DNA of 64,000 nt, taken from a plasmid. The stretch lies in the sequence record NZ_CP110904.1; one strand, written 5' to 3'. The notes below the pieces were generated by a model, which was given only the letters and a program-made list of their open reading frames with translations, was not told the origin of the DNA and made no database searches. How positions within the stretch are numbered: the first letter of the stretch is position 1; the number at the start of each line of letters is the position of its first letter. The translations under genes and the position numbers were made by a program. Below, piece after piece: positions 1 to 64,000 of this stretch.

Positions 1-501
1 TTCGGACTGGAGCAGCTGGAGCTCAAATCCAGTGACGTTGACGAACTCGATCCGGAATACCACCAGCAATTCCAGGCTATATACCCGGAGCTGTCCATGT
101 TGTCCCCGGCCGCTATCCAGAGAGCCTATGACGAGTACTGTGAATCGATGTGGGAATACCCTGAGAGGTGCGACGGATTTCTTTATCACCTTATTGGCAG
201 TACCGTCAGTTCGAATGTGTCCCGCGACAACCCGGAAAAAACAGGAAGACTCATCGCACACGCATGGCTGACAGGAGCCTCGGTTGAGGATGCCTATCGT
301 TTTGGCTCAGAGGCTCAGCAGTTCGATACCGCTCTTTCTGGGCTGGCGTATCAGGTATCCGTGGCCATGAAATTTGTTGCCGGTGATTCTGCGGCCGCAG
401 GAAATGAAGGCCATCCGATCAGCACACTTTCCGATACCTTCCGTCAGATGAGAAAAGTAAGTAGTACCCTCCTGACGGCCACACAGAACGGCCGGAAATG
501 A
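1..501 (+). CDS. hypothetical protein, 5'-partial (reading frame open to window start)
   Basis: Frame 1 is open from nt 1 to the stop at 499-501; the ORF-track ATG at 97 is internal. No family recognised. Confidence 0.4.
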   Translation, partial: FGLEQLELKSSDVDELDPEYHQQFQAIYPELSMLSPAAIQRAYDEYCESMWEYPERCDGFLYHLIGSTVSSNVSRDNPEKTGRLIAHAWLTGASVEDAYRFGSEAQQFDTALSGLAYQVSVAMKFVAGDSAAAGNEGHPISTLSDTFRQMRKVSSTLLTATQNGRK

Positions 502-516
502 TAAGCACTAACCAAT

Positions 517-696
517 ATGGATTCTAACAAAAAGCACGATGAATACGTCGACTGGCTCATTGAGCAGGCAGACGATCATGAAATAAATGCCATCAGCTCA
601 GGACTCAGAGATGCGTGGGAACTTTGTACGACCTTTCTGGCCTGTGTTTTGCTCGGCAGTGGGATGGTTCTTGCCTGCTTAAATATCACTCAGTAG
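517..696 (+). CDS. small protein (59 aa) with hydrophobic C-terminal helix
   Basis: ATG at 517 to TAG at 694-696 (MDSNKKHDEYVDWLIEQ...LACVLLGSGMVLACLNITQ). Below the ORF-track cutoff. Sits between two plus-strand genes. Confidence 0.3.
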   Translation: MDSNKKHDEYVDWLIEQADDHEINAISSGLRDAWELCTTFLACVLLGSGMVLACLNITQ

Positions 697-745
697 GGAA
701 ATCTGATGACAACTCAAATTGAAGTTATGACGGTCGCTGAGCTGC

Positions 746-1405
746 ATGCTCAACTACAACAGCTGGTGGATGATTGGCTCGGAGATATTCCGGTATGTGC
801 GACAGATCTCCGCGCCCGGTAACGGTACCGGCGGCGACATTTTTCCGGTGAAAACCCAGCAGGACTACCGTGCCGCCTACCGTAAGCTCGAAGCGGATGG
901 ATATGCACCGGCCGTTATCGAACAAATGACCACAGGCGCTGCCTACAATCTGGCTTATCCACGAATCCCGTTAAAACGCTCTGAGAACGCCACCAGCGAA
1001 CGGAAGCGAAAACCTGACGTGGACATTCAGGGAGAGCCTTGCGAGCGCTTTGTGACCCAGCGGAGCGGCGCAGCGCAGACAAAATTCAAGAATCTCCTTG
1101 TTGAGAATTTCGCGGGTCGGTGTGCGGTCACGGGATGGGTTAATGGTGGTGTGCTGGTAGCGGCTCATATCGAGCATGGGACGCGCTACAACCCTTCGAA
1201 CGGCATCCTGTTGACGCCGACAATGCACGCGCTGTTTGACGCGGATCTGATGGGTATAGACCCGTCCACACTCACCGTTCATTTTAAACCGGGCATCGAG
1301 GCGGGAGAGCTGTTTGAAGGCAAAACGCTCAACCCGTTGGTGTATGACCTGGATACAGACCGGCTGGCTGCTCGCTGGGCTGATTTCCTCGGTACCGAGG
1401 AATAG
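746..1405 (+). CDS. HNH endonuclease-motif protein (HNH_2/PF13391-like: CAVTG...AAHIEH...NGILL...HALFD)
   Basis: 219-aa ORF with a C-terminal HNH signature. An alternative upstream start at 706 (AGGGA SD) lies in another frame and stops at 822, so a frameshifted or pseudogenised N-terminus is possible. Confidence 0.6.
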   Translation: MLNYNSWWMIGSEIFRYVRQISAPGNGTGGDIFPVKTQQDYRAAYRKLEADGYAPAVIEQMTTGAAYNLAYPRIPLKRSENATSERKRKPDVDIQGEPCERFVTQRSGAAQTKFKNLLVENFAGRCAVTGWVNGGVLVAAHIEHGTRYNPSNGILLTPTMHALFDADLMGIDPSTLTVHFKPGIEAGELFEGKTLNPLVYDLDTDRLAARWADFLGTEE

Positions 1406-1519
1406 ATGGAAAATCCAGCCTATACCGGATGACAGTGTTTCCTGGTTAGGCACCTCATTCTGAGATGTGCTGACTGCACGCCACCATTTTATTGAAAACC
1501 GACAGAGTTGATACCACTA

Positions 1520-1927
1520 ATGCCAAATTACCTTACGGGATATTTAAAAGCGACCATTGTTATTTTATCTGCGGGCCTGTCAGGTTGCGACCTGGCAAAT
1601 GGTGCGACGGAAAGTGGAGTGTATCAGAAATACACGAATGGACCTTTCAGGGAGCCGACTATCGTGATGAGTCCGGGCTGGCGAATGGATGACCACGGCA
1701 AGGAAGCACTTATATTCGGGAGCAGCCAATGCCCAGATGCTAACGGCAACACTACGTCTGAGGGCGGTTGCGTCCTCATTGAGAATCACTCTGAGACTGT
1801 CGCGGTCATCGTTGTTGATGCGACAAAGCAATTCCGACGCCAGGAAACATGGACGATTGAACATAAAAAGGATCGGACCATTGTGATGCGCCCGGATAAC
1901 AGTTATGTGATGCCCTGGGTAAAATAG
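1520..1927 (+). CDS. putative lipoprotein
   Basis: N-terminus MPNYLTGYLKATIVILSAGLSGC has a signal peptide and an L-S-G-C lipobox. Confidence 0.5.
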   Translation: MPNYLTGYLKATIVILSAGLSGCDLANGATESGVYQKYTNGPFREPTIVMSPGWRMDDHGKEALIFGSSQCPDANGNTTSEGGCVLIENHSETVAVIVVDATKQFRRQETWTIEHKKDRTIVMRPDNSYVMPWVK

Positions 1928-1959
1928 CCAATTAAGTTAATCAAATTAGGATTCATACT

Positions 1960-2163
1960 ATGGGCATTCAAGATTTGGTTGGAAAAGAAAGAGAGCTGAT
2001 CGTCGTCGCACTACTGGCCCTGCATCGTGAACGCGTTAATAGTTTTAATTCAGCTTGCACGGCATGTTCATTAGCGGGGAAAGAATGGCCGGAACAGGAA
2101 ATGTTTGGTATTAACGAAGTAATGAATGCCCTCCGCATGGTTGGTGCTTTGCCTGTGAGATAA
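1960..2163 (+). CDS. hypothetical small protein (67 aa)
   Basis: ORF with AGGA 11 nt upstream of the ATG. Same strand as its neighbours. Confidence 0.3.
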   Translation: MGIQDLVGKERELIVVALLALHRERVNSFNSACTACSLAGKEWPEQEMFGINEVMNALRMVGALPVR

Positions 2164-2318
2164 TGAGACCTGCTAGCTTCGCATCTGGCTGATTGATTGC
2201 CTGACCTATAACGGATTTCATGAGTTTTGAAGAGATTCTGATGTGGACGCCGTGAACAGGCCTCTTAGCGACGAGGGCTCGTTTTTATGACTAGGCGTGG
2301 ACGCCAGTGCCAACCTGA

Positions 2319-3260
2319 ATGAACAATGGGATGCAAACCGGAAACAACATGAACACCAGAGTGAATAAGCCTCAACCCGTCAGGCTTCGCCCTGTCTTCC
2401 AGAAACTGGAAGAGCTGGGGTTAACAGGGGAAATTATTTCCATTCGCACGGACGGGAAAACTGGAACCTTAACTCCAGACCTGAAGCCTGGTATCTTCAA
2501 AACGGGTCCCTGCCAAACGAAACGGATCATGACCGGCAACTGGGTTATCGCTGACTCAAGGGACTACTTTGAACATGTTGTTCTGTGTGTTGAGCGTCCA
2601 GACGGAGCCTATGACATATTCACCGGCTCTTTCATAAAATTATATCCGGTTGAAAACTGCAAAAGCAAAATCGTCGAAATGAGTAACCCTGTCCTGGTGG
2701 GCATGACTTACTCCATCCGGAAGGTTTTTAATGGAGGAAAGTTCAGTCGGCGAGGAATTGCCTATCTCTCGATCCCCGCAGTAACATCAACAAAAGTAAC
2801 TTTTCCTTCCCGAACGTATCAGGAGGGGCAGGAACAAATCACAATGTCGAGCCCGGACCAGGCACCATTTTCCGAAGATGTCCGGAAAAACTGCGCCGGT
2901 ACGTGTGTTCTTACCGGCGTTCGAGCCAGACAAAGAACTGAGGCAGCGCACATTAAACCCCGTCATGCTGGTGGTGAGCCGGATGTGACAAACGGGATTC
3001 TACTGCGAAGTGACATCCACACCCTCTTTGACAATTGGCACTTTTCAATCGACCCTGATTCAATGAAAGCCCGTTTCAGCCCGGATGTGCTCTCCGTCGA
3101 TAAAGACTTGCTACAACTGGAAGGCAAGCAAATTGATTTTTCCCGCTTGCAAATGCCTATCAATATTGAATACCTGCGACATCACTGGAACGAATTTTTT
3201 AACCGTCATGGCAATCCATTCAGAAAGAAAGAGCCAAATAATAAAAATCAACAATTATGA
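2319..3260 (+). CDS. HNH_2-type nuclease-domain protein with unknown N-terminal domain
   Basis: C-terminal motif CVLTG...EAAHIKP...NGILL...HTLFD is paralogous to the 746-1405 HNH region. Alternative starts at 2331 and 2349. Confidence 0.6.
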   Translation: MNNGMQTGNNMNTRVNKPQPVRLRPVFQKLEELGLTGEIISIRTDGKTGTLTPDLKPGIFKTGPCQTKRIMTGNWVIADSRDYFEHVVLCVERPDGAYDIFTGSFIKLYPVENCKSKIVEMSNPVLVGMTYSIRKVFNGGKFSRRGIAYLSIPAVTSTKVTFPSRTYQEGQEQITMSSPDQAPFSEDVRKNCAGTCVLTGVRARQRTEAAHIKPRHAGGEPDVTNGILLRSDIHTLFDNWHFSIDPDSMKARFSPDVLSVDKDLLQLEGKQIDFSRLQMPINIEYLRHHWNEFFNRHGNPFRKKEPNNKNQQL

Positions 3261-3285
3261 AAAACGCCCAGTTAGCAGCAACATG

Positions 3286-3303
3286 CACTATGAGGCTATG
3301 TTA
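3286..3303. repeat. 18-bp repeat copy 1 ATGAGGCTATGTTAGCCT (internal palindrome AGGCTA-n3-TAGCCT)
   Basis: Exact 18-mer recurs at 3682-3699; the two copies bracket the small ORF 3390-3644. Confidence 0.6.
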
Positions 3304-3389
3304 GCCTAATGGCATTCTTATTTGATAAAGCTTGCTACAAGAAGTTTTGTCAATGTTCAACCTGTTTATCAAACCTATGGAGATTATTT

Positions 3390-3644
3390 ATGACTGGGAG
3401 TGGTATGAATACTGTACGCATAAACAATGAAGTGAAACACATCTCAGAGTTAGATTCCGAGACCCTTTCTCTTGAATGGAATAAACTGAAAAACGAAAAT
3501 AACGAACTGTATCGCTGCATAAAGGAAGCAAATTCTGGTTGGCGAGGTTTTGTCCTTCGTTTGATAGGGGTTCATCTGCCTGATGGTAAAACAATTGTCA
3601 TTCATGGTGTTAGCACTAAAAATGAATCTACTCACACTGAATAA
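3390..3644 (+). CDS. hypothetical small protein
   Basis: ATG at 3390 preceded by GGAG; the ORF-track ORF 3309-3644 contains it. No family recognised. Confidence 0.35.
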   Translation: MTGSGMNTVRINNEVKHISELDSETLSLEWNKLKNENNELYRCIKEANSGWRGFVLRLIGVHLPDGKTIVIHGVSTKNESTHTE

Positions 3645-3681
3645 TACACAATAGAAAAACTGTTAGTATCAAAGATCACAA

Positions 3682-3699
3682 TGAGGCTATGTTAGCCTT
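3682..3699. repeat. 18-bp repeat copy 2 ATGAGGCTATGTTAGCCT
   Basis: Identical to 3286-3303. Confidence 0.6.
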
Positions 3700-3755
3700 C
3701 GAACATTCACAAGAACTAAGAAATTCAAATGGCTTACGTTCAATTCGAGGTAAAA

Positions 3756-4040
3756 ATGATGGCAGATATCAATGACTCTTATTATGCTCGTAACGAAAAG
3801 TGGATTAGGCCAGCACTGATTGCTTTTATATTTGCATTTGGCAATAGTCTCGGTGATATTCTCGGGGTTGCGAGCCCCATAGTTTCCACAGCAAGTATGT
3901 GGTTGGCTGCAATTGCGTTTATTATCACTGGTGTAATGGTGATGTTTACAGATACGATTTCAGCACATATTTTAAAATTGTTGGCGGTCGTGGCACTGTT
4001 AGGGGCAGTCATCACTTTAGTGATTCGCTATTTCACATAG
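3756..4040 (+). CDS. small integral membrane protein (about 3 TM segments)
   Basis: GAGGT SD 5 nt before ATGATG at 3756. Hydrophobic stretches include IAFIFAFG, AAIAFIITGVMVMF and LLAVVALLGAVITLVI. Confidence 0.45.
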   Translation: MMADINDSYYARNEKWIRPALIAFIFAFGNSLGDILGVASPIVSTASMWLAAIAFIITGVMVMFTDTISAHILKLLAVVALLGAVITLVIRYFT

Positions 4041-4320
4041 AATCCCTCAATGAATGCACCGCTTGCACGCTTTCTGAGTTATTGTTTCCCTTTATAAACG
4101 TCGGCTTATGTATAGCGTTCATCTGCACAACGGGGACGTTGAGTGAATGAGAACTGCCGGATTGCGTTCCTGCATTACCACAATCAGAGATCCTGGTTGT
4201 GGTTTCTAAGAAAATTCTGAATATCGGTTCATGAGACCGGTGGTTACAACTTGTAATATATTAGACTTAGCTTTTGATTCATATATTTGTACTATACCCA
4301 CATCATTTATATGGATGTAG

Positions 4321-5133
<813 letters not shown>

Positions 5134-5134
<1 letters not shown>

Positions 5135-5349
5135 AGGCGGTCACATTCATAACAATGACGCTACAAGGCGGTCATACTCATAATATTCCAATCAAAAGCG
5201 GTCGTTTTCATAAGTGCAGCCTATTCTGAGGGCTTTACGCCGTTTAAATGAGCCGAGTTTTATGAACGCAGCGATATCTTATCTGTGATCAAGTTATGAA
5301 AGTAACCGCCTGTTATGAATGCTCCCGCCCATTTATGATAGTGACCGCT
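5134..5349. repeat. iteron-like array: three direct and three inverted copies of ~17-19 bp (A)AGGCGGTCAnnTTCATAA
   Basis: Direct copies at 5134-5152, 5165-5183 and 5194-5212, spaced 29-31 bp apart. Inverted copies at 5294-5310, 5313-5329 and 5333-5349. Confidence 0.6.
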
Positions 5350-5420
5350 TTCCGTTGGATGTTAGTTATCTACACGAAACAGATATTAAGTTAGCTAAGC
5401 CATTTTTATCGTGAACAGGG

Positions 5421-6188
5421 CTAACGATTGCCGCGCAGAAGCTGCAGCGCATCCTGCGTATCGAGTGAGAACCGGACCTGCTGACTGGCGGCCACATCGA
5501 GCGCAAATATCTTTGTGTACACTTCCGTTGATTCAAACTTCTTGTGCCCCATCAGGACCTGCAGAACCTTCGGGTGAACATGGCCATATAAAAGGTGCAT
5601 TGCGAAGCTGTGTCTGAACGTATGCGGGCTGACCGGAATACTGAATCTCACGCCGTCCCGTTCCGCTGCGTCGACGGCACGCTCAAGCCAGTTGCGTACT
5701 GTCCGGTCGGTAACTCCCCAGACCGGCATGGCCCGATGTTCACCTATTAGCTTGTCGTCCTCGAATCTTTCCCGCGTGCTCGCAAATAGCCGACGCATTT
5801 CATCCACGTATCCGGGGTCTGACAGCGGGATCACCCGGTTCGCACTTTTTTCCTTTTTCGGGCGACCGCCAGCTGTGCGGCGTTGTTTGGCCGTACGGAC
5901 CACCACGTGCGGGATCTAATCATTGAGGTGAAAGTTCCTTCTTCTGAGTGCCAGTGTTTCGTTGAGGCGTGCGCCGGTGTTCCACAGCGTGTTAATAAAG
6001 GCGTGTTGATTCCAGTCGGGTAAGTAATGCAGCAGACCAGCCACTTCCGGTGCCAGAAGGTATTTAGGCATCTCGTTATAGTGCCTGGCCATTTCCCGCA
6101 GCGAGAGAGCCCGGCCGTAGTCAAACGGTGCAGAAGTGGCAGTCACCTGCAGGGCAGGGGAGTGATGAACAAAAGCGGGCAGATTCAT
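5421..6188 (-). pseudogene. tyrosine recombinase (phage-integrase/Xer/ResD-like) interrupted by an in-frame TAG
   Basis: ORFs 5916-6188 and 5421-5906 share one frame and are separated by an amber codon (plus-strand CTA at 5916-5918). The C-terminal part has HTFRHSFAMHLL...GH...TEVYT, an R..H..Y catalytic motif. Confidence 0.7.
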
Positions 6189-6410
6189 AACGCACCTGGC
6201 GATAAGGATGCGCTACGCAAAATCTGGCCCGATAACCCCCGTTAACCGTGTCATTTTTCACCTAGCGCAATCTGGTGAAGTTCTGGTTCCATTTTCGCCG
6301 CTGCCGGCGTCGGAAACTACGGAAAAAACCCGCAGAGCCAGGATCTTACATTTTCCTGTTTCTGGAAATATACCATAAAAAGGAAAGAGATAATTTAGCA
6401 GGCTGATCAG

Positions 6411-6436
6411 AGAAGGATCCAAAATGGATCCTTTTT
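6411..6436 (+). terminator. hairpin AAGGATCC-n5-GGATCCTT followed by T5
   Basis: Perfect 8-bp stem plus T-run in the AT-rich intergenic region. No plus-strand gene ends here, so its role is unclear. Confidence 0.3.
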
Positions 6437-6721
6437 CCTTGGATGATGTGGTGATCGGGTGGTGGTAAGGCCCATATGATGTGTTCTGTGACAAACTGCC
6501 CCCGGTGAGGCAGCGCTTCCTGAAAATGGGGTTTTCGGATCCGCGCGGCGGGAAACCGGCAAAGGATATGATTATATGGAGAATATAAGAAAATCATATT
6601 TAGTGTGATATTTATCATTAAACATAAAATCATATCTGATATGATGTTTAACAATTTACGCATAAATAATACCAAGTATGATTATCCACTTAACAGGACA
6701 ATATCAGACGGAGCGTGCAGG

Positions 6722-6982
6722 ATGGATCAGGAACTGAATTTTTCACTCAGCTATGAGCAGCTTTTTCAGGAAGCGGAAGCACAGATTAAAAAATGCGATC
6801 TCCGCGAGGCTGGCCCTTACTACCTCCAGGAGCTGAACAAAGCCCGGGACTTCCTGGCTTTCTGGCACCGGCTGGCGCTGAAAGGGCAAACAGGAGCACC
6901 GGATGCCCGTTTCTATGACCGCATAGACGCCGACTGGGAGCGCCTGGACACGCTTATCCGGAACGGGAACAACGCAGCATGA
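6722..6982 (+). CDS. hypothetical protein (gene 1 of GC-rich operon)
   Basis: ATG at 6722 to TGA at 6980-6982. The stop overlaps the next start (ATGA at 6979-6982). GC is about 60%. Confidence 0.45.
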   Translation: MDQELNFSLSYEQLFQEAEAQIKKCDLREAGPYYLQELNKARDFLAFWHRLALKGQTGAPDARFYDRIDADWERLDTLIRNGNNAA

Positions 6983-8190
6983 CCACAGCCAACGCACGTC
7001 GTCCGTCACCGCTGCAGCGCCGGGTGCTGATTGTGCTGGCCGCCCTCGGTGCGAAACGTCCGGGACCGGTGGCGACAAGAGATATTGAGCGGGTGCTGGC
7101 GCAGGGCGGGGAGGCCCCGGTGTACGGGCCGAACCTCCGCGCCTCCTGCCGGCGCATGGAAGCCGCGGGCTGGCTGCGCACCCTGCGCGCCCCGAACCTG
7201 CAGCTGGCCGTTGAGCTGACGAACGCCGGCCGTGAGCTGGCCGCCCCGCTTCTCGCTGACGAACAGGCGCGCGTCCTGGCGGAACAGCGTGCAACGGCGG
7301 TCCGGGTTCTGCCCCTGGTCCCGCGCAGCCAGACAAAGGAAGCTGACGACCGCCCGGTGGAGCTCGACGGTTGCTGGCACCAGGCGTGCCGGGGCGACTA
7401 CGTTATCCGTCTTGACGGCACCACCTGCCTGCAGCTGTGGAGCGCGGCCGGGCAGGTGACGCGCCTGGAAGGTGATCCCCTGCAGGTCGCCGCCTGGCTG
7501 CAGGCCTGCCACGATGCGGGGATTGCGGTCCGGGTGCAGATCAATGAGAGCGCCGCGCCGGAGGAGGGTTCACCGGACGGTACCGCGCCGGCGGACCTGA
7601 CCGGCACCTGGTACCGCCAGCTGGACACCGCGCTGCAGGCGCTGGGGATCACCGGGCTGACTGAGGATATTCGCCTGGCCGTGGTCAGTCCGGAAGCGTC
7701 CCTGCGGATGCTGCCGGCACCGGCGCGCCTGCTGCACGTTCTGCGCGACGCGGACCCGCTCACGGCTGCCACATACGAGGAAGACACGGAGGCCGCGCTG
7801 GACGACCTGCTGGCCCGCTCGGGATTCACGGGCGACCAGGCGCAGGAGCTGCAGTGGCACCGCATCCGCTGGCCGCAGATGAGTCAGGAAGAAGCTGACC
7901 GGCGCGAGCTGAACAGCCTGCTGGATGAACTGGAACAGCGACAGCTGTACTGCAACCGCGGGCAGCTGACGGAGATTGTGTTTTCGCCGGTCCGCAAACC
8001 CGGCGAGCGCTGGACTGACCGTCTGCAGTGGCTCCTGATGACGGACGGATTCGGGTTCCGGAGTCCGCTCTCCCGTGACGCAGGCTCCCGGGCGCTGGCG
8101 ATCCTGGCCGGTTACACGGGGCAGGAGGTGGCGGAACATCTGGCCACGGTTATCGTCTGGAACGACGACAGCGCGGGGACGCCGTCATGA
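6979..8190 (+). CDS. hypothetical 403-aa protein with N-terminal winged-helix-like segment (gene 2)
   Basis: Long ORF at ~67% GC with start and stop overlaps on both sides. The N-terminus (RRVLIVLAALG...VATRDIERVLAQ) is wHTH-like. Confidence 0.55.
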   Translation: MTTANARRPSPLQRRVLIVLAALGAKRPGPVATRDIERVLAQGGEAPVYGPNLRASCRRMEAAGWLRTLRAPNLQLAVELTNAGRELAAPLLADEQARVLAEQRATAVRVLPLVPRSQTKEADDRPVELDGCWHQACRGDYVIRLDGTTCLQLWSAAGQVTRLEGDPLQVAAWLQACHDAGIAVRVQINESAAPEEGSPDGTAPADLTGTWYRQLDTALQALGITGLTEDIRLAVVSPEASLRMLPAPARLLHVLRDADPLTAATYEEDTEAALDDLLARSGFTGDQAQELQWHRIRWPQMSQEEADRRELNSLLDELEQRQLYCNRGQLTEIVFSPVRKPGERWTDRLQWLLMTDGFGFRSPLSRDAGSRALAILAGYTGQEVAEHLATVIVWNDDSAGTPS

Positions 8191-8840
8191 GCACAGGCAA
8201 CGTCCATTTGATTGTGACCTGCACGAGCCGTAAAACCGTGCCTGCAGGTGATTCGGTCTTTCCGGATGAACGTGACGTGGAGAGAGCTTACGGGCTCTGG
8301 CTTGAAAGGCTGGCGAAGGCCCGACGCGGATCGCCCTCCATGACCGCCGGCGAGCTGTATACGGGCCAGCACTGGAGCAGGGCAGCTGCAGCTGCGGCGC
8401 GGAACGGTGCCGAAATGTGGGTGATTTCAGCTGGCCTGGGGCTACTGCACGTATCAGACCCGGTGGTCCCGTATGAAGCGACGTTCTCCTCGATGCCGTT
8501 CTGCCATCGCACTCACTGGGAACGGCTGACAACGCGACCGCCTGCGGAACGGCGGTGTGCCTCCCTGAAGACGCTGATGCAGGCAGGGCCTGACGATCGG
8601 TTTGTGGTCGCCGCCTCCCCGGTGTACCTGCGCGCCGTTGAATCTGACCTGCTCGCGGGGAGGGGAGCGCTACGTACATCTGAACAGCTGCAGGTTGTCA
8701 CCTCAAAGGGTTACCAGGGGAAGCTGAAAGACAACGTCAGATACACCAGTGCGGGTATGATGAAGGCACTGAACACCAATATGACGGGGCTCAATATCAG
8801 CTATGCATCTCAGTTACTTGTTAACGACGTAAGTAAATGA
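8187..8840 (+). CDS. hypothetical 217-aa protein (gene 3); a truncated paralog lies at 57402-57665
   Basis: ATGA overlap with gene 2. Its C-terminal ~80 aa align at ~45% identity to the ORF 57402-57665 (AASPVYxxAVExDxLAGxGxL...VVTS...MM..L..NM..LNI). Confidence 0.55.
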   Translation: MSTGNVHLIVTCTSRKTVPAGDSVFPDERDVERAYGLWLERLAKARRGSPSMTAGELYTGQHWSRAAAAAARNGAEMWVISAGLGLLHVSDPVVPYEATFSSMPFCHRTHWERLTTRPPAERRCASLKTLMQAGPDDRFVVAASPVYLRAVESDLLAGRGALRTSEQLQVVTSKGYQGKLKDNVRYTSAGMMKALNTNMTGLNISYASQLLVNDVSK

Positions 8841-9018
8841 CATAAGAGTAAGCACCCTGACAGGACGTAAAACTAAAACTCGCGACTTCTTTTTTGATAT
8901 ACGTTACTCAGAAACGATATCATAGGATTTCAGGGAAATATTACGTGCTCTGCTTTCCGAAAGGCTGAACACAATCAAAACAGCCATAAAATATGTATAT
9001 GTAAGGTGCCATTATAAA

Positions 9019-11040
9019 ATGGATTTAGTTTTAGATAATCAAACGAAAAGTTATGCAGTGCAAAATTACAGGCAAGATATAGATGGTCTTCGCGCTGTCG
9101 CCGTCCTGCTTGTTATATTATTTCATGCAGGATTGTCATACTTCCCTTCGGGCTTTATTGGTGTTGATATATTTTTCACCATATCAGGCTTTCTGATTAC
9201 CGGAAAAGTCATCAGTGAAATTGAAAGAGGAACATTCTCACTAACTAATTTTATAAAAGGCAGATTATGGCGATTGCAGCCTGCACTGCTGGTGACAATT
9301 CTCGGCGCAATCATTGTAGCGACATACTGCTACATGCCTGACGATTACACCGCATTCGCAAAAAGTGCCAAATACACCACTCTTTTCTTATCAAACCAGT
9401 ATTTTGATAAGCTTAGTGCAGCATATGCATCTCCTGACTCTGATTACTTCCTGCTTTTGCATACATGGTCGCTGGCAATTGAATGGCAGTGGTATTTTTT
9501 CTTTGCGATTTTCGCGACCATTTTGACACTACTGGCCAGTAAATTTAAAAGAAAGTTTGCGTATAAGCCGTTCCTTTATGGCTGGTTGTTACTTACCTTA
9601 ACTGCAACAATAGTTGTTATTCTTGTCAGTCTGTACTCGCCCAGTCAGCATTACTACTCATTAAATATGCGCGCTTTTGAGTTTCTGATTGGTGGGAGCG
9701 TAGCTTTATTAAAGGACAGAGTTCAGATAACCAACAGATGGATAACTAATACTCTGGCAGTAGTAGCTATCGCTGTACTTATCTGCACTTCAGGTTTAAG
9801 CATACCTGTTGAGACATATCCAAATAGCTGGACACTGCTTGTTTGCCTTGCCTCAGCAACATTACTGATAAACCAGAACACATTCGTAAATCGCACCTTA
9901 CAGTTAGCACCGATAAACTACACAGGGAAAATTTCTTATTCTCTGTACCTGTGGCACTGGCCCATTTTTGCGGCGTTCAACTATCTTGAGTTCTCTCTGT
10001 CCGGCAGGACACTGTGCATTGCGCTGGTGATAACTGCAGGACTGGCGGTGCTTACCTATCACGGTATTGAAGAGCGCTTCCGACGGGTTAAGCTGTCATT
10101 TGCAAAGAGTATAATCCTGCTTGTATTACTCCCTCTTACGGTCTGCACAAGCCTTTACTCATTAACCGTGAAAACGAATGGTTTGCCACAGCGCTTCAGC
10201 GATGAATACAATCGCTCGTTACAGCTGCTGAATTCCGCCTCCGAGAATGCCGCATCGAGGGATGGCTGCCTCAGTGGAAGCCAGGACCTTACGGACTGTC
10301 AGTTCGGCGATCATGAAGGTTCGAAGAAAGCCTTTCTGATTGGCGATTCAAACGCTAACCAGTTCTGGGGGTTTTATGATGTGCTGGCTAAGGATGCTGG
10401 CATAAAAATGTATTCCCTCACCACCTCTTCGTGCCTGACCTTACCAGGAATTTATCAGTTTGACTGGTGGAAATATAAAGGTGTCAAATATCAGGAATGT
10501 CATGATAACGCAGAGCAATATTATGATTATATAAAATCAAATCACTTTGACTACGTCATTATAGGGCATGTATGGTCAAACTATTTTGCAGCCCAGTTAA
10601 TCACTGACGATGGGGATGAGCGAAGTGAAGCACTCTCAGACAGTCGATACGAAATGGCGTTACGTACAGCCATACGTACTATCATAGATGCGGGTTCAAA
10701 GCCAATCATCATGTTCACCATTGCAACCATGCCACGCAACTATCAAAACTGTATAAATCAGCACGTTATTCATCGACGTCCATTTGACATCAATGAATGT
10801 GATATGCAAAACCCGGCAAATACCAACGGGGAAAAAGTCACGCAACTGATGAGTAAAATGAAGGCTGAGTTCCCAGCGCTGACTTTTATTGACCCTAAAT
10901 CAATACAGTGTATTAGTGGTAAATGCATTACCAATATTGATGGCGTAACTGTTTATCGTGATGTGGGACATCTTACCGATTATGCTTCCTATAAATTCGG
11001 TCAGCTGTACCTAAATGAATTTGGTAATCCATTAAAATGA
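9019..11040 (+). CDS. acyltransferase family 3 (OafA/YrhL-type) with C-terminal SGNH-like extension
   Basis: N-terminal RQDIDGLRAVAVLLVILFHAG...FFTISGFLITG plus multiple TM helices and a 300-aa hydrophilic C-terminal domain. The gene is AT-rich (~36% GC). Confidence 0.75.
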   Translation: MDLVLDNQTKSYAVQNYRQDIDGLRAVAVLLVILFHAGLSYFPSGFIGVDIFFTISGFLITGKVISEIERGTFSLTNFIKGRLWRLQPALLVTILGAIIVATYCYMPDDYTAFAKSAKYTTLFLSNQYFDKLSAAYASPDSDYFLLLHTWSLAIEWQWYFFFAIFATILTLLASKFKRKFAYKPFLYGWLLLTLTATIVVILVSLYSPSQHYYSLNMRAFEFLIGGSVALLKDRVQITNRWITNTLAVVAIAVLICTSGLSIPVETYPNSWTLLVCLASATLLINQNTFVNRTLQLAPINYTGKISYSLYLWHWPIFAAFNYLEFSLSGRTLCIALVITAGLAVLTYHGIEERFRRVKLSFAKSIILLVLLPLTVCTSLYSLTVKTNGLPQRFSDEYNRSLQLLNSASENAASRDGCLSGSQDLTDCQFGDHEGSKKAFLIGDSNANQFWGFYDVLAKDAGIKMYSLTTSSCLTLPGIYQFDWWKYKGVKYQECHDNAEQYYDYIKSNHFDYVIIGHVWSNYFAAQLITDDGDERSEALSDSRYEMALRTAIRTIIDAGSKPIIMFTIATMPRNYQNCINQHVIHRRPFDINECDMQNPANTNGEKVTQLMSKMKAEFPALTFIDPKSIQCISGKCITNIDGVTVYRDVGHLTDYASYKFGQLYLNEFGNPLK

Positions 11041-11066
11041 ATCAGGTGTACGGTAATGACTCCAAC

Positions 11067-11570
11067 TTATTGATAGTGTTTTATGTTCAGATAATGCCCG
11101 ATGACTTTGTCATGCAGCTCCACCGATTTTGAGAACGACAGCGACTTCCGTCCCAGCCGTGCCAGGTGCTGTCTCAGATTCAGGTTATGCCGCTCAATTC
11201 GCTGCGTATATCGCTTGCTGATTACGTGCAGCTTTCCCTTCAGGCGGGATTCATACAGCGGCCAGCCATCCGTCATCCATATCACCACGTCAAAGGGTGA
11301 CAGCAGGCTCATAAGACGCCCCAGCGTCGCCATAGTGCGTTCACCGAATACGTGCGCAACAACCGTCTTCCGGAGCCTGTCATACGCGTAAAACAGCCAG
11401 CGCTGGCGCGATTTAGCCCCGACGTATCCCCACTGTTCGTCCATTTCCGCGCAGACGATGACGTCACTGCCCGGCTGTATGCGCGAGGTTACCGACTGCG
11501 GCCTGAGTTTTTTAAATGGCGGAAAATCGTGTTGAGGCCAACGCCCATAATGCGGGCGGTTGCCCGGCAT
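11067..11570 (-). CDS. insB: IS1 InsB (transposase frame; InsAB' is made by frameshift)
   Basis: 167-aa ORF ending ...[12 protein letters not shown]. Confidence 0.9.
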
Positions 11571-11764
11571 CCAACGCCATTCATGGCCATATCAATGATT
11601 TTCTGGTGCGTACCGGGTTGAGAAGCGGTGTAAGTGAACTGCAGTTGCCATGTTTTACGGCAGTGAGAGCAGAGATAGCGCTGATGTCCGGCAGTGCTTT
11701 TGCCGTTACGCACCACCCCGTCAGTAGCTGAACAGGAGGGACAGCTGATAGAAACAGAAGCCAC
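11489..11764 (-). CDS. insA: IS1 InsA
   Basis: 91 aa, [24 protein letters not shown].... Confidence 0.9.
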
Positions 11765-11797
11765 TGGAGCACCTCAAAAACACCATCATACACTAAA

Positions 11798-13783
11798 TCA
11801 GTAAGTTGGCAGCATCACCAATTGACGATACAAATCACTCAGTTCTGTTCTTAATTTTTCTATATCCTTCTCCTCACCTGAATTCTCGATCGCCAGTAAT
11901 TGCTTTTCTTTAACAGTAATTCTTTCACACAACTCTGATAGCGTTGAACAAAATGCCTCTGTATGAGTGGCAGGATAGACGCTTTCATCCTGTTCAGTAC
12001 TCCGCTTACGAACTGAAGTCACTGGTTTAATTTGATGTTCCAGGTTATAGGCTATCTGACGTTCCCTGCGATTGTGCGTTTCATCCATCGCCTGTTTCAT
12101 GGCCGGAGTGATCCTGTTTGCATAGAGTACGGCTTTACCCTCCACATTACGTGCCACACGTCCAATCATCTGAATAAGTGCGTGTGATGAACGTAAAAAA
12201 CCTGCATGGTCAGCATCAAGTATCGCGACCAGTGAGGCTTCAGGGATGTCGAGTCCTTCACGCAGCAGACTGATGCCGATTAAGACATCAAATTCCCCGG
12301 CCCGTAATCCATTGATAATTTCCTGTCTTTCATCTGTTTTGATATCAGAATGCAGATATCGGGACAGGATCCCATTTTCTGTCAGAAAATCATTCAGTTC
12401 TTCTGCGGTCTTTTTGGTCAGCACTGTCACCAGGACACGATTGTTTCTGTTGACGCAATGACGGATTTCTTCAAGTAAGTTCTCCACACACTGGTCTTTG
12501 CTTCGGACCTCAATTTCGGGATCCAGTAAACCGGTGGGGCGGATAATTTGCTGAACAACATTTTTCTTTGATTTCTGCAATTCATATTTACCTGGGGTTG
12601 CGGAAACAAAGACAGTCTGGGGCTTAATCTTCTCAAACTCAGCAAAACTCAGGGGACGATTGTTTTTTGAGGAGGGCAGACGGAAGCCGAAATCGATAAG
12701 AGTATCCTTGCGACTCTGATCGCCACTGTACATGGCTGAGATTTGCGGGACCATTACGTGCGATTCATCAACAAAGAGCAGACCATTTTTTGGCAGGTAA
12801 TCCAGCAGCGTTGTCGGTGGGAGTTCCGGATTTCTGTCGCTGAAATAGCAGGAATAGTTTTCCATACCTGAGCAGTAACCCAGTTCACGGATCATTTCAA
12901 CATCATTGTTAACGCGTTCGTATAAGCGCTCAGCCTCTATCAGACGATTTGCTTTGTTAAGTTCAGCAACCCGTTTCTCCATGTCAGTAAGAATGCTTTT
13001 GGTGGCTGAGGGTATTTTTGCGGTCGGTGTAACAAAGAGTGTTTTGGGTGATATTAAATAATGTTCAATGTCGCCCGTAATTTTCCCACTGACAGGATCA
13101 ATCCATTTTGCGGATTCTATAACATCATCAAAGAGTTCGACCCTGATGGCCTGATGTTCGGAATCGGCAGGGAATATATCAATAACGTCACCGCGAACCC
13201 GGAACATTGCCCGTCCCAGAGTTTTGTCTGTACGGGCATACTGCAGACGTGCCAGTTGATGAATTAACTCCCGCTGGGCGAGTTGTCGTCCTGGGTATAC
13301 CGGGATCTGGATCTCTCTGTATGCGTCCGGATCACCTAATCCGTATATCGAAGAGACGGAAGCGACGACTATCACATCCTGACGTTCAATCAATGCCTTG
13401 GTCGTAGATAACCGTAACCTTTCAAGATGATCGTTGATAGCGGAATCTTTCGGGATAAAGCGGTCACTTCCGGGGATATAGACTTCTGGCTGAAAAAAGT
13501 CGTAGTAAGAAACGAAGTATTCGACAGCATTTTCTGGGAAAAACTGCTTCATCTCCAGATAAAGCTGTGCGGTTAACGTCTTGTTAGGAGCCAGTATTAA
13601 TGTAGGGCGCTGCAAACGGTGTATCACATTCGCCATGGTGAAGGTTTTACCCGAGCCGGTTATCCCCTGAAGTGTCTGATGTGTTGCTCCTGCTTCGACT
13701 CCCGCTATCAGTCTGGCTATTGCTTCGGGCTGATCTCCTGACGGGATATAGCCTGAATGTAAAATGAATTTTCCTGTGGACAT
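11798..13783 (-). CDS. UvrB-like excinuclease subunit paralog, 3' end fused into the IS1 terminus
   Basis: Walker [11 protein letters not shown], helicase motifs and a C-terminal UVR-like coiled region. Start MSTGKF at 13783 with a GGAGAG SD. The last 6 codons (VMLPTY-stop) are encoded by the IS1 inverted repeat. Confidence 0.75.
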
Positions 13784-14015
13784 TATGATCTCTCCTGGTT
13801 GGAACGCCCCGGACAGCGTTAACACTACTACACTATAGTTTATGACAACCCGACGTAAGGCATTTATGCCTGACTGAAGAAAAGTTATTTGTTCTGTACC
13901 AATAAGTTGGCGTTCTGTTCACTTCTATTGTGTACCGTTAAAGTACGAATGTGCCTGATACAACTCTGTCATCTGTCTGGGTTTGTACATCGTGGGGTCA
14001 ATATTTTTTCTTGCA

Positions 14016-14040
14016 TAGTATAGGGGGGTATACTATAGTC
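14016..14040. promoter_or_regulatory. FrmR-type operator palindrome ATAGTATA-GGGGGG-TATACTAT
   Basis: Inverted repeat around a G6 tract, 30 bp upstream of frmR. Confidence 0.5.
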
Positions 14041-14069
14041 TCTTCAATCCTGATTAACAGGGACAATCA

Positions 14070-14345
14070 ATGCCACATTCTCCAGAAGAAAAGAAACAGG
14101 CGCTTGTCCGGGTACGACGTATCAAAGGTCAGATTGCAGCGCTGGAACAGGCGATTGAAAACGAAGCGGAATGTTCTTCATTGTTGCAGCAACTGGCTTC
14201 GGTACGAGGAGCCGTTAAAGGCCTGATGACTGTTGTTCTGGAAAGCTATCTCAGGGAAGAATTTCCCGATACGAACAAAAGAAGGGGGTCGCAGACGAAA
14301 TCTATCAACGACGCTATTTCCATTGTTCGCTCCTATCTCCGTTAA
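14070..14345 (+). CDS. frmR: FrmR formaldehyde-responsive repressor (CsoR/RcnR family)
   Basis: 91 aa, MPHSPEEKKQALVRVRRIKGQIAALEQAIE... is near-identical to E. coli FrmR. Confidence 0.85.
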   Translation: MPHSPEEKKQALVRVRRIKGQIAALEQAIENEAECSSLLQQLASVRGAVKGLMTVVLESYLREEFPDTNKRRGSQTKSINDAISIVRSYLR

Positions 14346-14400
14346 CTCTGCCAGGCAGACGTCTGATGGGGTCAGTAAAAACAGTAATAAAAGGATATGA

Positions 14401-15513
<1,113 letters not shown>

Positions 15514-15563
15514 TTCAGGTTTCACTGGCGATCTTTCAATATTAGTTTTAAAGGAAACAATCC

Positions 15564-15962
15564 ATGTCCAATCCAGTTATTTCAGGCAATGGCATCTTCT
15601 CTCACGTCTTTATCGGTGCTGTAGATGTTCAAAAGTCGGCTGAGTTTTATGACGCCACTTTAGGTGCACTCGGTATCAACAACCTTGGTCCTTTTGGTAA
15701 TGGCTGGGTGTTGTTTGGCCGTGACAAGCCGGCTTTCATCATTGCCCGTCCTGGCAATGGTGAAGCGCCATCCAGCAATGGTGTGACGATTGGCTTTGCT
15801 GCCGCCACGCCTGCTGAAGTTGACGCTTTCCATGCCGCAGGCCTGGCTGCTGGCGGGACTGATGAAGGTCAACCGGGTCCTCGTGGTCATCTGCCAGGTG
15901 CTTATGCTGCCTACCTGCGTGATCCGGCTGGTAACAAGATCTGCTCCTATACCTTCATCTGA
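15564..15962 (+). CDS. VOC (glyoxalase/bleomycin-resistance fold) family protein
   Basis: 132 aa with a typical VOC N-terminus and a SD-like upstream sequence. Confidence 0.55.
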   Translation: MSNPVISGNGIFSHVFIGAVDVQKSAEFYDATLGALGINNLGPFGNGWVLFGRDKPAFIIARPGNGEAPSSNGVTIGFAAATPAEVDAFHAAGLAAGGTDEGQPGPRGHLPGAYAAYLRDPAGNKICSYTFI

Positions 15963-16119
15963 TCGTAGGGTGCATCCGGCACAAATGTTGTACGGTTTGT
16001 CAGTCAGGCGAACGGTATGAGTTGTGCCAGCTTATGAAGATCAACCCGCAGACGTTTACGTCTGCGGGTATCTTTCTCGAAGCGTAATGTGACTGGCCGT
16101 CAGAAAAAGAGAGAGTCTT

Positions 16120-17454
16120 ATGAAAGAGTCAGCATTATCTGCTATCCGTTCTGAGATGCAATCGCCCGAAACCGTGTACGGGATGCCGGCTCATAAAGAC
16201 AGAACGGCCGCTGTCAATGAAGTACATGCGCGTCCGCACCTGCTTATCACATCACCACAGACCCTGCTGCAGTTTGCTTTCATGACTAAAGGCGACCAGT
16301 CAGGTGACCAGCGGGTCATGGTTGAGCTGTCAGATCGTCTTGGTTTAACACCATCAGAAAATTCAGCCCCCCTGCACGGTATCACGTGGCGGGAAGGCGC
16401 TTTGTATTGTGAAAAACACGGTGAGTTTTCCACCTACTTATGGAGTACCACATGCGATCCGCGTGACGGACAGTTAAGGGGAGAGAACCCCTTCCGGCAT
16501 GGTTTCACGCCACCGGGTTCGGTTATCTGTGGTACCCGTCTGGATATTCTGCCATGGACTGCAGAATCTGAGGCTGCAGTAACGAATTTAGATCCTGTCA
16601 GCAGGTGCTATTCAGTAACAGAAAATGGCCGTGCCGCAATTATCTCTGATTTTCGCCAGGATAAAGACGGACTGACACGCATTCTGATACTTGAACGGGA
16701 CCTGACAGAGGCACAGCTGGGTGCACTGGTTCAGCGGCTGCTTGAGATTGAAAATTATCGCACGCTTGCTTTGCTTTCTTTACCACTGACAAGAACCATG
16801 GCCTCTGAACTGAGGCGAGTGGAAAACCGACTGGCTGAAATTACAGAAGAAATGCGCACCGGAGAGCATCGTAAAAATGAACAGTTGCTCTCTGCGTTGA
16901 CCAATCTTGCCGCAGAACTTGAAGCCGGCGCTGCAGCGAATCTGTACCGGTTTGGCGCAAGCCAGGCCTACTATGAAATTGTTGAGGAAAGGCTGAATAC
17001 GCTCTCCGAAACGCCGGTTCCAGGCTACTACACCTGGGCTGATTTTTTGCAACGGCGCATTGCCCCAGCCATGCGAACCTGCCGTTCTGTGAAAGAACGA
17101 CAGGCGAAGCTGTCTGACAAACTCATGCGGGCTATTTCGTTACTTCGCTCCTGGATAGATGTTGAACTGGAACATCAGAACCGTGACCTGCTGGCTTCGA
17201 TGAATAACCGGGCCAGACAACAGCTACATCTGCAGCAAACCGTTGAAGGATTGTCTGTTGCCGCCATTTCATATTATGTGGTGAGTCTGATTTCGTATCT
17301 GGTGAAAGGGGTTCCCGGGATCCACGATGTCATGCCACCTGAACTGGCGGTTGCCATTCTCGTGCCCTTCATTGTGCTCGCGATTTGGTGGGTGGTGCGA
17401 AGAATAAGAAACTCGCACACCGACCCTGAACATAACGAAAACCACTCTGACTGA
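16120..17454 (+). CDS. conserved hypothetical protein with C-terminal TM helices
   Basis: 444-aa ORF with a hydrophobic C-terminus (VAAISYYVVSLISYLV...ILVPFIVLAIWWVV). Family not confidently assigned. Confidence 0.5.
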   Translation: MKESALSAIRSEMQSPETVYGMPAHKDRTAAVNEVHARPHLLITSPQTLLQFAFMTKGDQSGDQRVMVELSDRLGLTPSENSAPLHGITWREGALYCEKHGEFSTYLWSTTCDPRDGQLRGENPFRHGFTPPGSVICGTRLDILPWTAESEAAVTNLDPVSRCYSVTENGRAAIISDFRQDKDGLTRILILERDLTEAQLGALVQRLLEIENYRTLALLSLPLTRTMASELRRVENRLAEITEEMRTGEHRKNEQLLSALTNLAAELEAGAAANLYRFGASQAYYEIVEERLNTLSETPVPGYYTWADFLQRRIAPAMRTCRSVKERQAKLSDKLMRAISLLRSWIDVELEHQNRDLLASMNNRARQQLHLQQTVEGLSVAAISYYVVSLISYLVKGVPGIHDVMPPELAVAILVPFIVLAIWWVVRRIRNSHTDPEHNENHSD

Positions 17455-17501
17455 GTTGTTACGTTGTTGCTTAATTGTCCTGTCGTTATACGGAGAAAAT
17501 C

Positions 17502-18332
17502 ATGGAACGTCTTGAACATCATGCCAGCTTTGATGGGTGGCAGGAAGTTTATCAGCATGAGTCTGGCACGCTTGGCTGCACGATGAAATTTGGTGTTTAT
17601 ACTCCACCCCAGGCGCTTAACGGTAATGTACCGGTACTCTACTGGCTTTCCGGTCTGACCTGTACGGAACAGAATTTTATTACCAAATCGAGCGTTCAGC
17701 GTTATGCCGCAGAGCATGGGATCATGATTGTGGCACCAGACACCAGTCCGCGTGGCACTGATATTCCTGATGATCCTGACTACGCTCTCGGTCAGGGGGC
17801 AGGATTCTATGTTAATGCAACCCAGGAGCCCTGGGCGACACATTACAAAATGTATGACTATGTGGTAAACGAGCTCCCGTCCCTGATTGAAGAATGGTTC
17901 CCGGCGTCTGATAAAAGAAGTATCAGTGGACATTCGATGGGCGGACATGGCGCCCTGATGATTGCGCTCAGAAACCCGGGCCGCTATCAGAGTGTATCCG
18001 CATTCTCACCGATCGTCGCACCTTCTCAGGTGCCCTGGGGAGAAAATGCATTGTCTGCTTATCTGGGTGATGATCGGGAATACTGGAAGCAGTACGACAC
18101 GGTTGAGTTGATCCGTAACGCGCAGGAAAGGCTACCTCTGCTTGTAGATCAAGGACTGAATGATGAGTTTCTGAAGACTCAGCTTCAGCCGGAGAGACTG
18201 AAGAGCGTTTGTGAGGACACCGGTCATCCGTTGACGCTTAACCTGCGTCCGGGCCACGATCACAGCTACTACTTTATCTCCAGCTACATTGGCGACCACA
18301 TTGCACATCATGCAGCAGCACTGACGCGCTAA
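17502..18332 (+). CDS. frmB: S-formylglutathione hydrolase (esterase D family)
   Basis: MERLEHHASFDGWQEVYQHES...GHSMGGHGAL is closely similar to E. coli FrmB/YeiG. GGAGAAAATC precedes the ATG. Confidence 0.8.
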   Translation: MERLEHHASFDGWQEVYQHESGTLGCTMKFGVYTPPQALNGNVPVLYWLSGLTCTEQNFITKSSVQRYAAEHGIMIVAPDTSPRGTDIPDDPDYALGQGAGFYVNATQEPWATHYKMYDYVVNELPSLIEEWFPASDKRSISGHSMGGHGALMIALRNPGRYQSVSAFSPIVAPSQVPWGENALSAYLGDDREYWKQYDTVELIRNAQERLPLLVDQGLNDEFLKTQLQPERLKSVCEDTGHPLTLNLRPGHDHSYYFISSYIGDHIAHHAAALTR

Positions 18333-18343
18333 ATTCAGGAATT

Positions 18344-19660
18344 ATGGTTATGGTACATTTCTGCGATCAAAAACATCATGTCGTCGTGATAGGGGCTGGG
18401 TTCGGTGGACTCTCCGTTGTCAGAGAACTGGAAGAGCCGGGCGTTTCGATCACAATCATTGACCGGAGTAACCACCATCTGTTTCAGCCTTTACTTTATC
18501 AGGTCGCTGGCGCATCACTGCCATCAGCAGAAATTGCCTGGCCCGTTCGCTCTCTGTTTCGTCATCGTGAGGATGTACGTACCCTGATGGCCGAGGTCCA
18601 GGATGTGGATACCGATTCACGGGAGGTTCTGCTGAAAGATGGTTCCCGAATTGATTATGACACGCTTGTCGTTGCCACTGGGGCCACGCACGCTTATTTC
18701 GGTCATGATGAGTGGGAACAGTTTGCACCGGGACTGAAGAACCTGGATGATGCCACGACCCTGCGCGCACGGATCCTTTCCGCTTTTGAACAAGCTGAGA
18801 ATACCACTGATCCCGCGTTACGGGCTGCCTACCAGACATTCGTCATTGTCGGGGGGGGACCGACAGGCGTTGAGCTGTCCGGGACCATTGCCGAACTGGC
18901 AAGGAAAACGCTGAAAAATGATTTCCGTTCTATTGATCCGACAGAGACCAGAATTATTCTGGTTGAAGCCGGACAACGATTGCTCACTGCTTTCCCGGAG
19001 TCATTATCGGAATATACCCGTCAGTCCCTGGAGAAACTGGGAGTGGAAGTCAGTTTTGGCCAACCGGTAACGGAATGCTCTGCCGAAGGCGTAGTATATG
19101 GTGGGCAACCTCTTCCTGCCAAAACGATCATCTGGGCAGCAGGCGTCACTGCTTCTCCGGCTGCACGCTGGCTCAAGACGGAAGCTGATCGGGCTGGTCG
19201 GGTTATCGTGGGAGCTGATCTCACGCTCCCGTTACACCCTGAAATATTTGTAATAGGTGATACCGCGGCCGTGACCGGAGAGGACGGCAGGATGATCCCG
19301 GGCATTGCTCCGGCCGCAAAACAGGAAGGACAGTATGTGGCTAAACTGATCCAGTCCCGTTTAAAGGATGAAAAACCTGACCTGAAACCTTTCCGGTACC
19401 GGCATCAGGGGAACCTAGCGACCATAGGTCGCGGACTGGCTGTGGTTGATATGGGACGGTTAAAACTCCGGGGAGCCATGGCGTGGTGGTTCTGGAAAAT
19501 TATCCACCTGTATTTTTTGATCGGAACCAGAAACCGGCTGAGTGTCGCTATCAGCTGGATCTGGAACCACAGTATCGGATACAGGGGAGCCCGCATTATC
19601 ACGGGAGGTAAATCACCTGCTCCGGATAAGAGTGCGGTCCATTCCCGCTCAGAAGAGTGA
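18344..19660 (+). CDS. type II NADH dehydrogenase-like FAD-dependent oxidoreductase
   Basis: Two Rossmann motifs (VVVIGAGFGG, FVIVGGGPTGVE) and an NDH-2-like C-terminal amphipathic region. Confidence 0.75.
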   Translation: MVMVHFCDQKHHVVVIGAGFGGLSVVRELEEPGVSITIIDRSNHHLFQPLLYQVAGASLPSAEIAWPVRSLFRHREDVRTLMAEVQDVDTDSREVLLKDGSRIDYDTLVVATGATHAYFGHDEWEQFAPGLKNLDDATTLRARILSAFEQAENTTDPALRAAYQTFVIVGGGPTGVELSGTIAELARKTLKNDFRSIDPTETRIILVEAGQRLLTAFPESLSEYTRQSLEKLGVEVSFGQPVTECSAEGVVYGGQPLPAKTIIWAAGVTASPAARWLKTEADRAGRVIVGADLTLPLHPEIFVIGDTAAVTGEDGRMIPGIAPAAKQEGQYVAKLIQSRLKDEKPDLKPFRYRHQGNLATIGRGLAVVDMGRLKLRGAMAWWFWKIIHLYFLIGTRNRLSVAISWIWNHSIGYRGARIITGGKSPAPDKSAVHSRSEE

Positions 19661-19863
19661 TACCTGAACCTTACTGATGCCGCTGAAACATCAGCGGCAT
19701 TCCTTATTTAATCACCGGCGCCGGCGCAGGCTATTCGCTTACTGCTGCATAAATCCCTTTTGTCATTATTCCTTCTTAACTAATGGTTCGGCACATCGGT
19801 TAACGCCATTCAACGTAACCAGCGTCAGAAGTAAAGTTGATTTACGTATTACAGGATTAAACT

Positions 19864-22515
19864 ATGTCAAAGAAACTTTTTGGTGCCCCCCCAACCCTGA
19901 CAGACGCCAGTAATTCTGTTGTGGTACGTGGTGCCAGGGAGCACAACCTTAAAGAGGTGGATGTCTCTGTTCCGCGTGATGCACTTGTTGTCTTTTCGGG
20001 GGTCTCTGGTTCCGGTAAGTCTTCACTGGCTTTTGGAACCATTTATGCTGAGGCGCAACGACGCTACTTTGAATCGGTTGCCCCGTATGCGCGGCGCCTC
20101 ATTGATCAGGCCGGTGTTCCGGATGTGGATGCCATTGATGGACTCCCCCCTGCAGTTGCCCTTCAACAACAGCGAGGAACCAGCAACGCACGCTCTTCTG
20201 TCGGCAGTGTGACCACCTTATCGAGCCTGGTGCGCATGATGTATTCCCGGGCGGGAGCCTATCCGGCAGAACAACCTATGCTCTATGCTGAGGATTTTTC
20301 TCCTAACACGCCTCAGGGAGCATGTCCATCCTGCCATGGTCTCGGACATATCTATGATGTGACAGAAGCACTGATGGTACCTGATCCGTCACTCAGTATC
20401 CGGGACAGAGCCATTGCCTCCTGGCCACCTGCCTGGCACGGACAAAATCTTCGCGACATTCTGGTGACACTGGGCTATGACGTCGATATCCCCTGGAAAG
20501 AGTTATCTGAAGAAGAGCGACACTGGATCCTGTTTACTGAAGATACCCCAACGGTGCCGGTCTACCCCGGGCTCAGCCCGGAAGACACACGTGTCGCAGT
20601 CAGGGAAAAAATGACTCCGGGTTATATGGGGACGTTTACAGGGGCGCGACGTTATGTTCTGCATACCTTTGCACACACCCAAAGTGCACTGATGAGGAAA
20701 CGCGTCTCCAGTTTTATGGAAGGAAAACTGTGTCCTGTCTGCCACGGAAAAAGGCTTAAACCGGAATCATTGTCAGTCACTTTTGCTGGTGTGGACATCG
20801 GTGAGTTTATGCAGATGCCTTTAGACCAGCTGGCAGAGTTGCTTCTTCCTATCTCCCGGGGGGATTTCAGTACGCATCATGCCGGGGCTGATACTGACAG
20901 GGATATCACCCGCCGGGATCGGACAGAACGCGCCGGTTCCGGCAGGGCAGTCCATTCTGTAACGCCGGATGTCCGCCGGACCTCAGCATTATCGACAGAG
21001 AAACGACTGGCTGCTCAACGACTGACCAGAGGTGTTATGGACCGGCTGTATCAGTTGCAGAAACTGGGACTTGGTTATCTGACATTAGACAGAACAACGC
21101 CAACACTCTCCGCAGGGGAACTCCAGCGATTGCGTCTTGCCACTCAGCTTAGCTCCATGTTGTTTGGGGTCGTCTATGTTCTCGATGAACCATCAGCAGG
21201 CCTGCACCCTGCAGACAGCCATGCACTTTACGATGCTCTGGAGAACCTGCGGGATGCCGGAAACTCAGTGTTTGTCGTTGAGCATGATCTTGACCTGATG
21301 CGACGGGCGCAATGGCTGGTTGATGTGGGACCCGCTGCAGGAGAACAGGGCGGTCATATTCTCTACAGTGGTGTACCTGAAGGTCTGAAAGCTATTGCTG
21401 AATCCAGAACGGCACGGTATTTGTTTGATGAAATCAGGCCACCACAATCATACGCCCGACAGCCAGCAGGATGGTTAAAATTACAGGATATTCACCGTCA
21501 CAACCTGAAGGGACTGGACGCCTGTATTCCTCTGGGGGTACTGACCGCTGTTACAGGTATTTCGGGTTCCGGAAAGTCTAGTCTGATTGCTCAGGCCTTA
21601 CCTGAGCTGGTGCTTTCCTCGCTTGGCCATGAACCAGAAGACGTGTTATCCGAGGGCAGTGATGCTGAGGGACCAACCGTTACTGAGAAAACGTACGGTA
21701 CGCTGACAGGCGACACCGGACTGATCAAACGTCTGGTGCAGGTTGACCAGAAACCGATAGGCCGGACACCGCGTTCTAACCTGGCGACATATACCGGACT
21801 GTTTGACCATATTCGTAAGCTCTTTGCCGGAACACCTGCTGCTAAAAACTATCATTATGATGCCGGACAGTTTTCTTTCAATGTGGCAAAAGGTCGCTGT
21901 GAAACCTGTGAGGGTGAAGGGTTCGTCAGCGTTGAACTCTTGTTTATGCCCAGTGTGTATGCCCCTTGTCCGACATGTCATGGCGCACGCTATAACCCTG
22001 ATACGCTCAGGGTTCGCTGGAAGGAGCGAAACATTGCGGAAGTCTTGCAGATGACAGTGGATGAAGCCTGCAGCTTCTTTGCTGATGTAGAACCCGTGGC
22101 GCGACCTCTGCGCCTGCTGGGCGAAATCGGTCTGGGATATCTGCGTCTGGGTCAACCAGCCACTGAGTTATCCGGAGGAGAAGCTCAACGGATAAAGCTG
22201 GCAACCGAACTGCAGCGTAGTCAACGTGGCCATACGCTGTATGTTCTGGATGAACCGACCACCGGACTCCATGCGTCAGATGCCGACCGTCTGCTTGTGC
22301 AGTTGCAGCGTCTTGTTGAGACAGGGAATACCGTAGTTGTGATTGAACACGATATGCGTGCAGTCGTGCAGGCTGACTGGGTTATGGACATTGGTCCCGG
22401 AGCAGGTCATGAGGGAGGCAACCTGGTTGCAGAAGGTACACCCGCCCAGGTATCACTGGTTTGTGAAAGCCGCACGGCACCGTTTATTGCCCGGGAGTTG
22501 TCACGGAACTGGTAA
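19864..22515 (+). CDS. UvrA-like ABC ATPase (excinuclease A paralog)
   Basis: 883 aa with duplicated ABC modules (GVSGSGKSSLAF; GISGSGKSSL), zinc-finger-like CxxC pairs and LSGGE signatures. Confidence 0.8.
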   Translation: MSKKLFGAPPTLTDASNSVVVRGAREHNLKEVDVSVPRDALVVFSGVSGSGKSSLAFGTIYAEAQRRYFESVAPYARRLIDQAGVPDVDAIDGLPPAVALQQQRGTSNARSSVGSVTTLSSLVRMMYSRAGAYPAEQPMLYAEDFSPNTPQGACPSCHGLGHIYDVTEALMVPDPSLSIRDRAIASWPPAWHGQNLRDILVTLGYDVDIPWKELSEEERHWILFTEDTPTVPVYPGLSPEDTRVAVREKMTPGYMGTFTGARRYVLHTFAHTQSALMRKRVSSFMEGKLCPVCHGKRLKPESLSVTFAGVDIGEFMQMPLDQLAELLLPISRGDFSTHHAGADTDRDITRRDRTERAGSGRAVHSVTPDVRRTSALSTEKRLAAQRLTRGVMDRLYQLQKLGLGYLTLDRTTPTLSAGELQRLRLATQLSSMLFGVVYVLDEPSAGLHPADSHALYDALENLRDAGNSVFVVEHDLDLMRRAQWLVDVGPAAGEQGGHILYSGVPEGLKAIAESRTARYLFDEIRPPQSYARQPAGWLKLQDIHRHNLKGLDACIPLGVLTAVTGISGSGKSSLIAQALPELVLSSLGHEPEDVLSEGSDAEGPTVTEKTYGTLTGDTGLIKRLVQVDQKPIGRTPRSNLATYTGLFDHIRKLFAGTPAAKNYHYDAGQFSFNVAKGRCETCEGEGFVSVELLFMPSVYAPCPTCHGARYNPDTLRVRWKERNIAEVLQMTVDEACSFFADVEPVARPLRLLGEIGLGYLRLGQPATELSGGEAQRIKLATELQRSQRGHTLYVLDEPTTGLHASDADRLLVQLQRLVETGNTVVVIEHDMRAVVQADWVMDIGPGAGHEGGNLVAEGTPAQVSLVCESRTAPFIARELSRNW

Positions 22516-22706
22516 AAGGACAGTGTCGTCATAGCGTGAATGACGACACTGTCACGCTACTGGTATATCCCCTGAACATTTTACCTGTCATTGTGACTAC
22601 CTGAAAAAATACGTGATAAGAAACCTGTTGTACCAGGGCACAGCAAAAACACCAAATCTAATCCAGTGTTAAACATCACTGTTATGCAGGTGGTAAGGAG
22701 AACCTG

Positions 22707-23138
22707 ATGAAACTATTTACGATTGGTTTCACACAATCTTCGGCGGAGCATTTTTTTACGCGCCTGAAGGAATCCGGAGCAAGACGTATTCTGGATGTGC
22801 GTCTCAATAATCGCTCTCAGCTGGCAGGTTTTGCAAAACAGGACGATCTGAAGTTCTTTGCCCATACTCTATGTGATATCGATTACGCACATATGCCAGA
22901 TCTTGCCCCGACGCGGGAAATGTTTGAGCGATACAAATTACAGAAAGGAGACTGGGAGATATATTCTTCGGATTTCATCGATCTGATTACAAAAAGACAT
23001 ATCGAATCGCTCGAAAAGAGTCAGTTTGCTGATGCTTGCTTATTGTGTAGCGAACATAAACCACATCATTGCCACAGACGGCTGGTTGCTGAGTACCTGG
23101 CAGATAAATGGCCTGATGTCACTATCATGCATTTATAG
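22707..23138 (+). CDS. DUF488-family protein
   Basis: MKLFTIGFTQSS...RRILDVRLNNRSQ pattern and 143-aa size fit DUF488. Confidence 0.5.
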   Translation: MKLFTIGFTQSSAEHFFTRLKESGARRILDVRLNNRSQLAGFAKQDDLKFFAHTLCDIDYAHMPDLAPTREMFERYKLQKGDWEIYSSDFIDLITKRHIESLEKSQFADACLLCSEHKPHHCHRRLVAEYLADKWPDVTIMHL

Positions 23139-23415
23139 TGGCTGGGTTGTGTCTGTACGCCCGAACACCAGAACACAGCTCCCACAGACTATGACGGTAC
23201 CAGACGATATTCGGACAAAAGGAAGAGGATTTAGCCTGCTAAAGCAATATGGGCTAACAGGAAGCGACTTGATATCGAAAATCTGTGTTTGCGACGCGCT
23301 TTTTTTGACCATGCTTTTGGGCTAATATCACACCCTTCAGTCTGTATTTTGCCAATAATATAACCAGTTGTTTTATTTTATAAATAAAGCTTATCGGTAT
23401 GTGCTCTGTTATGTT

Positions 23416-23439
23416 TGTATACTACACGGGAGGTATACA
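23416..23439. promoter_or_regulatory. operator-like palindrome TGTATAC-n10(G-rich)-GTATACA
   Basis: Inverted repeat with a central GGGAGG, 60 bp upstream of the second frmR-like gene. Confidence 0.4.
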
Positions 23440-23502
23440 TTCATTGATCGGATAATGCATACTCCGACGCAGTATATCAACTTAAAGATAGTGAGGTAAG
23501 AA

Positions 23503-23778
23503 ATGCCCAGTACTCCGGAAGAGAAAAAAAAGGTACTGACACGGGTTCGCCGCATCAGAGGGCAGATTGATGCTCTGGAAAGAGCACTTGAAAATGGTGC
23601 TGAATGCCGCGCCATTCTCCAGCAAATTGCTGCCGTTCGTGGCGCATCTAACGGATTGATGGCTGAGGTTCTGGAGAGTCACATACGAGAAACCTTTGAC
23701 CAGAATGACAGCTATAGCCATGAAGTCAGTAAATCAGTTGACGATACGATTGAACTGGTTCGCGCCTATCTTAAATAG
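23503..23778 (+). CDS. FrmR/RcnR-family metal/formaldehyde-sensing repressor (second copy)
   Basis: 91 aa, [30 protein letters not shown]..., about 60% identical to the frmR at 14070. Confidence 0.75.
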
Positions 23779-24352
23779 CAACTGACCGGTAAACCCGGTC
23801 ACTGCTGGATGTCATTATGAACACCAACCGAACGGCATAGTCAGTCCACAGGTACTACTCATTCCCTGACTATGTCCCAGGAGTCCAGTGTCGTTCAGCC
23901 AAAACTAATTTCTGCTTTGTATACCACTACGACAAATGCTGTCATCAGTTCAGGTGCGATAATTTCGTTATCATGCGCAGTACATACTGCCCTGAGTTTT
24001 CTGATCCAGTAATCATTCTCGGCACCAGTGTTCCAGGTGCCGCCTCGCCCTACAGATATCTGTAATTGTAAACCGTCGCAAGACCGGTCCAGGCGATAGG
24101 GCAGAATCGCCCACTGTTCGGAAAACCAGTACTAACTGACAGTTCTGGTACTGGGGGCTGGTCACAGCACTGTATAGGCCAATTCTGTGCGGCGTTGTCA
24201 CCTGACCTGTCTGAAGAAATTTCCCGCACGCAACAGGTTACTACTCAGAAGTGATAACCCAAGTCCTCATCAAACATCAAAAAATATTTTCAGATAAAAA
24301 TCAAGTGTTTATAATTTTTTAATCCTTATCAACAGTATTGGTATTGCCAGTT

Positions 24353-24370
24353 ACTATACTGCCGTATAGT
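24353..24370. promoter_or_regulatory. palindrome ACTATAC-TGCC-GTATAGT upstream of Fe-ADH
   Basis: 7-bp perfect arms, ~95 bp upstream of the ADH start. Arms share the TATAC/GTATA core with the two frmR-type operators. Confidence 0.35.
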
Positions 24371-24463
24371 ATATGAAGCAGATAATGTACACACAGAAAC
24401 AACAAGGCTATCAAGATTTAAAATGCCCTCTCTAATATTTAAACTGACGAAAGGATATTAACT

Positions 24464-25615
24464 ATGAGTAATGTATTTTATATGCCGCCTGTAACCCTAA
24501 TGGGACTGAATGCTATTCGTCTTTTAGGGGATGAACTTGTTTCAAGGGAGTTAAAAAAGGCGCTGATCGTCACTGACCGTGTTTTGGTTGACACCGGACT
24601 GGTTAACAAACTGACAGATGAGCTTGAGGTGCATAAAATTAGTTATGCAATATTTGATGGTGTTCAACCTAATCCAACAGAGAAAAATATTGATGACGGT
24701 TTAGCCTTGCTTGCAAAAAGTAATGCTGATTTTGTCATTTCCTTTGGTGGGGGGTCTTCTCACGATACAGCTAAAGGTATTGCATTGGTGGCCACTAATG
24801 GTGGGCATATTCGGGATTACTCGAAAGGTGTGCATCTGTCCAAAAAACCACAATTACCATTAGTTACTGTAAATACGACAGCGGGTACGGCATCGGAAAT
24901 GACCGTATTTGCAATCGTCACTAACCAGGAAGATGAAACTAAATACCCGGTAGTGGATAAGCACTTTACGCCTATCATTGCGGTTAACGATTCTGAACTT
25001 ATGGTCGCAATGCCTGCGTTCCTTACGGCAACTACAGGTATGGATGCCTTAACTCATGCAATTGAAGCGTATGTATCAACAGCAGCTACGCCTGTTACTG
25101 ATGCTTGTGCTATCAAAGCAATTGAAATTATTGTTAATAATCTTAAAGACGTTGTAGATGATGGCCAAAACCGCAAAGCACGTGATGCAATGCAATATGG
25201 TGAATATCTGGCTGGAATGGCATTTTCAAACGCGTCTCTTGGTTATGTCCATTCAATGGCTCACCAGTTAGGTGGCGTTTATAATCTGTCTCACGGTTTG
25301 TGTAATGCGATCCTGCTGGGTGAAGTATCCCGATTTAATGCGAAAAAGGTTCCCGATCGTTTTGTTGAAATCGCCCGGGCAATGGGGATTGATGTCTCAA
25401 CAATGACTCAGGAGCAGGCCATTAATTCTGCTATCGAAGCAATTGAGATGTTGTCGCAAAAAGTCGGTACGAATCAACGCCTGGCTGATCTTGGTGTAAC
25501 GGAGGATAAACTTGCATTTATGGCACAAAATGCACTAAATGATGCTTGTTCTTTAACCAATCCTCGTCAGGCAAGCCTTTCGGAGATTATTGAGCTCTAC
25601 AAAGCTCGTATGTAA
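24464..25615 (+). CDS. iron-containing (group III) alcohol dehydrogenase
   Basis: 383 aa with GGGSSHDTAKG and the His-rich metal site (HAIEAY...HSMAH...H). Similar to FucO/DhaT/YiaY. Confidence 0.8.
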   Translation: MSNVFYMPPVTLMGLNAIRLLGDELVSRELKKALIVTDRVLVDTGLVNKLTDELEVHKISYAIFDGVQPNPTEKNIDDGLALLAKSNADFVISFGGGSSHDTAKGIALVATNGGHIRDYSKGVHLSKKPQLPLVTVNTTAGTASEMTVFAIVTNQEDETKYPVVDKHFTPIIAVNDSELMVAMPAFLTATTGMDALTHAIEAYVSTAATPVTDACAIKAIEIIVNNLKDVVDDGQNRKARDAMQYGEYLAGMAFSNASLGYVHSMAHQLGGVYNLSHGLCNAILLGEVSRFNAKKVPDRFVEIARAMGIDVSTMTQEQAINSAIEAIEMLSQKVGTNQRLADLGVTEDKLAFMAQNALNDACSLTNPRQASLSEIIELYKARM

Positions 25616-25775
25616 GCATTCTCCTTTTTACACCGTTATCTGAATTATATCTGAAGGAAAGTTGTACAAGTTCATGGTCAGAAATTTAAATCACTTCTGA
25701 CCAGAGAAATTGGCCATAAACATGTCTTTTTGATACTAAGAAAATCGGGTTACCTCTGGTAACCCGATTTAAACG

Positions 25776-25922
25776 TTAGTGCGTTTTCATCCCAGCGGCT
25801 GTCATTAGCAATTTGAATATTGTAGCAACGACCCCCAACGCCATTACACTGACAGCCCAGATAATCACCAGCCACATCAATTTTTTCCAGAATGGACGAG
25901 GTGTTTCATCAACGGTTTTCAT
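25776..25922 (-). CDS. CydX-like small membrane protein (48 aa) downstream of cydB
   Basis: Hand-translated: MKTVDETPRPFWKKLMWLVIIWAVSVMALGVVATIFKLLMTAAGMKTH. GGAG SD; 23 bp after the cydB stop. Below the ORF-track cutoff. Confidence 0.4.
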   Translation of the reverse strand: MKTVDETPRPFWKKLMWLVIIWAVSVMALGVVATIFKLLMTAAGMKTH

Positions 25923-25947
25923 TTAAGTTTCTCCATTGACCTCACCA

Positions 25948-26958
25948 TTAGTGATAACCGTCGCCAGTTTTTACCTTCCCCCGGAATACATAGTAACTCC
26001 AGCAGGTGTACATCAGGATTACAGGGATAATCAACAAGCCACCTATTAGCATAAAGCCCTGACTCTGAGGAGGTGACGCTGCCTGCCAGATGGTTACAGA
26101 AGGCGGTATGATATATGGCCAGATACTGATCCCAAGACCACTGAAACCAAGGAAGATTAATCCTAACGTCAGCATAAAGGGACCAAAGCTGGATCGACGG
26201 CTATAAACACTGCGAACGATACCCCAGCAACAAACAAGGACCAGCAATGGTACAGGCAGGAAAAAGATGACATTTGGCATACTGAACCAGCGACTGGCAA
26301 TCTCAGGATGAGTCAATGGGGTCCAGACACTGATAATTGCAATAACTGCCAGTAAACCAAGGGTTAACGGAGTTGCAAGCTCTGACATCCTGCGATGAAG
26401 CGAGTCTTCTGTTTTCATAATCAGCCAGGTGCAACCCAGCAGGGCATAGGCCAGAACCAGTCCCAATCCGCAGAACAGAGGGAACGGGGCAAGCCAAACC
26501 AATGCAGAACCGCTAAATGTACGTCCGGACACACTCAATCCATTTAATAAGGTTCCGACTGCAACACCCTGACTGAAAGTGGCCAGTACAGAGCCGACGA
26601 TAAATGCTTTGTCCCAGATAGGTCGATGTTCCGGAATTGCTTTAAAACGAAACTCGAAGGCCACACCACGAAAGATAAGCCCAAGTAACATTGCGGTAAG
26701 CGGAATACTAAGAGCATCAATGATAACCGCGTAAGCCAGAGGAAACGCGCCGTACAATGCCGCTCCCCCCAGTACCATCCAGGTTTCGTTGCCATCCCAT
26801 ACAGGCGCAACGGTATTCATCATTGTATCGCGATCGACATCGTGCTTATGAAACGGGAACAAAATACCGATTCCCAGATCAAATCCATCCATCACTATAT
26901 ACATCAACGTAGCGAAGACGATGATGACAAACCAGATAATTGACAGATCAATACCCAT
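25948..26958 (-). CDS. cydB: cytochrome bd ubiquinol oxidase subunit II
   Basis: 336-aa polytopic protein, MGIDLSIIWFVIIVFATLMYIVMDGFDLGIGIL.... Confidence 0.85.
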   Translation of the reverse strand: MGIDLSIIWFVIIVFATLMYIVMDGFDLGIGILFPFHKHDVDRDTMMNTVAPVWDGNETWMVLGGAALYGAFPLAYAVIIDALSIPLTAMLLGLIFRGVAFEFRFKAIPEHRPIWDKAFIVGSVLATFSQGVAVGTLLNGLSVSGRTFSGSALVWLAPFPLFCGLGLVLAYALLGCTWLIMKTEDSLHRRMSELATPLTLGLLAVIAIISVWTPLTHPEIASRWFSMPNVIFFLPVPLLVLVCCWGIVRSVYSRRSSFGPFMLTLGLIFLGFSGLGISIWPYIIPPSVTIWQAASPPQSQGFMLIGGLLIIPVILMYTCWSYYVFRGKVKTGDGYH

Positions 26959-28367
26959 TATTTGTCTCTCCCACGTGTTGCCAAACCCTCATTTACCGCT
27001 GACAGAGGACGGGCAGGTGTTCCATCCGTTACTTCCTGATGCTCCTCAGCATGTACAGGCCCTTTTTTGATCAGACGTACGAGATATATATAACCGACGC
27101 CAAAGACTGAGGTGTAAACAAGCAGAAACGCCAGTAAGCTGATTGACATATGTAAATCGCCATGTGCAGAAACAGCATCTTTCGTTCGCTGTACGCCATA
27201 AACGACCCATGGTTGACGACCTATTTCAGTTGTGAACCAACCGGCCAGTAACGCAATCAGTCCCGAAGGCCCCATGAAGAGAGAAAAATAGAGGAACGGT
27301 TTAGATGTATAGAGACGTTTCCGCCAGCGAAGCCATACGCTGACCACCCCGAGAAGAATCATCAGCATCCCTAAGCCAGCCATTACGCGGAAAGACCAGA
27401 ATATGATAGTGGAGTTAGGACGATCTTCTTTAGGGAAACTCTTCAGGGCAGGCACCTGCTTATCAAGGCTGTGTGTAAGGATAATACTGCCAAGATAAGG
27501 GACCTCTATTTTGTACTTCGTCTCTTCTGCATTCATATCTGGCAGGCCAAACAGAACCAGAGGGGTTGCTTCACCAGGTTTATTTTCCCAGTGTCCTTCA
27601 ATCGCAGCGATTTTTGCCGGCTGGTGCTCAAGAGTATTCAGACCATGCGCATCACCGATAACGGCCTGGATCGGGGAAACGATTAATGCCATCCACAATG
27701 CCATAGAGAACATTTTGCGAATCGCGGGAGTATCATTGCCTTTTAGCAGATGCCATGCTGCTGATGCTCCGACAAAAAAAGCGCTTGCAAGGAAAGCCGC
27801 AGTGGACATATGTAACAGGCGGAACGGGAAGGAAGGGTTAAAGATAATTTTCAGCCAGTCTACAGGGATAACAACACCATTCTCGATGGCATAACCCTGT
27901 GGAGTCTGCATCCAGCTATTGGATGACAGGATCCAGAACGTGGAAAACAGTGTCCCCAGCGCCACCATACAGGTAGCAAAGAAGTGCAGACCGGGGCCAA
28001 CACGATTCCAGCCAAACAGCATGACACCAAGGAAACCCGCTTCAAGGAAGAACGCAGTCAGAACTTCGTAGGTCAGCAATGGACCGGTGATACTCCCTGC
28101 AAACTGTGAGAAGCCACTCCAGTTGGTACCAAACTGATAAGCCATAACCAGACCGGAAACAACACCCATACCAAAGTTTACTGCAAAAATTTTTGACCAG
28201 AAGTGATAGAGCTCCTTGTAAGTGTCATTTCGTGTCTTTAACCATAACCCTTCGAGCACGGCCAGGAAACTGGCCAGACCAATGGTTATTGCTGGGAAAA
28301 TAATGTGGAAGGAAACAGTAAATGCAAACTGTATCCTGGCCAAATGGAAGGCATCTAATCCGAACAT
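26958..28367 (-). CDS. cydA: cytochrome bd ubiquinol oxidase subunit I (short Q-loop, CioA-like)
   Basis: 469 aa with conserved His and Met ligands and GRQPW. Its start overlaps the cydB stop. Confidence 0.85.
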   Translation of the reverse strand: MFGLDAFHLARIQFAFTVSFHIIFPAITIGLASFLAVLEGLWLKTRNDTYKELYHFWSKIFAVNFGMGVVSGLVMAYQFGTNWSGFSQFAGSITGPLLTYEVLTAFFLEAGFLGVMLFGWNRVGPGLHFFATCMVALGTLFSTFWILSSNSWMQTPQGYAIENGVVIPVDWLKIIFNPSFPFRLLHMSTAAFLASAFFVGASAAWHLLKGNDTPAIRKMFSMALWMALIVSPIQAVIGDAHGLNTLEHQPAKIAAIEGHWENKPGEATPLVLFGLPDMNAEETKYKIEVPYLGSIILTHSLDKQVPALKSFPKEDRPNSTIIFWSFRVMAGLGMLMILLGVVSVWLRWRKRLYTSKPFLYFSLFMGPSGLIALLAGWFTTEIGRQPWVVYGVQRTKDAVSAHGDLHMSISLLAFLLVYTSVFGVGYIYLVRLIKKGPVHAEEHQEVTDGTPARPLSAVNEGLATRGRDK

Positions 28368-29344
28368 AGTTCACCTTAACCCCGATAATACACTGATAAT
28401 TAATTATTTCTTATCAAATCAGAGCCTTGATGAGAAATTTCGACTATTGAAAACAATCATTTTTTTGTATGAGATAAAAACTCACTTGCAAGTACATTGT
28501 TAAGCACATGATTAAATGTGTCCAATAAGTTGCAATAATGTAGTGATAGATGAGGTCGATTACAAAAATGCAGGATTTTCGTTATTGTGTCAGTAAGCAC
28601 GATCATTCCTGATACTGCACGATACAAATAGTGTTGAGAGTAATTCTTAATAGTGGGGATTTATTTGTAACTTACTGAAAAATTTAGGTGATTAGATGTT
28701 TCTGTAATATGCATACCGTCCGGTTTTGACCACTGATACACGAAGAAATCAATATGCTCGTGCATTCTACCAGGTATATTCTGGTGTCCTAGCTAAGGAT
28801 ATTAAATCTCATTTTTTAAACAACAAATTATTTCATATACATATGGATTAGATTTTTGCTCTGGTATCAGAAGTAGATGTCACAAACAAAGGAATAAATA
28901 ATCGACAAGGAACTGACTACCGTCGACAGACCGCGGGAGGTGTTCAGGATCAGCTGCATTGATGAGTTCCGGACCCTACAGGCAAATGACCCCATTCTGG
29001 TTATGCCGAAGTATCCGGACCCTTGAGGCGTTTTTCTGGCGAGACAATTATTTTAACAGTCAGAGACCAGAGGCACTCCTCAGCTATCAGTTCAGTCCGG
29101 AGCAGGTCCAGCGCTCTCACGGAACCGGACGTGAAGAGGAGTGGAACGACAGTTCCACAGGCGTTGAAGGTGAGAGTGGCATTGAGGGTCATTATTCAAC
29201 ATCCGGGAATTCAGCCTGCTGCGTTGTCAGACGTACAGGCCATTCTCTCAGGCATCGCTATAAGTAACTGTCTGAATCCTGTATCCTCGAAGCTGCACTG
29301 TAAGCAATTAATTCCCATCGTGGCAAATGCACAAAGGATGATAC

Positions 29345-29725
29345 ATGCAAACGCTAAAGAGCAGACTTGAAACGGTAGTACATTGTTTTGAAAATGATTT
29401 TCGCGGATTTAAAATCAGAAACAGTAAGACCGATGCCATGAAATGGCTAATGCGATTCAATTTGCCGTACTCTGTCCGAGAACATGAACCCGGTAAATAT
29501 CTGCTTCTTAATCGCGAATATAAACCTCTGGGATTTATGGCGCAGGCCGGTGGCCACGGCGCGGAATACGCTGTTTACGGTGATCATCTTCTTGCAGGTG
29601 CTCCGGGATTACTCGATAGCGATATTTATTTTTATAACGACGGTTCAACCCCGTGGGAAAGCGCTAAAAACTGGACTGCATACCAGAAGGCAGTCCTCCA
29701 GTTCCTTGAAAAACTTCCAGGCTGA
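29345..29725 (+). CDS. hypothetical protein
   Basis: 126-aa ORF followed by a strong terminator. Confidence 0.4.
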   Translation: MQTLKSRLETVVHCFENDFRGFKIRNSKTDAMKWLMRFNLPYSVREHEPGKYLLLNREYKPLGFMAQAGGHGAEYAVYGDHLLAGAPGLLDSDIYFYNDGSTPWESAKNWTAYQKAVLQFLEKLPG

Positions 29726-29748
29726 GTGAATTGCCCGGATAATCTAAT

Positions 29749-29772
29749 CAGGCCGCTTCAGCGGCCTTTTTT
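29749..29772 (+). terminator. rho-independent terminator AGGCCGC-TTCA-GCGGCCT + T6
   Basis: Perfect 7-bp GC stem then TTTTTT. Confidence 0.55.
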
Positions 29773-30256
29773 ACGTCTGCTGTTCTGGTAACTCAGGTGA
29801 TTCTGCGTTCTGGAGAGGTATCCAGTCTTCCGACTCAATGAATTTCGGATCTCAGGAGAAGAGAAGAAGGATTTTTGCAGAAGCACAAAAAAATTCTGGA
29901 TAGTTGTCATTAGGGGAATATTGCATGAAAAGCAAAATTCAAGGCTGACAAAGCCAGTAATAGCAACAAAGAGGAAAGAGAAACTTTTTTCAGGTTTTTT
30001 TACAGTCCGGCCTTAAAGGCCGCATCGGATTTTCTAAATACAGTTTTACATAAGGAAAATCGTATGACTGTATTTCTAATCCTCACCGCCATCGCATATG
30101 GCATCTTCAAAGCCGGCTGCTTCATCCTATTAGTGGTCAAGGGGTATCAGGGCTGGACATTGTTCTGGAAAAACTATGACCGTCTCCCTCATATCATCCG
30201 TTCCCGCTGCCGATATCAGAGACGATTCATTTTCAGACGCATCTGGAAGCGAATCT

Positions 30257-30547
30257 TCAGCCACTGATAATGTTATCGAGCGGCATCCCCAGCCCAGCCA
30301 GCCAGCACAGGCAGCACCAAGTGGTGTACACCATACTGGTCTCTCCTGATTTCCACTTACGGATGGTGCGTTCGTCCACATCCAGTCGGTTAGCCAGCTG
30401 GCTGTCAGTCAGGGGGATAAATCTCCGGACCAGCAGGATTTCGGTGACAGTAGGCTTCTGCCAGTCTTCTCCGCTGACCAGCGTATAGCCATTAAATTTT
30501 TTCAGCTCAATAAGTCCGGTGATCTGTCGTGCTATTTCGTCTTTCAT
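30257..30547 (-). CDS. hypothetical protein with HTH-like segment
   Basis: 96 aa; LTDSQLANRLDVDERTIRKWKSGE resembles an XRE-type HTH. Its start overlaps the upstream gene's stop (ATGA). Confidence 0.4.
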   Translation of the reverse strand: MKDEIARQITGLIELKKFNGYTLVSGEDWQKPTVTEILLVRRFIPLTDSQLANRLDVDERTIRKWKSGETSMVYTTWCCLCWLAGLGMPLDNIISG

Positions 30548-31080
30548 TGAGTTGCGAGCCCGGATGCTGAGGGAACCAGGAGGGACCGGACATCCACGGT
30601 AGCGTCACTCGTGTCGTTGTTATCAGCACCCTGCGTCAGCTCATCGATATACTTCCTAATCTGTCCTGTCTGGTGAAGGTAATAACACAGCTTAAAAGCG
30701 AATTGTGCTCTGTCTTCGGATAACCCACACCTTGAGAAAGCTCTATTCCGAAGATCTTCAGGCGTTTCAGATGTGTACCTCTTTTGGTAGATGCTCATCA
30801 CCTCTGCATGAAGCTCGGCAAACTTCATTTCGTTATTCAGCTTCAAATCATTCTTATAAATCAACCGGGCAGCGTTCAGGTCATTTTTTTCAAGCAAAAT
30901 CCAGCCATAAAGGGTCTCGCTTGCATGTAACCCGTCCAGAACGATCCGGCCAAGTTGATTTGCATAGATGTACTCGTTAAGCAACGTTCTGAGCCGCTCT
31001 TCCAGAAAACCGAGTTTAGTACGTAGCTGTTTCTGGACATTGTCAATCTTGTTATGGATCGCCAGATTCAGCGTGAGCAT
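30544..31080 (-). CDS. hypothetical protein (178 aa)
   Basis: The ORF-track ORF extends to 31143, but its first ~20 codons cross the IS boundary. Likely start MLTLNLAIHNK at ~31080. Confidence 0.4.
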   Translation of the reverse strand: MLTLNLAIHNKIDNVQKQLRTKLGFLEERLRTLLNEYIYANQLGRIVLDGLHASETLYGWILLEKNDLNAARLIYKNDLKLNNEMKFAELHAEVMSIYQKRYTSETPEDLRNRAFSRCGLSEDRAQFAFKLCYYLHQTGQIRKYIDELTQGADNNDTSDATVDVRSLLVPSASGLATQ

Positions 31081-31086
31081 ATAGAA

Positions 31087-31115
31087 GGGGCCCGTTTGGG
31101 AAACGGGAAATATTG
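31087..31115. repeat. Tn3-family-like terminal inverted repeat (left part) GGGGCCCGTTTGGGAAACGGGAAATATTG abutting IS1111-group element
   Basis: Fits the GGGG...ACGG.AAAT pattern of 38-bp Tn21/Tn3 IRs. A similar sequence lies at 33484-33511 beside IS copy 2. Confidence 0.45.
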
Positions 31116-32489
31116 TACTATAAGGACTTCCCCGGCATGTCAAAGCCGGTATTTATGGTTTCTGTCTGCTCTTCAGTAAAAATAAAGGGGAGAGACTGCG
31201 GTACTATAAACGGCCATGATGAATCGTCATCGATTCGGGCCCTGATGAAAGACGCGCGTGAGGTTCTTGTTCGTTAAGCGGATACGTATATCCTGTACAA
31301 TAGCCAGATAGGCCTCACGGGGTCTAACCCTTTATCATCAACGAATTGCAGGTCAGATGGTTATACAGCTTCGAGCTTTAGTTGACTGAGTACAGCCGGA
31401 AATCATCACCGTAATGTAGTGATGCCCAACACAGCCGCGCATTTTTGGCGGCGATGGCCACAACAGCCCGCCAGTACCCTCTGCGCTCAACCAACATACA
31501 AACCCAACGGCTGAATGAGTCAGTCCTTTTCCCGGCGCCAATAAGCACTGAACGAGCCCCCTGAACCAGAAGCGTTCGCAGATACGAATCACCGGCTTTT
31601 GTGATCCTGCCGAGTTTCGACTTTCCCCCGCTGCTGTATTGTGATGGCGTCAGCCCCAGCCAGGCTGCCAGTTGACGTCCATTTTTAAAATCATGTGCAT
31701 TACCGATACTGGCGACCAGTGCACAGGCCGTTGTGGGACCAACGCCCTTTAGCTCCATCAGCCGCTGACTGCGATGATCTGTTTTGGCTATGTGGGACAA
31801 AATTCGGTCATATTCAGTGATGTTAGCTTCAATGCGATCAACGTGTTCCATCAAATCATCAACACATTGCTGAACCTGAAGCGGTAAAGAGCTCTTCTGC
31901 ACAGAAACCATGTGGCGCAGGGCATCAGCACTTTGTGGCGCGATGACACCGAATTCAGATATCAATCCTCGCAGACGATTATACGTTGCTGTTTTCTCTT
32001 CGATAAAACCCTGACGGGTACGATGTAAACACTGCATGGCCTGCTGGCTTTCGTCTTTCACTGGTACGAACCGCATATGCGGACGACGAACAGCTTCACA
32101 GATAGCCTGAGCATCAGCTGCATCATTTTTTCCTGATTTTCCGGCCATACGATAAGGCGATACAAACTTAGCAGCCATCAGACGTGGCTCATGACCATAC
32201 TGCCGAAACAATCTTGCCCAGTAGTGAGCCCCGGAGCATGCTTCCATCCCGATAACACAGGGAGGCAAACTTGCAATTAACTCAGGAAGTGCAGCACGCG
32301 ATACTTTAGGCTTAACCAGAACAGTTCTACCATTTTGATCAACACCGTGAACAGCAAACACATTTTTAGCAAGATCGATACCGACAGTCGTGATAGTCAT
32401 AACGAATTCCTCCGGGACGATGTGTACCCCATGATTGCACAAGAGTTAATCAGGCGCATAATCAGGGGAAGTCCCTTCCATTCGTTAAG
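31116..32489 (-). mobile_element. IS110-family (IS1111 group; IS4321/IS5075-like) insertion sequence, copy 1
   Basis: 340-aa DEDD transposase MTITTVGIDLAKNVFAVHGV.... Element limits are inferred from where similarity to copy 2 begins (TACTATAAGG) and ends (CCATTCGTTAAG). Confidence 0.75.
31378..32400 (-). CDS. IS110-family transposase
   Basis: Start MTITTVGID; the longer ORF-track form (from 32442) adds 14 aa. Confidence 0.85.
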   Translation of the reverse strand: MTITTVGIDLAKNVFAVHGVDQNGRTVLVKPKVSRAALPELIASLPPCVIGMEACSGAHYWARLFRQYGHEPRLMAAKFVSPYRMAGKSGKNDAADAQAICEAVRRPHMRFVPVKDESQQAMQCLHRTRQGFIEEKTATYNRLRGLISEFGVIAPQSADALRHMVSVQKSSLPLQVQQCVDDLMEHVDRIEANITEYDRILSHIAKTDHRSQRLMELKGVGPTTACALVASIGNAHDFKNGRQLAAWLGLTPSQYSSGGKSKLGRITKAGDSYLRTLLVQGARSVLIGAGKRTDSFSRWVCMLVERRGYWRAVVAIAAKNARLCWASLHYGDDFRLYSVN

Positions 32490-32652
32490 GCGAACATTTG
32501 TACTGCCGAAGGGCAGGCAGGAACCAAAGTGGTATAGACGGGATAGCTGTAACTATTGAAATAGTGGGTGCGAGATTGTCTGACTGGTTTTACATCTGCT
32601 TCGGAGAACTTAGTGCAACGCCCCGGCGACTGCCGGGACGAATACGCAAGGG

Positions 32653-33483
32653 TTATTGCATAATCCCTGACCAGCCGTGATAGCCCATATAAATTCCCAC
32701 CAGGGCAATCAGCACGCTGGAGAAATAGGGAGCCCGACGCGCCAGGGTATCAAATCCACGCCAGCGCTTTGTGGCCTGTCGCACACTGTAGGCCGCTGCG
32801 GCACCCACCGTGACCAGCGTGATTGCCAGGCCAATACTGAAGCATAAAACCAGCGCGGCCCCGAGTGAAAACTCTTTCACCTGAATACAAAGCAGAAGGA
32901 CCGTAATGGCAGCCGGACACGGGATCAGCCCGCCTGTCAGCCCAAACAGGATTATCTGACCGGTGGTCACATTCCGGTTGGCGAAGCGTTTTTTAATATC
33001 GTTAGCATGGGCTTTTTCATGCGCATCCTGGAATTCCTTTGAGGAGGCATCCAGTCCTTTGAGCGCTGAATGTTCGTGTTCGTGTTCATGAAATGTCACG
33101 TCGTAGTCATGAACATGACCGCGATGACCTAACGTCAGACGAACCTCAAAGCTGTGCGGCTCCGGGATAGCCTGTGTGGACTCCATGAAGCCGTCTTTCT
33201 CGACAAAATCGAAGACCTGCGAAAAGGTGCCTTTACCCCGGTTTGTCACCAGTGAGACATCCCGGGTTTGCCAGTTCTGACCGCTCAGGGTACGAAAACG
33301 CCAGTGCGGCAGCTGGCCTTCTTCAAAAATAGAGAGTTCGACTTTACCGTGGCCGGTATCAATAATCCGCGTTTCGTCATGCTCATGATGCCCGTGCGCA
33401 TGTTCTTCTTCCTGCTCCAGTTTCCACAGACGTTCACCGCTCCATGTCCGCCAGAACATCCATGCCGCAGTGCCGAGAATAAC
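32653..33483 (-). pseudogene. rcnA: nickel/cobalt efflux RcnA, N-terminally truncated
   Basis: AWMFWRTW...His-rich loop...ILFGLTGGLIPCPAAITVLL matches the RcnA C-terminal two-thirds. The N-terminal ~95 codons are replaced by IR-like sequence plus IS copy 2. Confidence 0.7.
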
Positions 33484-33511
33484 GGGTCCGCTTGGAAAAA
33501 GGAAATTATCC
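33484..33511. repeat. Tn3-family-like IR-like sequence GGGTCCGCTTGGAAAAAGGAAATTATCC abutting IS copy 2
   Basis: Homologous to the sequence at 31087-31115 in the same position relative to the IS end. Confidence 0.45.
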
Positions 33512-34883
33512 TACTATAAGGGCTTCCCCGAACAGTCAACGCCGGTTTTTAATTTCTGTCTGTTCATCAATGAAAGGCAAGGGATAAGACTGCGCTACTA
33601 TAAACGGTCATGCTGAATCGCTAGTGATTCGGACCCTGATGAAAGACGCTCGTGAGATCCTCCTTCGTTAATCGGATAGTGATATCCAGTAGGATATGCA
33701 GATACTTCTCACGGGGGTCTAACCCTTTACCATCAACAATTTACAGTTCAGTTACTACTCAGTTAAATTTTTCATGTTGTTGAATACAGTCTGAAGTCAT
33801 CGCCGTAATGTAATGATGCCCAGCACAACCTCGCATTCTTGGCGGCGATTGCAACGACAGCACGCCAGTATCCCCGCCTACCAATCAACGAGCAGACCCA
33901 ACGGCTAAACGGGTCCGTTCTATTCTCTGCCCCTACCATTACAGAACGGGCTCCCTGGACCAGTAGGGTTCGCAGATAGGCATCACCCGCTTTTGTTATC
34001 CTGCCAAGCTTTGATTTTCCGCCACTACTGTATTGTGATGGCGTTAGCCCCAACCAGGCTGCCAGTTGGCGCCCGTTCTTAAAATCATGGGCATTGCCAA
34101 TACTGGCGACCAGCGCACTCGCTGTGGTGGGCCCAACACCTTTCAGTTCCATTAACTGCTGGCTGCGATGATCTGTTTTGGCCACACGAGATAATACCCT
34201 GTCATATTCGGCGATTTTCTCTTCAATATTAGTGACATGTGTCAATAGATCATCAATGCACAGCCTAACCTGTACTGGCAGAGTTTCCTTCTGGTCAGAA
34301 ACAACATGACGCAGAGCATCAGTGCTTTGTGGGGCAATAACCCCGAATTCAGATATCAGGCCCCGAAGACGGTTATACGTTGCTGTTCTTTCCTGGATAA
34401 ATCCCTGTCTTGTCCGATGTAAGCATTGCATTGCCTGCTGGCTTTCGTCTTTGACTGGTACAAAGCGCATATGCGGCCGCTGCACTGCCTCACAAATAGC
34501 TATTGCATCAGCTGCATCATTTTTCCCGGTCTTACCCGCCATGCGATAGGGTGAGACAAATTTCGGAGCCATCAACCGGACATCATGGCCATACTGCCTG
34601 AATAATCTTGCCCAATAGTGGGCACCCGAGCAGGCTTCCATTCCAATGACACAGGGAGGTAAACCTGCGATGAGTTCAGAAAGTGCTGCACGCGACACCT
34701 TGGGTTTAACCAGAACAGCTTTACCATTTTGGTCAATGCAGTGAACAGCAAACACATTTTTAGCAAGATCGATACCGACAGTGGTGATGGTCATAACGAA
34801 TCCCTCTGGGTCAATGTTTATCCTATGATTGCACGAAAGTTAATCAGGCGCATATCTAGGGGAAGTCCCTTCCATTCGTTAAG
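33512..34883 (-). mobile_element. IS110-family (IS1111 group) insertion sequence, copy 2 (~80-85% identical to copy 1)
   Basis: Transposase at 33772-34794. Ends were assigned as for copy 1. Confidence 0.75.
33772..34794 (-). CDS. IS110-family transposase
   Basis: 340 aa, MTITTVGIDLAKNVFAVHCIDQNGKAV.... Confidence 0.85.
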   Translation of the reverse strand: MTITTVGIDLAKNVFAVHCIDQNGKAVLVKPKVSRAALSELIAGLPPCVIGMEACSGAHYWARLFRQYGHDVRLMAPKFVSPYRMAGKTGKNDAADAIAICEAVQRPHMRFVPVKDESQQAMQCLHRTRQGFIQERTATYNRLRGLISEFGVIAPQSTDALRHVVSDQKETLPVQVRLCIDDLLTHVTNIEEKIAEYDRVLSRVAKTDHRSQQLMELKGVGPTTASALVASIGNAHDFKNGRQLAAWLGLTPSQYSSGGKSKLGRITKAGDAYLRTLLVQGARSVMVGAENRTDPFSRWVCSLIGRRGYWRAVVAIAAKNARLCWASLHYGDDFRLYSTT

Positions 34884-34888
34884 CGTTT

Positions 34889-34928
34889 TAAGCTAACGGG
34901 TGATTTCGTTCCATTGAGCGCGAACCCC
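34889..34928. repeat. inverted Tn3/Tn1000-like IR (…GATTTCGTTCCATTGAGCGCGAACCCC) immediately after IS copy 2
   Basis: Reverse complement GGGGTTCGCGCTCAATGGAACGAAATCACCCGTTAGC resembles Tn3-family IRs and faces the IR-like sequence at 33484. Confidence 0.4.
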
Positions 34929-35079
34929 TGACCGTAAGGGATGTACGAAATGATCCGGCTGTCCGTTAATGGTTTTGCTTACTTTCGGACATGTTGTCTA
35001 CATGCTGTACGTAATCGTTCGGTTTCGGACGTTTAAGTCACATGCACGTTAACTGTCGGTATTCATCGCCTCACTAGTA

Positions 35080-35448
35080 CTACTCTGCTAGTTCATCATG
35101 TTCTTCGAGAGCATATTCAAAATCGGCAACAAGCAAGAAATTTTCTATCCTATAAGCCTGATTTAACTTAATTCGTTGGTATCTTTCGTTCAATAATCGC
35201 CATGCTGTTTTCCGTAGTACCATCGGTACGGATTCATCTTTTAAAGTACGCATGAGCACAGAACAGGTTGTCAGAAAAGCAGCGTCCTTACGTTTTCGGT
35301 AATACGCATCAGTCGAACAAACCGCAATGATCTCGATTGATTCAGGGTGATGACAGATAGCATTAACCGTAGTTTGTTCATGTATCTGTGCCTTGAGTTC
35401 AGCCTGAATTTTTGATTGATGATACATAGCCTTGAGATAGCTAAACAT
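35080..35448 (-). CDS. hypothetical protein
   Basis: 122-aa ORF in an AT-rich segment. Confidence 0.35.
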   Translation of the reverse strand: MFSYLKAMYHQSKIQAELKAQIHEQTTVNAICHHPESIEIIAVCSTDAYYRKRKDAAFLTTCSVLMRTLKDESVPMVLRKTAWRLLNERYQRIKLNQAYRIENFLLVADFEYALEEHDELAE

Positions 35449-35638
35449 GATTTCCCCATCAAACAGTAAGTCGTGTCAATTCCTAGAGTTAACACATTTC
35501 TGATCATGACTCACACGTTACGTTCAGTCGGTAGCCATCTGTGCAAAAAATGCGCTTAGCGTAGGATAATTTCCTTTTTCCAAGCGGACCCCAGGTTGAG
35601 CTGATACACTCTCATAAGACATAAATAATGGTACAAAA

Positions 35639-36085
35639 ATGAAAAATAAGGCATCCGTTGTTTTTATAATCAAGCTATCGCTATCAGCCTTTTCTGCTTA
35701 CGCTGATTCAGATATTCCATTAAGAATAGAAACAAAACTTGAAAGCTGTCTTAGCGCTGCACCAGCAGCGGTTTACATGGATGATTGTTATGAAACATCA
35801 ATAAAGGATTACTCTCGATATCAGTCAGATCTCGAGAGTGCGATTAACTATAATCTTGATATAAAAAATAAAAATAAACTTATTTCTGAATTAAAATCTG
35901 ACTTCACATGCAGTGATACGATATCAGAATCAATAATGCTTAATGAGGGATCGATGTGGCCTAGGCAGGCAATGAGATTTTGTTCATCAACCAAAGGGCT
36001 TGCTCTAAAGAAATGGTTGGATTACTACCAGTTAATGAAAGAGACGAGTCACTATCATAAGGTGGCAAATACATATCTTGATTGA
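35639..36085 (+). CDS. hypothetical secreted protein (signal peptide; conserved Cys pairs)
   Basis: N-terminus MKNKASVVFIIKLSLSAFSAYA is a signal peptide. Confidence 0.45.
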   Translation: MKNKASVVFIIKLSLSAFSAYADSDIPLRIETKLESCLSAAPAAVYMDDCYETSIKDYSRYQSDLESAINYNLDIKNKNKLISELKSDFTCSDTISESIMLNEGSMWPRQAMRFCSSTKGLALKKWLDYYQLMKETSHYHKVANTYLD

Positions 36086-36214
36086 CATATATAAAGCATG
36101 TCAATCAATTAATTAATTATGCCATAAAAACGCATAAAGCGTAACGCTGAAGCTGCCTACGCAAACCTGTCTGTAACAGCATTGAATGGCGTTGATAGCT
36201 TTATTTATTTTAGA

Positions 36215-36634
36215 TTAACGCCGTTTTCCAGCAAAAGCAGAACCACTGACACAGTGATCAAGTAGGTCTTTTTTCCGTTTCTTTGCTTTATCTAAAGCAA
36301 TATCCTTACAAAATCGACAGAGTTTTATTTCGCTACCATCTGAATATTTATAAATCCAATTATCAATATGATATACATGGCACTTATCACATTTTCCCGA
36401 ACCAGGAGCTTTTGCACCTCTAGAAGAAATCATTGTAACTTTTTGTTTTTTATTTTTTGTTTTCTTAACGCATTCGTTTTTTTTCTGTAACTGACCACTT
36501 CTATTCAAGTTTTTTACCGAGGCATCATTACTGATAGATATCAATTTCCAGTTATGAAACTTAACAAGATGGTCGAATAGCTCGCATTCGCTAACTTTTA
36601 ATGTACAAACCCCGCAAACTACATATCTATTCAT
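36215..36634 (-). CDS. hypothetical Cys-rich (zinc-ribbon-like) protein
   Basis: Several CxxC pairs (CGVC, CDKC, CRFC) and a Lys-rich C-terminus. Confidence 0.4.
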   Translation of the reverse strand: MNRYVVCGVCTLKVSECELFDHLVKFHNWKLISISNDASVKNLNRSGQLQKKNECVKKTKNKKQKVTMISSRGAKAPGSGKCDKCHVYHIDNWIYKYSDGSEIKLCRFCKDIALDKAKKRKKDLLDHCVSGSAFAGKRR

Positions 36635-36728
36635 GAGTTATTACACCCCAGAATAAAATCCCCGCCTTAAATATTAACCATAACATCTTTTTCACACAAG
36701 ATCGTTTATGTTAAATAAGACATTTTTG

Positions 36729-37437
36729 GGTGATGCTGCCAACTTACTGATTTAGTGTATGATGGTGTTTTTGAGGTGCTCCAGTGGCTTCTGTTTCTAT
36801 CAGCTGTCCCTCCTGTTCAGCTACTGACGGGGTGGTGCGTAACGGCAAAAGCACTGCCGGACATCAGCGCTATCTCTGCTCTCACTGCCGTAAAACATGG
36901 CAACTGCAGTTCACTTACACCGCTTCTCAACCCGGTACGCACCAGAAAATCATTGATATGGCCATGAATGGCGTTGGATGCCGGGCAACCGCCCGCATTA
37001 TGGGCGTTGGCCTCAACACGATTTTCCGCCATTTAAAAAACTCAGGCCGCAGTCGGTAACCTCGCGCATACAGCCGGGCAGTGACGTCATCGTCTGCGCG
37101 GAAATGGACGAACAGTGGGGCTATGTCGGGGCTAAATCGCGCCAGCGCTGGCTGTTTTACGCGTATGACAGGCTCCGGAAGACGGTTGTTGCGCACGTAT
37201 TCGGTGAACGCACTATGGCGACGCTGGGGCGTCTTATGAGCCTGCTGTCACCCTTTGACGTGGTGATATGGATGACGGATGGCTGGCCGCTGTATGAATC
37301 CCGCCTGAAGGGAAAGCTGCACGTAATCAGCAAGCGATATACGCAGCGAATTGAGCGGCATAACCTGAATCTGAGACAGCACCTGGCACGGCTGGGACGG
37401 AAGTCGCTGTCGTTCTCAAAATCGGTGGAGCTGCATG
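36729..37437 (+). mobile_element. IS1, 3'-truncated by a Tn21-type inverted repeat
   Basis: IRL GGTGATGCTGCCAACTTACTG at 36729 with insA intact. The IS1 sequence stops at ...GGTGGAGCTGCATG and the 38-bp IR begins there. Confidence 0.9.
36784..37059 (+). CDS. insA: IS1 InsA
   Basis: Identical to the other insA copies. Confidence 0.9.
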
Positions 37438-37463
37438 GGGTCGTCTCAGAAAACGGAAAATAA
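36978..37463 (+). pseudogene. insB: IS1 InsB, C-terminally truncated and fused to IR sequence
   Basis: Ends ...[12 protein letters not shown] instead of ...[18 protein letters not shown]. Confidence 0.8.
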
Positions 37464-37474
37464 AGCACGCTAAG
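37437..37474. repeat. 38-bp Tn21-family terminal inverted repeat GGGGTCGTCTCAGAAAACGGAAAATAAAGCACGCTAAG
   Basis: Identical to the IR at 40716-40753 and in the same orientation. Confidence 0.85.
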
Positions 37475-38027
37475 CGTGCGTGGAGGCTGGCACCCAGCGG
37501 TACAGCGTCGGAATGGACACGCCGAGGTTCTTGGCCACGTCCTTGGGCGGCACCCCGCTGGCCAGCAGCTTCTTGGCCGACTCGATCTTGCTGTCGGTCA
37601 TCTTCGGCTTGCGGCCGCCTTTGCGGCCGAGCTGCTTGGCGACTTCCAGCCCGGCGCGGGTGCGCTCGACGGTCAGCTCGCGCTCCATTTCGGCAAGGCT
37701 CGCCATGACGTGGAAGAAGAACCGCCCGGATGGTGTGCCGGTGTCGATGGAGTCGGTGAGGCTCCTGAACTGGACACCGTGCTTGTGCAGATCGCCGACC
37801 AGATCGACCAGTTGCTTGACCGACCGGCCCAGCCGGTCGAGCTTCCAGACGACCAAAGTATCGCCTTCGCGCAGCATTTCGAGCGTCTTGGCCAAGCCAG
37901 GCCGGTCTGCCCGCGTGCCACTCACCTTGTCCTCGAAGACCTTTTTACATCCGGCCTTGCTCAAGGCTTCGCGTTGCAGCTCCAGGTTCTGATCCTGCGT
38001 CGAGACGCGCGCATAGCCAATCAACAT
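37470..38027 (-). CDS. serine recombinase (Hin/Gin/resolvase family)
   Basis: 185 aa with catalytic Ser (GYARVSTQDQNL), LVVWKLDRLGRS, GRFFFHVM.LAEMERE and a C-terminal HTH. Its stop lies inside the IR. Confidence 0.8.
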   Translation of the reverse strand: MLIGYARVSTQDQNLELQREALSKAGCKKVFEDKVSGTRADRPGLAKTLEMLREGDTLVVWKLDRLGRSVKQLVDLVGDLHKHGVQFRSLTDSIDTGTPSGRFFFHVMASLAEMERELTVERTRAGLEVAKQLGRKGGRKPKMTDSKIESAKKLLASGVPPKDVAKNLGVSIPTLYRWVPASTHA

Positions 38028-38392
38028 GGCTTGTCTCGCGCCCGGTCGATGCGTTCCTGCATCGCCTGCATCACTTCTTCGTGGGTGTACGATCTGGCGT
38101 TGGCGTCGGTGGCTTGCCGCAGGGCTTCCTCAACCTCGCGCGTCATCCGTTCGTAATCCTCCGGCCACAGCGCTTGCTCCATGCGCAGCGACGCCTGACC
38201 CAGCAGGTGCAGCAGGCTGAACAGCCGCATGTCGTTGGTGGCGACGATGCGCTCCCGAATCTGCTCCTGAATAGCTTCGCTAGCCCGATGCGCTTGTGGT
38301 GTGGCAGTCCCCTCGTAGTCAGCGGGGAATTCCGCTTCCTCGGCAATCCTTGCCCAGGCGCTGGCCAGCGCCTCGATGGTTGACGTGCTCAT
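38021..38392 (-). CDS. hypothetical protein
   Basis: Start MSTSTIEALAS; 4-bp overlaps with both flanking genes (operon-like). Confidence 0.4.
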   Translation of the reverse strand: MSTSTIEALASAWARIAEEAEFPADYEGTATPQAHRASEAIQEQIRERIVATNDMRLFSLLHLLGQASLRMEQALWPEDYERMTREVEEALRQATDANARSYTHEEVMQAMQERIDRARDKPC

Positions 38393-38889
38393 TTCCGCCG
38401 CTCCTGTGCTCTTTGGCGAATCAACCGGCCAAGGGGCCTCGACGCGAAAACCAGCAGCATCACGCCTATCGGATACCAGGTCGAGAAGACCACCAAGGCA
38501 TCGAAGGCTGGCCGTCCGGTGTTGGTAGGCAGTACGGCGGTCACAGCCATCAACCCGCCGACCGTCCAGATGATGCGCCACACGTAGGGCATCACGCGGG
38601 GCACGTAGCCGTCATCGAAAGCGGTCTGGTAGTAGCGGCGCAGGCCGTGCTCGGCAAGCGCCTGGCGCTGCCGCTCCGACAGCGCATCCGTCCGGCCATA
38701 CCAGCGCCGGAATGGTGGACAGCGCAGCAGCAAAGGGGTGAAGAGGATCATCACCGCCACGATCGCGACACCCCACGCCATGACGGCGCCGGCATCGGGC
38801 CGCTTGGCGTTCTCGATCACGGGCGCGAAGACGCCCGGAGCACCGATCATCCAGAACAGCGCAATGTGCTGATGGAAGGAGAGCTTCAT
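38389..38889 (-). CDS. hypothetical membrane protein
   Basis: Hydrophobic helices (LFWMIGAPGVFAPVI, VAIVAVMILFTPLLL, IIWTVGGLMAVTAVL). Confidence 0.4.
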   Translation of the reverse strand: MKLSFHQHIALFWMIGAPGVFAPVIENAKRPDAGAVMAWGVAIVAVMILFTPLLLRCPPFRRWYGRTDALSERQRQALAEHGLRRYYQTAFDDGYVPRVMPYVWRIIWTVGGLMAVTAVLPTNTGRPAFDALVVFSTWYPIGVMLLVFASRPLGRLIRQRAQERRK

Positions 38890-39212
38890 TTGCTCATCCA
38901 CTTGCGCAGCAGGCGCTTTTTCAGGGAGGCGCGTTCTTGCGGGTTGCGTCCCTTGTGATTGGCGATGCGATCCGCCGTGGCGGCCTGGCGCTTGACGGGC
39001 CAGTAGGAGCGGCCATCCTTGCCCATCGACCAGACGCTGCTGGCCTGGTTTTCCAGCAGGGGCAGATGGGCGCTCAGGGCTTCGGGCGACGCGCTGGTCA
39101 GCGCCGTGCGCTCACGGGTGCGCCAGCGCTGATGCCAGAGCTTCTTGTCCTCGCGCTCGCTGCCGCAGGTCGTGTGCCCGACGATGGGTGTTTTGCGGCG
39201 GCTGCGGCTCAT
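38886..39212 (-). CDS. hypothetical basic protein
   Basis: 108-aa ORF in the operon-like series. Confidence 0.35.
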   Translation of the reverse strand: MSRSRRKTPIVGHTTCGSEREDKKLWHQRWRTRERTALTSASPEALSAHLPLLENQASSVWSMGKDGRSYWPVKRQAATADRIANHKGRNPQERASLKKRLLRKWMSK

Positions 39213-39466
39213 AACGTAGTGGTCTCCAAGAACATTCAGGACTGATCCCAGGCGTCGATGGTCAAGACCTGATCGGCAGGACAGGCGGCTACGCGGTCGG
39301 GAACTGGATGGTGTTCAGTCTCATGCCGACCCCATTCGATTGATCGCGTCGCTTGCGGCACGCTGCGACGCAAGGAGGTTTGCGACCTGGTTTAGCAGCC
39401 GTGTCCGCTGCATGTCTGTTACCTATCTCCCCGACCGCTCATTGGACCAACTCCAGAGATTGGGCT

Positions 39467-39823
39467 CTATCGCTCAGCCAATACGAAACCGGCATTGGCT
39501 GATGCCACAACCGAGACTAACACAAATGGCTCGGTACCTGTATTTCGCGCCCCGTGCACTTGGCCCGGTCTTGCCACGGCTATCTCACCTTCCCTGAGGG
39601 CACGAACAATCCCATTGCCCTGAAAGTAATCAGCCATTCCCGACAAAACAGTCCACGTGTCTTGGCCGTGAGGATGAATGTGAGCCGCAATTTCCTGCCC
39701 GGGATGGACATGCCAAACCACGATAATTGAGTCTCGGGTTTCAAGCACAACGGAACGAATAGGCTCGCCTTCGGACGGCTGAACATACTCGGCTACAGAA
39801 AATATTCTCGATTCAACAGTCAT
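39467..39823 (-). CDS. cupin-domain protein
   Basis: MTVESR... with the two His-containing cupin motifs (HVHPGQEIAAHIHPHG...GQVHGARN). GAGGGA SD. Confidence 0.5.
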   Translation of the reverse strand: MTVESRIFSVAEYVQPSEGEPIRSVVLETRDSIIVVWHVHPGQEIAAHIHPHGQDTWTVLSGMADYFQGNGIVRALREGEIAVARPGQVHGARNTGTEPFVLVSVVASANAGFVLAER

Positions 39824-40214
39824 CGGAGATCCCTCTTTCACAGTTGTCGTTACGGTCTTCATCGTCGGCATCCTGACGCACGGCGGGCAATTGCTGGAGC
39901 AACGCCGGCAGCCATTCCTGTACCGTCTCCCACACCACATCGAGGTTGATGTCGAAATAGCCGTGAGCCATGCGATTACGCATATTGCGCATGCTGCGCC
40001 ACGGCACGTCGGCATGCGCCTGGGTGAACTCGACGTAGCCATCCATCACCTTTGTGGCCGCCTCGCCGATGACGATCAGGCTCATGATGACGGCCTGCTG
40101 GGTGCGCTTGTCGGCCAAGAAGTCGTCCTTGGCCATCCCTTCCACGAAGCTGCGCGCATCGGTTGCGGCCTGCTGAATGTGGTCGAGGTAATCGGGCAGG
40201 CGGTTCTCGCTCAT
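39813..40214 (-). CDS. hepT: HepT-like (DUF86/HEPN) toxin
   Basis: 133 aa with the R-x4-HxY motif (RNRMAHGYFDIN). Overlaps the upstream MNT gene by 4 bp. Confidence 0.7.
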   Translation of the reverse strand: MSENRLPDYLDHIQQAATDARSFVEGMAKDDFLADKRTQQAVIMSLIVIGEAATKVMDGYVEFTQAHADVPWRSMRNMRNRMAHGYFDINLDVVWETVQEWLPALLQQLPAVRQDADDEDRNDNCERGISDDC

Positions 40215-40507
40215 ATCGGTTGCGCCTCCGCGAGCACCTTGGCCCGGAACTTCGGCGGCAGGTCGCCGGGAGTCAGCAGATCGACGTCAACGCCGAGCAG
40301 CGATTTCAGTTCTTCTTCCAAATCGCCCAAGTCCAACAACGTGGCACCGGGCAGCGCATCGACCAACAGGTCGAGGTCGCTGCCATCCCGGTCGGTGCCA
40401 TGCAGCACCGAGCCGAAGACGCGCGGGTTCGCGGCGCGAAAGCGGCCTACCGCTTCACGCACTGCGCTTCGCTTCATGTCAAGCACAACAGACGGTCGCA
40501 TGCGCAT
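40211..40507 (-). CDS. mntA: MntA-like minimal nucleotidyltransferase antitoxin
   Basis: 98 aa with GSVLHGTDRDGSDLDLLVD, the GSx9-13DxD NTase motif. Confidence 0.7.
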   Translation of the reverse strand: MRMRPSVVLDMKRSAVREAVGRFRAANPRVFGSVLHGTDRDGSDLDLLVDALPGATLLDLGDLEEELKSLLGVDVDLLTPGDLPPKFRAKVLAEAQPI

Positions 40508-40659
40508 CCTTTCTTATCGAAACTCGTTGAGATGATATGCAATCAAGAATAGAATTTCAAGAACTATTTTCGAGAATCGCAATGCCTTGATTCCCGTGCC
40601 GCGCCGGTTGCCTTGGCGGGCTTGTCACAAACCTACGTTTTCAAGAAGAAGGAAACCGC

Positions 40660-40715
40660 ATGCCCCGCCGTTCGATCCTCTCCGCCGCCGAGCGCGAAAG
40701 CCTGCTGGCGTTGCC
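40660..40715 (+). pseudogene. tnpA: 5' end of a Tn21-like tnpA (first 18 codons [19 protein letters not shown]) truncated by the IR of the adjacent transposon
   Basis: Identical to the N-terminus of the complete TnpA at 43721, in the opposite orientation, and abutting the IR at 40716. Confidence 0.6.
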
Positions 40716-40748
40716 GGGGTCGTCTCAGAAAACGGAAAATAAAGCACG

Positions 40749-43721
40749 CTAAGCCGGTGGCAGCGGTCGCAATGGCCTAAACTTCCCCGCACCGACCTTG
40801 GCGCTGCTGCGCCATAGGTAATCGCCGGTCAGGTTGATGTGCTCCCACCCCAGCGGCGACAGATATTGCAACAATGTGTCGTCCAGCGCCGTGCCGTTGC
40901 CACGCAAAGCACTGGTGGCACGCTCCAGATATACCGTGTTCCACAACACGATGGCCGCCGTCACCAGATTGAGGCCGCTGGCCCGGTAGCGCTGCTGCTC
41001 AAAACTGCGGTCGCGGATTTCACCCAATCGGTAGAAGAAGACCGCCCTGGCCAGCGCGTTGCGCGCCTCGCCCTTATTCAGCCCCGCATGGACGCGGCGG
41101 CGCAGCTCCACGCTTTGCAGCCAATCCAAAATGAACAGCGTGCGCTCGATGCGCCCCAGCTCGCGCAACGCCACGGCCAAGCCGTTCTGGCGCGGGTAGC
41201 TGCCGAGTTTGCGCAGCATCAGCGAAGCCGTTACCGTGCCTTGCTTGATGGAGGTGGCCAGCCGCAGAATTTCATCCCAATGGGCGCGTATTTGCTTGAT
41301 GTTCAGCCTGTCGCTGCTAATCATCGGCTTGAGCGCGTCATAGGCGGCATCGCCCTTGGGGATGAATAGCTTGGTTTCGCCCAAGTCACGGATACGCGGC
41401 GCGAAGCGAAATCCCAGCAAATGCATCAAGCCAAACACGTGATCGGTGAAGCCTGCCGTGTCGGTGTAGTGTTCCTCGATGCGCAAGTCCGACTCGTGGT
41501 ACAGCAGGCCATCAAGCACGTAAGTTGAATCACGAATGCCCACGTTGACCACCTTGGCACTGAAGGGCGCGTACTGGTCGGAGATATGGGTGTAGAAAGT
41601 CCGTCCTGGACTGCTTCCATACTTCGGGTTGATATGACCAGTGCTTTCTGCTTTGCTGCCGGTTCTGAAGTTCTGGCCGTCCGACGATGACGTGGTGCCG
41701 TCACCCCAGTTGCCGGCGAAGGGTTGCCGAAACTGCGCATTCACCAGCTCGGCCAGCGCCGTCGAATAGGTTTCATCGCGGATGTGCCAGGCTTGCAGCC
41801 AAGACAGCTTGGCGTAGGTGGTGCCAGGGCAGGACTCGGCCATTTTGGTCAGACCCAGGTTGATCGCGTCGGCCAGGATCGTCGTCAACAGCAAGGTTTT
41901 GTCCTTGGCCGTGTCGCTGGTCTTCAGGTGTGTGAAGTGGCGGGTGAAGCCCGTCCATTCATCGACCTCCATCAGCAACTCGGTGATTTTGAGGTGCGGC
42001 AGCAGCATAGCTGTCTGGTCGATCATGGCTTGCGCGGCGTCTGGTACTGCCGCGTCCAGCGGCGTGATCTTCAGGCCTGACGCGGTGGTGATGATGGCAT
42101 CCGGTAAGTCGTTGGCCGCAGCCATGCGGTTGACTGTGGCGAGTTGCGCCTCCAACAATTCCAACCGGTCATGCAGGTATTGGTCGCAGTCGGTGGCCAC
42201 TGCCAGCGGCAATTCGCTGGCCAGCTTCAAAGTGGCGAACTTCTCGACCGGCACCAGGTATTCGTCGAAGTCCTTGAACTGGCGAGAACCCTGCACCCAG
42301 ACATCACCGGAGCGCAGCGCGTTCTTCAGCTCCGACAGGGCGCATAACTCGTAGTAACGCCGGTCGATGCCGTCGTCGGTCAGAACCAGCTTTGCCCAGC
42401 GCGGCTTGATGAATGCGGTTGGCGCATCGGCGGGCACCTTGCGCGCGCTGTCGCTGTTCATGCCGCGCAGCATGTCGATGGCATCGAGCACACCCTTGGC
42501 GGCGGGCGCAGCCCGCAATTTGAGCACGCCCAGGAACTGCGGCGCGTAGCGGCGTAGCGTGGCATAGCTTTCACCGATGTGGTGCAGGAAATCAAAGTCG
42601 GCAGGCCGCGCCAATGTTTGCGCTTCGGTGACGCTGGCGGCGAAGGTGTCCCAGGGCATAACGGCCTCGATGGCGGCGAACGGATCGCTGCCGCTTTGCT
42701 TGGCCTCAATCAACGCTTGACCGATGCGCCCATACATCCGCACCTTGTCGTTGATCGCCTTGCCGGAAGCCTGGAACTGCTGCTGATGCTTGTTCTTGGC
42801 CGCGTTGAACAGCTTGCCGATGATGCGATCGTGAAGGTCGATGATTTCATCGGTGACGGTGGCCATGCCTTCGATGGCCAGCGCTACCAGCGTGGCATAG
42901 CGTCGTTGCACCTCGAACTTTGCCAGATCAGCAGGCGTCATCTGGCCACCTTCACGAGCGATTTTGAGCAGGCGGTTCTGGTGAACCTGCCGCTCGATGC
43001 CTGCGGGCAGATCAAGTGCTTGCCAGGATTTCAGGCGCTCAATATGTTCGAGCATGTGGCGAGAGTTCGGTTTGGCAGGCGACTGGCGCAGCCATGCCAG
43101 CCACGTCACTTTACTGCCGTCCTTGCGCTTGAGAAGTTCGTCCAGGCGCTGACGGTGGGGTGATAACAAAGAATCGGTCAGCGCCGCGTAAATGCGTCGG
43201 TTGGCACGGGTGATGGCCTCGGCGCTTGCGCGCTCGATGGCATTCATGGCGGGCAGGATAATGCTCTGCCGCCGCAGATTCTCGACAAGTGCGCTCGCCA
43301 GCACGATGCCTTTGTCGGTCTGCAAGGCCAGCTCGGTCAATGTATGCACGGCTTGCCGATAGTGGCTCATGGTGAAGGGCTTGAACCCAAAAACCGTTTG
43401 CAGCTCGACCAAGTGCTCCCGCCGTGTCTGTTCGCGCTGGCCGTACTCGCTCCAACTTTCCACTGGCATCTTGAGTTGCGCGGCCACCATGCGCAACAGG
43501 GGCGGAAACGGAGGCTCATCGACGCCCAAAAAGGTGCCAGGGAATCGCAAGTAGCAAAGCTGCACAGCGAAGCCCAATCGATTCGCGGCGCCGCGACGCT
43601 GACGGATCACCGACAGGTCGGTTTCGTTGAACGTGTAGTGCCGTATCAGTTCGTCTTTGGCATCTGGCAGTGCCAGCAGGCTTTCGCGCTCGGTGGCGGA
43701 CAGGATTGAGCGGCGTGGCAT
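40749..43721 (-). CDS. tnpA: Tn21-subgroup transposase
   Basis: 990 aa, [31 protein letters not shown].... Its stop lies inside the IR. Confidence 0.95.
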
Positions 43722-43723
43722 GG

Positions 43724-44341
43724 TCAGTCTTCCCGCAGGTACTGGTACAAGGTTTCGCGGCTGATGCCGAAGTCACGGGCCACCAAGGTTTTTTGGTCGC
43801 CTGCCGCAACTCGCCGTTTCAACTCGGCAATTTGTTCGCTGTTCAGCGATTTCTTTCGTCCCCGGTAGGCACCGCGCTGCTTGGCCAGCACGATTCCCTC
43901 GCGCTGACGTTCGCGGATCAGGGCGCGCTCGAACTCAGCGAAGGCTCCCATGACCGACAGCATCAGATTGGCCATCGGTGAGTCCTCGCCGGTGAACTTC
44001 AGCCCTTCTTTGACGAACTCCATGCGCACGCCCCGTTGTGTCAGCCCTTGGACGATGCGGCGCAGGTCATCAAGGTTGCGTGCCAGCCTGTCCATGCTAT
44101 GCACCACCACGGTGTCGCCCTCGCGGACGAAGGCCAGCAGCCTTTCCAGCTCGGGACGCTGGGTGTCCTTGCCAGAAGCCTTGTCGGTGAACACCCGCGC
44201 CACCTGAACACCCTCCAATTGCCGTTCCGGGTTCTGGTCGAAGCTGCTGACGCGGACATAGCCGATGCGTTGACCTTGCAAGATGCCTCCAAAGGCAAAA
44301 GTGTCAGGATGAAATCTATTACCTTTGACGGAATATGTCAA
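43724..44341 (-). CDS. tnpR: Tn21-subgroup resolvase
   Basis: …[22 protein letters not shown].... Confidence 0.95.
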
Positions 44342-44586
44342 TCAATAGGAAATTTAACTCTATTCTGACATCGTTTGCACATGGTGTCGTTTTCAGAAGA
44401 CGGCTGCACTGAACGTCAGAAGCCGACTGCACTATAGCAGCGGAGGGGTTGGATCCATCAGGCAACGACGGGCTGCTGCCGGCCATCAGCGGACGCAGGG
44501 AGGACTTTCCGCAACCGGCCGTTCGATGCGGCACCGATGGCCTTCGCGCAGGGGTAGTGAATCCGCCAGGATTGACTTGCGCTGCC

Positions 44587-45519
44587 CTACCTCTCACTAG
44601 TGAGGGGCGGCAGCGCATCAAGCGGTGAGCGCACTCCGGCACCGCCAACTTTCAGCACATGCGTGTAAATCATCGTCGTAGAGACGTCGGAATGGCCGAG
44701 CAGATCCTGCACGGTTCGAATGTCGTAACCGCTGCGGAGCAAGGCCGTCGCGAACGAGTGGCGGAGGGTGTGCGGTGTGGCGGGCTTCGTGATGCCTGCT
44801 TGTTCTACGGCACGTTTGAAGGCGCGCTGAAAGGTCTGGTCATACATGTGATGGCGACGCACGACACCGCTCCGTGGATCGGTCGAATGCGTGTGCTGCG
44901 CAAAAACCCAGAACCACGGCCAGGAATGCCCGGCGCGCGGATACTTCCGCTCAAGGGCGTCGGGAAGCGCAACGCCGCTGCGGCCCTCGGCCTGGTCCTT
45001 CAGCCACCATGCCCGTGCACGCGACAGCTGCTCGCGCAGGCTGGGTGCCAAGCTCTCGGGTAACATCAAGGCCCGATCCTTGGAGCCCTTGCCCTCCCGC
45101 ACGATGATCGTGCCGTGATCGAAATCCAGATCCTTGACCCGCAGTTGCAAACCCTCACTGATCCGCATGCCCGTTCCATACAGAAGCTGGGCGAACAAAC
45201 GATGCTCGCCTTCCAGAAAACCGAGGATGCGAACCACTTCATCCGGGGTCAGCACCACCGGCAAGCGCCGCGACGGCCGAGGTCTTCCGATCTCCTGAAG
45301 CCAGGGCAGATCCGTGCACAGCACCTTGCCGTAGAAGAACAGCAAGGCCGCCAATGCCTGACGATGCGTGGAGACCGAAACCTTGCGCTCGTTCGCCAGC
45401 CAGGACAGAAATGCCTCGACTTCGCTGCTGCCCAAGGTTGCCGGGTGACGCACACCGTGGAAACGGATGAAGGCACGAACCCAGTGGACATAAGCCTGTT
45501 CGGTTGGTAAGCTGTAAAG
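44587..45519 (-). pseudogene. intI1: intI1, 5'-truncated (lacks about the first 36 codons, Pint and attI1)
   Basis: Matches IntI1 from …[13 protein letters not shown] onward. An in-frame stop immediately follows at the junction with the qacE-leader-like sequence. Confidence 0.85.
45485..45513 (+). promoter_or_regulatory. Pc cassette promoter, PcW with TGN extended -10 (TGGACA-17-TGG-TAAGCT)
   Basis: -35 TGGACA at 45485-45490 and -10 TAAGCT at 45508-45513, preceded by TGG; the canonical GGTTCG is GGTTGG here. Confidence 0.7.
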
Positions 45520-45620
45520 TTAGATGCACTAAGCACATAATTGCTCACAGCCAAACTATCAGGTCAAGTCTGCTTTTATTATTTTTAAGCGTGCATAATA
45601 AGCCCTACACAAATTGGGAG
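45519..45620. repeat. 102-bp qacE-cassette leader sequence, copy 1 (direct repeat of 48611-48712)
   Basis: GTTAGATGCACTAAGCACATAATTGCTCACAGCC...CAAATTGGGAG is identical to the segment preceding qacEdelta1. Confidence 0.85.
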
Positions 45621-45629
45621 TTAGACATC

Positions 45630-46229
45630 ATGAGCAACGCAAAAACAAAGTTAGGCATCACAAAGTACAGCATCGTGACCAACAGCAACGATTCCGTCAC
45701 ACTGCGCCTCATGACTGAGCATGACCTTGCGATGCTCTATGAGTGGCTAAATCGATCTCATATCGTCGAGTGGTGGGGCGGAGAAGAAGCACGCCCGACA
45801 CTTGCTGACGTACAGGAACAGTACTTGCCAAGCGTTTTAGCGCAAGAGTCCGTCACTCCATACATTGCAATGCTGAATGGAGAGCCGATTGGGTATGCCC
45901 AGTCGTACGTTGCTCTTGGAAGCGGGGACGGAAGGTGGGAAGAAGAAACCGATCCAGGAGTACGCGGAATAGACCAGTTACTGGCGAATGCATCACAACT
46001 GGGCAAAGGCTTGGGAACCAAGCTGGTTCGAGCTCTGGTTGAGTTGCTGTTCAATGATCCCGAGGTCACCAAGATCCAAACGGACCCGTCGCCGAGCAAC
46101 TTGCGAGCGATCCGATGCTACGAGAAAGCGGGGTTTGAGAGGCAAGGTACCGTAACCACCCCATATGGTCCAGCCGTGTACATGGTTCAAACACGCCAGG
46201 CATTCGAGCGAACACGCAGTGATGCCTAA
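45630..46229 (+). CDS. aac(6')-Ib-cr: aminoglycoside/fluoroquinolone acetyltransferase AAC(6')-Ib-cr
   Basis: 199 aa, [16 protein letters not shown].... Both -cr residues are present: GDGRWEEE (Arg in place of Trp) and TTPYGPAVY (Tyr in place of Asp). Confidence 0.9.
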
Positions 46230-46362
46230 CCCTTCCATCGAGGGGGACGTCCAAGGGCTGGCGCCCTTGGCCGCCCCTCATGTCAAACGTTGGGCGAACC
46301 CGGAGCCTCATTAATTGTTAGCCGTTAAAATTAAGCCCTTTACCAAACCAATACTTATTATG

Positions 46363-47190
46363 AAAAACACAATACATATCAACTTCGCTATTTTTTTAAT
46401 AATTGCAAATATTATCTACAGCAGCGCCAGTGCATCAACAGATATCTCTACTGTTGCATCTCCATTATTTGAAGGAACTGAAGGTTGTTTTTTACTTTAC
46501 GATGCATCCACAAACGCTGAAATTGCTCAATTCAATAAAGCAAAGTGTGCAACGCAAATGGCACCAGATTCAACTTTCAAGATCGCATTATCACTTATGG
46601 CATTTGATGCGGAAATAATAGATCAGAAAACCATATTCAAATGGGATAAAACCCCCAAAGGAATGGAGATCTGGAACAGCAATCATACACCAAAGACGTG
46701 GATGCAATTTTCTGTTGTTTGGGTTTCGCAAGAAATAACCCAAAAAATTGGATTAAATAAAATCAAGAATTATCTCAAAGATTTTGATTATGGAAATCAA
46801 GACTTCTCTGGAGATAAAGAAAGAAACAACGGATTAACAGAAGCATGGCTCGAAAGTAGCTTAAAAATTTCACCAGAAGAACAAATTCAATTCCTGCGTA
46901 AAATTATTAATCACAATCTCCCAGTTAAAAACTCAGCCATAGAAAACACCATAGAGAACATGTATCTACAAGATCTGGATAATAGTACAAAACTGTATGG
47001 GAAAACTGGTGCAGGATTCACAGCAAATAGAACCTTACAAAACGGATGGTTTGAAGGGTTTATTATAAGCAAATCAGGACATAAATATGTTTTTGTGTCC
47101 GCACTTACAGGAAACTTGGGGTCGAATTTAACATCAAGCATAAAAGCCAAGAAAAATGCGATCACCATTCTAAACACACTAAATTTATAA
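46363..47190 (+). CDS. blaOXA-1: OXA-1 class D beta-lactamase
   Basis: MKNTIHINFAIFLIIANIIYSSASAST...STFKIALSLMAFD...KTG. Confidence 0.95.
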   Translation, partial: KNTIHINFAIFLIIANIIYSSASASTDISTVASPLFEGTEGCFLLYDASTNAEIAQFNKAKCATQMAPDSTFKIALSLMAFDAEIIDQKTIFKWDKTPKGMEIWNSNHTPKTWMQFSVVWVSQEITQKIGLNKIKNYLKDFDYGNQDFSGDKERNNGLTEAWLESSLKISPEEQIQFLRKIINHNLPVKNSAIENTIENMYLQDLDNSTKLYGKTGAGFTANRTLQNGWFEGFIISKSGHKYVFVSALTGNLGSNLTSSIKAKKNAITILNTLNL

Positions 47191-47327
47191 AAAATCTAAT
47201 GGCAAAATCGCCCAACCCTTCAATCAAGTCGGGACGGCCAAAAGCAAGCTTTTGGCTCCCCTCGCTGGCGCTCGGCGCCCCTTATTTCAAACGTTAGACG
47301 GCAAAGTCACAGACCGCGGGATCTCTT

Positions 47328-47960
47328 ATGACCAACTACTTTGATAGCCCCTTCAAAGGCAAGCTGCTTTCTGAGCAAGTGAAGAACCCCAATATCAAAG
47401 TTGGGCGGTACAGCTATTACTCTGGCTACTATCATGGGCACTCATTCGATGACTGCGCACGGTATCTGTTTCCGGACCGTGATGACGTTGATAAGTTGAT
47501 CATCGGTAGTTTCTGCTCTATCGGGAGTGGGGCTTCCTTTATCATGGCTGGCAATCAGGGGCATCGGTACGACTGGGCATCATCTTTCCCGTTCTTTTAT
47601 ATGCAGGAAGAACCTGCATTCTCAAGCGCACTCGATGCCTTCCAAAAAGCAGGTAATACTGTCATTGGCAATGACGTTTGGATCGGCTCTGAGGCAATGG
47701 TCATGCCCGGAATCAAGATCGGGCACGGTGCGGTGATAGGCAGCCGCTCGTTGGTGACAAAAGATGTGGAGCCTTACGCTATCGTTGGCGGCAATCCCGC
47801 TAAGAAGATTAAGAAACGCTTCACCGATGAGGAAATTTCATTGCTTCTGGAGATGGAGTGGTGGAATTGGTCACTGGAGAAGATCAAAGCGGCAATGCCC
47901 ATGCTGTGCTCGTCTAATATTGTTGGCCTGCACAAGTATTGGCTCGAGTTTGCCGTCTAA
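47328..47960 (+). CDS. catB3: chloramphenicol acetyltransferase CatB3 (full length, 210 aa)
   Basis: [38 protein letters not shown].... Confidence 0.95.
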
Positions 47961-48044
47961 CAATTCAATCAAGCCGATGCCGCTTCGCGGCACGGCTTAT
48001 TTCAGGCGTTATGCAGCCAAATCCCAACAATTAAGGGTCTTAAA

Positions 48045-48497
48045 ATGGTAAAAGATTGGATTCCCATCTCTCATGATAATTACAAGCAGGTGCAAGGACC
48101 GTTCTATCATGGAACCAAAGCCAATTTGGCGATTGGTGACTTGCTAACCACAGGGTTCATCTCTCATTTCGAGGACGGTCGTATTCTTAAGCACATCTAC
48201 TTTTCAGCCTTGATGGAGCCAGCAGTTTGGGGAGCTGAACTTGCTATGTCACTGTCTGGCCTCGAGGGTCGCGGCTACATATACATAGTTGAGCCAACAG
48301 GACCGTTCGAAGACGATCCGAATCTTACGAACAAAAGATTTCCCGGTAATCCAACACAGTCCTATAGAACCTGCGAACCCTTGAGAATTGTTGGCGTTGT
48401 TGAAGACTGGGAGGGGCATCCTGTTGAATTAATAAGGGGAATGTTGGATTCGTTGGAGGACTTAAAGCGCCGTGGTTTACACGTCATTGAAGACTAG
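48045..48497 (+). CDS. arr-3: rifampin ADP-ribosyltransferase Arr-3
   Basis: 150 aa, MVKDWIPISHDNYKQVQGPFYHGTKANL.... Confidence 0.9.
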   Translation: MVKDWIPISHDNYKQVQGPFYHGTKANLAIGDLLTTGFISHFEDGRILKHIYFSALMEPAVWGAELAMSLSGLEGRGYIYIVEPTGPFEDDPNLTNKRFPGNPTQSYRTCEPLRIVGVVEDWEGHPVELIRGMLDSLEDLKRRGLHVIED

Positions 48498-48610
48498 TCC
48501 TTTGCATAACAAAGCCATCAAACCGGACGCCAGAGATTCCGCGCCTGTTGCGCATGGCTTCGCCATTTTATGCGCAATAGGCGCGCCACCCTGTCGCCGT
48601 TTATGGCGGC

Positions 48611-48712
48611 GTTAGATGCACTAAGCACATAATTGCTCACAGCCAAACTATCAGGTCAAGTCTGCTTTTATTATTTTTAAGCGTGCATAATAAGCCCTAC
48701 ACAAATTGGGAG
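48611..48712. repeat. 102-bp qacE leader, copy 2 (native position upstream of qacEdelta1)
   Basis: See 45519-45620. Confidence 0.85.
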
Positions 48713-48719
48713 ATATATC

Positions 48720-49067
48720 ATGAAAGGCTGGCTTTTTCTTGTTATCGCAATAGTTGGCGAAGTAATCGCAACATCCGCATTAAAATCTAGCGAGGGCTTT
48801 ACTAAGCTTGCCCCTTCCGCCGTTGTCATAATCGGTTATGGCATCGCATTTTATTTTCTTTCTCTGGTTCTGAAATCCATCCCTGTCGGTGTTGCTTATG
48901 CAGTCTGGTCGGGACTCGGCGTCGTCATAATTACAGCCATTGCCTGGTTGCTTCATGGGCAAAAGCTTGATGCGTGGGGCTTTGTAGGTATGGGGCTCAT
49001 AATTGCTGCCTTTTTGCTCGCCCGATCCCCATCGTGGAAGTCGCTGCGGAGGCCGACGCCATGGTGA
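48720..49067 (+). CDS. qacEdelta1: quaternary ammonium compound efflux SMR protein QacEdelta1
   Basis: 115 aa, [27 protein letters not shown].... Confidence 0.95.
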
Positions 49068-49900
49068 CGGTGTTCGGCATTCTGAATCTCACCGAGGACT
49101 CCTTCTTCGATGAGAGCCGGCGGCTAGACCCCGCCGGCGCTGTCACCGCGGCGATCGAAATGCTGCGAGTCGGATCAGACGTCGTGGATGTCGGACCGGC
49201 CGCCAGCCATCCGGACGCGAGGCCTGTATCGCCGGCCGATGAGATCAGACGTATTGCGCCGCTCTTAGACGCCCTGTCCGATCAGATGCACCGTGTTTCA
49301 ATCGACAGCTTCCAACCGGAAACCCAGCGCTATGCGCTCAAGCGCGGCGTGGGCTACCTGAACGATATCCAAGGATTTCCTGACCCTGCGCTCTATCCCG
49401 ATATTGCTGAGGCGGACTGCAGGCTGGTGGTTATGCACTCAGCGCAGCGGGATGGCATCGCCACCCGCACCGGTCACCTTCGACCCGAAGACGCGCTCGA
49501 CGAGATTGTGCGGTTCTTCGAGGCGCGGGTTTCCGCCTTGCGACGGAGCGGGGTCGCTGCCGACCGGCTCATCCTCGATCCGGGGATGGGATTTTTCTTG
49601 AGCCCCGCACCGGAAACATCGCTGTACGTGCTGTCGAACCTTCAAAAGCTGAAGTCGGCGTTGGGGCTTCCGCTATTGGTCTCGGTGTCGCGGAAATCCT
49701 TCTTGGGCGCCACCGTTGGCCTTCCTGTAAAGGATCTGGGTCCAGCGAGCCTTGCGGCGGAACTTCACGCGATCGGCAATGGCGCTGACTACGTCCGCAC
49801 CCACGCGCCTGGAGATCTGCGAAGCGCAATCACCTTCTCGGAAACCCTCGCGAAATTTCGCAGTCGCGACGCCAGAGACCGAGGGTTAGATCATGCCTAG
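49061..49900 (+). CDS. sul1: sulfonamide-resistant dihydropteroate synthase Sul1
   Basis: [23 protein letters not shown]...; its start overlaps the qacEdelta1 end. Confidence 0.95.
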
Positions 49901-50027
49901 CATTCACCTTCCGGCCGCCCGCTAGCGGACCCTGGTCAGGTTCCGCGAAGGTGGGCGCAGACATGCTGGGCTCGTCAGGATCAAACTGCACTATGAGGCG
50001 GCGGTTCATACCGCGCCAGGGGAGCGA

Positions 50028-50528
50028 ATGGACAGCGAGGAGCCTCCGAACGTTCGGGTCGCCTGCTCGGGTGATATCGACGAGGTTGTGCGGCTGATGC
50101 ACGACGCTGCGGCGTGGATGTCCGCCAAGGGAACGCCCGCCTGGGACGTCGCGCGGATCGACCGGACATTCGCGGAGACCTTCGTCCTGAGATCCGAGCT
50201 CCTAGTCGCGAGTTGCAGCGACGGCATCGTCGGCTGTTGCACCTTGTCGGCCGAGGATCCCGAGTTCTGGCCCGACGCCCTCAAGGGGGAGGCCGCATAT
50301 CTGCACAAGCTCGCGGTGCGACGGACACATGCGGGCCGGGGTGTCAGCTCCGCGCTGATCGAGGCTTGCCGCCATGCCGCGCGAACGCAGGGGTGCGCCA
50401 AGCTGCGGCTCGACTGCCACCCGAACCTGCGTGGCCTATACGAGCGGCTCGGATTCACCCACGTCGACACTTTCAATCCCGGCTGGGATCCAACCTTCAT
50501 CGCAGAACGCCTAGAACTCGAAATCTAA
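50028..50528 (+). CDS. 3'-CS orf5 GNAT-family acetyltransferase
   Basis: 166 aa, MDSEEPPNVRVACSGDIDEVVRLMHDAAAW.... Confidence 0.85.
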   Translation: MDSEEPPNVRVACSGDIDEVVRLMHDAAAWMSAKGTPAWDVARIDRTFAETFVLRSELLVASCSDGIVGCCTLSAEDPEFWPDALKGEAAYLHKLAVRRTHAGRGVSSALIEACRHAARTQGCAKLRLDCHPNLRGLYERLGFTHVDTFNPGWDPTFIAERLELEI

Positions 50529-50848
50529 CGTCCGTTCGGGCATCGAGGTCCATGTCGGGGTGGGACGGGCCCGTGGCTTCAAGATCACTTGCAGTCCGAC
50601 CGCGATGTCTTGGTTGCGCGAGAGGTTGTCGATATCCTCCACTTCCATCATCAACCCTGGATAATGCCGCCGCCGTCATCGCCGCCGACGCCCGTGCCGG
50701 GCTTTTCGGGCCTGTCAGGCTTGCTCGGCCTTCAGCCTGCCTGGGCGAGATCTCCGGCGGACGGATTAACGGCGGAGCTTCGCCGCCTTTCGTGCGTGTG
50801 AAGGCCGAAGATAGTTCTCTCAAAAACATCCGTTTATGAGAGATACCA

Positions 50849-50873
50849 AATGTCATTTTCAGAAGACGACTGC
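50849..50873. repeat. integron IRt copy (TGTCATTTTCAGAAGACGACTGCAC) before IS6100
   Basis: Part of a 123-bp segment (50849-50971) that recurs inverted at 51882-52005. Confidence 0.8.
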
Positions 50874-50973
50874 ACCAGTTGATTGGGCGTAATGGCTGTT
50901 GTGCAGCCAGCTCCTGACAGTTCAATATCAGAAGTGATCTGCACCAATCTCGACTATGCTCAATACTCGTGTG

Positions 50974-51853
50974 GGCTCTGTTGCAAAAATCGTGAAGCTT
51001 GAGCATGCTTGGCGGAGATTGGACGGACGGAACGATGACGGATTTCAAGTGGCGCCATTTCCAGGGTGATGTGATCCTGTGGGCGGTGCGCTGGTATTGT
51101 CGCTATCCGATCAGCTATCGCGACCTTGAGGAAATGCTGGCGGAACGCGGCATTTCGGTCGACCATACGACGATCTATCGCTGGGTCCAGTGCTACGCCC
51201 CGGAGATGGAGAAGCGGCTGCGCTGGTTCTGGCGGCGTGGCTTTGATCCGAGCTGGCGCCTGGATGAAACCTACGTCAAGGTGCGGGGCAAGTGGACCTA
51301 CCTGTACCGGGCAGTCGACAAGCGGGGCGACACGATCGATTTCTACCTGTCGCCGACCCGCAGCGCCAAGGCAGCGAAGCGGTTCCTGGGCAAGGCCCTG
51401 CGAGGCCTGAAGCACTGGGAAAAGCCTGCCACGCTCAATACCGACAAAGCGCCGAGCTATGGTGCAGCGATCACCGAATTGAAGCGCGAAGGAAAGCTGG
51501 ACCGGGAGACGGCCCACCGGCAGGTGAAGTATCTCAATAACGTGATCGAGGCCGATCACGGAAAGCTCAAGATACTGATCAAGCCGGTGCGCGGTTTCAA
51601 ATCGATCCCCACGGCCTATGCCACGATCAAGGGATTCGAAGTCATGCGAGCCCTGCGCAAAGGACAGGCTCGCCCCTGGTGCCTGCAGCCCGGCATCAGG
51701 GGCGAGGTGCGCCTTGTGGAGAGAGCTTTTGGCATTGGGCCCTCGGCGCTGACGGAGGCCATGGGCATGCTCAACCACCATTTCGCAGCAGCCGCCTGAT
51801 CGGCGCAGAGCGACAGCCTACCTCTGACTGCCGCCAATCTTTGCAACAGAGCC
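50974..51853 (+). mobile_element. IS6100 (IS6 family, 880 bp)
   Basis: 14-bp IRs GGCTCTGTTGCAAA and TTTGCAACAGAGCC; transposase MTDFKWRHFQGDVILWAVRWY.... Confidence 0.95.
51035..51799 (+). CDS. tnpA: IS6100 transposase
   Basis: 254 aa starting at MTDFKW. Confidence 0.9.
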   Translation: MTDFKWRHFQGDVILWAVRWYCRYPISYRDLEEMLAERGISVDHTTIYRWVQCYAPEMEKRLRWFWRRGFDPSWRLDETYVKVRGKWTYLYRAVDKRGDTIDFYLSPTRSAKAAKRFLGKALRGLKHWEKPATLNTDKAPSYGAAITELKREGKLDRETAHRQVKYLNNVIEADHGKLKILIKPVRGFKSIPTAYATIKGFEVMRALRKGQARPWCLQPGIRGEVRLVERAFGIGPSALTEAMGMLNHHFAAAA

Positions 51854-51980
51854 TCCGTCGCCATGCTCACCTCGCTTTGGTGCACACGAGTATTGAGCAT
51901 AGTCGAGATTGGTGCAGATCACTTCTGATATTGAACTGTCAGGAGCTGGCTGCACAACAGCCATTACGCCCAATCAACTG

Positions 51981-52005
51981 GTGCAGTCGTCTTCTGAAAA
52001 TGACA
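51981..52005. repeat. integron IRt (outer end)
   Basis: GTGCAGTCGTCTTCTGAAAATGACA followed by the CATGG target duplication. Confidence 0.85.
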
Positions 52006-52036
52006 CATGGCATCTGACATCAAGTTAGGGTATGCC

Positions 52037-52249
52037 TCAATCTGACGGCTGCGAACCGCCAGGGACAGGCGCAATGTCAGATTCTGTCGCGGCCTTGGCG
52101 CGTGCCTGGAAGCGTTCATAGCAATCCAGCCCGCAGAAATGTTCGACGTATTCCGCGCCTTCCGGGGTGAAGGCGGCATCGAGCGGAATTTCTTTGCAGC
52201 ATACGCAGCAGGTGGTGCAACTGGCAGTGTTCGGGGCGTTTGCGTTCAT
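52037..52249 (-). CDS. mer-associated urf2 (conserved ORF downstream of merE; Cys-rich)
   Basis: 70 aa, [24 protein letters not shown]..., in the position of urf2 in Tn21/Tn1696-type mer operons. Confidence 0.55.
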
Positions 52250-52314
52250 GGTGGTACTCCTCCAGATTGGTAGCGAAGCTCAAAGCTGCCCACTCTCGGC
52301 TGGCTGGGAAGCGG

Positions 52315-52551
52315 TCATGATCTTCCCTTGAAGGCCCGCAGCAGCCGCGTCACAGACAGGACAAACAAGCCGGTCAGCGTGAGGGCTGCAATACCCCAGT
52401 GCTCCCCGATGAACGCGCCGGCCGTCGTGCCGGCTAGCACAATGGCGAGAATCGGCAAATGGCAGGGACAGGTGAGCACGGCCAGCGCGCCCCACAAGTA
52501 GCCGGTGATCGGTTTGTGCGTCTCAGACGGCAAGTGCTCTGGGCTGTTCAT
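52315..52551 (-). CDS. merE: MerE mercury transporter
   Basis: 78 aa, [35 protein letters not shown].... Confidence 0.9.
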
Positions 52552-52913
52552 GGCAGACTCTCCGCGTGCTGTGCCGGTTCGGTTGGCATGGCGGCCAGTT
52601 GCATTTCGAGGCTGGCCAGGGCCTCGCGCCGACGCTCGACGAGTTGCCGCAACACGGCAAGCTGCGCAGACGCACCGTCACCGTCCGCAGCATCCAGCGC
52701 CCGGCACAGCCGCGCCAGTGCGTCCAGGCCGATACCCGCTTCGAAGGCAGCCCGTACAAAGCGCAGCCGTTGCAACGCGGTGTCATCGAACAAGCCGTAG
52801 CCGCCCGTGGTGTACGCGACCGGCCGTAGCAATCCGCGCAGCAGGTAGTCGCGCACGATATGCACGCTCACCCCGGCATCAAGGGCCAGCCGGGACACTG
52901 TGTAGGCGCTCAT
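52548..52913 (-). CDS. merD: MerD co-regulator
   Basis: Starts [23 protein letters not shown]...; the ORF-track form carries an 11-aa spurious extension. Confidence 0.9.
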
Positions 52914-52930
52914 TGAACACCTCCTTTTCC

Positions 52931-55080
<2,150 letters not shown>

Positions 55081-55107
55081 GTGTCGCTCCCGAGTTCGGT
55101 TAACGGA

Positions 55108-55383
55108 TCAGCGTTTGAGGCTGGACGGATAGCCCGCGTCCTCGGTCGCCTTGGTCAACTTCTGGACGTTGGTCTTGGCATCGTCGAAGGTGACGACGGC
55201 CTGGCGCTTGTCGAAACTTACGTCGGTCTTGCTCACGCCCTCAACCTTGGAAAGCGCGTGCTTGACAGTGATCGGGCAAGAGGCGCAGGTCATGCCAGGC
55301 ACGGACAGCGTGACGGTCTGGGTGGCGGCCCACACGGGGGCAACAACGGCAGCGAGGGCGAGGGCGGCAAACAGTTTTTTCAT
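55108..55383 (-). CDS. merP: MerP periplasmic mercury-binding protein
   Basis: 91 aa with a signal peptide and GMTCASCP. Confidence 0.9.
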   Translation of the reverse strand: MKKLFAALALAAVVAPVWAATQTVTLSVPGMTCASCPITVKHALSKVEGVSKTDVSFDKRQAVVTFDDAKTNVQKLTKATEDAGYPSSLKR

Positions 55384-55398
55384 GATGAACTCCTGTGA

Positions 55399-55809
55399 TT
55401 AATAGAAAAATGGCATGACGTAGGGAAATCCGAGCGAGACCAGGACCAGCGCGGCCACGATCCAGAAAATGAGCTTGTAAGTAGCTCGCACTTGGGGAAT
55501 CGCGCAGACCTCACCCGGTTTGCAGGCTTGCGCCGGGCGGTAGATGCGCCGCCAGGCGAAAAACAGCGCGACCAGCGCTGCGCCGATGAAGATCGGGCGA
55601 TAGGGTTCCAGCACCGTCAGGTTGCCGATCCATGCCCCGCTGAACCCCAAGGCGATCAAAACCAGCGGCCCCAGGCAGCAGGCCGACGCAAGAATGGCGG
55701 CCAGCCCACCGGCGAAGAGCGCGCCGCGCCCGTTTTGTGGTTCAGACTTTTGTGGTTCAGACTTTTGTGGTTCAGACTTTTGTGGTTCAGACTTTTGTGG
55801 TTCAGACAT
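55399..55809 (-). CDS. merT: MerT mercury transporter with N-terminal 20-aa in-frame repeat expansion
   Basis: 136 aa against the canonical ~116: M-(SEPQK)x4-SEPQNGRGALFAGGLAAILASACCLGPLV.... Confidence 0.9.
   Translation of the reverse strand: MSEPQKSEPQKSEPQKSEPQKSEPQNGRGALFAGGLAAILASACCLGPLVLIALGFSGAWIGNLTVLEPYRPIFIGAALVALFFAWRRIYRPAQACKPGEVCAIPQVRATYKLIFWIVAALVLVSLGFPYVMPFFY
55732..55806. repeat. tandem repeat 15 bp x 5 (CTTTTGTGGTTCAGA on the plus strand) at the 5' end of merT
   Basis: Units at 55732-46 (first base G), 55747-61, 55762-76, 55777-91 and 55792-806, directly followed by the merT start codon (CAT at 55807-55809). Confidence 0.9.
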
Positions 55810-55880
55810 ACGCTTGTCCTTTCAAATTTGGTTTGGATAGCTTAAGCTTACTTCCGTAGTTATGTACGGAGTCAAGCGAT

Positions 55881-56336
55881 ATGCAAATTAATTTTGAGAA
55901 TCTGACCATTGGCGTTTTTGCCAAGGCGGCCGGGGTCAATGTGGAGACCATCCGGTTCTACCAGCGCAAGGGCCTGCTGCCGGAGCCAGACAAGCCCTAT
56001 GGCAGCATTCGCCGCTATGGCGAGGCGGATGTAACACGAGTGCGGTTCGTGAAATCGGCCCAGCGGCTGGGCTTTAGCCTGGACGAAATCGCCGAGCTAC
56101 TGCGGCTGGAGGATGGCACCCATTGCGAGGAAGCCAGCGGCCTGGCCGAGCACAAGCTCAAGGATGTGCGCGAGAAGATGGCCGACTTGGCACGCATGGA
56201 GGCCGTGCTGTCTGAACTGGTGTGCGCCTGCCATGCGCGGAAAGGGAACGTTTCCTGCCCGCTGATTGCGTCACTGCAAGACGGAACGAAGCTCGCTGCA
56301 TCGGCGCGGGGGAGTCACGGGGTGACTACGCCTTAG
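55881..56336 (+). CDS. merR: MerR Hg(II)-responsive regulator (C-terminus differs from the Tn21 form and terminates inside the IR)
   Basis: …[26 protein letters not shown]…[19 protein letters not shown], then [18 protein letters not shown]. The stop TAG is part of the IR at 56332. Confidence 0.85.
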
Positions 56337-56369
56337 CGTGCTTTATTTTCCGAATTCTGAGACGACCCC
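56332..56369. repeat. 38-bp mer-end IR (reverse complement GGGGTCGTCTCAGAATTCGGAAAATAAAGCACGCTAAG)
   Basis: Differs from the tnp-end IR at two positions (AA to TT), creating GAATTC. Confidence 0.85.
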
Positions 56370-56840
56370 TTGCTGAAAAGCTCGCGCCCATCAGGGTTGG
56401 CACAGGCGATCATGGAAGTGGGGCGCGTCAACAAGACGCTGTACCTTCTAAATTATATTGATGATGAAGATTATCGTCGGCGGATCCTGACGCAGCTAAA
56501 CCGGGGAGAAGGCCGCCATGCTGTGGCGAGGGCGATCTGCTACGGGCAGCGCGGTGAGATCAGAAAGCGCTATCGTGAAGGTCAGGAAGATCAACTGGGT
56601 GCACTGGGCCTCGTCACTAACGCAGTGGTACTGTGGAACACACTTTATATGCAGGAAGCCCTGAGCTGGATGCGCAGGAATGGAGAAGAAACCGGGGGTG
56701 AAGATATCGTCCGGTTATCCCCACTGATGCACGGGCATATCAATATGCTGGGGCATTATACGTTCACGCTACCGGAGGATATTTTGAAGGGGGAACTGAG
56801 AGAATTAAATTTTAATTTAAACAATGAATTACCTTCTTAG
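56370..56840 (+). pseudogene. tnpA: 3' fragment of a Tn3-family (Tn1000/gamma-delta-like) tnpA
   Basis: …LYLLNYIDDEDYRRRILTQLNRGEGRHAVARAI…LSPLMHGHINMLGHYTF… is homologous to Tn3-family TnpA C-termini. It begins directly after the mer-end IR. Confidence 0.6.
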
Positions 56841-56873
56841 CGTACGTTTTCGTTCCATTGGCCCTCAAACCCC
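56836..56873. repeat. 38-bp Tn3-family IR (reverse complement GGGGTTTGAGGGCCAATGGAACGAAAACGTACGCTAAG; Tn1000-like)
   Basis: Overlaps the stop of the tnpA fragment as in Tn3-family elements. Resembles the gamma-delta IR from memory; not verified. Confidence 0.6.
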
Positions 56874-56911
56874 TTTATGAAGTAAGAGATACAAAACGAG
56901 GCGGAAGAGAG

Positions 56912-57364
56912 TTAATGACTAGTATCAGGTTTGATCGCTGAAGCATATTTATAGTGGATATCCATAGCATGTCTAAATGCCGAAGACTCATTTACTAATC
57001 TTTTTTTATCAGAAGTTTCATTCTGTACAGATTTCACACGGCAATTCAGTTCGCCATTTTCATCAATAAACAGACTTTCCAAAAAATCAACAATAAACTG
57101 ATGTGAGTCTTCATTAAGGCTATTTACAACCTTACCAGTCTCATCAAATCGTGAGTCCCAAACAGGTTCTACATTGTAGGCATCTATAAATTCTTGAGAT
57201 GCTGTGACACACTGTCCGCCCTGATACTGCTGACTGGAGACATTAACAACGCGATTTACGTTGCCAAATGCTTTCTCTCTGGCCTGTACCTCAGTAGCGC
57301 CAACTCCGCATAGCTGGATAGTAATACTGTCATTTGTCGAATTAACATGGATAATCGCTTTCAA
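56912..57364 (-). CDS. hypothetical protein
   Basis: 150-aa AT-rich ORF downstream of the paralog fragment. Confidence 0.4.
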   Translation of the reverse strand: MKAIIHVNSTNDSITIQLCGVGATEVQAREKAFGNVNRVVNVSSQQYQGGQCVTASQEFIDAYNVEPVWDSRFDETGKVVNSLNEDSHQFIVDFLESLFIDENGELNCRVKSVQNETSDKKRLVNESSAFRHAMDIHYKYASAIKPDTSH

Positions 57365-57401
57365 TTCTAAAACCCTCTGTTTTATCTATTTCAGCCATAG
57401 A

Positions 57402-57665
57402 CTAAATGCGTTGACTACTAATGATATATTGCGCGAGTTTGATGTTGAGACATACCATGTTGCTTGAAAGTTCCGGCATCATGCGGGATTCACTACGAAT
57501 TAAATAGGGTTCCAGCCCCCCAGAATATGCCCCAGATGTTACAACGGTCAACTGGGCAATGGGATTATTTAGTTTACCTACTCCTGCCAGGATATCGTCC
57601 TCAACCGCAGCGATATAAACTGGGGAGGCAGCGATCACGTAATCATCAGTAGGCCTGGCTTCCAT
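57402..57665 (-). pseudogene. C-terminal fragment of a homolog of the 8187-8840 protein, truncated by a Tn1721-type IR
   Basis: 87 aa, …DYVIAASPVYIAAVEDDILAGVGKL…LTVVTSGAYSGGL…MMPELSSNMVCLNIKLAQ…. The upstream part is missing beyond the IR at 57668. Confidence 0.5.
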
Positions 57666-57667
57666 TA

Positions 57668-57705
57668 AGGGGAGCCCGCAGAATTCGGAAAAAATCGTAC
57701 GCTAA
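57668..57705. repeat. 38-bp Tn501/Tn1721-type IR GGGGAGCCCGCAGAATTCGGAAAAAATCGTACGCTAAG
   Basis: Exact match to the Tn1721-type IR as recalled. The tnpA stop lies within it. Confidence 0.8.
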
Positions 57706-58469
57706 GGTTTTCCGGGCATCCGTAAGGGCCGAAACTTCCCGTCTTCCAGTCTGCGGCTCTGCCGCCAGACGTAATCGCCGGTTAGGTTGATGTGCTCCCA
57801 GCCCAGCGGCGACAGGAATTGCAGCAGCTCGCCGTCCACCGGCTTGCCGGCCTCGACCAACCCCTGGGTGGCGCGTTCCAGGTACACCGTGTTCCACAGC
57901 ACGATAGCCGCCGTCACCAGGTTGAGGCCGCTGGCCCGGTAGCGCTGCTGCTCGAAGCTCCGATCCCTGATTTCCCCAAGGCGGTTGAAGAACACCGCCC
58001 TGGCCAGCGAGTTGCGCGCCTCACCTTTGTTCAGGCCGGCATGCACGCGGCGGCGCAGTTCAACACTTTGCAGCCAGTCCAGGATGAACAGCGTGCGCTC
58101 GATCCGGCCCAGCTCGCGCAGGGCCACGGCCAGTCCGTTCTGGCGCGGGTAGCTGCCGAGCTTGCGCAGCATCAGCGAGGCGGTGACGGTGCCCTGCTTG
58201 ATCGAGCTGGCCAGGCGCAGGATGTCGTCCCAGTGGGCACGCACGTGCTTGATGTTCAGGGTGCCGCCGATCAGCGGGCGCAACGTCGGGTAGGCTTGCA
58301 CGCCCTGCGGCACGTACAGCTTGGTTTCGCCGAGGTCGCGGATGCGCGGCGCGAAGCGGAAGCCTAGCAGGTGCATCAGGGCAAAGACGTGATCGGTGAA
58401 GCCGGCCGTGTCGGTGTAGTGCTCCTCGATCCGCAGGTCGGACTCGTGGTACAGCAGGCCGTCGAGCAC
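57702..58469 (-). pseudogene. tnpA: 3' fragment (255 codons) of a Tn1721/Tn501-like tnpA, cut by the Tn5393 IR
   Basis: Homologous to the C-terminus of the complete TnpA at 40749-43721 (…[27 protein letters not shown]…[10 protein letters not shown]). Confidence 0.8.
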
Positions 58470-58472
58470 ATA

Positions 58473-58553
58473 GGGGTCGTTTGCGGGAGAGGGCGAAATC
58501 CTACGCTAAGGCTTTGGCCAACGATATTCTCCGGTAAGATTGATGTGTTCCCA
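58473..58553. repeat. 81-bp Tn5393 terminal inverted repeat (strB-proximal end)
   Basis: GGGGTCGTTTGCGGGAGAGGGCGAAATCCTACGCTAAGGCTTTGGCC…GGGGATAGGAG. Confidence 0.85.
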
Positions 58554-58578
58554 GGGGATAGGAGAAGTCGCTTGATAT

Positions 58579-59415
58579 CTAGTATGACGTCTGTCGCACC
58601 TGCTTGATCGCGGCCGCGATAGCTAGATCGCGTTGCTCCTCTTCTCCATCCGCGTTCCAAGCTGCGGAAAGGCACCCATAAGCGTACGCCTGGTCGAGCA
58701 GGCGACGCGGATCGACGTCCAGCGCACGAGAGAATGCGTCCGCCATCTGTGCAATGCGTCTAGGATCGAGACAAAGGTCGTCTCTGTCAGCCGGATCGTA
58801 GAACATATTGGCGGCGCCAAAGCCCACTTCACCGACCAGACCGACGGGATCTATCACCAGCCAGCCGCGACTGGAGAACATGATGTTTTCATGATGCAGA
58901 TCGCCATGTAGCCCACGCAGTTCCGAGGCATTGCTCATCATTTGATCGGCTATAATCGCCGCGTGGACGTAGTCAGTTTGACAACCTGCGTTTTGATCAT
59001 CGCGCGCCCGCTGAAACAAAGCTGCAAAGCGATCCCGGATCGGGAGAAGGGCAGAAGGCAGGGGTTCCTCAGATGCGGCATACAGCTTCGCCATTAGTTC
59101 CGCTGCAATTTCGGTCGCCTGGTAGTCGCCGTGCTCGGCAACGATGTGAGAGAGCATTCGCTCCCCGGCATATTCGAGCAACATCAGATTGTTCTCACGA
59201 CCGAGCAACCGGACTGCTCCCCTCCCATTGCGCCATACCAGATAGTCGGCCCCGCGCAGTTCATCAGCAATGTCTTCTATAGGTTTCAATCCCTTGACGA
59301 TTGCAGGAGTCCCGTCTGGCAATGAAACTTTCCAAACGAGGCTGGAAAAGGTGTCCGCAATGAGAACAGGTTGCGAAACGTGCCAATGAGCAGGAAAAAC
59401 AGGCGGCATGAACAT
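58579..59415 (-). CDS. strB: aminoglycoside 6-phosphotransferase StrB (APH(6)-Id)
   Basis: 278 aa from MFMPPVFPAHWHVSQPVLIADTFSSLVWKV.... Confidence 0.95.
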   Translation of the reverse strand: MFMPPVFPAHWHVSQPVLIADTFSSLVWKVSLPDGTPAIVKGLKPIEDIADELRGADYLVWRNGRGAVRLLGRENNLMLLEYAGERMLSHIVAEHGDYQATEIAAELMAKLYAASEEPLPSALLPIRDRFAALFQRARDDQNAGCQTDYVHAAIIADQMMSNASELRGLHGDLHHENIMFSSRGWLVIDPVGLVGEVGFGAANMFYDPADRDDLCLDPRRIAQMADAFSRALDVDPRRLLDQAYAYGCLSAAWNADGEEEQRDLAIAAAIKQVRQTSY

Positions 59416-60218
59416 CAACCCCAAGTCAGAGGGTCCAATCGCAGATAGAAGGCAAGGCGTTCGCGGTCGGGGGCTTCGATCCCCAATACATTGAATAGGA
59501 CAGCGAAGGCGCGCTCTGCTTCATCTGGCGCTGCCCAGTTCTCTTCGGCGTTAGCAATCATGAGTGCCAAATCGGCATAGCGATCTGCTGTTCCGAGCCG
59601 CCCAAGGTCGATCAGACCCGTGCATTGAAGAGTTTTAGGGTCCACCATGAAGTTCGGCATGCAGGGATCACCATGGCAAACAACCATATCGGTGCGCTCT
59701 TGGTCGAGCCGCACCGGTAGCTCTCGTTCGACACGAGCCAAAAGATCGAGCTGCGGCGTACTCTTGTCCTCGTCCGGTAAGAAGTCGGGATTGACGGCAT
59801 TGCGGGACACCACATCAACGGCGCGTCCGAACATTCGCGACAGCCTGCGCTCAAACGGACATTGATCAACCGATAGGCTGTGAACAGCGCCAAGTTGCTG
59901 CCCCATTGACGGCCACGCTTTGAGCAAATCCGCTCCAGACAGATCAGCCGCCGGTACTCCCGGAATTGCCGTTATCACCAAGCATGCACCCTCCTGTTCC
60001 TCCTGCCAGTTGATGACCTCGGGGCAAGCCACACCTCGACCTTTGAGCCAAATGAGGCGGTCACGCTCTCCAGCGAGCTCACCGCGGCGGGAAGCAGGTG
60101 CGATTTTCGCGAAGGCATGCCCGTCACCACGTCGAAAAACAAAATCACCAGATTCTCCGCCTCTGACAGGCAACCAGTCAGAATGCGATTCACCAAAAAA
60201 AATATTAGTTCGATTCAA
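59415..60218 (-). CDS. strA: aminoglycoside 3''-phosphotransferase StrA (APH(3'')-Ib), TTG start
   Basis: (L/M)NRTNIFFGESHSDWLPVRGGESGDFVFRRGDGHAF...; the stop overlaps the strB start. Confidence 0.95.
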   Translation of the reverse strand: MNRTNIFFGESHSDWLPVRGGESGDFVFRRGDGHAFAKIAPASRRGELAGERDRLIWLKGRGVACPEVINWQEEQEGACLVITAIPGVPAADLSGADLLKAWPSMGQQLGAVHSLSVDQCPFERRLSRMFGRAVDVVSRNAVNPDFLPDEDKSTPQLDLLARVERELPVRLDQERTDMVVCHGDPCMPNFMVDPKTLQCTGLIDLGRLGTADRYADLALMIANAEENWAAPDEAERAFAVLFNVLGIEAPDRERLAFYLRLDPLTWG

Positions 60219-60488
60219 TGGAGGTTCCTTCAGTTTTCTGATGAAGCGCGGAGGTGGCTCAACCTGCGAAAAGAAACGAGTTGCTATGGACTTGCACCGG
60301 TTGTGTTCCGGTCTATCTCTCATTTTAAGCGGCTTTTTTCTCAAATGCCACCGGCGATTTCCAGCCGAGTGTTGAATGTCTTCGGCGTGGATTATAAAAG
60401 CCATTTACCCATATAATGCGCCTACTTATCAGCCTTTGGGACGTTGGGACGGTATTTTTCACTATATACCCCCAAGTTTTTAGACATG

Positions 60489-60521
60489 AAAAAAGCTCGA
60501 TATATTATAAATATATCGAGC
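60489..60521 (-). terminator. rho-independent terminator (11-bp stem GCTCGATATAT, 5-nt loop, T6 on the minus strand)
   Basis: Perfect palindrome GCTCGATATAT-TATAA-ATATATCGAGC with an A6 run on the plus-strand side, 110 bp downstream of the MBL-fold gene stop. Confidence 0.55.
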
Positions 60522-60631
60522 CTTTAAGTTACTGTTTTTCAATATCGTTCAAAATCTTGATAATTACAGTATACGGTTTTATGAAGTGGTATATTTGCAA
60601 ATGCTTATTTTGCAAGGTCTATTTGCTTGAT

Positions 60632-61279
60632 TTATCCTACAATCGTAATGCAAAACCCATGACCGGAAGCAACGAACTTAGGTTCAATCTCACTCAAATC
60701 CGAGGATAGCTTTTGTCCGGATTCTTGATTGGGCAATGTATCTGCGCCGCTTGATTTTACCGCTGCGTCCCAACTGCTTTCGATAACTTGTCCGTGATTC
60801 TCACCCATGCCGAACATGAGGTCGCTGCTAAAGAAAATACCACGTTTCTTTTCAAAAAATAAAAGTCCTTCCCACATATGCATTTCAGATGGGTAACTGA
60901 TAGTTTGAAATTCAAAATCATCTCCGGCAAATATTTCATTCGGCTTTTTAATAAGCACATTGTTAGTAATACCAAACCCCATCAGTTGTCTTGCTGTGGT
61001 TTCGGAACAAACCGCGACAGCTTCGGGATGTTCTTTGAGAACCAAAGCAAGTCCGCCACATTCGTCTGATTCAAAATGAGAAATTAGAATGTATTTTATT
61101 TTGCGTTCACCGAGCAACTCTTGCAACTTAGGAATGGTAGTTTGCGCTTGTGATACGGCTCCGGTCTGAATGAGAACAGGCTCATTTGTCATCAATAAGT
61201 ATTGGTGCATTGAAAGCTTAATCGGCTCCATTACCTCTGTAAATTGGTATAAATCTTTGATAATCTCTGTCATTGTCAA
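60632..61279 (-). CDS. metallo-beta-lactamase-fold protein (degenerate HxExDExGG motif)
   Basis: 215 aa, …KYILISHFESDECGGLALV…; AT-rich (~36% GC) and of different composition from both flanks. Confidence 0.55.
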   Translation of the reverse strand: MTMTEIIKDLYQFTEVMEPIKLSMHQYLLMTNEPVLIQTGAVSQAQTTIPKLQELLGERKIKYILISHFESDECGGLALVLKEHPEAVAVCSETTARQLMGFGITNNVLIKKPNEIFAGDDFEFQTISYPSEMHMWEGLLFFEKKRGIFFSSDLMFGMGENHGQVIESSWDAAVKSSGADTLPNQESGQKLSSDLSEIEPKFVASGHGFCITIVG

Positions 61280-61485
61280 AACGCCTTTTTCTATTTATAG
61301 TCTAACCTAAATTCCACGTGTGTTTTTTATTAGCTTCAAAAATCACTATTTCACGAAGAATTTAGACTGCTTCTCACACATTGTAACATTATTTACAACC
61401 ACCTTTCAATCATTTTTGATAAATCATTGATTTCATCTTTGCTGCAATGATACTTAATAAACTCTGCAAGGGTAATGACTCCAAC

Positions 61486-61989
61486 TTATTGATAGTGTTT
61501 TATGTTCAGATAATGCCCGATGACTTTGTCATGCAGCTCCACCGATTTTGAGAACGACAGCGACTTCCGTCCCAGCCGTGCCAGGTGCTGCCTCAGATTC
61601 AGGTTATGCCGCTCAATTCGCTGCGTATATCGCTTGCTGATTACGTGCAGCTTTCCCTTCAGGCGGGATTCATACAGCGGCCAGCCATCCGTCATCCATA
61701 TCACCACGTCAAAGGGTGACAGCAGGCTCATAAGACGCCCCAGCGTCGCCATAGTGCGTTCACCGAATACGTGCGCAACAACCGTCTTCCGGAGCCTGTC
61801 ATACGCGTAAAACAGCCAGCGCTGGCGCGATTTAGCCCCGACGTATCCCCACTGTTCGTCCATTTCCGCGCAGACGATGACGTCACTGCCCGGCTGTATG
61901 CGCGAGGTTACCGACTGCGGCCTGAGTTTTTTAAATGGCGGAAAATCGTGTTGAGGCCAACGCCCATAATGCGGGCGGTTGCCCGGCAT
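61486..61989 (-). CDS. insB: IS1 InsB
   Basis: Identical sequence. Confidence 0.9.
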
Positions 61990-62183
61990 CCAACGCCATT
62001 CATGGCCATATCAATGATTTTCTGGTGCGTACCGGGTTGAGAAGCGGTGTAAGTGAACTGCAGTTGCCATGTTTTACGGCAGTGAGAGCAGAGATAGCGC
62101 TGATGTCCGGCGGTGCTTTTGCCGTTACGCACCACCCCGTCAGTAGCTGAACAGGAGGGACAGCTGATAGAAACAGAAGCCAC
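61908..62183 (-). CDS. insA: IS1 InsA
   Basis: Identical sequence. Confidence 0.9.
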
Positions 62184-62461
62184 TGGAGCACCTCAAAAAC
62201 ACCATCATACACTAAATCAGTAAGTTGGCAGCATCACCCGACGCACTTTGCGCCGAATAAATACCTGTGACGGAAGATCACTTCGCAGAATAAATAAATC
62301 CTGGTGTCCCTGTTGATACCGGGAAGCCCTGGGCCAACTTTTGGCGAAAATGAGACGTTGATCGGCACGTAAGAGGTTCCAACTTTCACCATAATGAAAT
62401 AAGATCACTACCGGGCGTATTTTTTGAGTTATCGAGATTTTCAGGAGCTAAGGAAGCTAAA

Positions 62462-63121
62462 ATGGAGAAAAAAATCACTGGATATACCACCGTTGATATA
62501 TCCCAATGGCATCGTAAAGAACATTTTGAGGCATTTCAGTCAGTTGCTCAATGTACCTATAACCAGACCGTTCAGCTGGATATTACGGCCTTTTTAAAGA
62601 CCGTAAAGAAAAATAAGCACAAGTTTTATCCGGCCTTTATTCACATTCTTGCCCGCCTGATGAATGCTCATCCGGAATTCCGTATGGCAATGAAAGACGG
62701 TGAGCTGGTGATATGGGATAGTGTTCACCCTTGTTACACCGTTTTCCATGAGCAAACTGAAACGTTTTCATCGCTCTGGAGTGAATACCACGACGATTTC
62801 CGGCAGTTTCTACACATATATTCGCAAGATGTGGCGTGTTACGGTGAAAACCTGGCCTATTTCCCTAAAGGGTTTATTGAGAATATGTTTTTCGTCTCAG
62901 CCAATCCCTGGGTGAGTTTCACCAGTTTTGATTTAAACGTGGCCAATATGGACAACTTCTTCGCCCCCGTTTTCACCATGGGCAAATATTATACGCAAGG
63001 CGACAAGGTGCTGATGCCGCTGGCGATTCAGGTTCATCATGCCGTTTGTGATGGCTTCCATGTCGGCAGAATGCTTAATGAATTACAACAGTACTGCGAT
63101 GAGTGGCAGGGCGGGGCGTAA
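62462..63121 (+). CDS. catA1: type A-1 chloramphenicol acetyltransferase (Tn9 cat)
   Basis: 219 aa, [46 protein letters not shown]..., with the classical Tn9/pACYC184 upstream region. Confidence 0.95.
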
Positions 63122-63501
63122 TTTTTTTAAGGCAGTTATTGGTGCCCTTAAACGCCTGGTTGCTACGCCTGAATAAGTGATAATAAGCGGATGAATGGCA
63201 GAAATTCGAAAGCAAATTCGACCCGGTCGTCGGTTCAGGGCAGGGTCGTTAAATAGCCGCTTATGTCTATTGCTGGTTTACCGGTTTATTGACTACCGGA
63301 AGCAGTGTGACCGTGTGCTTCTCAAATGCCTGAGGCCAGTTTGCTCAGGCTCTCCCCGTGGAGGTAATAATTGACGATATGATCATTTATTCTGCCTCCC
63401 AGAGCCTGATAAAAACGGTTAGCGCCGGGGTTGGATTTTTCAGCGTTCCAGCTAAGGCTAAGGCATTCCTGTTCAAGCGCAAGCCGGGCTATAAAGCGCA
63501 T

Positions 63502-64000
63502 GGTAATGACTCCAACTTATTGATAGTGTTTTATGTTCAGATAATGCCCGATGACTTTGTCATGCAGCTCCACCGATTTTGAGAACGACAGCGACTTCCG
63601 TCCCAGCCGTGCCAGGTGCTGCCTCAGATTCAGGTTATGCCGCTCAATTCGCTGCGTATATCGCTTGCTGATTACGTGCAGCTTTCCCTTCAGGCGGGAT
63701 TCATACAGCGGCCAGCCATCCGTCATCCATATCACCACGTCAAAGGGTGACAGCAGGCTCATAAGACGCCCCAGCGTCGCCATAGTGCGTTCACCGAATA
63801 CGTGCGCAACAACCGTCTTCCGGAGCCTGTCATACGCGTAAAACAGCCAGCGCTGGCGCGATTTAGCCCCGACGTATCCCCACTGTTCGTCCATTTCCGC
63901 GCAGACGATGACGTCACTGCCCGGCTGTATGCGCGAGGTTACCGACTGCGGCCTGAGTTTTTTAAATGGCGGAAAATCGTGTTGAGGCCAACGCCCATAA
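63502..64000 (-). mobile_element. IS1, partial (runs off the window end)
   Basis: End GGTAATGACTCCAACTT at 63502. The insB fragment at 63517-63894 has the same orientation as the IS1 at 61471, giving a Tn9-like IS1-catA1-IS1 unit. Confidence 0.9.

What the first reader, a model, noticed from the sequence alone, without database searches (positions are those of the whole stretch)
517..3260. Two paralogous HNH-motif nuclease genes with interleaved small membrane/lipoprotein ORFs; possible frameshift at the first
Genes 746-1405 and 2319-3260 both end in a C-x-x-T-G…AAHI…NGILL…H(A/T)LFD HNH_2-type domain. Their N-terminal regions are unrelated. The first has a well-placed SD+ATG at 706 in a different frame that stops at 822, so its N-terminus may be frameshifted or pseudogenised. 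Tandem solitary HNH nucleases on a plasmid could be restriction-like, anti-conjugation or defence effectors. Four small ORFs around them are unexplained: the 59-aa membrane ORF at 517, the lipoprotein at 1520, the 67-aa ORF at 1960 and the membrane ORF at 3756.
Basis: partly seen in the sequence, partly recalled or inferred. Interest (0 to 1): 0.55.

Follow-up and report, generated by a model that had tools for sequence, protein, structure and literature searches.

The report
Two plasmid HNH nucleases, one deletion-truncated
Two restriction-enzyme-type HNH nuclease genes belong to the conserved backbone of IncHI resistance plasmids, and the first is not frameshifted: a 1.4-kb deletion fixed in this plasmid lineage removed its first 75 codons.

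Summary
Both ORFs carry a Pfam HNH_2 domain with all catalytic residues intact. They share only a C-terminal nuclease module of about 115 residues (hhalign E 2e-18), and their N-terminal domains are unrelated.

The suspected frameshift is a deletion scar. Related IncHI-like contigs (L016-L018) keep the undeleted order: 401-aa gene, o90, o117, o163, o75, HNH1 (268 aa), lipoprotein, orf67, HNH2. In the window, 1,382 bp are missing. Codon 38/39 of o117 (the "SD+ATG at 706" ORF) is joined out of frame to codon 76 of HNH1, and the join itself creates the TAA at 820-822. All 50 pNDM-CIT-type plasmids in PLSDB that contain this segment are at least 99% identical across it, so it is not a sequencing error.

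R27-type IncHI1 plasmids carry the mirror-image defect, a 5'-deleted HNH2. IncHI2 and two other lineages keep both genes intact.

The nuclease domain is closest to the modification-dependent restriction enzyme VcaM4I. No methyltransferase is adjacent, and relatives sit beside Lamassu and AIPR defence genes. The likeliest role, inferred only, is solitary Type IV-like defence or competition nucleases with orphan sensor domains.

The genes between and upstream of the two nuclease genes differ from lineage to lineage. The finding is ordinary to moderately interesting.

The parts
1..501 (+). 3' end of a conserved 401-aa IncHI backbone gene of unknown function (WP_015063155). It marks the upstream edge of the variable region.
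   Evidence: Annotation. It is 84% identical at the protein level to the R27-type copy and 86.5% identical at the DNA level to L016.
517..696 (+). orf59, a small ORF with a C-terminal hydrophobic segment. It is specific to the pNDM-CIT-type lineage.
   Evidence: Only its first 18 codons have a counterpart in R27-type plasmids, where that ORF stops after 20 codons. L016 carries an unrelated 90-aa membrane ORF at this position.
706..822 (+). ORF706, the 38-codon 5' stub of the 117-aa gene o117. Its stop codon TAA 820-822 is created by the deletion junction.
   Evidence: Window 685-821 matches L016 4708-4844 at 94.9%. o117 begins MTTQIEVMTVAELH...DLRAR and continues YPFQ....
821..822 (.). Deletion junction. 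1,382 bp are missing relative to L016 4845-6225, with 1-nt microhomology (A).
   Evidence: Three-way alignment of the window with the left and right flanks in L016. Homology to R27-type and IncHI2 HNH1 genes also starts at 821-824.
746..1405 (+). HNH1-delta, the 5'-truncated HNH_2 nuclease gene. Only 821-1405 (codons 76-268 of the intact gene) is homologous. The 25 codons from 746 to 820 lie in o117 sequence read in another frame. The start codon is uncertain: ATG 746, ATG 770 or GTG 797. Catalytic residues are H141, N152, H161 and D165.
   Evidence: Pfam HNH_2. Intact homologues are 268-271 aa. RefSeq start calls are inconsistent. Catalytic residues were mapped through the VcaM4I alignment.
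1520..1927 (+). A 135-aa lipoprotein (lipobox LSGC). It is conserved in the R27-type and L016 lineages only.
   Evidence: 6 clusters in 5.8 billion proteins. dN/dS is 0.33-0.40. IncHI2 has an unrelated lipoprotein at this position.
1960..2163 (+). orf67, a real small protein-coding gene of unknown function. It is shared with the L016 lineage and absent from R27-type and IncHI2 plasmids.
   Evidence: dN/dS is 0.11 at dS 0.70 against L016. There is no hit in L003 or L004.
2349..3260 (+). HNH2, an intact 303-aa HNH_2 nuclease. The longest possible ORF starts at 2319. It has an orphan N-terminal domain of about 165 aa. Catalytic residues are H211, N225, H234 and D238 in 313-aa numbering.
   Evidence: Pfam E 7e-13. 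The family has only 13 clusters. The N-domain has only 15 hits among 1.84 billion representatives. The catalytic residues are invariant in the alignment of ten homologues; in the 13-sequence alignment only the frameshifted variant P0012 departs. dN/dS is 0.26 against L016.
3390..3644 (+). orf84 (the longest ORF starts at 3309), a small AT-rich ORF of unknown function.
   Evidence: It is frameshifted in R27-type plasmids.
3756..4040 (+). A small multi-pass membrane protein (the ORF opens at 3729). It is homologous to o101 of L016.
   Evidence: 71.6% DNA identity to L016 9109-9383. dN/dS is 0.38.
3271..3307 (+). Copy 1 of a 37-nt direct repeat. Its core ATGAGGCTATGTTAGCCT contains the palindrome AGGCTA-TGT-TAGCCT. 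It lies just upstream of ATG 3309.
   Evidence: family D1.
3662..3698 (+). Copy 2 of the same repeat, upstream of the membrane ORF.
   Evidence: family D1.

Best explanation
Shown: window 1-4300 is backbone DNA of pNDM-CIT-type IncHI conjugative plasmids. It carries two free-standing nuclease genes that are conserved, in the same order, across IncHI lineages. Each protein has a lineage-restricted N-terminal domain of unknown fold, a linker, and a shared C-terminal HNH_2 (restriction-endonuclease-type beta-beta-alpha-Me) module of about 115 aa with an intact H-N-H(+D) active site.

Shown: in this lineage an illegitimate-recombination deletion of 1,382 bp removed four things. These are the 3' two-thirds of the upstream gene o117, two small genes (o163 and o75), the promoter-proximal signals of HNH1, and the first 75 codons of HNH1. 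The 'SD+ATG at 706' ORF is the o117 stub. The HNH1 ORF is a remnant that lacks most of its N-terminal domain and its native start. HNH2 is intact.

Inferred: the intact proteins act as solitary, methyltransferase-less DNA endonucleases of the Type IV kind. The N-terminal domain would recognise a feature of foreign DNA, such as a modification, and license the HNH domain to cut. This would protect the plasmid's host from phages or rival mobile elements.

Inferred: the two genes are at least partly redundant or individually dispensable, because different lineages have lost the 5' end of one or the other. The genes in the slots upstream of HNH1 and between the two HNH genes are unrelated cargo.
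For: Identity and lineage:
- Window 1-4300 is 100% identical to many large conjugative Enterobacterales plasmids, including matches to NC_019360 (pNDM-CIT). The lineage naming comes from 10.1101/334409.

Deletion:
- Window 685-821 matches L016 4708-4844 (94.9%) and window 821-2218 matches L016 6226-7632 (84%). The junction is clean, with 1 nt of microhomology.
- Intact HNH1 proteins of 268-295 aa are found in R27-type, IncHI2, L013 and L016 lineages.
- Their N-terminal 75 codons are under purifying selection (dN/dS 0.085), so the long form is ancestral.
- 50 plasmid records match window 500-830 at 99% identity or more; 49 of them span it, junction included.

Domains:
- Pfam HNH_2 in both proteins.
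- Family profiles hit the HNH domain of VcaM4I, PDB 6yex (E 6.6e-7 and 2e-3).
- VcaM4I catalytic residues H224, N241, D250 and D254 (PMC7897488) align with H, N, H and D residues that are invariant in the main family alignments (in one search only the frameshifted P0012 departs).
- Only the C-terminal 114 columns are shared between the two families.

No nearby methyltransferase:
- None is annotated within the neighbourhood. The nearest annotated cytosine methyltransferase is about 38 kb away in NZ_CP032179.

Defence context of relatives:
- P0030 (41% identical, full length) lies beside an integrase and a Lamassu-like gene set.
- P0035 lies in an island with an AIPR abortive-infection gene and a second HNH_2 gene.
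- There are weak PADLOC HNH and NCBIfam PT-DNA restriction-endonuclease hits and PHROG hits to the same C-terminal module.

Reciprocal loss:
- R27-type plasmids lack 502 bp covering orf67 and about 69 codons of HNH2.

Variable slots:
-.
Against: - No biochemical or genetic test of either protein was found in the searched literature.
- The N-terminal domains match no Pfam, NCBIfam, PADLOC or PDB family. Both AlphaFold models are poor (pLDDT 46 and 48), so a sensor role is an analogy, not a finding.
- These plasmids themselves carry a cytosine methyltransferase. That would conflict with a simple 5mC-dependent specificity.
- Whether HNH1-delta is dead is not settled. The remnant has no internal stop or frameshift. 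On its own short branch about 6 non-synonymous and about 7 synonymous changes are estimated (my three-point arithmetic on the distances). This number is too small to separate drift from selection, and part of the branch predates the deletion.
Confidence: 0.55

Rival explanations
1. HNH1 carries a true frameshift or a sequencing error. ORF706 and ORF746 would be the two halves of one gene, so the original N-terminus is encoded at 706-822.
For: ORF706 has a plausible SD and ATG, and it ends inside the 5' end of the HNH1 ORF in another frame.
Against: - The ORF706 peptide is the N-terminus of a different 117-aa protein, o117, in L016-L018.
- It has no similarity to the N-terminus of intact HNH1 proteins.
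- DNA homology to HNH1 genes starts abruptly at 821.
- 49 independent plasmid assemblies span the junction at 99% identity or more.
Confidence: 0.02
2. HNH1-delta is not a dead remnant. It is still translated from ATG 746, ATG 770 or GTG 797, or by re-initiation after the o117-stub stop, and works as a sensor-less or differently regulated nuclease.
For: - 194 homologous codons remain open, and all catalytic residues are intact.
- dN/dS against R27-type is 0.15 and against L016 is 0.30.
- The window copy is not more diverged from IncHI2 than the intact R27 copy is (dN 0.127 against 0.142).
- In VcaM4I, removing the sensor domain alone leaves a non-toxic enzyme, because the linker helix still blocks the active site (PMC7897488). 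A truncated protein could therefore be tolerated.
Against: - The native start and RBS and 75 of about 105 N-domain codons are gone, including most residues that are invariant in the family.
- No candidate start has a good SD at proper spacing (sequence), and RefSeq pipelines disagree on the start.
- The lineage-specific branch is too short to show selection.
- The pNDM-CIT-type plasmids are nearly identical to each other here, which fits a recent event.
Confidence: 0.25
3. The HNH genes are the nuclease halves of Type II/IIS restriction-modification systems, like the HNH_2 enzymes HphI and BbrI. Their methyltransferases would be encoded elsewhere on the plasmid.
For: - HNH_2/COG3440 includes Type II enzymes (PMC5714182).
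- PADLOC model PDLC03546, 'Type II restriction enzyme', gives weak hits.
- A cytosine methyltransferase exists on these plasmids.
Against: - No methyltransferase is annotated among the neighbouring genes of the HNH genes in any of the compared lineages that hold both of them.
- The only annotated one is about 38 kb away and is not syntenic with the HNH genes.
- Losing the 5' end of either HNH gene is tolerated.
Confidence: 0.07
4. The nucleases and the interleaved small ORFs (lipoprotein, orf67, membrane ORFs) form toxin-immunity or addiction modules.
For: Small genes always lie between and around the two HNH genes. One lineage has a RelB-like N-terminus in the intervening gene.
Against: - The intervening genes are not homologous between lineages. 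The lipoprotein is absent from IncHI2, apart from an unrelated lipoprotein. orf67 is absent from R27-type and IncHI2. L013 has other genes there.
- The R27-type lineage lost orf67 and keeps an intact HNH1.
- A lipoprotein is in the wrong compartment to neutralise a cytoplasmic DNase (established knowledge of lipoprotein export).
Confidence: 0.05
5. The proteins serve plasmid biology rather than defence. Examples would be processing DNA during conjugation or replication, or attacking competing IncHI plasmids.
For: The genes occupy a conserved syntenic position in the backbone next to hha/hns-type regulators in all IncHI lineages examined. The families are almost confined to these plasmids.
Against: - Each gene is dispensable in some successful lineage.
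- More distant full-length relatives of HNH1 are chromosomal island genes beside defence systems, not transfer genes.
Confidence: 0.12

Closest known systems
VcaM4I / TspA15I group of EVE-HNH modification-dependent (Type IV) restriction endonucleases (PDB 6yex; PMC7897488, PMC6765204)
   Same: - The order is the same: N-terminal non-catalytic domain, linker, then a C-terminal HNH domain of the HNH_2 type.
- The HNH domain is detectably homologous (profile E 6.6e-7 and 2e-3).
- The catalytic positions H224, N241, D250 and D254 are occupied by H, N, H and D.
- Both are solitary genes without a methyltransferase.
   Different: - The N-terminal domains here show no sequence similarity to EVE or other PUA domains, or to any other known sensor.
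- The third catalytic residue is a canonical His rather than Asp.
- A C-terminal extension of about 50 aa is conserved after the HNH core.
- Modification dependence is untested.
Phosphorothioate-dependent SBD-HNH restriction endonucleases (NCBIfam NF045808, 'PT-DNA_restrict')
   Same: There are weak matches to the nuclease half of the model (E 8.5e-7 for HNH2 and 2.7e-3 for HNH1).
   Different: The scores of 17-28 bits are far below the 180-bit cut-off. Only the HNH part aligns, with no match to the sulphur-binding domain.
Type II/IIS HNH_2 restriction endonucleases HphI and BbrI (His-Me finger group 6, COG3440; PMC5714182)
   Same: They belong to the same Pfam family, PF13391, and their recognition domains likewise lie outside the His-Me finger and are not predictable from sequence.
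   Different: Those enzymes have cognate methyltransferases. None is linked to the genes here.
Phage and prophage proteins of PHROG 23050, 20585 and 21425 (function unknown)
   Same: They share the whole C-terminal nuclease module of about 110 aa (E 3e-36 for HNH1 and 2e-21 for HNH2).
   Different: The PHROG profiles have different and longer N-terminal regions of about 200-270 positions that do not match.
'hnhc' backbone gene of IncHI5 plasmids (PMC6339943)
   Same: It is an HNH endonuclease gene in an IncHI backbone that is repeatedly inactivated, there by IS insertions. This parallels the recurrent 5' deletions seen here.
   Different: Homology between hnhc and HNH1 or HNH2 was not tested.

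Membership tests
Pfam HNH_2 (PF13391) / His-Me finger nucleases | The score is above the Pfam gathering threshold. | tested here: met
   30.2 bits (HNH1-delta) and 48.6 bits (HNH2) against a cut-off of 21. All 11 and all 10 scanned family members match.
Pfam HNH_2 (PF13391) / His-Me finger nucleases | The catalytic His (general base), structural Asn and metal-ligand residues are conserved. | tested here: met
   HNH1 has H141, N152, H161 and D165. HNH2 has H211, N225, H234 and D238. They align with VcaM4I H224, N241, D250 and D254. They are invariant; two of them drop to 'nearly invariant' because of the frameshifted variant P0012.
Modification-dependent (Type IV) sensor-HNH restriction endonucleases | A C-terminal HNH nuclease domain homologous to those of characterised members. 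| tested here: met
   Profile against PDB hits 6yex (VcaM4I) with E 6.6e-7 for the HNH1 family and 2e-3 for the HNH2 family.
Modification-dependent (Type IV) sensor-HNH restriction endonucleases | A recognisable N-terminal modified-base sensor domain (PUA superfamily EVE/SRA/YTH/ASCH, winged helix, SBD or NEco). | tested here: inconclusive
   There is no sequence match in Pfam, NCBIfam, PADLOC or PDB. The fold could not be assessed: AlphaFold pLDDT was 46 and 48, and Foldseek found nothing at E 1e-3 or better.
Modification-dependent (Type IV) sensor-HNH restriction endonucleases | No cognate methyltransferase. | tested here: met
   None is annotated in the neighbourhood in any of the compared lineages that hold both HNH genes. 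The nearest annotated cytosine methyltransferase is about 38 kb away.
Modification-dependent (Type IV) sensor-HNH restriction endonucleases | Cleavage or restriction depends on modified DNA. | not testable with these tools
   This needs phage plating and in vitro digestion assays.
Type II/IIS restriction-modification systems with an HNH_2 nuclease | A linked cognate DNA methyltransferase gene. | tested here: not met
   No methyltransferase is adjacent in any compared locus.
Toxin-immunity / toxin-antitoxin module | A conserved adjacent partner gene that co-occurs with the nuclease. | tested here: not met
   The genes between and beside the HNH genes are non-homologous between lineages. orf67 was lost together with the HNH2 5' end in R27-type plasmids, while HNH1 there stays intact.
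HNH homing endonucleases | Residence in an intron or intein, or sporadic insertion next to a cognate target gene. | tested here: not met
   They are free-standing genes at one syntenic backbone position in all IncHI lineages examined. There are no intron matches to report, but an Rfam search was not run.

The most novel reading that the evidence does not exclude
HNH1 and HNH2 could be two previously unrecognised families of solitary defence or competition nucleases. Their orphan N-terminal domains would be new kinds of DNA-feature sensors, almost confined to IncHI resistance plasmids. The two would act redundantly, which would explain why every lineage examined keeps at least one intact copy while tolerating 5' loss of the other.
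Probability: 0.3. Interest if true: 0.55.

Novelty: new variant of a known kind. Interest (0 to 1): 0.3.

Why it matters
IncHI plasmids are major carriers of carbapenemase, mcr and typhoid multidrug-resistance genes. If their two conserved HNH_2 nucleases are Type IV-like defence enzymes, they would influence two things. One is which phages can attack plasmid-bearing hosts. The other is which foreign DNA can enter those hosts. Their N-terminal domains would then be new sensor modules.

For annotation, the result is practical. In pNDM-CIT-type plasmids the 'HNH endonuclease' gene, annotated with start 770 or 797, is a deletion remnant. ORF706 is the stub of another gene. The equivalent defect affects the second HNH gene in R27-type plasmids. 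None of this is very surprising to a specialist.

Tried and rejected
1. Frameshift hypothesis. ORF706 was aligned with intact HNH1 N-termini and showed no similarity. A tblastn search of the peptide in PLSDB found only the same lineage. It was resolved only when contigs carrying P0015 showed the undeleted locus.
2. Structure route to the N-terminal domains. Two AlphaFold2 runs on shallow family alignments gave pLDDT 46 and 48. Foldseek against the PDB gave nothing at E 1e-3 or better. These models are not used as evidence.
3. Sequence route to the N-terminal domains. Pfam at E up to 5 over all family members, NCBIfam, PADLOC, PHROGs and PDB profiles gave no hit outside the HNH module. An exhaustive phmmer search with the HNH2 N-domain against 1.84 billion representatives found only 15 proteins. 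Most are plainly the same small family; the exceptions are weak multi-stretch matches in very long proteins, read as repeat artefacts.
4. A weak Imm11 hit in two HNH2 relatives overlaps the HNH domain and falls below threshold. It was rejected.
5. Selection test for HNH1-delta. Pairwise dN/dS is low, but the window-specific branch is too short to decide.
6. Promoter and terminator scans found no more sites than in shuffled sequence.
7. Literature searches found no functional study of these genes.
8. I first labelled the lineage 'IncHI3' in my notes. The literature calls pNDM-CIT-like plasmids a divergent IncHI1 clade, or IncHI4 in the Liang scheme.


Full report
**1. What is there**

The first 4.3 kb of the window are 100% identical to many large conjugative plasmids of Citrobacter, Enterobacter, Klebsiella, Escherichia, Leclercia and Pantoea. 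A shorter stretch also matches NC_019360, pNDM-CIT. The replicons are typed IncHI1A/IncHI1B. The literature treats this pNDM-CIT-like group as a divergent IncHI1 clade, or IncHI4 in the Liang scheme (10.1101/334409).

- 517-696 (59 aa)
- 706-822 (38 aa)
- 746-1405 (219 aa)
- 1508/1520-1927 (lipoprotein with lipobox LSGC)
- 1960-2163 (67 aa)
- 2319/2349-3260 (313 or 303 aa)
- 3309/3390-3644
- 3729/3756-4040

**2. The two nucleases**

Both large ORFs pass Pfam HNH_2 PF13391, at E 4e-7 and 7e-13 and above the gathering score. BLASTP aligns their C-terminal 118 residues at 30% identity (E 4e-11).

Profile-profile comparison of the two families aligns only the last 114 columns (probability 99%, E 1.9e-18). 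Nothing aligns in the N-terminal halves. They are therefore paralogous only in a nuclease module of about 115 aa: the HNH core plus a conserved C-terminal extension.

The family profiles hit one solved structure, the HNH domain of the EVE-HNH modification-dependent restriction enzyme VcaM4I (6yex), at E 6.6e-7 for the HNH1 family and 2e-3 for the HNH2 family. The experimentally validated catalytic residues of VcaM4I are H224, N241, D250 and D254 (PMC7897488). They align with H141, N152, H161 and D165 of the window's first protein, and with H211, N225, H234 and D238 of the second. These residues are invariant in the main family alignments; in the 13-sequence alignment only the frameshifted variant P0012 departs.

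**3. The 'frameshift' is a deletion scar**

RefSeq pipelines disagree on the start of the first gene, placing it at window 770 or 797. Intact homologues are longer:
- 268 aa on R27-type IncHI1 plasmids
- 271 aa on IncHI2 plasmids
- 268-295 aa in nine clusters with hundreds of members

DNA and protein homology to all of these begins abruptly at window 821, which is codon 26 of the 746 ORF and codon 76 of the intact genes. The ORF706 peptide does not resemble the missing N-terminus.

Contigs that carry the close homologue P0015 (L016-L018, from Salmonella and relatives) settle the matter. Their gene order is: 401-aa gene, o90, o117, o163, o75, HNH1 (268 aa), lipoprotein (135 aa), orf67, HNH2 (291 aa), o98, o101.

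Window 685-821 matches L016 4708-4844 at 94.9%. Window 821-2218 matches L016 6226-7632 at 84%. The three-way alignment shows a clean junction with one base of microhomology and 1,382 bp missing.

o117 begins MTTQIEVMTVAELH...DLRAR and then continues YPFQ.... The window has the same 38 codons followed by a TAA that the junction itself creates. So ORF706 is the 5' stub of o117. The deletion also removed o163 (a secreted protein), o75 (a membrane protein) and the first 75 codons of HNH1 together with its start signals.

The long form is ancestral, for two reasons. It occurs in four other lineages, and its N-terminal 75 codons evolve under purifying selection (dN/dS 0.085 between R27-type and IncHI2).

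The scar is not an assembly artefact. Fifty PLSDB plasmids from eight genera match window 500-830 at 99% identity or more, and 49 of them span it, junction included.

**4. Is the remnant alive?**

The 194 homologous codons are open and the catalytic residues are intact. Pairwise dN/dS is 0.15 against R27-type and 0.30 against L016. The window copy is no further from IncHI2 than the intact R27 copy is.

Splitting the three pairwise distances among branches (my arithmetic) gives the window-specific branch dN of about 0.014 and dS of about 0.047. That is roughly six non-synonymous and seven synonymous changes. This is too few to decide, and part of the branch predates the deletion.

The remnant has lost most of the invariant N-domain residues, and none of its candidate starts has a convincing RBS. 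I rate it more likely an inert or sensor-less remnant (about 0.7) than a functional enzyme (about 0.25).

In VcaM4I, removing the sensor domain alone is not toxic, because the linker helix still occludes the active site. By analogy this would explain why such a remnant can persist.

**5. Recurrent, reciprocal decay**

R27-type IncHI1 plasmids show the mirror image. Relative to L016, 502 bp are replaced by 34 bp. This removes orf67 and about 69 codons of HNH2, while HNH1 stays intact. R27-type plasmids also keep the 3' part of o117 rather than the 5' part.

IncHI2, the L013 lineage and the L016 lineage keep both nucleases intact. In IncHI5, a backbone HNH gene is repeatedly split by IS elements (PMC6339943); its homology to the genes here was not tested. 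Each gene is therefore individually dispensable. All five lineages examined retain at least one intact copy.

**6. The small ORFs**

| ORF | Conservation | Selection or other evidence |
|---|---|---|
| Lipoprotein (1520-1927) | R27-type (84% aa) and L016 only; six clusters in 5.8 billion proteins | dN/dS 0.33-0.40 |
| orf67 (1960-2163) | Shared with L016; absent from R27-type and IncHI2 | dN/dS 0.11 at dS 0.70, so clearly a real gene |
| Membrane ORF (3756-4040) | Homologous to o101 of L016 | dN/dS 0.38 |
| orf59 (517-696) | Lineage-specific | Only an 18-codon vestige in R27-type |

IncHI2 has an unrelated lipoprotein in the slot between the two HNH genes. L013 has a 42-aa ORF and a 174-aa protein with a RelB-like N-terminus there.

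None of the small ORFs has a Pfam, NCBIfam, PADLOC or PHROG match. The slots upstream of HNH1 and between HNH1 and HNH2 are variable cargo sites, not parts of a conserved nuclease system.

**7. Likely function**

Shown:
- The proteins have a restriction-endonuclease-type HNH_2 module with an intact active site.
- That module is fused C-terminally to lineage-restricted domains.
- No methyltransferase is linked.
- The same nuclease-plus-linker module is combined with other N-terminal regions in relatives of 429-465 aa (P0032 and P0034-P0037) and in phage protein families.
- Relatives sit in chromosomal islands beside an integrase and a Lamassu-like gene set, and beside an AIPR abortive-infection gene with a second HNH_2 gene.

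This modular layout, N-terminal sensor plus C-terminal HNH with no methylase, is the one described for modification-dependent restriction enzymes (PMC6765204; PMC12191111).

Inferred: the intact proteins are solitary Type IV-like nucleases whose N-domains recognise some feature of foreign DNA.

Caveats:
- The N-domains are orphans. The HNH2 N-domain has only 15 hits in 1.84 billion representative proteins.
- No fold could be obtained.
- These plasmids carry their own cytosine methyltransferase, so a plain 5mC specificity is unlikely.
- No experimental study was found.

I put about 0.4 on the defence-nuclease function and about 0.95 on the deletion anatomy.

**8. Verdict**

The finding is a conserved but uncharacterised pair of HNH_2 nucleases in IncHI backbones, one of which is a deletion remnant in this lineage. 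It is a new variant of a known kind and of modest interest.

Noticed in passing
window 3271-3307 and 3662-3698: A 37-nt direct repeat (81% identical). Its identical 18-nt core ATGAGGCTATGTTAGCCT holds the palindrome AGGCTA-TGT-TAGCCT. One copy lies just before ATG 3309 and the other about 30 nt before ATG 3729. It could be a shared operator or a terminator-like hairpin for the two small AT-rich genes.
   Followed up: no
window 3150-4350: GC content falls from about 50-56% to about 36-42% over the segment holding orf84 and the membrane ORF. The segment is AT-rich and lies near hha/hns-type genes in related plasmids, so it could be an H-NS-silenced region.
   Followed up: no
L003 5112-5145 (R27-type IncHI1, NZ_OP242285) against L016 7346-7847: R27-type plasmids have the reciprocal defect. 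A 502-bp stretch covering orf67 and about 69 codons of HNH2 is replaced by 34 bp, so their annotated 196-aa 'HNH endonuclease' is a 5'-truncated HNH2.
   Followed up: yes
L003 6254-6521: The R27-type counterpart of window orf84/orf111 is split between two reading frames (two tblastn pieces in different frames) and is not annotated. It is probably a frameshifted pseudogene there.
   Followed up: partly
window 4327-4938 (+); window 5421-5906 and 5916-6188 (-): There is an IS3-family transposase fragment holding only the rve core domain (Pfam E 4e-25), with no N-terminal part. Downstream are two adjacent minus-strand ORFs. The larger has the C-terminal part of a phage-integrase domain, which suggests a tyrosine recombinase gene split by a stop or frameshift.
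   Followed up: partly
L005 (NZ_CP044111, Klebsiella michiganensis) 3250-3541: One pNDM-CIT-type relative has a further deletion that removes the 401-aa gene, orf59 and the first 8 codons of ORF706. Homology to the window starts only at window 729.
   Followed up: partly
L021 7001-13136 (Enterobacter ludwigii chromosome): Two long HNH_2 genes (464 and 472 aa) flank an AIPR abortive-infection gene in a chromosomal island. This is another case of paired HNH_2 nucleases.
   Followed up: no
L012 19519-22715 (NZ_CP032179, about 25 kb from the HNH genes): The same plasmid type carries two TIR-domain genes with a TRAFs-binding-domain gene and a DUF4231 gene. It also carries an ATP-dependent helicase gene pair next to the HNH region. 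These are further candidate defence cargo.
   Followed up: no

Follow-up and report, generated by a model that had tools for sequence, protein, structure and literature searches.

The stretch of plasmid DNA analysed here (64 kb, referred to as the window) contains a real, conserved three-gene plasmid operon, the parts of which are common on hospital plasmids and which is preceded by a repeat-containing region that appears to form part of the same unit. The features of this locus are listed below.

6536-6555, forward strand: conserved GC-rich box CGGATCCGCGCGGCGGGAAA, the left border of the conserved unit
6567-6682, forward strand: operator- and promoter-like region with five TATGAT/ATCATA hexamers
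6722-6982, forward strand: ORF1, 86 aa plus the stop codon
6979-8190, forward strand: ORF2, 403 aa
8187-8840, forward strand: ORF3, 217 aa

The initial annotation described three ORFs coupled by ATGA overlaps, and this arrangement is confirmed by direct reading of the sequence at the ORF1/ORF2 junction (6979-6982) and by the ORF coordinates at the ORF2/ORF3 junction (8187-8190). The sizes given at that time for ORF2 and ORF3 (403 and 217 aa) are correct, but the 87 aa ascribed to ORF1 included the stop codon. All three genes are under purifying selection, with dN/dS values against orthologues of 0.25-0.64 for ORF1, 0.31-0.46 for ORF2 and 0.16-0.19 for ORF3. The exact proteins are present on 17-28 public contigs, and proteome data have revealed Klebsiella homologues of ORF1 and of the N-terminal half of ORF2 (PMC12470040). 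On these three grounds the ORFs are real genes rather than chance reading frames in GC-rich DNA, and the view that the operon is genuine and plasmid-borne therefore stands. No Rfam match was found between 4000 and 11500.

ORF1 encodes an acidic (pI 4.9), fast-evolving protein of no known family, without a match in Pfam, NCBIfam, PHROG or the PDB. A Shine-Dalgarno sequence, GGAG, is located 9 nt before its start. A longer version initiating from a GTG codon at 6605 was considered and rejected, because that stretch coincides with conserved non-coding repeats and because the start MDxE(L/V)xFSLSY is common to 14 of the 16 loci compared. Homologues of ORF1 share 29-58% identity with it and lie directly 5' of ORF2; 13 of the 18 genome loci have one, as do four other loci that were checked (L002, L023, L029 and L033), but none is present in the most divergent loci, L026, L030 and L032.

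The GC-rich box at 6536-6555, which occurs only once in the window, can be aligned in most of the 16 compared loci, whereas the loci share no related DNA to the left of it; for several plasmids the match to the window starts at 6532. The TATGAT/ATCATA hexamers are located at 6567, 6593, 6629, 6640 and 6677, and their positions are conserved across the compared loci. Five such hexamers were reached in none of 2000 shuffles of region 6567-6682, for which the mean was 0.23. The region also includes a perfect palindrome, ATCATATCTGATATGAT, at 6629-6645, which is unique in the window, and a sigma-70-like promoter site at 6655-6682. In addition, a 28-nt direct repeat is present upstream of ORF1.

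ORF2 can be divided into four parts, all encoded on the forward strand.

6997-7245, forward strand: winged helix, residues ~7-89
7351-7554, forward strand: long helix and small beta/alpha domain, residues 125-192
7576-7893, forward strand: hypervariable helical middle, residues ~200-305
7894-8187, forward strand: conserved C-terminal helical domain, residues ~306-400

The wHTH-like N-terminus noted in the initial annotation has the expected fold, which is MarR/PadR/HxlR-like, but it does not fall within a curated wHTH family, the only candidate being PaaX, whose 13.5 bits fall short of the cut-off (24.8). A PHROG family with unknown function, phrog_19460, matches the winged helix at 6.8e-6. 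When ORF1 and ORF2 were compared with Pfam, NCBIfam, PADLOC, PHROGs and the PDB, both as single sequences and as profiles, only the weak PaaX hit and phrog_19460 were recovered, and there was no hit to PADLOC for either protein and none to NCBIfam for ORF2. Likewise, no likeness of the middle and C-terminal parts of ORF2 to solved or viral structures was found. The winged-helix residues are 79-95% identical between compared loci, with the exception of the most divergent locus, L026 (59%), whereas identity in the remainder of ORF2 drops to 45-60%. The middle part is especially variable: it is 42% identical to its counterpart in L008, where the flanking parts are 84-94% identical, and it is wholly absent from the ORF2 homologue in L029. 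The winged helix most likely binds the TATGAT/ATCATA repeats and palindrome at 6567-6682, in front of ORF1, and would thereby control transcription of the genes downstream.

Comparison of related loci reveals a conserved head, comprising ORF1, the first ~195 residues of ORF2 and the TATGAT/ATCATA repeat region, and shows that the content downstream of this head is exchangeable. In the present case the tail consists of the remainder of ORF2 and a DpdC-like gene (ORF3), and elsewhere it is replaced by PD-T4-5, HEC-04 or unknown genes; short forms of ORF2 stop at the domain border, with unrelated genes after them. The triplet of a regulator and two unknown proteins originally proposed is consequently not a fixed unit, but one variant of a conserved head with an exchangeable tail. 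Anti-phage genes behind the head in relatives include PD-T4-5 (5e-127), HEC-04 (9e-42) and PDC-S64 (7e-20). Most of the variable cargo, however, carries no defence annotation, and the argument for a "defence slot" derives from two of ~12 contexts. In Klebsiella IncFIB(K) plasmids, for example, the cargo comprises a DNA-binding protein and a Hha-domain protein.

The neighbourhood of all three genes is conserved at depth, as seen in L029, which encodes an ORF1-like protein (34% identity), an ORF2 homologue (63%/40%) and a DUF6884 protein related to ORF3 (49.5%). The C-terminal domain of ORF2 travels with DUF6884 in L001, L002, L004, L006, L008 and L011 as well as in the distant L029, and may thus be functionally linked to ORF3. 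There are exceptions in both directions: L005 and L026 possess long forms of ORF2 without DUF6884, and L015 has a short ORF2 followed by a 118-aa gene and then DUF6884.

The operon stands out in base composition, since GC content is 0.62-0.72 over 6750-8750 and 0.38-0.48 on either side, in a plasmid with an overall value of ~0.45-0.5; GC3 in ORF2 reaches 0.82. The GC-rich block in AT-rich surroundings was therefore correctly observed, but it is no sign of recent acquisition from a high-GC donor: elevated GC is a property of the ORF2 family as such and amounts to 0.57-0.69 in every homologue on enterobacterial plasmids. A recent import from a high-GC source, or a decaying remnant of a Dpd island in which an orphan dpdC no longer has a function, would be consistent with this composition, with the DpdC models being the best defence-model hits, and with the absence of segment 4126-11051, which abuts an IS1 end, from the otherwise identical plasmid pCF_324-2. 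An exhaustive phmmer search retrieved only 265 relatives of ORF2 among 1.84 billion representative proteins, and the 18 ORF2 loci in a species-representative genome collection are all from Enterobacterales save one Pseudomonas record; together with the family-wide high GC, this near-exclusive distribution led us to reject a recent high-GC donor. A remnant is at odds with the purifying selection on all three genes, with the intact ORF3-like genes on ~3,000 plasmids, and with the lack of a Dpd partner in the window or among the genes read in related loci. We therefore consider this explanation, in either form, to be very improbable.

No domain had been recognised in ORF3, but profile matches identify this basic protein (pI 9.5) as a short, stand-alone DUF6884/DpdC-like protein. 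Pfam DUF6884 (PF21818) scores 42.2 bits against a curated gathering cut-off of 30 (E = 1.1e-10), and the PADLOC DpdC model PDLC02818 matches at 7.5e-43, with positions 3-233 of its 319 covered, so that ORF3 is without the C-terminal ~85 positions of the model. Eight further PADLOC DpdC models also match (nine in total), and NCBIfam gives no match. The Pfam and PADLOC searches suggested in the initial annotation provide a known family for ORF3, no match for ORF1 and only the weak PaaX similarity for ORF2. PADLOC hits within the operon are restricted to DpdC and PDC-M57A models, all on ORF3, and do not amount to the complete set of any known anti-phage system. The idea that ORF2 supplies the C-terminal domain that ORF3 lacks in comparison with DpdC was rejected, since ORF2 has no PADLOC hit at E <= 1.

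The motifs that define the DUF6884 family, CxxxK and LSAxxG (PMC11701544), are intact in ORF3 as C12-x3-K16 (C12-TSR-K16) and I80-SAGLG85. Residues C12, K16, S81, A82, G83 and G85 show no variation among 13 diverse homologues from plasmids, and the CxxxK and SAGxG motifs, together with E76, are invariant across the paralogues on IncR, IncL, IncHI1B, IncHI2 and IncFII plasmids. DpdC itself acts on DNA directly, without the need for DpdA or DpdB (PMC10164549). As ORF3 belongs to the DUF6884/DpdC family and retains the invariant Cys-x3-Lys and SAGxG motifs, it is most likely an active base-altering enzyme, which would bind DNA, flip a base out and alter it by means of the cysteine. A PDB sequence search with ORF3 did not return YaaA. 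No relatives were found in IMG/VR phage contigs using two conserved peptide patterns, and a phage origin of ORF3 was rejected on this basis.

A partial second copy of ORF3 is located near the other end of the window, where the following features are found.

57402-57668, reverse strand: 3' remnant of a paralogous DUF6884 gene (C-terminal 88 codons), IncHI1B backbone
57669-57706, forward strand: 38-bp Tn3-family terminal inverted repeat GGGGAGCCCGCAGAATTCGGAAAAAATCGTACGCTAAG, an exact match, which truncates the paralogue
57702-58469: 3' end of a Tn3-family transposase ORF, adjoining the 38-bp repeat

The ORF at 57402-57665 is 46% identical to residues 131-211 of ORF3 over 82 residues (E = 1e-20), in agreement with the ~45% first estimated for the C-terminus, and the 38-bp repeat bears out the earlier statement that this copy is cut by a transposon inverted repeat. 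Plasmid p34983-328.905kb carries a 221-aa DUF6884 gene whose end matches the remnant with 100% identity and whose product, compared over its whole length, shares 43% identity with ORF3. In this native context the DUF6884 gene is accompanied by genes for a 150-aa protein and H-NS, with neither ORF1 nor ORF2. Rather than a sign of a mobile family, as had been supposed, the second copy is a native paralogue of the IncHI1B backbone that was truncated by a transposon.

ORF3-like genes are present on 2,963 of 72,556 PLSDB plasmids (~4%), 2,516 of which are conjugative, and their carriers include pOXA-48/IncL, IncHI2, IncHI1B and IncR. Both these genes and the head are annotated as hypothetical or DUF only, and we found no study of them in the literature. 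On IncHI, IncL and IncR plasmids the ORF3-like genes lie beside genes encoding H-NS, UmuDC, SRAP and thermonuclease. More specifically, IncR and IncFII relatives have a thermonuclease gene after the DUF6884 gene and a gene for an SOS-response-associated peptidase nearby, and in pOXA-48 the DUF6884-like gene adjoins umuDC. Such neighbours point equally well to a role in the care of plasmid DNA, in which ORF3 would process damaged or unusual nucleotides (abasic sites, ribonucleotides or oxidised bases, for instance during single-stranded transfer and establishment) alongside the neighbouring thermonuclease, SRAP and UmuDC proteins, and ORF1 and ORF2 would serve only as regulators. The abundance of the family on conjugative plasmids and its absence from the IMG/VR phage contigs are in keeping with this, as is the kinship of DUF6884 to YaaA, a DNA-binding oxidative-stress protein, and the recovery of YfjM on DNA lesions (PMC11701544). 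This explanation does not account for the hypervariable middle of ORF2 or for the exchange of cassettes with anti-phage genes. Moreover, the loci adjoin rep and res genes, with no oriT or transfer genes within the stretches examined, and the thermonuclease in L008 has, by eye, an apparent N-terminal signal peptide, and would then be a periplasmic protein with little chance of acting on plasmid DNA. There is also no known repair phenotype. On balance, a role confined to DNA care is possible but unlikely.

The distribution of the head raises a different question. DNA matching its winged-helix segment is found on 2,609 PLSDB plasmids (~3.6%), mostly Klebsiella IncFIB(K)/FII(K), as against only 9 plasmids that carry most of 6500-9000. 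It is therefore conceivable that the head is itself a maintenance device, either a partition-like centromere binder that operates independently of an NTPase or a pair resembling a toxin-antitoxin system, with ORF3 and the ORF2 tail as passengers. The head is found beside rep, iterons and a gene for a resD-like recombinase, and one 4.3-kb Rep_3 contig carries a short form and hardly any other genes, as might be anticipated for such a device. However, no toxin, antitoxin or partition family was matched in Pfam, NCBIfam or PADLOC, so ORF1 and ORF2 are not recognisable as a type II toxin-antitoxin pair, and the absence of ORF1 from L026, L030 and L032 is ill-suited to an obligate pair. IncR plasmids, furthermore, are reported to carry their own parAB. 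Passenger status is also difficult to reconcile with the co-occurrence of the ORF2 C-terminal domain and DUF6884 at 40-50% identity, still translationally coupled. We regard a maintenance function of the head as distinctly unlikely.

We favour the explanation, with a probability of roughly 0.45, that these genes form an accessory operon which regulates itself and has so far been seen on enterobacterial plasmids only, with two modules: a DNA-binding head and an exchangeable tail in which ORF3 is an effector that acts on DNA bases, in defence or in plasmid DNA care. The head would be a conserved DNA-binding pair of the plasmid backbone (ORF1 and residues 1-~195 of ORF2). The tail would be an exchangeable effector cassette, consisting of the middle and C-terminal domain, fused to ORF2, followed by ORF3, and the ORF2 tail is a possible partner or specificity element of ORF3. 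We infer the catalytic activity of ORF3 and the biological role of the operon from these features; ORF3 may take part in conflict at the level of DNA, either by acting on the modified DNA of incoming phages or by placing marks on, or mending, the DNA of the plasmid itself. The initial suggestion of a role in defence, exclusion or addiction remains a plausible hypothesis. A narrower proposal, which we consider improbable, is that the system is of a new kind and directed against hypermodified DNA, whereby ORF3, independent of DpdA and DpdB, would act on 7-deazaguanine or other modified bases of incoming phage DNA and erase or convert the protective mark or create a lesion, the middle and C-terminal parts of ORF2 would provide diversifying specificity or act as a sensor, and the head would hold the system repressed until it is needed. 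If this were true, the ORF3-like genes of pOXA-48, IncHI2 and IncHI1B plasmids would be open to the same interpretation.

ORF3-like genes ride on the main vehicles of carbapenemase and multiresistance genes (pOXA-48/IncL, IncHI2, IncHI1B and IncR). A reaction is known in this family for DpdC alone, namely the conversion of dPreQ0 in DNA to dADG (PMC10164549), and its substrate cannot be made by these plasmids; the target of the plasmid enzymes could accordingly lead to a new reaction that modifies or repairs DNA, or to a new plasmid answer to modified phage DNA. The head with its repeat array also offers a practical landmark for variable cargo, including defence genes, on enterobacterial plasmids.

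Among known systems, the Dpd 7-deazaguanine DNA modification and restriction system of Salmonella Montevideo includes DpdC (PMC10164549), and ORF3 is of the DpdC type by both its PDLC02818 and PF21818 matches. That DpdC acts on DNA by itself, without DpdA or DpdB, makes a stand-alone ORF3 enzyme mechanistically conceivable. Nevertheless the operon is not a Dpd system: there is no match to DpdA (a TGT-like transglycosylase) or DpdB (a ParB/DndB-like ATPase) among the 40 ORFs of at least 170 aa in the window at E <= 1e-8, no DpdD-K model, representing the restriction genes dpdD-dpdK, matched within the 64 kb, and the annotations read for related plasmid loci include neither DpdA nor DpdB. Without DpdA and DpdB, ORF3 cannot make 7-deazaguanine DNA within a Dpd system, and without DpdA, dPreQ0 would occur in foreign DNA only. 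Unlike that of DpdC, therefore, the substrate of ORF3 cannot be host-made dPreQ0-DNA, and ORF3 further differs from DpdC in its shorter length and in its location in a plasmid operon whose other two proteins are unrelated and uncharacterised. The Pfam curators see a distant relationship between DUF6884 and YaaA, with a common fold and a DNA-binding cleft of positive charge. YfjM of B. subtilis, a DUF6884 protein, binds lesion-containing DNA and was recovered in pull-downs with abasic and RNA-base lesions (PMC11701544). The basic character of ORF3 and its DUF6884 kinship are in line with a likeness to YaaA (DUF328, PDB 5CAJ) and YfjM, but these are chromosomal housekeeping or stress genes, whereas ORF3 belongs to a plasmid operon.

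A parallel is provided by the conjugative plasmid pOXA-48 (IncL), where an operon encodes a 395-aa RelB-like protein, a 90-aa HTH protein and a 227-aa DUF6884-like protein. The latter, which is 50.7% identical to ORF3, is likewise the product of the last, overlapping gene of a three-gene operon, and its partners are likewise DNA-binding proteins of ~90 and ~400 aa. These partners, however, are not homologous to ORF1 and ORF2, the genes are arranged in a different order, and the DNA-binding folds are of the RHH and HTH types instead of a winged helix. Shared "GFTxxQA" strings suggested that the 395-aa partner might be homologous to the ORF2 tail, but this was dismissed because BLASTP found no significant similarity and the hhalign probability was 6.5%. 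Proteins of the BrxR/CapW type (wHTH-WYL) are transcription regulators located upstream of diverse defence systems. Although no WYL domain follows the wHTH in ORF2, the resemblance to this type extends to the winged helix with a small beta-rich second domain, to the palindromic site upstream of the head, and to the position of the head in front of varied cargo that includes anti-phage genes.

The three overlapping genes lie where the initial annotation placed them, as the ORF coordinates confirm:

6722-6982, + strand: ORF1, 86 aa (ORF call)
6979-8190, + strand: ORF2, 403 aa (ORF call)
8187-8840, + strand: ORF3, 217 aa (ORF call)

Both claimed ATGA stop/start overlaps are present, that of ORF1 and ORF2 (6979-6982) being read in the sequence and that of ORF2 and ORF3 (8187-8190) derived from the ORF coordinates. 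ORF1, ORF2 and ORF3 are real genes, because dN/dS against orthologues is 0.25-0.64, 0.31-0.46 and 0.16-0.19, respectively, identical proteins are encoded on 17-28 public contigs (named there only as hypothetical or DUF6884) and Klebsiella proteins homologous to ORF1 and to the N-terminal half of ORF2 are listed in a proteome table (PMC12470040). The operon does form a GC-rich block (0.62-0.72 over 6750-8750, against 0.38-0.48 in the flanks; GC3 of ORF2 is 0.82), but this excess, which was read as fitting horizontal acquisition, is no sign of recent import from a GC-rich donor: all ORF2 homologues have a GC of 0.57-0.69, irrespective of the downstream genes, and the high GC is therefore a family trait.

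No conserved domain had been recognised in ORF3, but it scores above the curated threshold of Pfam DUF6884 and matches nine PADLOC DpdC models (best 7.5e-43); an NCBIfam search with ORF3 gave no match. The Pfam curators relate DUF6884 to the DNA-binding protein YaaA and define it by the motifs CxxxK and LSAxxG; its member YfjM binds lesion-containing DNA (PMC11701544). DpdC, the DUF6884 protein of the 7-deazaguanine DNA modification/restriction (Dpd) system, converts dPreQ0 in DNA to dADG without the need for DpdA or DpdB (PMC10164549; PMC11888242). Judged by its sequence, ORF3 is a DUF6884 member with both defining motifs (C12-TSR-K16 and I80-SAGLG85), and residues invariant among 13 diverse plasmid homologues include C12, K16, Y58, H62, W63, E76, S81-A82-G83, G85 and D91. 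From these residues we read the active site as predicted to be intact; with Cys, Lys and Glu all invariant, it may be suited to attack a nitrile or a comparable carbon through a thiol. The DpdC models are longer than ORF3, which spans positions 3-233 of 319. Since none of the 40 ORFs in the window that reach 170 aa matches DpdA, DpdB or DpdD-K, ORF3 is an orphan DpdC-like enzyme, and a role as a Dpd system component is ruled out by the absence of the partner genes from the window. ORF3-like genes (about 210-227 aa; tblastn) are found on 2,963 PLSDB plasmids, 2,516 of them conjugative, with identities of 50.7% on IncL pOXA-48-type, about 42% on IncHI1B and 38% on IncHI2 plasmids; none were found in IMG/VR.

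ORF1 and ORF2 fall outside any described family. ORF2 relatives are few (265 matches among 1.84 billion representatives, mostly fragments), and the 18 loci in a species-representative genome collection all belong to Enterobacterales except for one Pseudomonas record. The AF2 models of ORF2 are confident (pLDDT 84.5 for all 403 residues, 83.7 for residues 118-403). They contain the winged helix expected at the N-terminus (about 7-89), followed by a long helix, a small domain of five strands plus a helix (125-192) and a pair of helical regions (about 200-305 and about 306-400). The winged helix is 79-95% identical in all loci compared apart from the most divergent, L026 (59%), and identity in the beta domain is 45-85%. 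The hypervariable middle domain has 42% identity to locus L008 against 84-94% in its flanks; at least four versions were seen, and unrelated-looking versions of it (7576-7893) are swapped between close relatives. The C-terminal domain tracks ORF3. At the DNA level the winged-helix segment matches 2,609 PLSDB plasmids, with 92-94% identity in about 2,200 Klebsiella plasmids (6997-7245), and its dS (0.2-0.8) is lower than in the remainder of ORF2 (1.0-1.5). This contrast between winged helix and middle domain suggests that the domain borders recombine repeatedly, or that the winged-helix DNA is under extra constraint.

An ORF1 homologue (34-58% identity, tblastn) is located directly upstream of ORF2 in 13 of the 18 genome loci, and the ~190 nt preceding ORF1 are conserved among the loci compared. 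Five TATGAT/ATCATA hexamers precede ORF1, a number reached in none of 2000 shuffles, together with the following features:

6536-6555: GC box in the conserved region
6629-6645: perfect palindrome, occurring once in the window
6655-6682: promoter-like site

ORF2 occurs in three lengths: long, about 320 aa, and short (196-218 aa), the last ending at a domain border. A long ORF2 is followed by a DUF6884 gene in L001, L002, L004, L006, L008 and L011, and the triplet is kept in L029, a distant IncFII locus. The short and ~320-aa forms precede unrelated genes, including matches to PADLOC HEC-04 (9e-42), PDC-S64 (7e-20) and PD-T4-5 (5e-127). In Klebsiella IncFIB(K) plasmids the genes after ORF2 encode a DNA-binding protein and a Hha-domain protein. 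L029 encodes an ORF1-like protein, an ORF2 comprising the N- and C-terminal domains only, a DUF6884 protein (49.5%) and a thermonuclease, with genes overlapping or closely spaced, which argues that the association of the C-terminal domain with DUF6884 is old. Exceptions are L005 and L026, in which a long ORF2 lacks an accompanying DUF6884 gene, and L015, in which a 118-aa gene separates a short ORF2 from the DUF6884 gene downstream.

As the best-supported reading, we propose a conserved and probably autoregulated head, consisting of the repeats, ORF1 and the N-terminal half of ORF2, joined to an exchangeable effector tail, which here would comprise the middle and C-terminal domains of ORF2 and the DpdC-like, DNA-directed enzyme. 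We give slightly less than even odds (about 45%) to this two-module arrangement with a tail directed against phages or other foreign DNA. Such a role is suggested by the hypervariable middle domain, the exchange of cassettes with known anti-phage genes and the kinship of ORF3 to DpdC. The head is also widely distributed by itself, for instance on a 4.3-kb Rep_3 contig, which allows that it may have a maintenance function of its own.

The window derives from an IncHI1B-type multiresistance plasmid. Citrobacter plasmid pCF_324-2 contains positions 1-4125 and 11052-25000 as contiguous, 100% identical sequence, and 4126-11051, missing there, is therefore an extra 6.9-kb segment, whose boundary falls exactly on a terminus at 11052 that we take to be an IS1 end. 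Besides the operon it contains:

4327-4938: IS3-family transposase fragment
4865-5134: apparent rep gene 3' end, from reading of the translation
5134-5213: three 19-nt iteron-like repeats
5421-6188: resD-like recombinase gene, frameshifted
9019-11040: 673-aa acyltransferase gene, after the operon

Positions 6997-11051 match IncR-type plasmids (pOP-I 95.5%, pK245 89.6%), and the segment looks like an IncR/FIA-like plasmid piece, captured here or lost from pCF_324-2 through IS activity. The acyltransferase gene is GC-poor (about 0.42), has a promoter-like site to itself (8894-8923) and in the IncR lineage lies between ORF3 and a thermonuclease gene; as the thermonuclease gene directly follows DUF6884 in L006, L008 and L029, it looks like a later insertion. 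Some records name the product 'O-acetyltransferase OatA', and a cell-surface acetylase could alter phage adsorption.

Beside the segment, the backbone at 11801-25612 has genes for UvrB- and UvrA-like proteins, two copies of frmR and genes for S-(hydroxymethyl)glutathione dehydrogenase and S-formylglutathione hydrolase (formaldehyde detoxification; pCF_324-2 annotation), a repair and detoxification cluster unusual on a plasmid. Among the ORFs of 170 aa or more in the window, PADLOC matches include mad3 (1.5e-63), mad8 (7.7e-27) and PbeA (9.9e-17), the UvrA/UvrB-like genes at 11.8-22.5 kb being candidate sources of the ATPase-model matches; an HNH model matches ORF 746-1402 (1.3e-9), and the window also has a match (6e-9) to a model for type IV methyl-directed restriction enzymes. 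In the mer region, a 136-aa membrane-protein ORF (55399-55809, - strand) starts with five tandem SEPQK units (MSEPQKSEPQKSEPQK...), which looks like in-frame expansion of a 15-nt tandem repeat at the 5' end.

The second DUF6884 locus comprises:

56912-57364, - strand: 150-aa ORF, family not recognised, directly downstream of the truncated paralogue
57402-57665, - strand: ORF resembling the ORF3 C-terminus
57669-57706: 38-bp Tn3-family inverted repeat truncating the paralogue

The reported likeness to ORF3 amounts to 46% identity over 82 residues (E = 1e-20), and the truncation by a transposon repeat likewise stands. IncHI1B plasmids carry the intact counterpart of the remnant (57402-57668), a DUF6884 gene of 221 aa that is 43% identical to ORF3 and is followed by the 150-aa gene, which the window retains at 56912-57364, and an H-NS-family gene, with neither ORF1 nor ORF2 beside it. 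IncHI2 plasmids have the same arrangement, the pair of DUF6884 and 150/151-aa genes, then the H-NS-family gene, being kept in both (loci L022 and L025). The remnant is thus a resident paralogue truncated by a transposon, and does not bear out the mobility of the family once deduced from it; the 150-aa protein may be its functional partner. Genes for H-NS, UmuDC, SRAP and thermonuclease as neighbours, the YaaA/YfjM kinship of DUF6884 and the adjoining rep and res genes keep alive the alternative that the operon might serve in DNA care.

A full-text literature search, including RefSeq accessions, turned up no study devoted to these plasmid genes. What is new is that an enzyme of the DpdC family is encoded in a plasmid operon independent of Dpd, alongside uncharacterised partners; its interest lies in the prevalence of ORF3-like genes on clinically important plasmids and in the question of the enzyme's substrate. 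An analogous, non-homologous operon is present on pOXA-48 (L024 3514-5672, NZ_CP068908.1), encoding a RelB-like 395-aa protein, a 90-aa HTH protein and, last, a DUF6884-like protein. The 395-aa protein carries the annotation RelB/DinJ antitoxin; its N-terminus is of the RHH type, and it contains two internal ~95-aa repeats (FLxFLAxRGxSCS ... FGFTxxQA). Its variants share the N-terminal half and differ in their C-terminal halves, a modularity that parallels that of ORF2.

Follow-up and report, generated by a model that had tools for sequence, protein, structure and literature searches.

A five-copy in-frame repeat at the start of merT is probably one allele of a near-neutral, hypervariable coding VNTR

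MerT belongs to the mercury resistance (mer) operons, and its N-terminal tail faces the cytoplasm, where MerA takes over the Hg(II). The canonical MerT of Tn21/Tn501 has 116 aa and a single unit. The merT gene investigated here agrees with it in family assignment (NF010314/PF02411), in the N-terminal motif MSEPQNGRGALF, in the cysteine pairs and in the operon position, but contains five units instead of one. A MerT with three units is present in Swiss-Prot as MERT_ENTAG, a name which we take to point to the functional transposon Tn5036. The gene is located in a 64,000-nucleotide stretch of plasmid DNA (NZ_CP110904.1), which is referred to as the window. Matches to lineages in PLSDB that are 80-90% identical to the window comprise one unit and the promoter-side flank only, i.e., these lineages have a single copy. 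A description of the merT repeat was not found in a full-text literature search, the likeliest place for one being older subscription papers outside the scope of this search.

Structure of the array and its position in the mer module

The original prediction had described a five-copy 15-bp in-frame tandem repeat at the start of merT, located at 55732-55806. Tandem Repeats Finder (period 15, 5.0 copies, 100% matches, no indels) and the open reading frame confirmed this repeat; the interval 55732-55806 corresponds to the 25 repeated codons, but is one base off the perfect DNA repeat, which is found on the minus strand at 55733-55807. All five occurrences of the unit TTTTGTGGTTCAGAC in the window lie inside the array (0.14 occurrences were expected from shuffles, and 0 of 100 shuffles reached five). 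The array opens on position 3 of the merT start codon (the G of ATG), and its last unit is followed by C. Because the units begin at this G and are succeeded by C, the internal junction codons are AAG (Lys) and the last codon is AAC (Asn). The units are arranged head-to-tail, each is a multiple of three (five codons), and the merT ORF is intact. A SEPQK unit has no net charge. Neither a partial copy nor a microhomology flanking the array was seen in the window sequence. The array, the genes of the module and the regulatory elements are located as follows.

55733..55807, minus strand: array of the 15-bp unit, five perfect copies; sense unit GTCTGAACCACAAAA; encodes (SEPQK)x4-SEPQ(N)
55809..55399, minus strand: merT, 136 aa; an N-terminal repeat extension of 20 residues precedes the canonical 116-aa protein
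55810..55880, minus strand: merR-merT intergenic operator/promoter, 71 bp
55875-55870, merT strand: -35 element TTGACT, read from the sequence
55870-55853, merT strand: MerR dyad TCCGTA-N6-TACGGA, read from the sequence
55850-55845, merT strand: -10 element TAAGCT, read from the sequence; -35/-10 spacer of 19 bp
55821-55817, merT strand: Shine-Dalgarno sequence AAGGA, read from the sequence
55881..56336, plus strand: merR, divergent from merT (NF010315, 311 bits)
55108..55383, minus strand: merP (TIGR02052)
54655..55080, minus strand: merC (NF010318)
52931..54616, minus strand: merA (NF010311)
about 52548-52913, minus strand: merD ORF, named by gene order and size in matching annotated plasmids
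52315-52551, minus strand: merE ORF, named in the same way
52037-52249, minus strand: urf2/DUF3330 ORF, named in the same way

The minus-strand ORF 55809..55399 is the sole plausible merT ORF at this position. Its product opens with MSEPQKSEPQKSEPQKSEPQKSEPQNGRGALF and has the layout M-[SEPQK]x4-SEPQN-GRGALF. It matches the MerT profile NCBIfam NF010314 with 226.1 bits (cut-off 150), residues 22-136 corresponding to profile positions 2-116 of 116. Since the profile alignment begins at residue 22, the canonical protein has no counterpart to the first 20 residues, and the predicted addition of 20 residues to the N-terminus (136 versus 116 aa) is thereby borne out. PF02411 is recorded on all MerT homologues. 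In an alignment of 36 MerT sequences C44, C45, C96 and C102 are invariant; they form the Cys-Cys pair 44-45 in TM1 and the second Cys pair 96/102, which in MerT belongs to the cytoplasmic loop. Conservation starts at G27-R28-G29 of the window protein, and earlier positions vary in length and sequence. Other MerT lineages keep degenerate two-unit N-termini, for example MSESKKSEPQN and MAESQNAEPQN. An AlphaFold model computed from this 36-sequence alignment contains helices at 27-61, 71-89 and 106-134 with residues 1-26 as coil, at a mean pLDDT of only 57 (low confidence); it tentatively suggests that the tail ahead of GRGALF and the first transmembrane helix is probably unstructured.

A start further downstream, which would leave the repeat in the 5' UTR, was considered and rejected: neither the repeat nor the codons just after it contain an in-frame ATG, GTG or TTG, and the Shine-Dalgarno sequence lies 7 nt upstream of the annotated ATG. 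Two odd MerT variants were encountered in metagenomes (188 aa and 137 aa). One of them joins two merT haplotypes via an internal duplication, the other carries a 21-residue insertion directly before the Cys-Cys pair; both may be assembly chimeras.

merT is the first structural gene of the module, located 3' of merOP, divergent from merR and followed by merP. The -35 and -10 elements and the MerR dyad were assigned according to the Tn21/Tn501 merOP, the layout of which we take as established. The array touches none of the -35, -10, MerR dyad and Shine-Dalgarno elements. The original prediction that it overlaps the mer operator/promoter-proximal leader is therefore refuted, as the array begins at base 3 of the ATG.

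The plasmids used to name merD, merE and urf2 do not differ from the window in 3.4 kb or more of array flank, and the window module shows 0 SNPs over 3.4 kb in comparison to plasmid copies annotated as merRTPCADE plus DUF3330. By its gene order and its near-identity to reference copies, the merRTPCADE-urf2 module is assigned to the Tn1696/Tn5036 type. It sits within a resistance mosaic. Beyond urf2, a sul1-like ORF (48974-49900) and an IS26-like transposase ORF (50999-51799) are found; beyond merR there are two fragments of Tn3-family transposases (56370-56840 and 57702-58469) and strB/strA-like phosphotransferase ORFs (58579-59424 and 59415-60404), all of these being named from the ORF translations only. 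The module looks truncated, because an IS26-like transposase ORF lies past urf2 and Tn3-family transposase fragments lie past merR. For the region 44000-64000 the best coverage by any one PLSDB record is at most 66%.

Copy-number alleles and their flanks

MerT sequences with 1 to 10 units were constructed and used for an exact-match lookup among about 15 billion public proteins. The following alleles were found.

1 unit, 116 aa: 876 contigs
2 units, 121 aa: at least 1000 contigs
3 units, 126 aa: at least 1000 contigs; exactly Swiss-Prot MERT_ENTAG
4 units, 131 aa: 989 contigs
5 units, 136 aa: 171 contigs; UniRef O06513_ECOLX; RefSeq 'MULTISPECIES ... [Gammaproteobacteria]'
6 units, 141 aa: 18 contigs
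7 units, 146 aa: 7 contigs
8 units, 151 aa: 1 contig

MerT with 9 or 10 units (156 and 161 aa) gave 0 exact matches among these proteins. The five-copy MerT is not a new sequence, as it is already contained in UniRef, in RefSeq and in many plasmids.

In PLSDB the copy classes were separated by '80% covered' counts, using queries with differing unit numbers.

At least 2 copies: 1195 plasmids
At least 3 copies: 246 plasmids
At least 4 copies: 189 plasmids
At least 5 copies: 39 plasmids (30 with 5, 2 with 6, 7 with 7)

These counts translate into about 949 two-copy, 57 three-copy and about 150 four-copy plasmids, two copies being the commonest state. An even sample of the PLSDB ranking agrees with the class counts. 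The same sample puts single-copy plasmids of this lineage at roughly 150-220; this figure is an estimate, since a query with one unit also hit further mer lineages (about 90% identity) and gave no clean count. The 30 plasmids with five copies come from Salmonella, Klebsiella, Enterobacter, Citrobacter, Raoultella and Leclercia. Among complete genomes of E. coli 10, 37, 1, 5 and 1 records have 1, 2, 3, 4 and 5 copies, respectively, and species-representative genomes sharing the leader are distributed as 48, 10, 5, 3 and 2 over the same classes, the two with five copies being Escherichia sp. ESNIH1 and Klebsiella grimontii. Metagenome contigs that carry more than one copy have between 2 and 6. 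Multi-copy alleles prevail on plasmids of Enterobacterales, whereas one copy prevails among environmental species. Surveyed among related plasmids, as the original prediction had proposed, the array shows 1 to 8 copies in public data.

Two strains carry this mer lineage twice, with different unit numbers. E. coli ECONIH4 has 4 units on the chromosome (NZ_CP026399.1) and 2 on a plasmid (NZ_CP026405.1), and CAVP776 (NZ_CM176338.1, NZ_JBSTNJ010000003.1) likewise has 4 on the chromosome versus 2 on the plasmid. In three PLSDB plasmids (NZ_OQ821126.1, NZ_OQ821160.1 and NZ_OQ821162.1) merT is cut 4 bases past the 5-unit array, the match ending at query base 40. No merT is annotated there, but the repeat and merR are kept; therefore, a deletion or insertion removed the gene body.

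Flanks of 530 bp upstream and 2,900 bp downstream of the array were compared between every fetched locus and the window. A single 3,430-bp haplotype, with 0 SNPs relative to the window, occurs with 2, 4, 5, 6 and 7 copies, and haplotypes one SNP away from the window occur with 1, 3, 5 and 6. The IncP-6 plasmids pKAM645_7 (7 copies) and pJBIWA001_5 (6 copies) show 0 differences in 7,992 bp of flanks (6,000 + 1,992 bp). Two Citrobacter plasmids from one UK survey share a common merR-pagP junction, and a single SNP separates them in the 8 kb on the merR side; they have 5 and 4 copies, respectively. All units are identical across the alleles, and the junction is AAG in every multi-copy allele. The array had been predicted to be slippage-prone. 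This is strongly supported, with copy number running from 1 to 8 and varying on otherwise identical haplotypes. Array structure, copy-number polymorphism and a rate of change that is high relative to point mutation are read directly from these data, and the comparison indicates that the array mutates much faster than its flanks.

The array of pKAM622_6 (NZ_AP026398.1, locus 1545-1650) has 7 units, one of which contains 4 additional bases (ccacacacaaaa) while a later one lacks 4 bases (gaaccacaaaa). The total length is kept and the frame is shifted over ~26 bases between the two indels. This indel pair looks like a long-read consensus error.

With this locus, Tn1696-type mer modules and their carrier plasmids might be tracked at fine scale and low cost, since the array, which has at least 8 states, changes faster than several kb of mer DNA around it. 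The module that contains it is among the most widespread resistance modules on Enterobacterales plasmids. For annotators it is relevant that the length of MerT ranges from 116 to 151 aa owing to the number of units.

Origin of the array and possible functions

We consider it likely that the array is a hypervariable, in-frame coding VNTR of Tn1696/Tn5036-type merT which is close to neutral, the five copies of the window being one allele among others. A founding duplication of merT bases 3-17 would have generated two copies, and slipped-strand mispairing during replication or unequal recombination would then have added and removed whole units. The stepwise gain and loss of units seen between the alleles is consistent with slipped-strand mispairing or unequal exchange. 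As a unit comprises five codons, each allele would encode a full-length MerT, differing solely in the SEPQK count of the cytoplasmic N-tail. Such changes in length are most likely tolerated because the tail is non-conserved in length and sequence and probably unstructured, and they would have little or no effect on mercury resistance. Near-neutrality is most likely also in view of the alleles themselves: every unit number from 1 to 8 has been maintained on successful plasmids.

The simplest origin is one founding duplication, because all multi-copy alleles share the AAG junction and no flanking direct repeat that would favor a first duplication is present in the single-copy sequence. The segment merR-OP-5'merT, 100% identical to the window, is also found fused to divergent 3' parts of merT, with breakpoints 87 nt and 120 nt after the array. 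The mosaic with the 87-nt breakpoint was found in Alishewanella, Rheinheimera and Aliidiomarina with 2-4 copies, the Acinetobacter mosaic with 1 copy only. In these loci, three from marine Gammaproteobacteria and two from Acinetobacter, the remainder of merT diverges by 10-24%, suggesting that recombination broke within the gene. The E. coli plasmid pH222-1 from chicken meat has 5 copies in a mosaic mer region that is unlike that of the window and appears similar to the first mosaic. The metagenome contig LNFM01003536.1 (locus 10307-10340) contains two exact units, while its leader and merR side are about 18% diverged. This implies either recombination over a very short patch or the same duplication having occurred twice, so that a single origin can hold only if recombination was patchy.

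RNA folding was predicted for the assumed leader and the start of the merT coding region with 1 to 8 units. The transcription start was taken from the position of the -10 element, so that the resulting values are indicative only. To open the stretch from -14 to +13 relative to the AUG, a predicted 7.84 kcal/mol is required with one unit, as opposed to 5.83-6.45 kcal/mol with 2-8 units. Predicted accessibility of the ribosome site thus improves once, by ~2 kcal/mol when the second copy is added, and stays level up to eight copies. Because there is no step beyond this one, five copies are not predicted to differ from the common 2-copy allele. In addition, a small hairpin is predicted at 55811-55826 on the minus strand, in which the Shine-Dalgarno region (GGACA) pairs with UGUCU. 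The UGUCU arm covers the start codon and the first repeat codon, and the hairpin is part of the minimum-energy fold of all alleles from 1 to 8 units.

These predictions bear on the possibility that the array tunes expression. An A-rich, weakly structured repeat could space the ribosome binding site from the GC-rich body of merT, alter folding at the start codon and thereby tune translation of merT and of the coupled downstream genes. The lower opening energy with two or more units fits this idea, as does the fact that multi-copy alleles are the majority on clinical plasmids. The predicted effect, however, is confined to the step from one to two units without gradation up to eight, it depends on an assumed transcription start, and the Shine-Dalgarno hairpin GGACA/UGUCU is common to all alleles. 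Altogether, tuning of expression is rather unlikely. Similarly, we consider it improbable that SEPQK copy number acts as a heritable and rapidly reversible tuning knob on a mobile element. If it did, the knob would set the dosage or activity of MerT, and hence the balance of Hg(II) import and reduction, for each new host, and selection would explain why plasmids of Enterobacterales mostly have at least two units and environmental species mostly one. The multi-copy excess in Enterobacterales is also compatible with founder effects, although it could be due to selection instead. An effect of copy number on MerT output would make the array a rare evolvable tuning repeat on a transposon-borne metal-resistance operon; nothing in the present data argues for that. 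A function at the level of the protein, in which tail length (the number of SEPQK units) is subject to selection and affects MerT insertion, stability or the transfer of Hg(II) to MerA, would be in line with the established MerT topology, which places the tail on the cytoplasmic, MerA hand-off side, and with the degenerate two-unit N-termini kept in other lineages. This function is quite unlikely, though, given that conservation within the family is lowest in the tail, that the units are without net charge, that alleles with 1 to 8 units all persist, and that the 3-unit version is MERT_ENTAG, presumably from a functional transposon.

Compensating +4/-4 indels resembling long-read errors, such as those in pKAM622_6, show that such arrays can be mis-called. 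An assembly or sequencing artefact in the window is nevertheless very unlikely, because the array has only 75 bp and the allele recurs on 171 contigs and in 30 PLSDB plasmids that were assembled independently; it is moreover perfect and in frame, and the identical 5-copy allele is present in two species-representative genomes and a metagenome contig. Hypermutability and the position at the 5' end of merT would suggest a classical ON/OFF contingency locus (phase variation), but the probability of such a locus is close to nil. With 15 bp, or five codons, per unit, frame and start codon are kept at every copy number observed, and the array is located outside the promoter spacer and the Shine-Dalgarno sequence. 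A frameshift-type phase switch is refuted by the sequence itself, since a five-codon unit neither shifts the frame nor creates a stop. The original prediction that the array could act as a contingency-type modulator of merTPCAD translation has consequently found no support: ON/OFF switching is impossible, and the predicted accessibility of the ribosome binding site is flat between 2 and 8 copies.

Comparison with known systems

The closest known systems are the Tn1696/Tn5036-type modules, including the Tn5036 MerT (MERT_ENTAG). The window protein is identical outside the repeat, its version with three units being MERT_ENTAG itself; the modules share the gene order merRTPCADE-urf2, and many plasmid copies have flanks that are 100% identical to those of the window. 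The difference is in the number of units only: five in the window, three in MERT_ENTAG and two in most plasmids, including pHCM1 of S. Typhi CT18.

In the simple-sequence contingency loci of Haemophilus and Neisseria, too, the 5' end of the gene carries a hypermutable repeat. Their units, however, have 1-7 bp and are not divisible by three, or the repeats lie in promoter spacers, which results in ON/OFF switching, whereas the merT unit has 15 bp. Gain or loss of units in such loci alters the reading frame or the distance between promoter elements; in the merT array it does neither. With bacterial in-frame coding VNTRs (spa, MLVA typing) the array shares perfect units that are a multiple of three and stepwise change on identical backgrounds. 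In contrast to those VNTRs, it is located at the extreme N-terminus of a small inner-membrane transporter encoded on a mobile element, and not in a surface protein.
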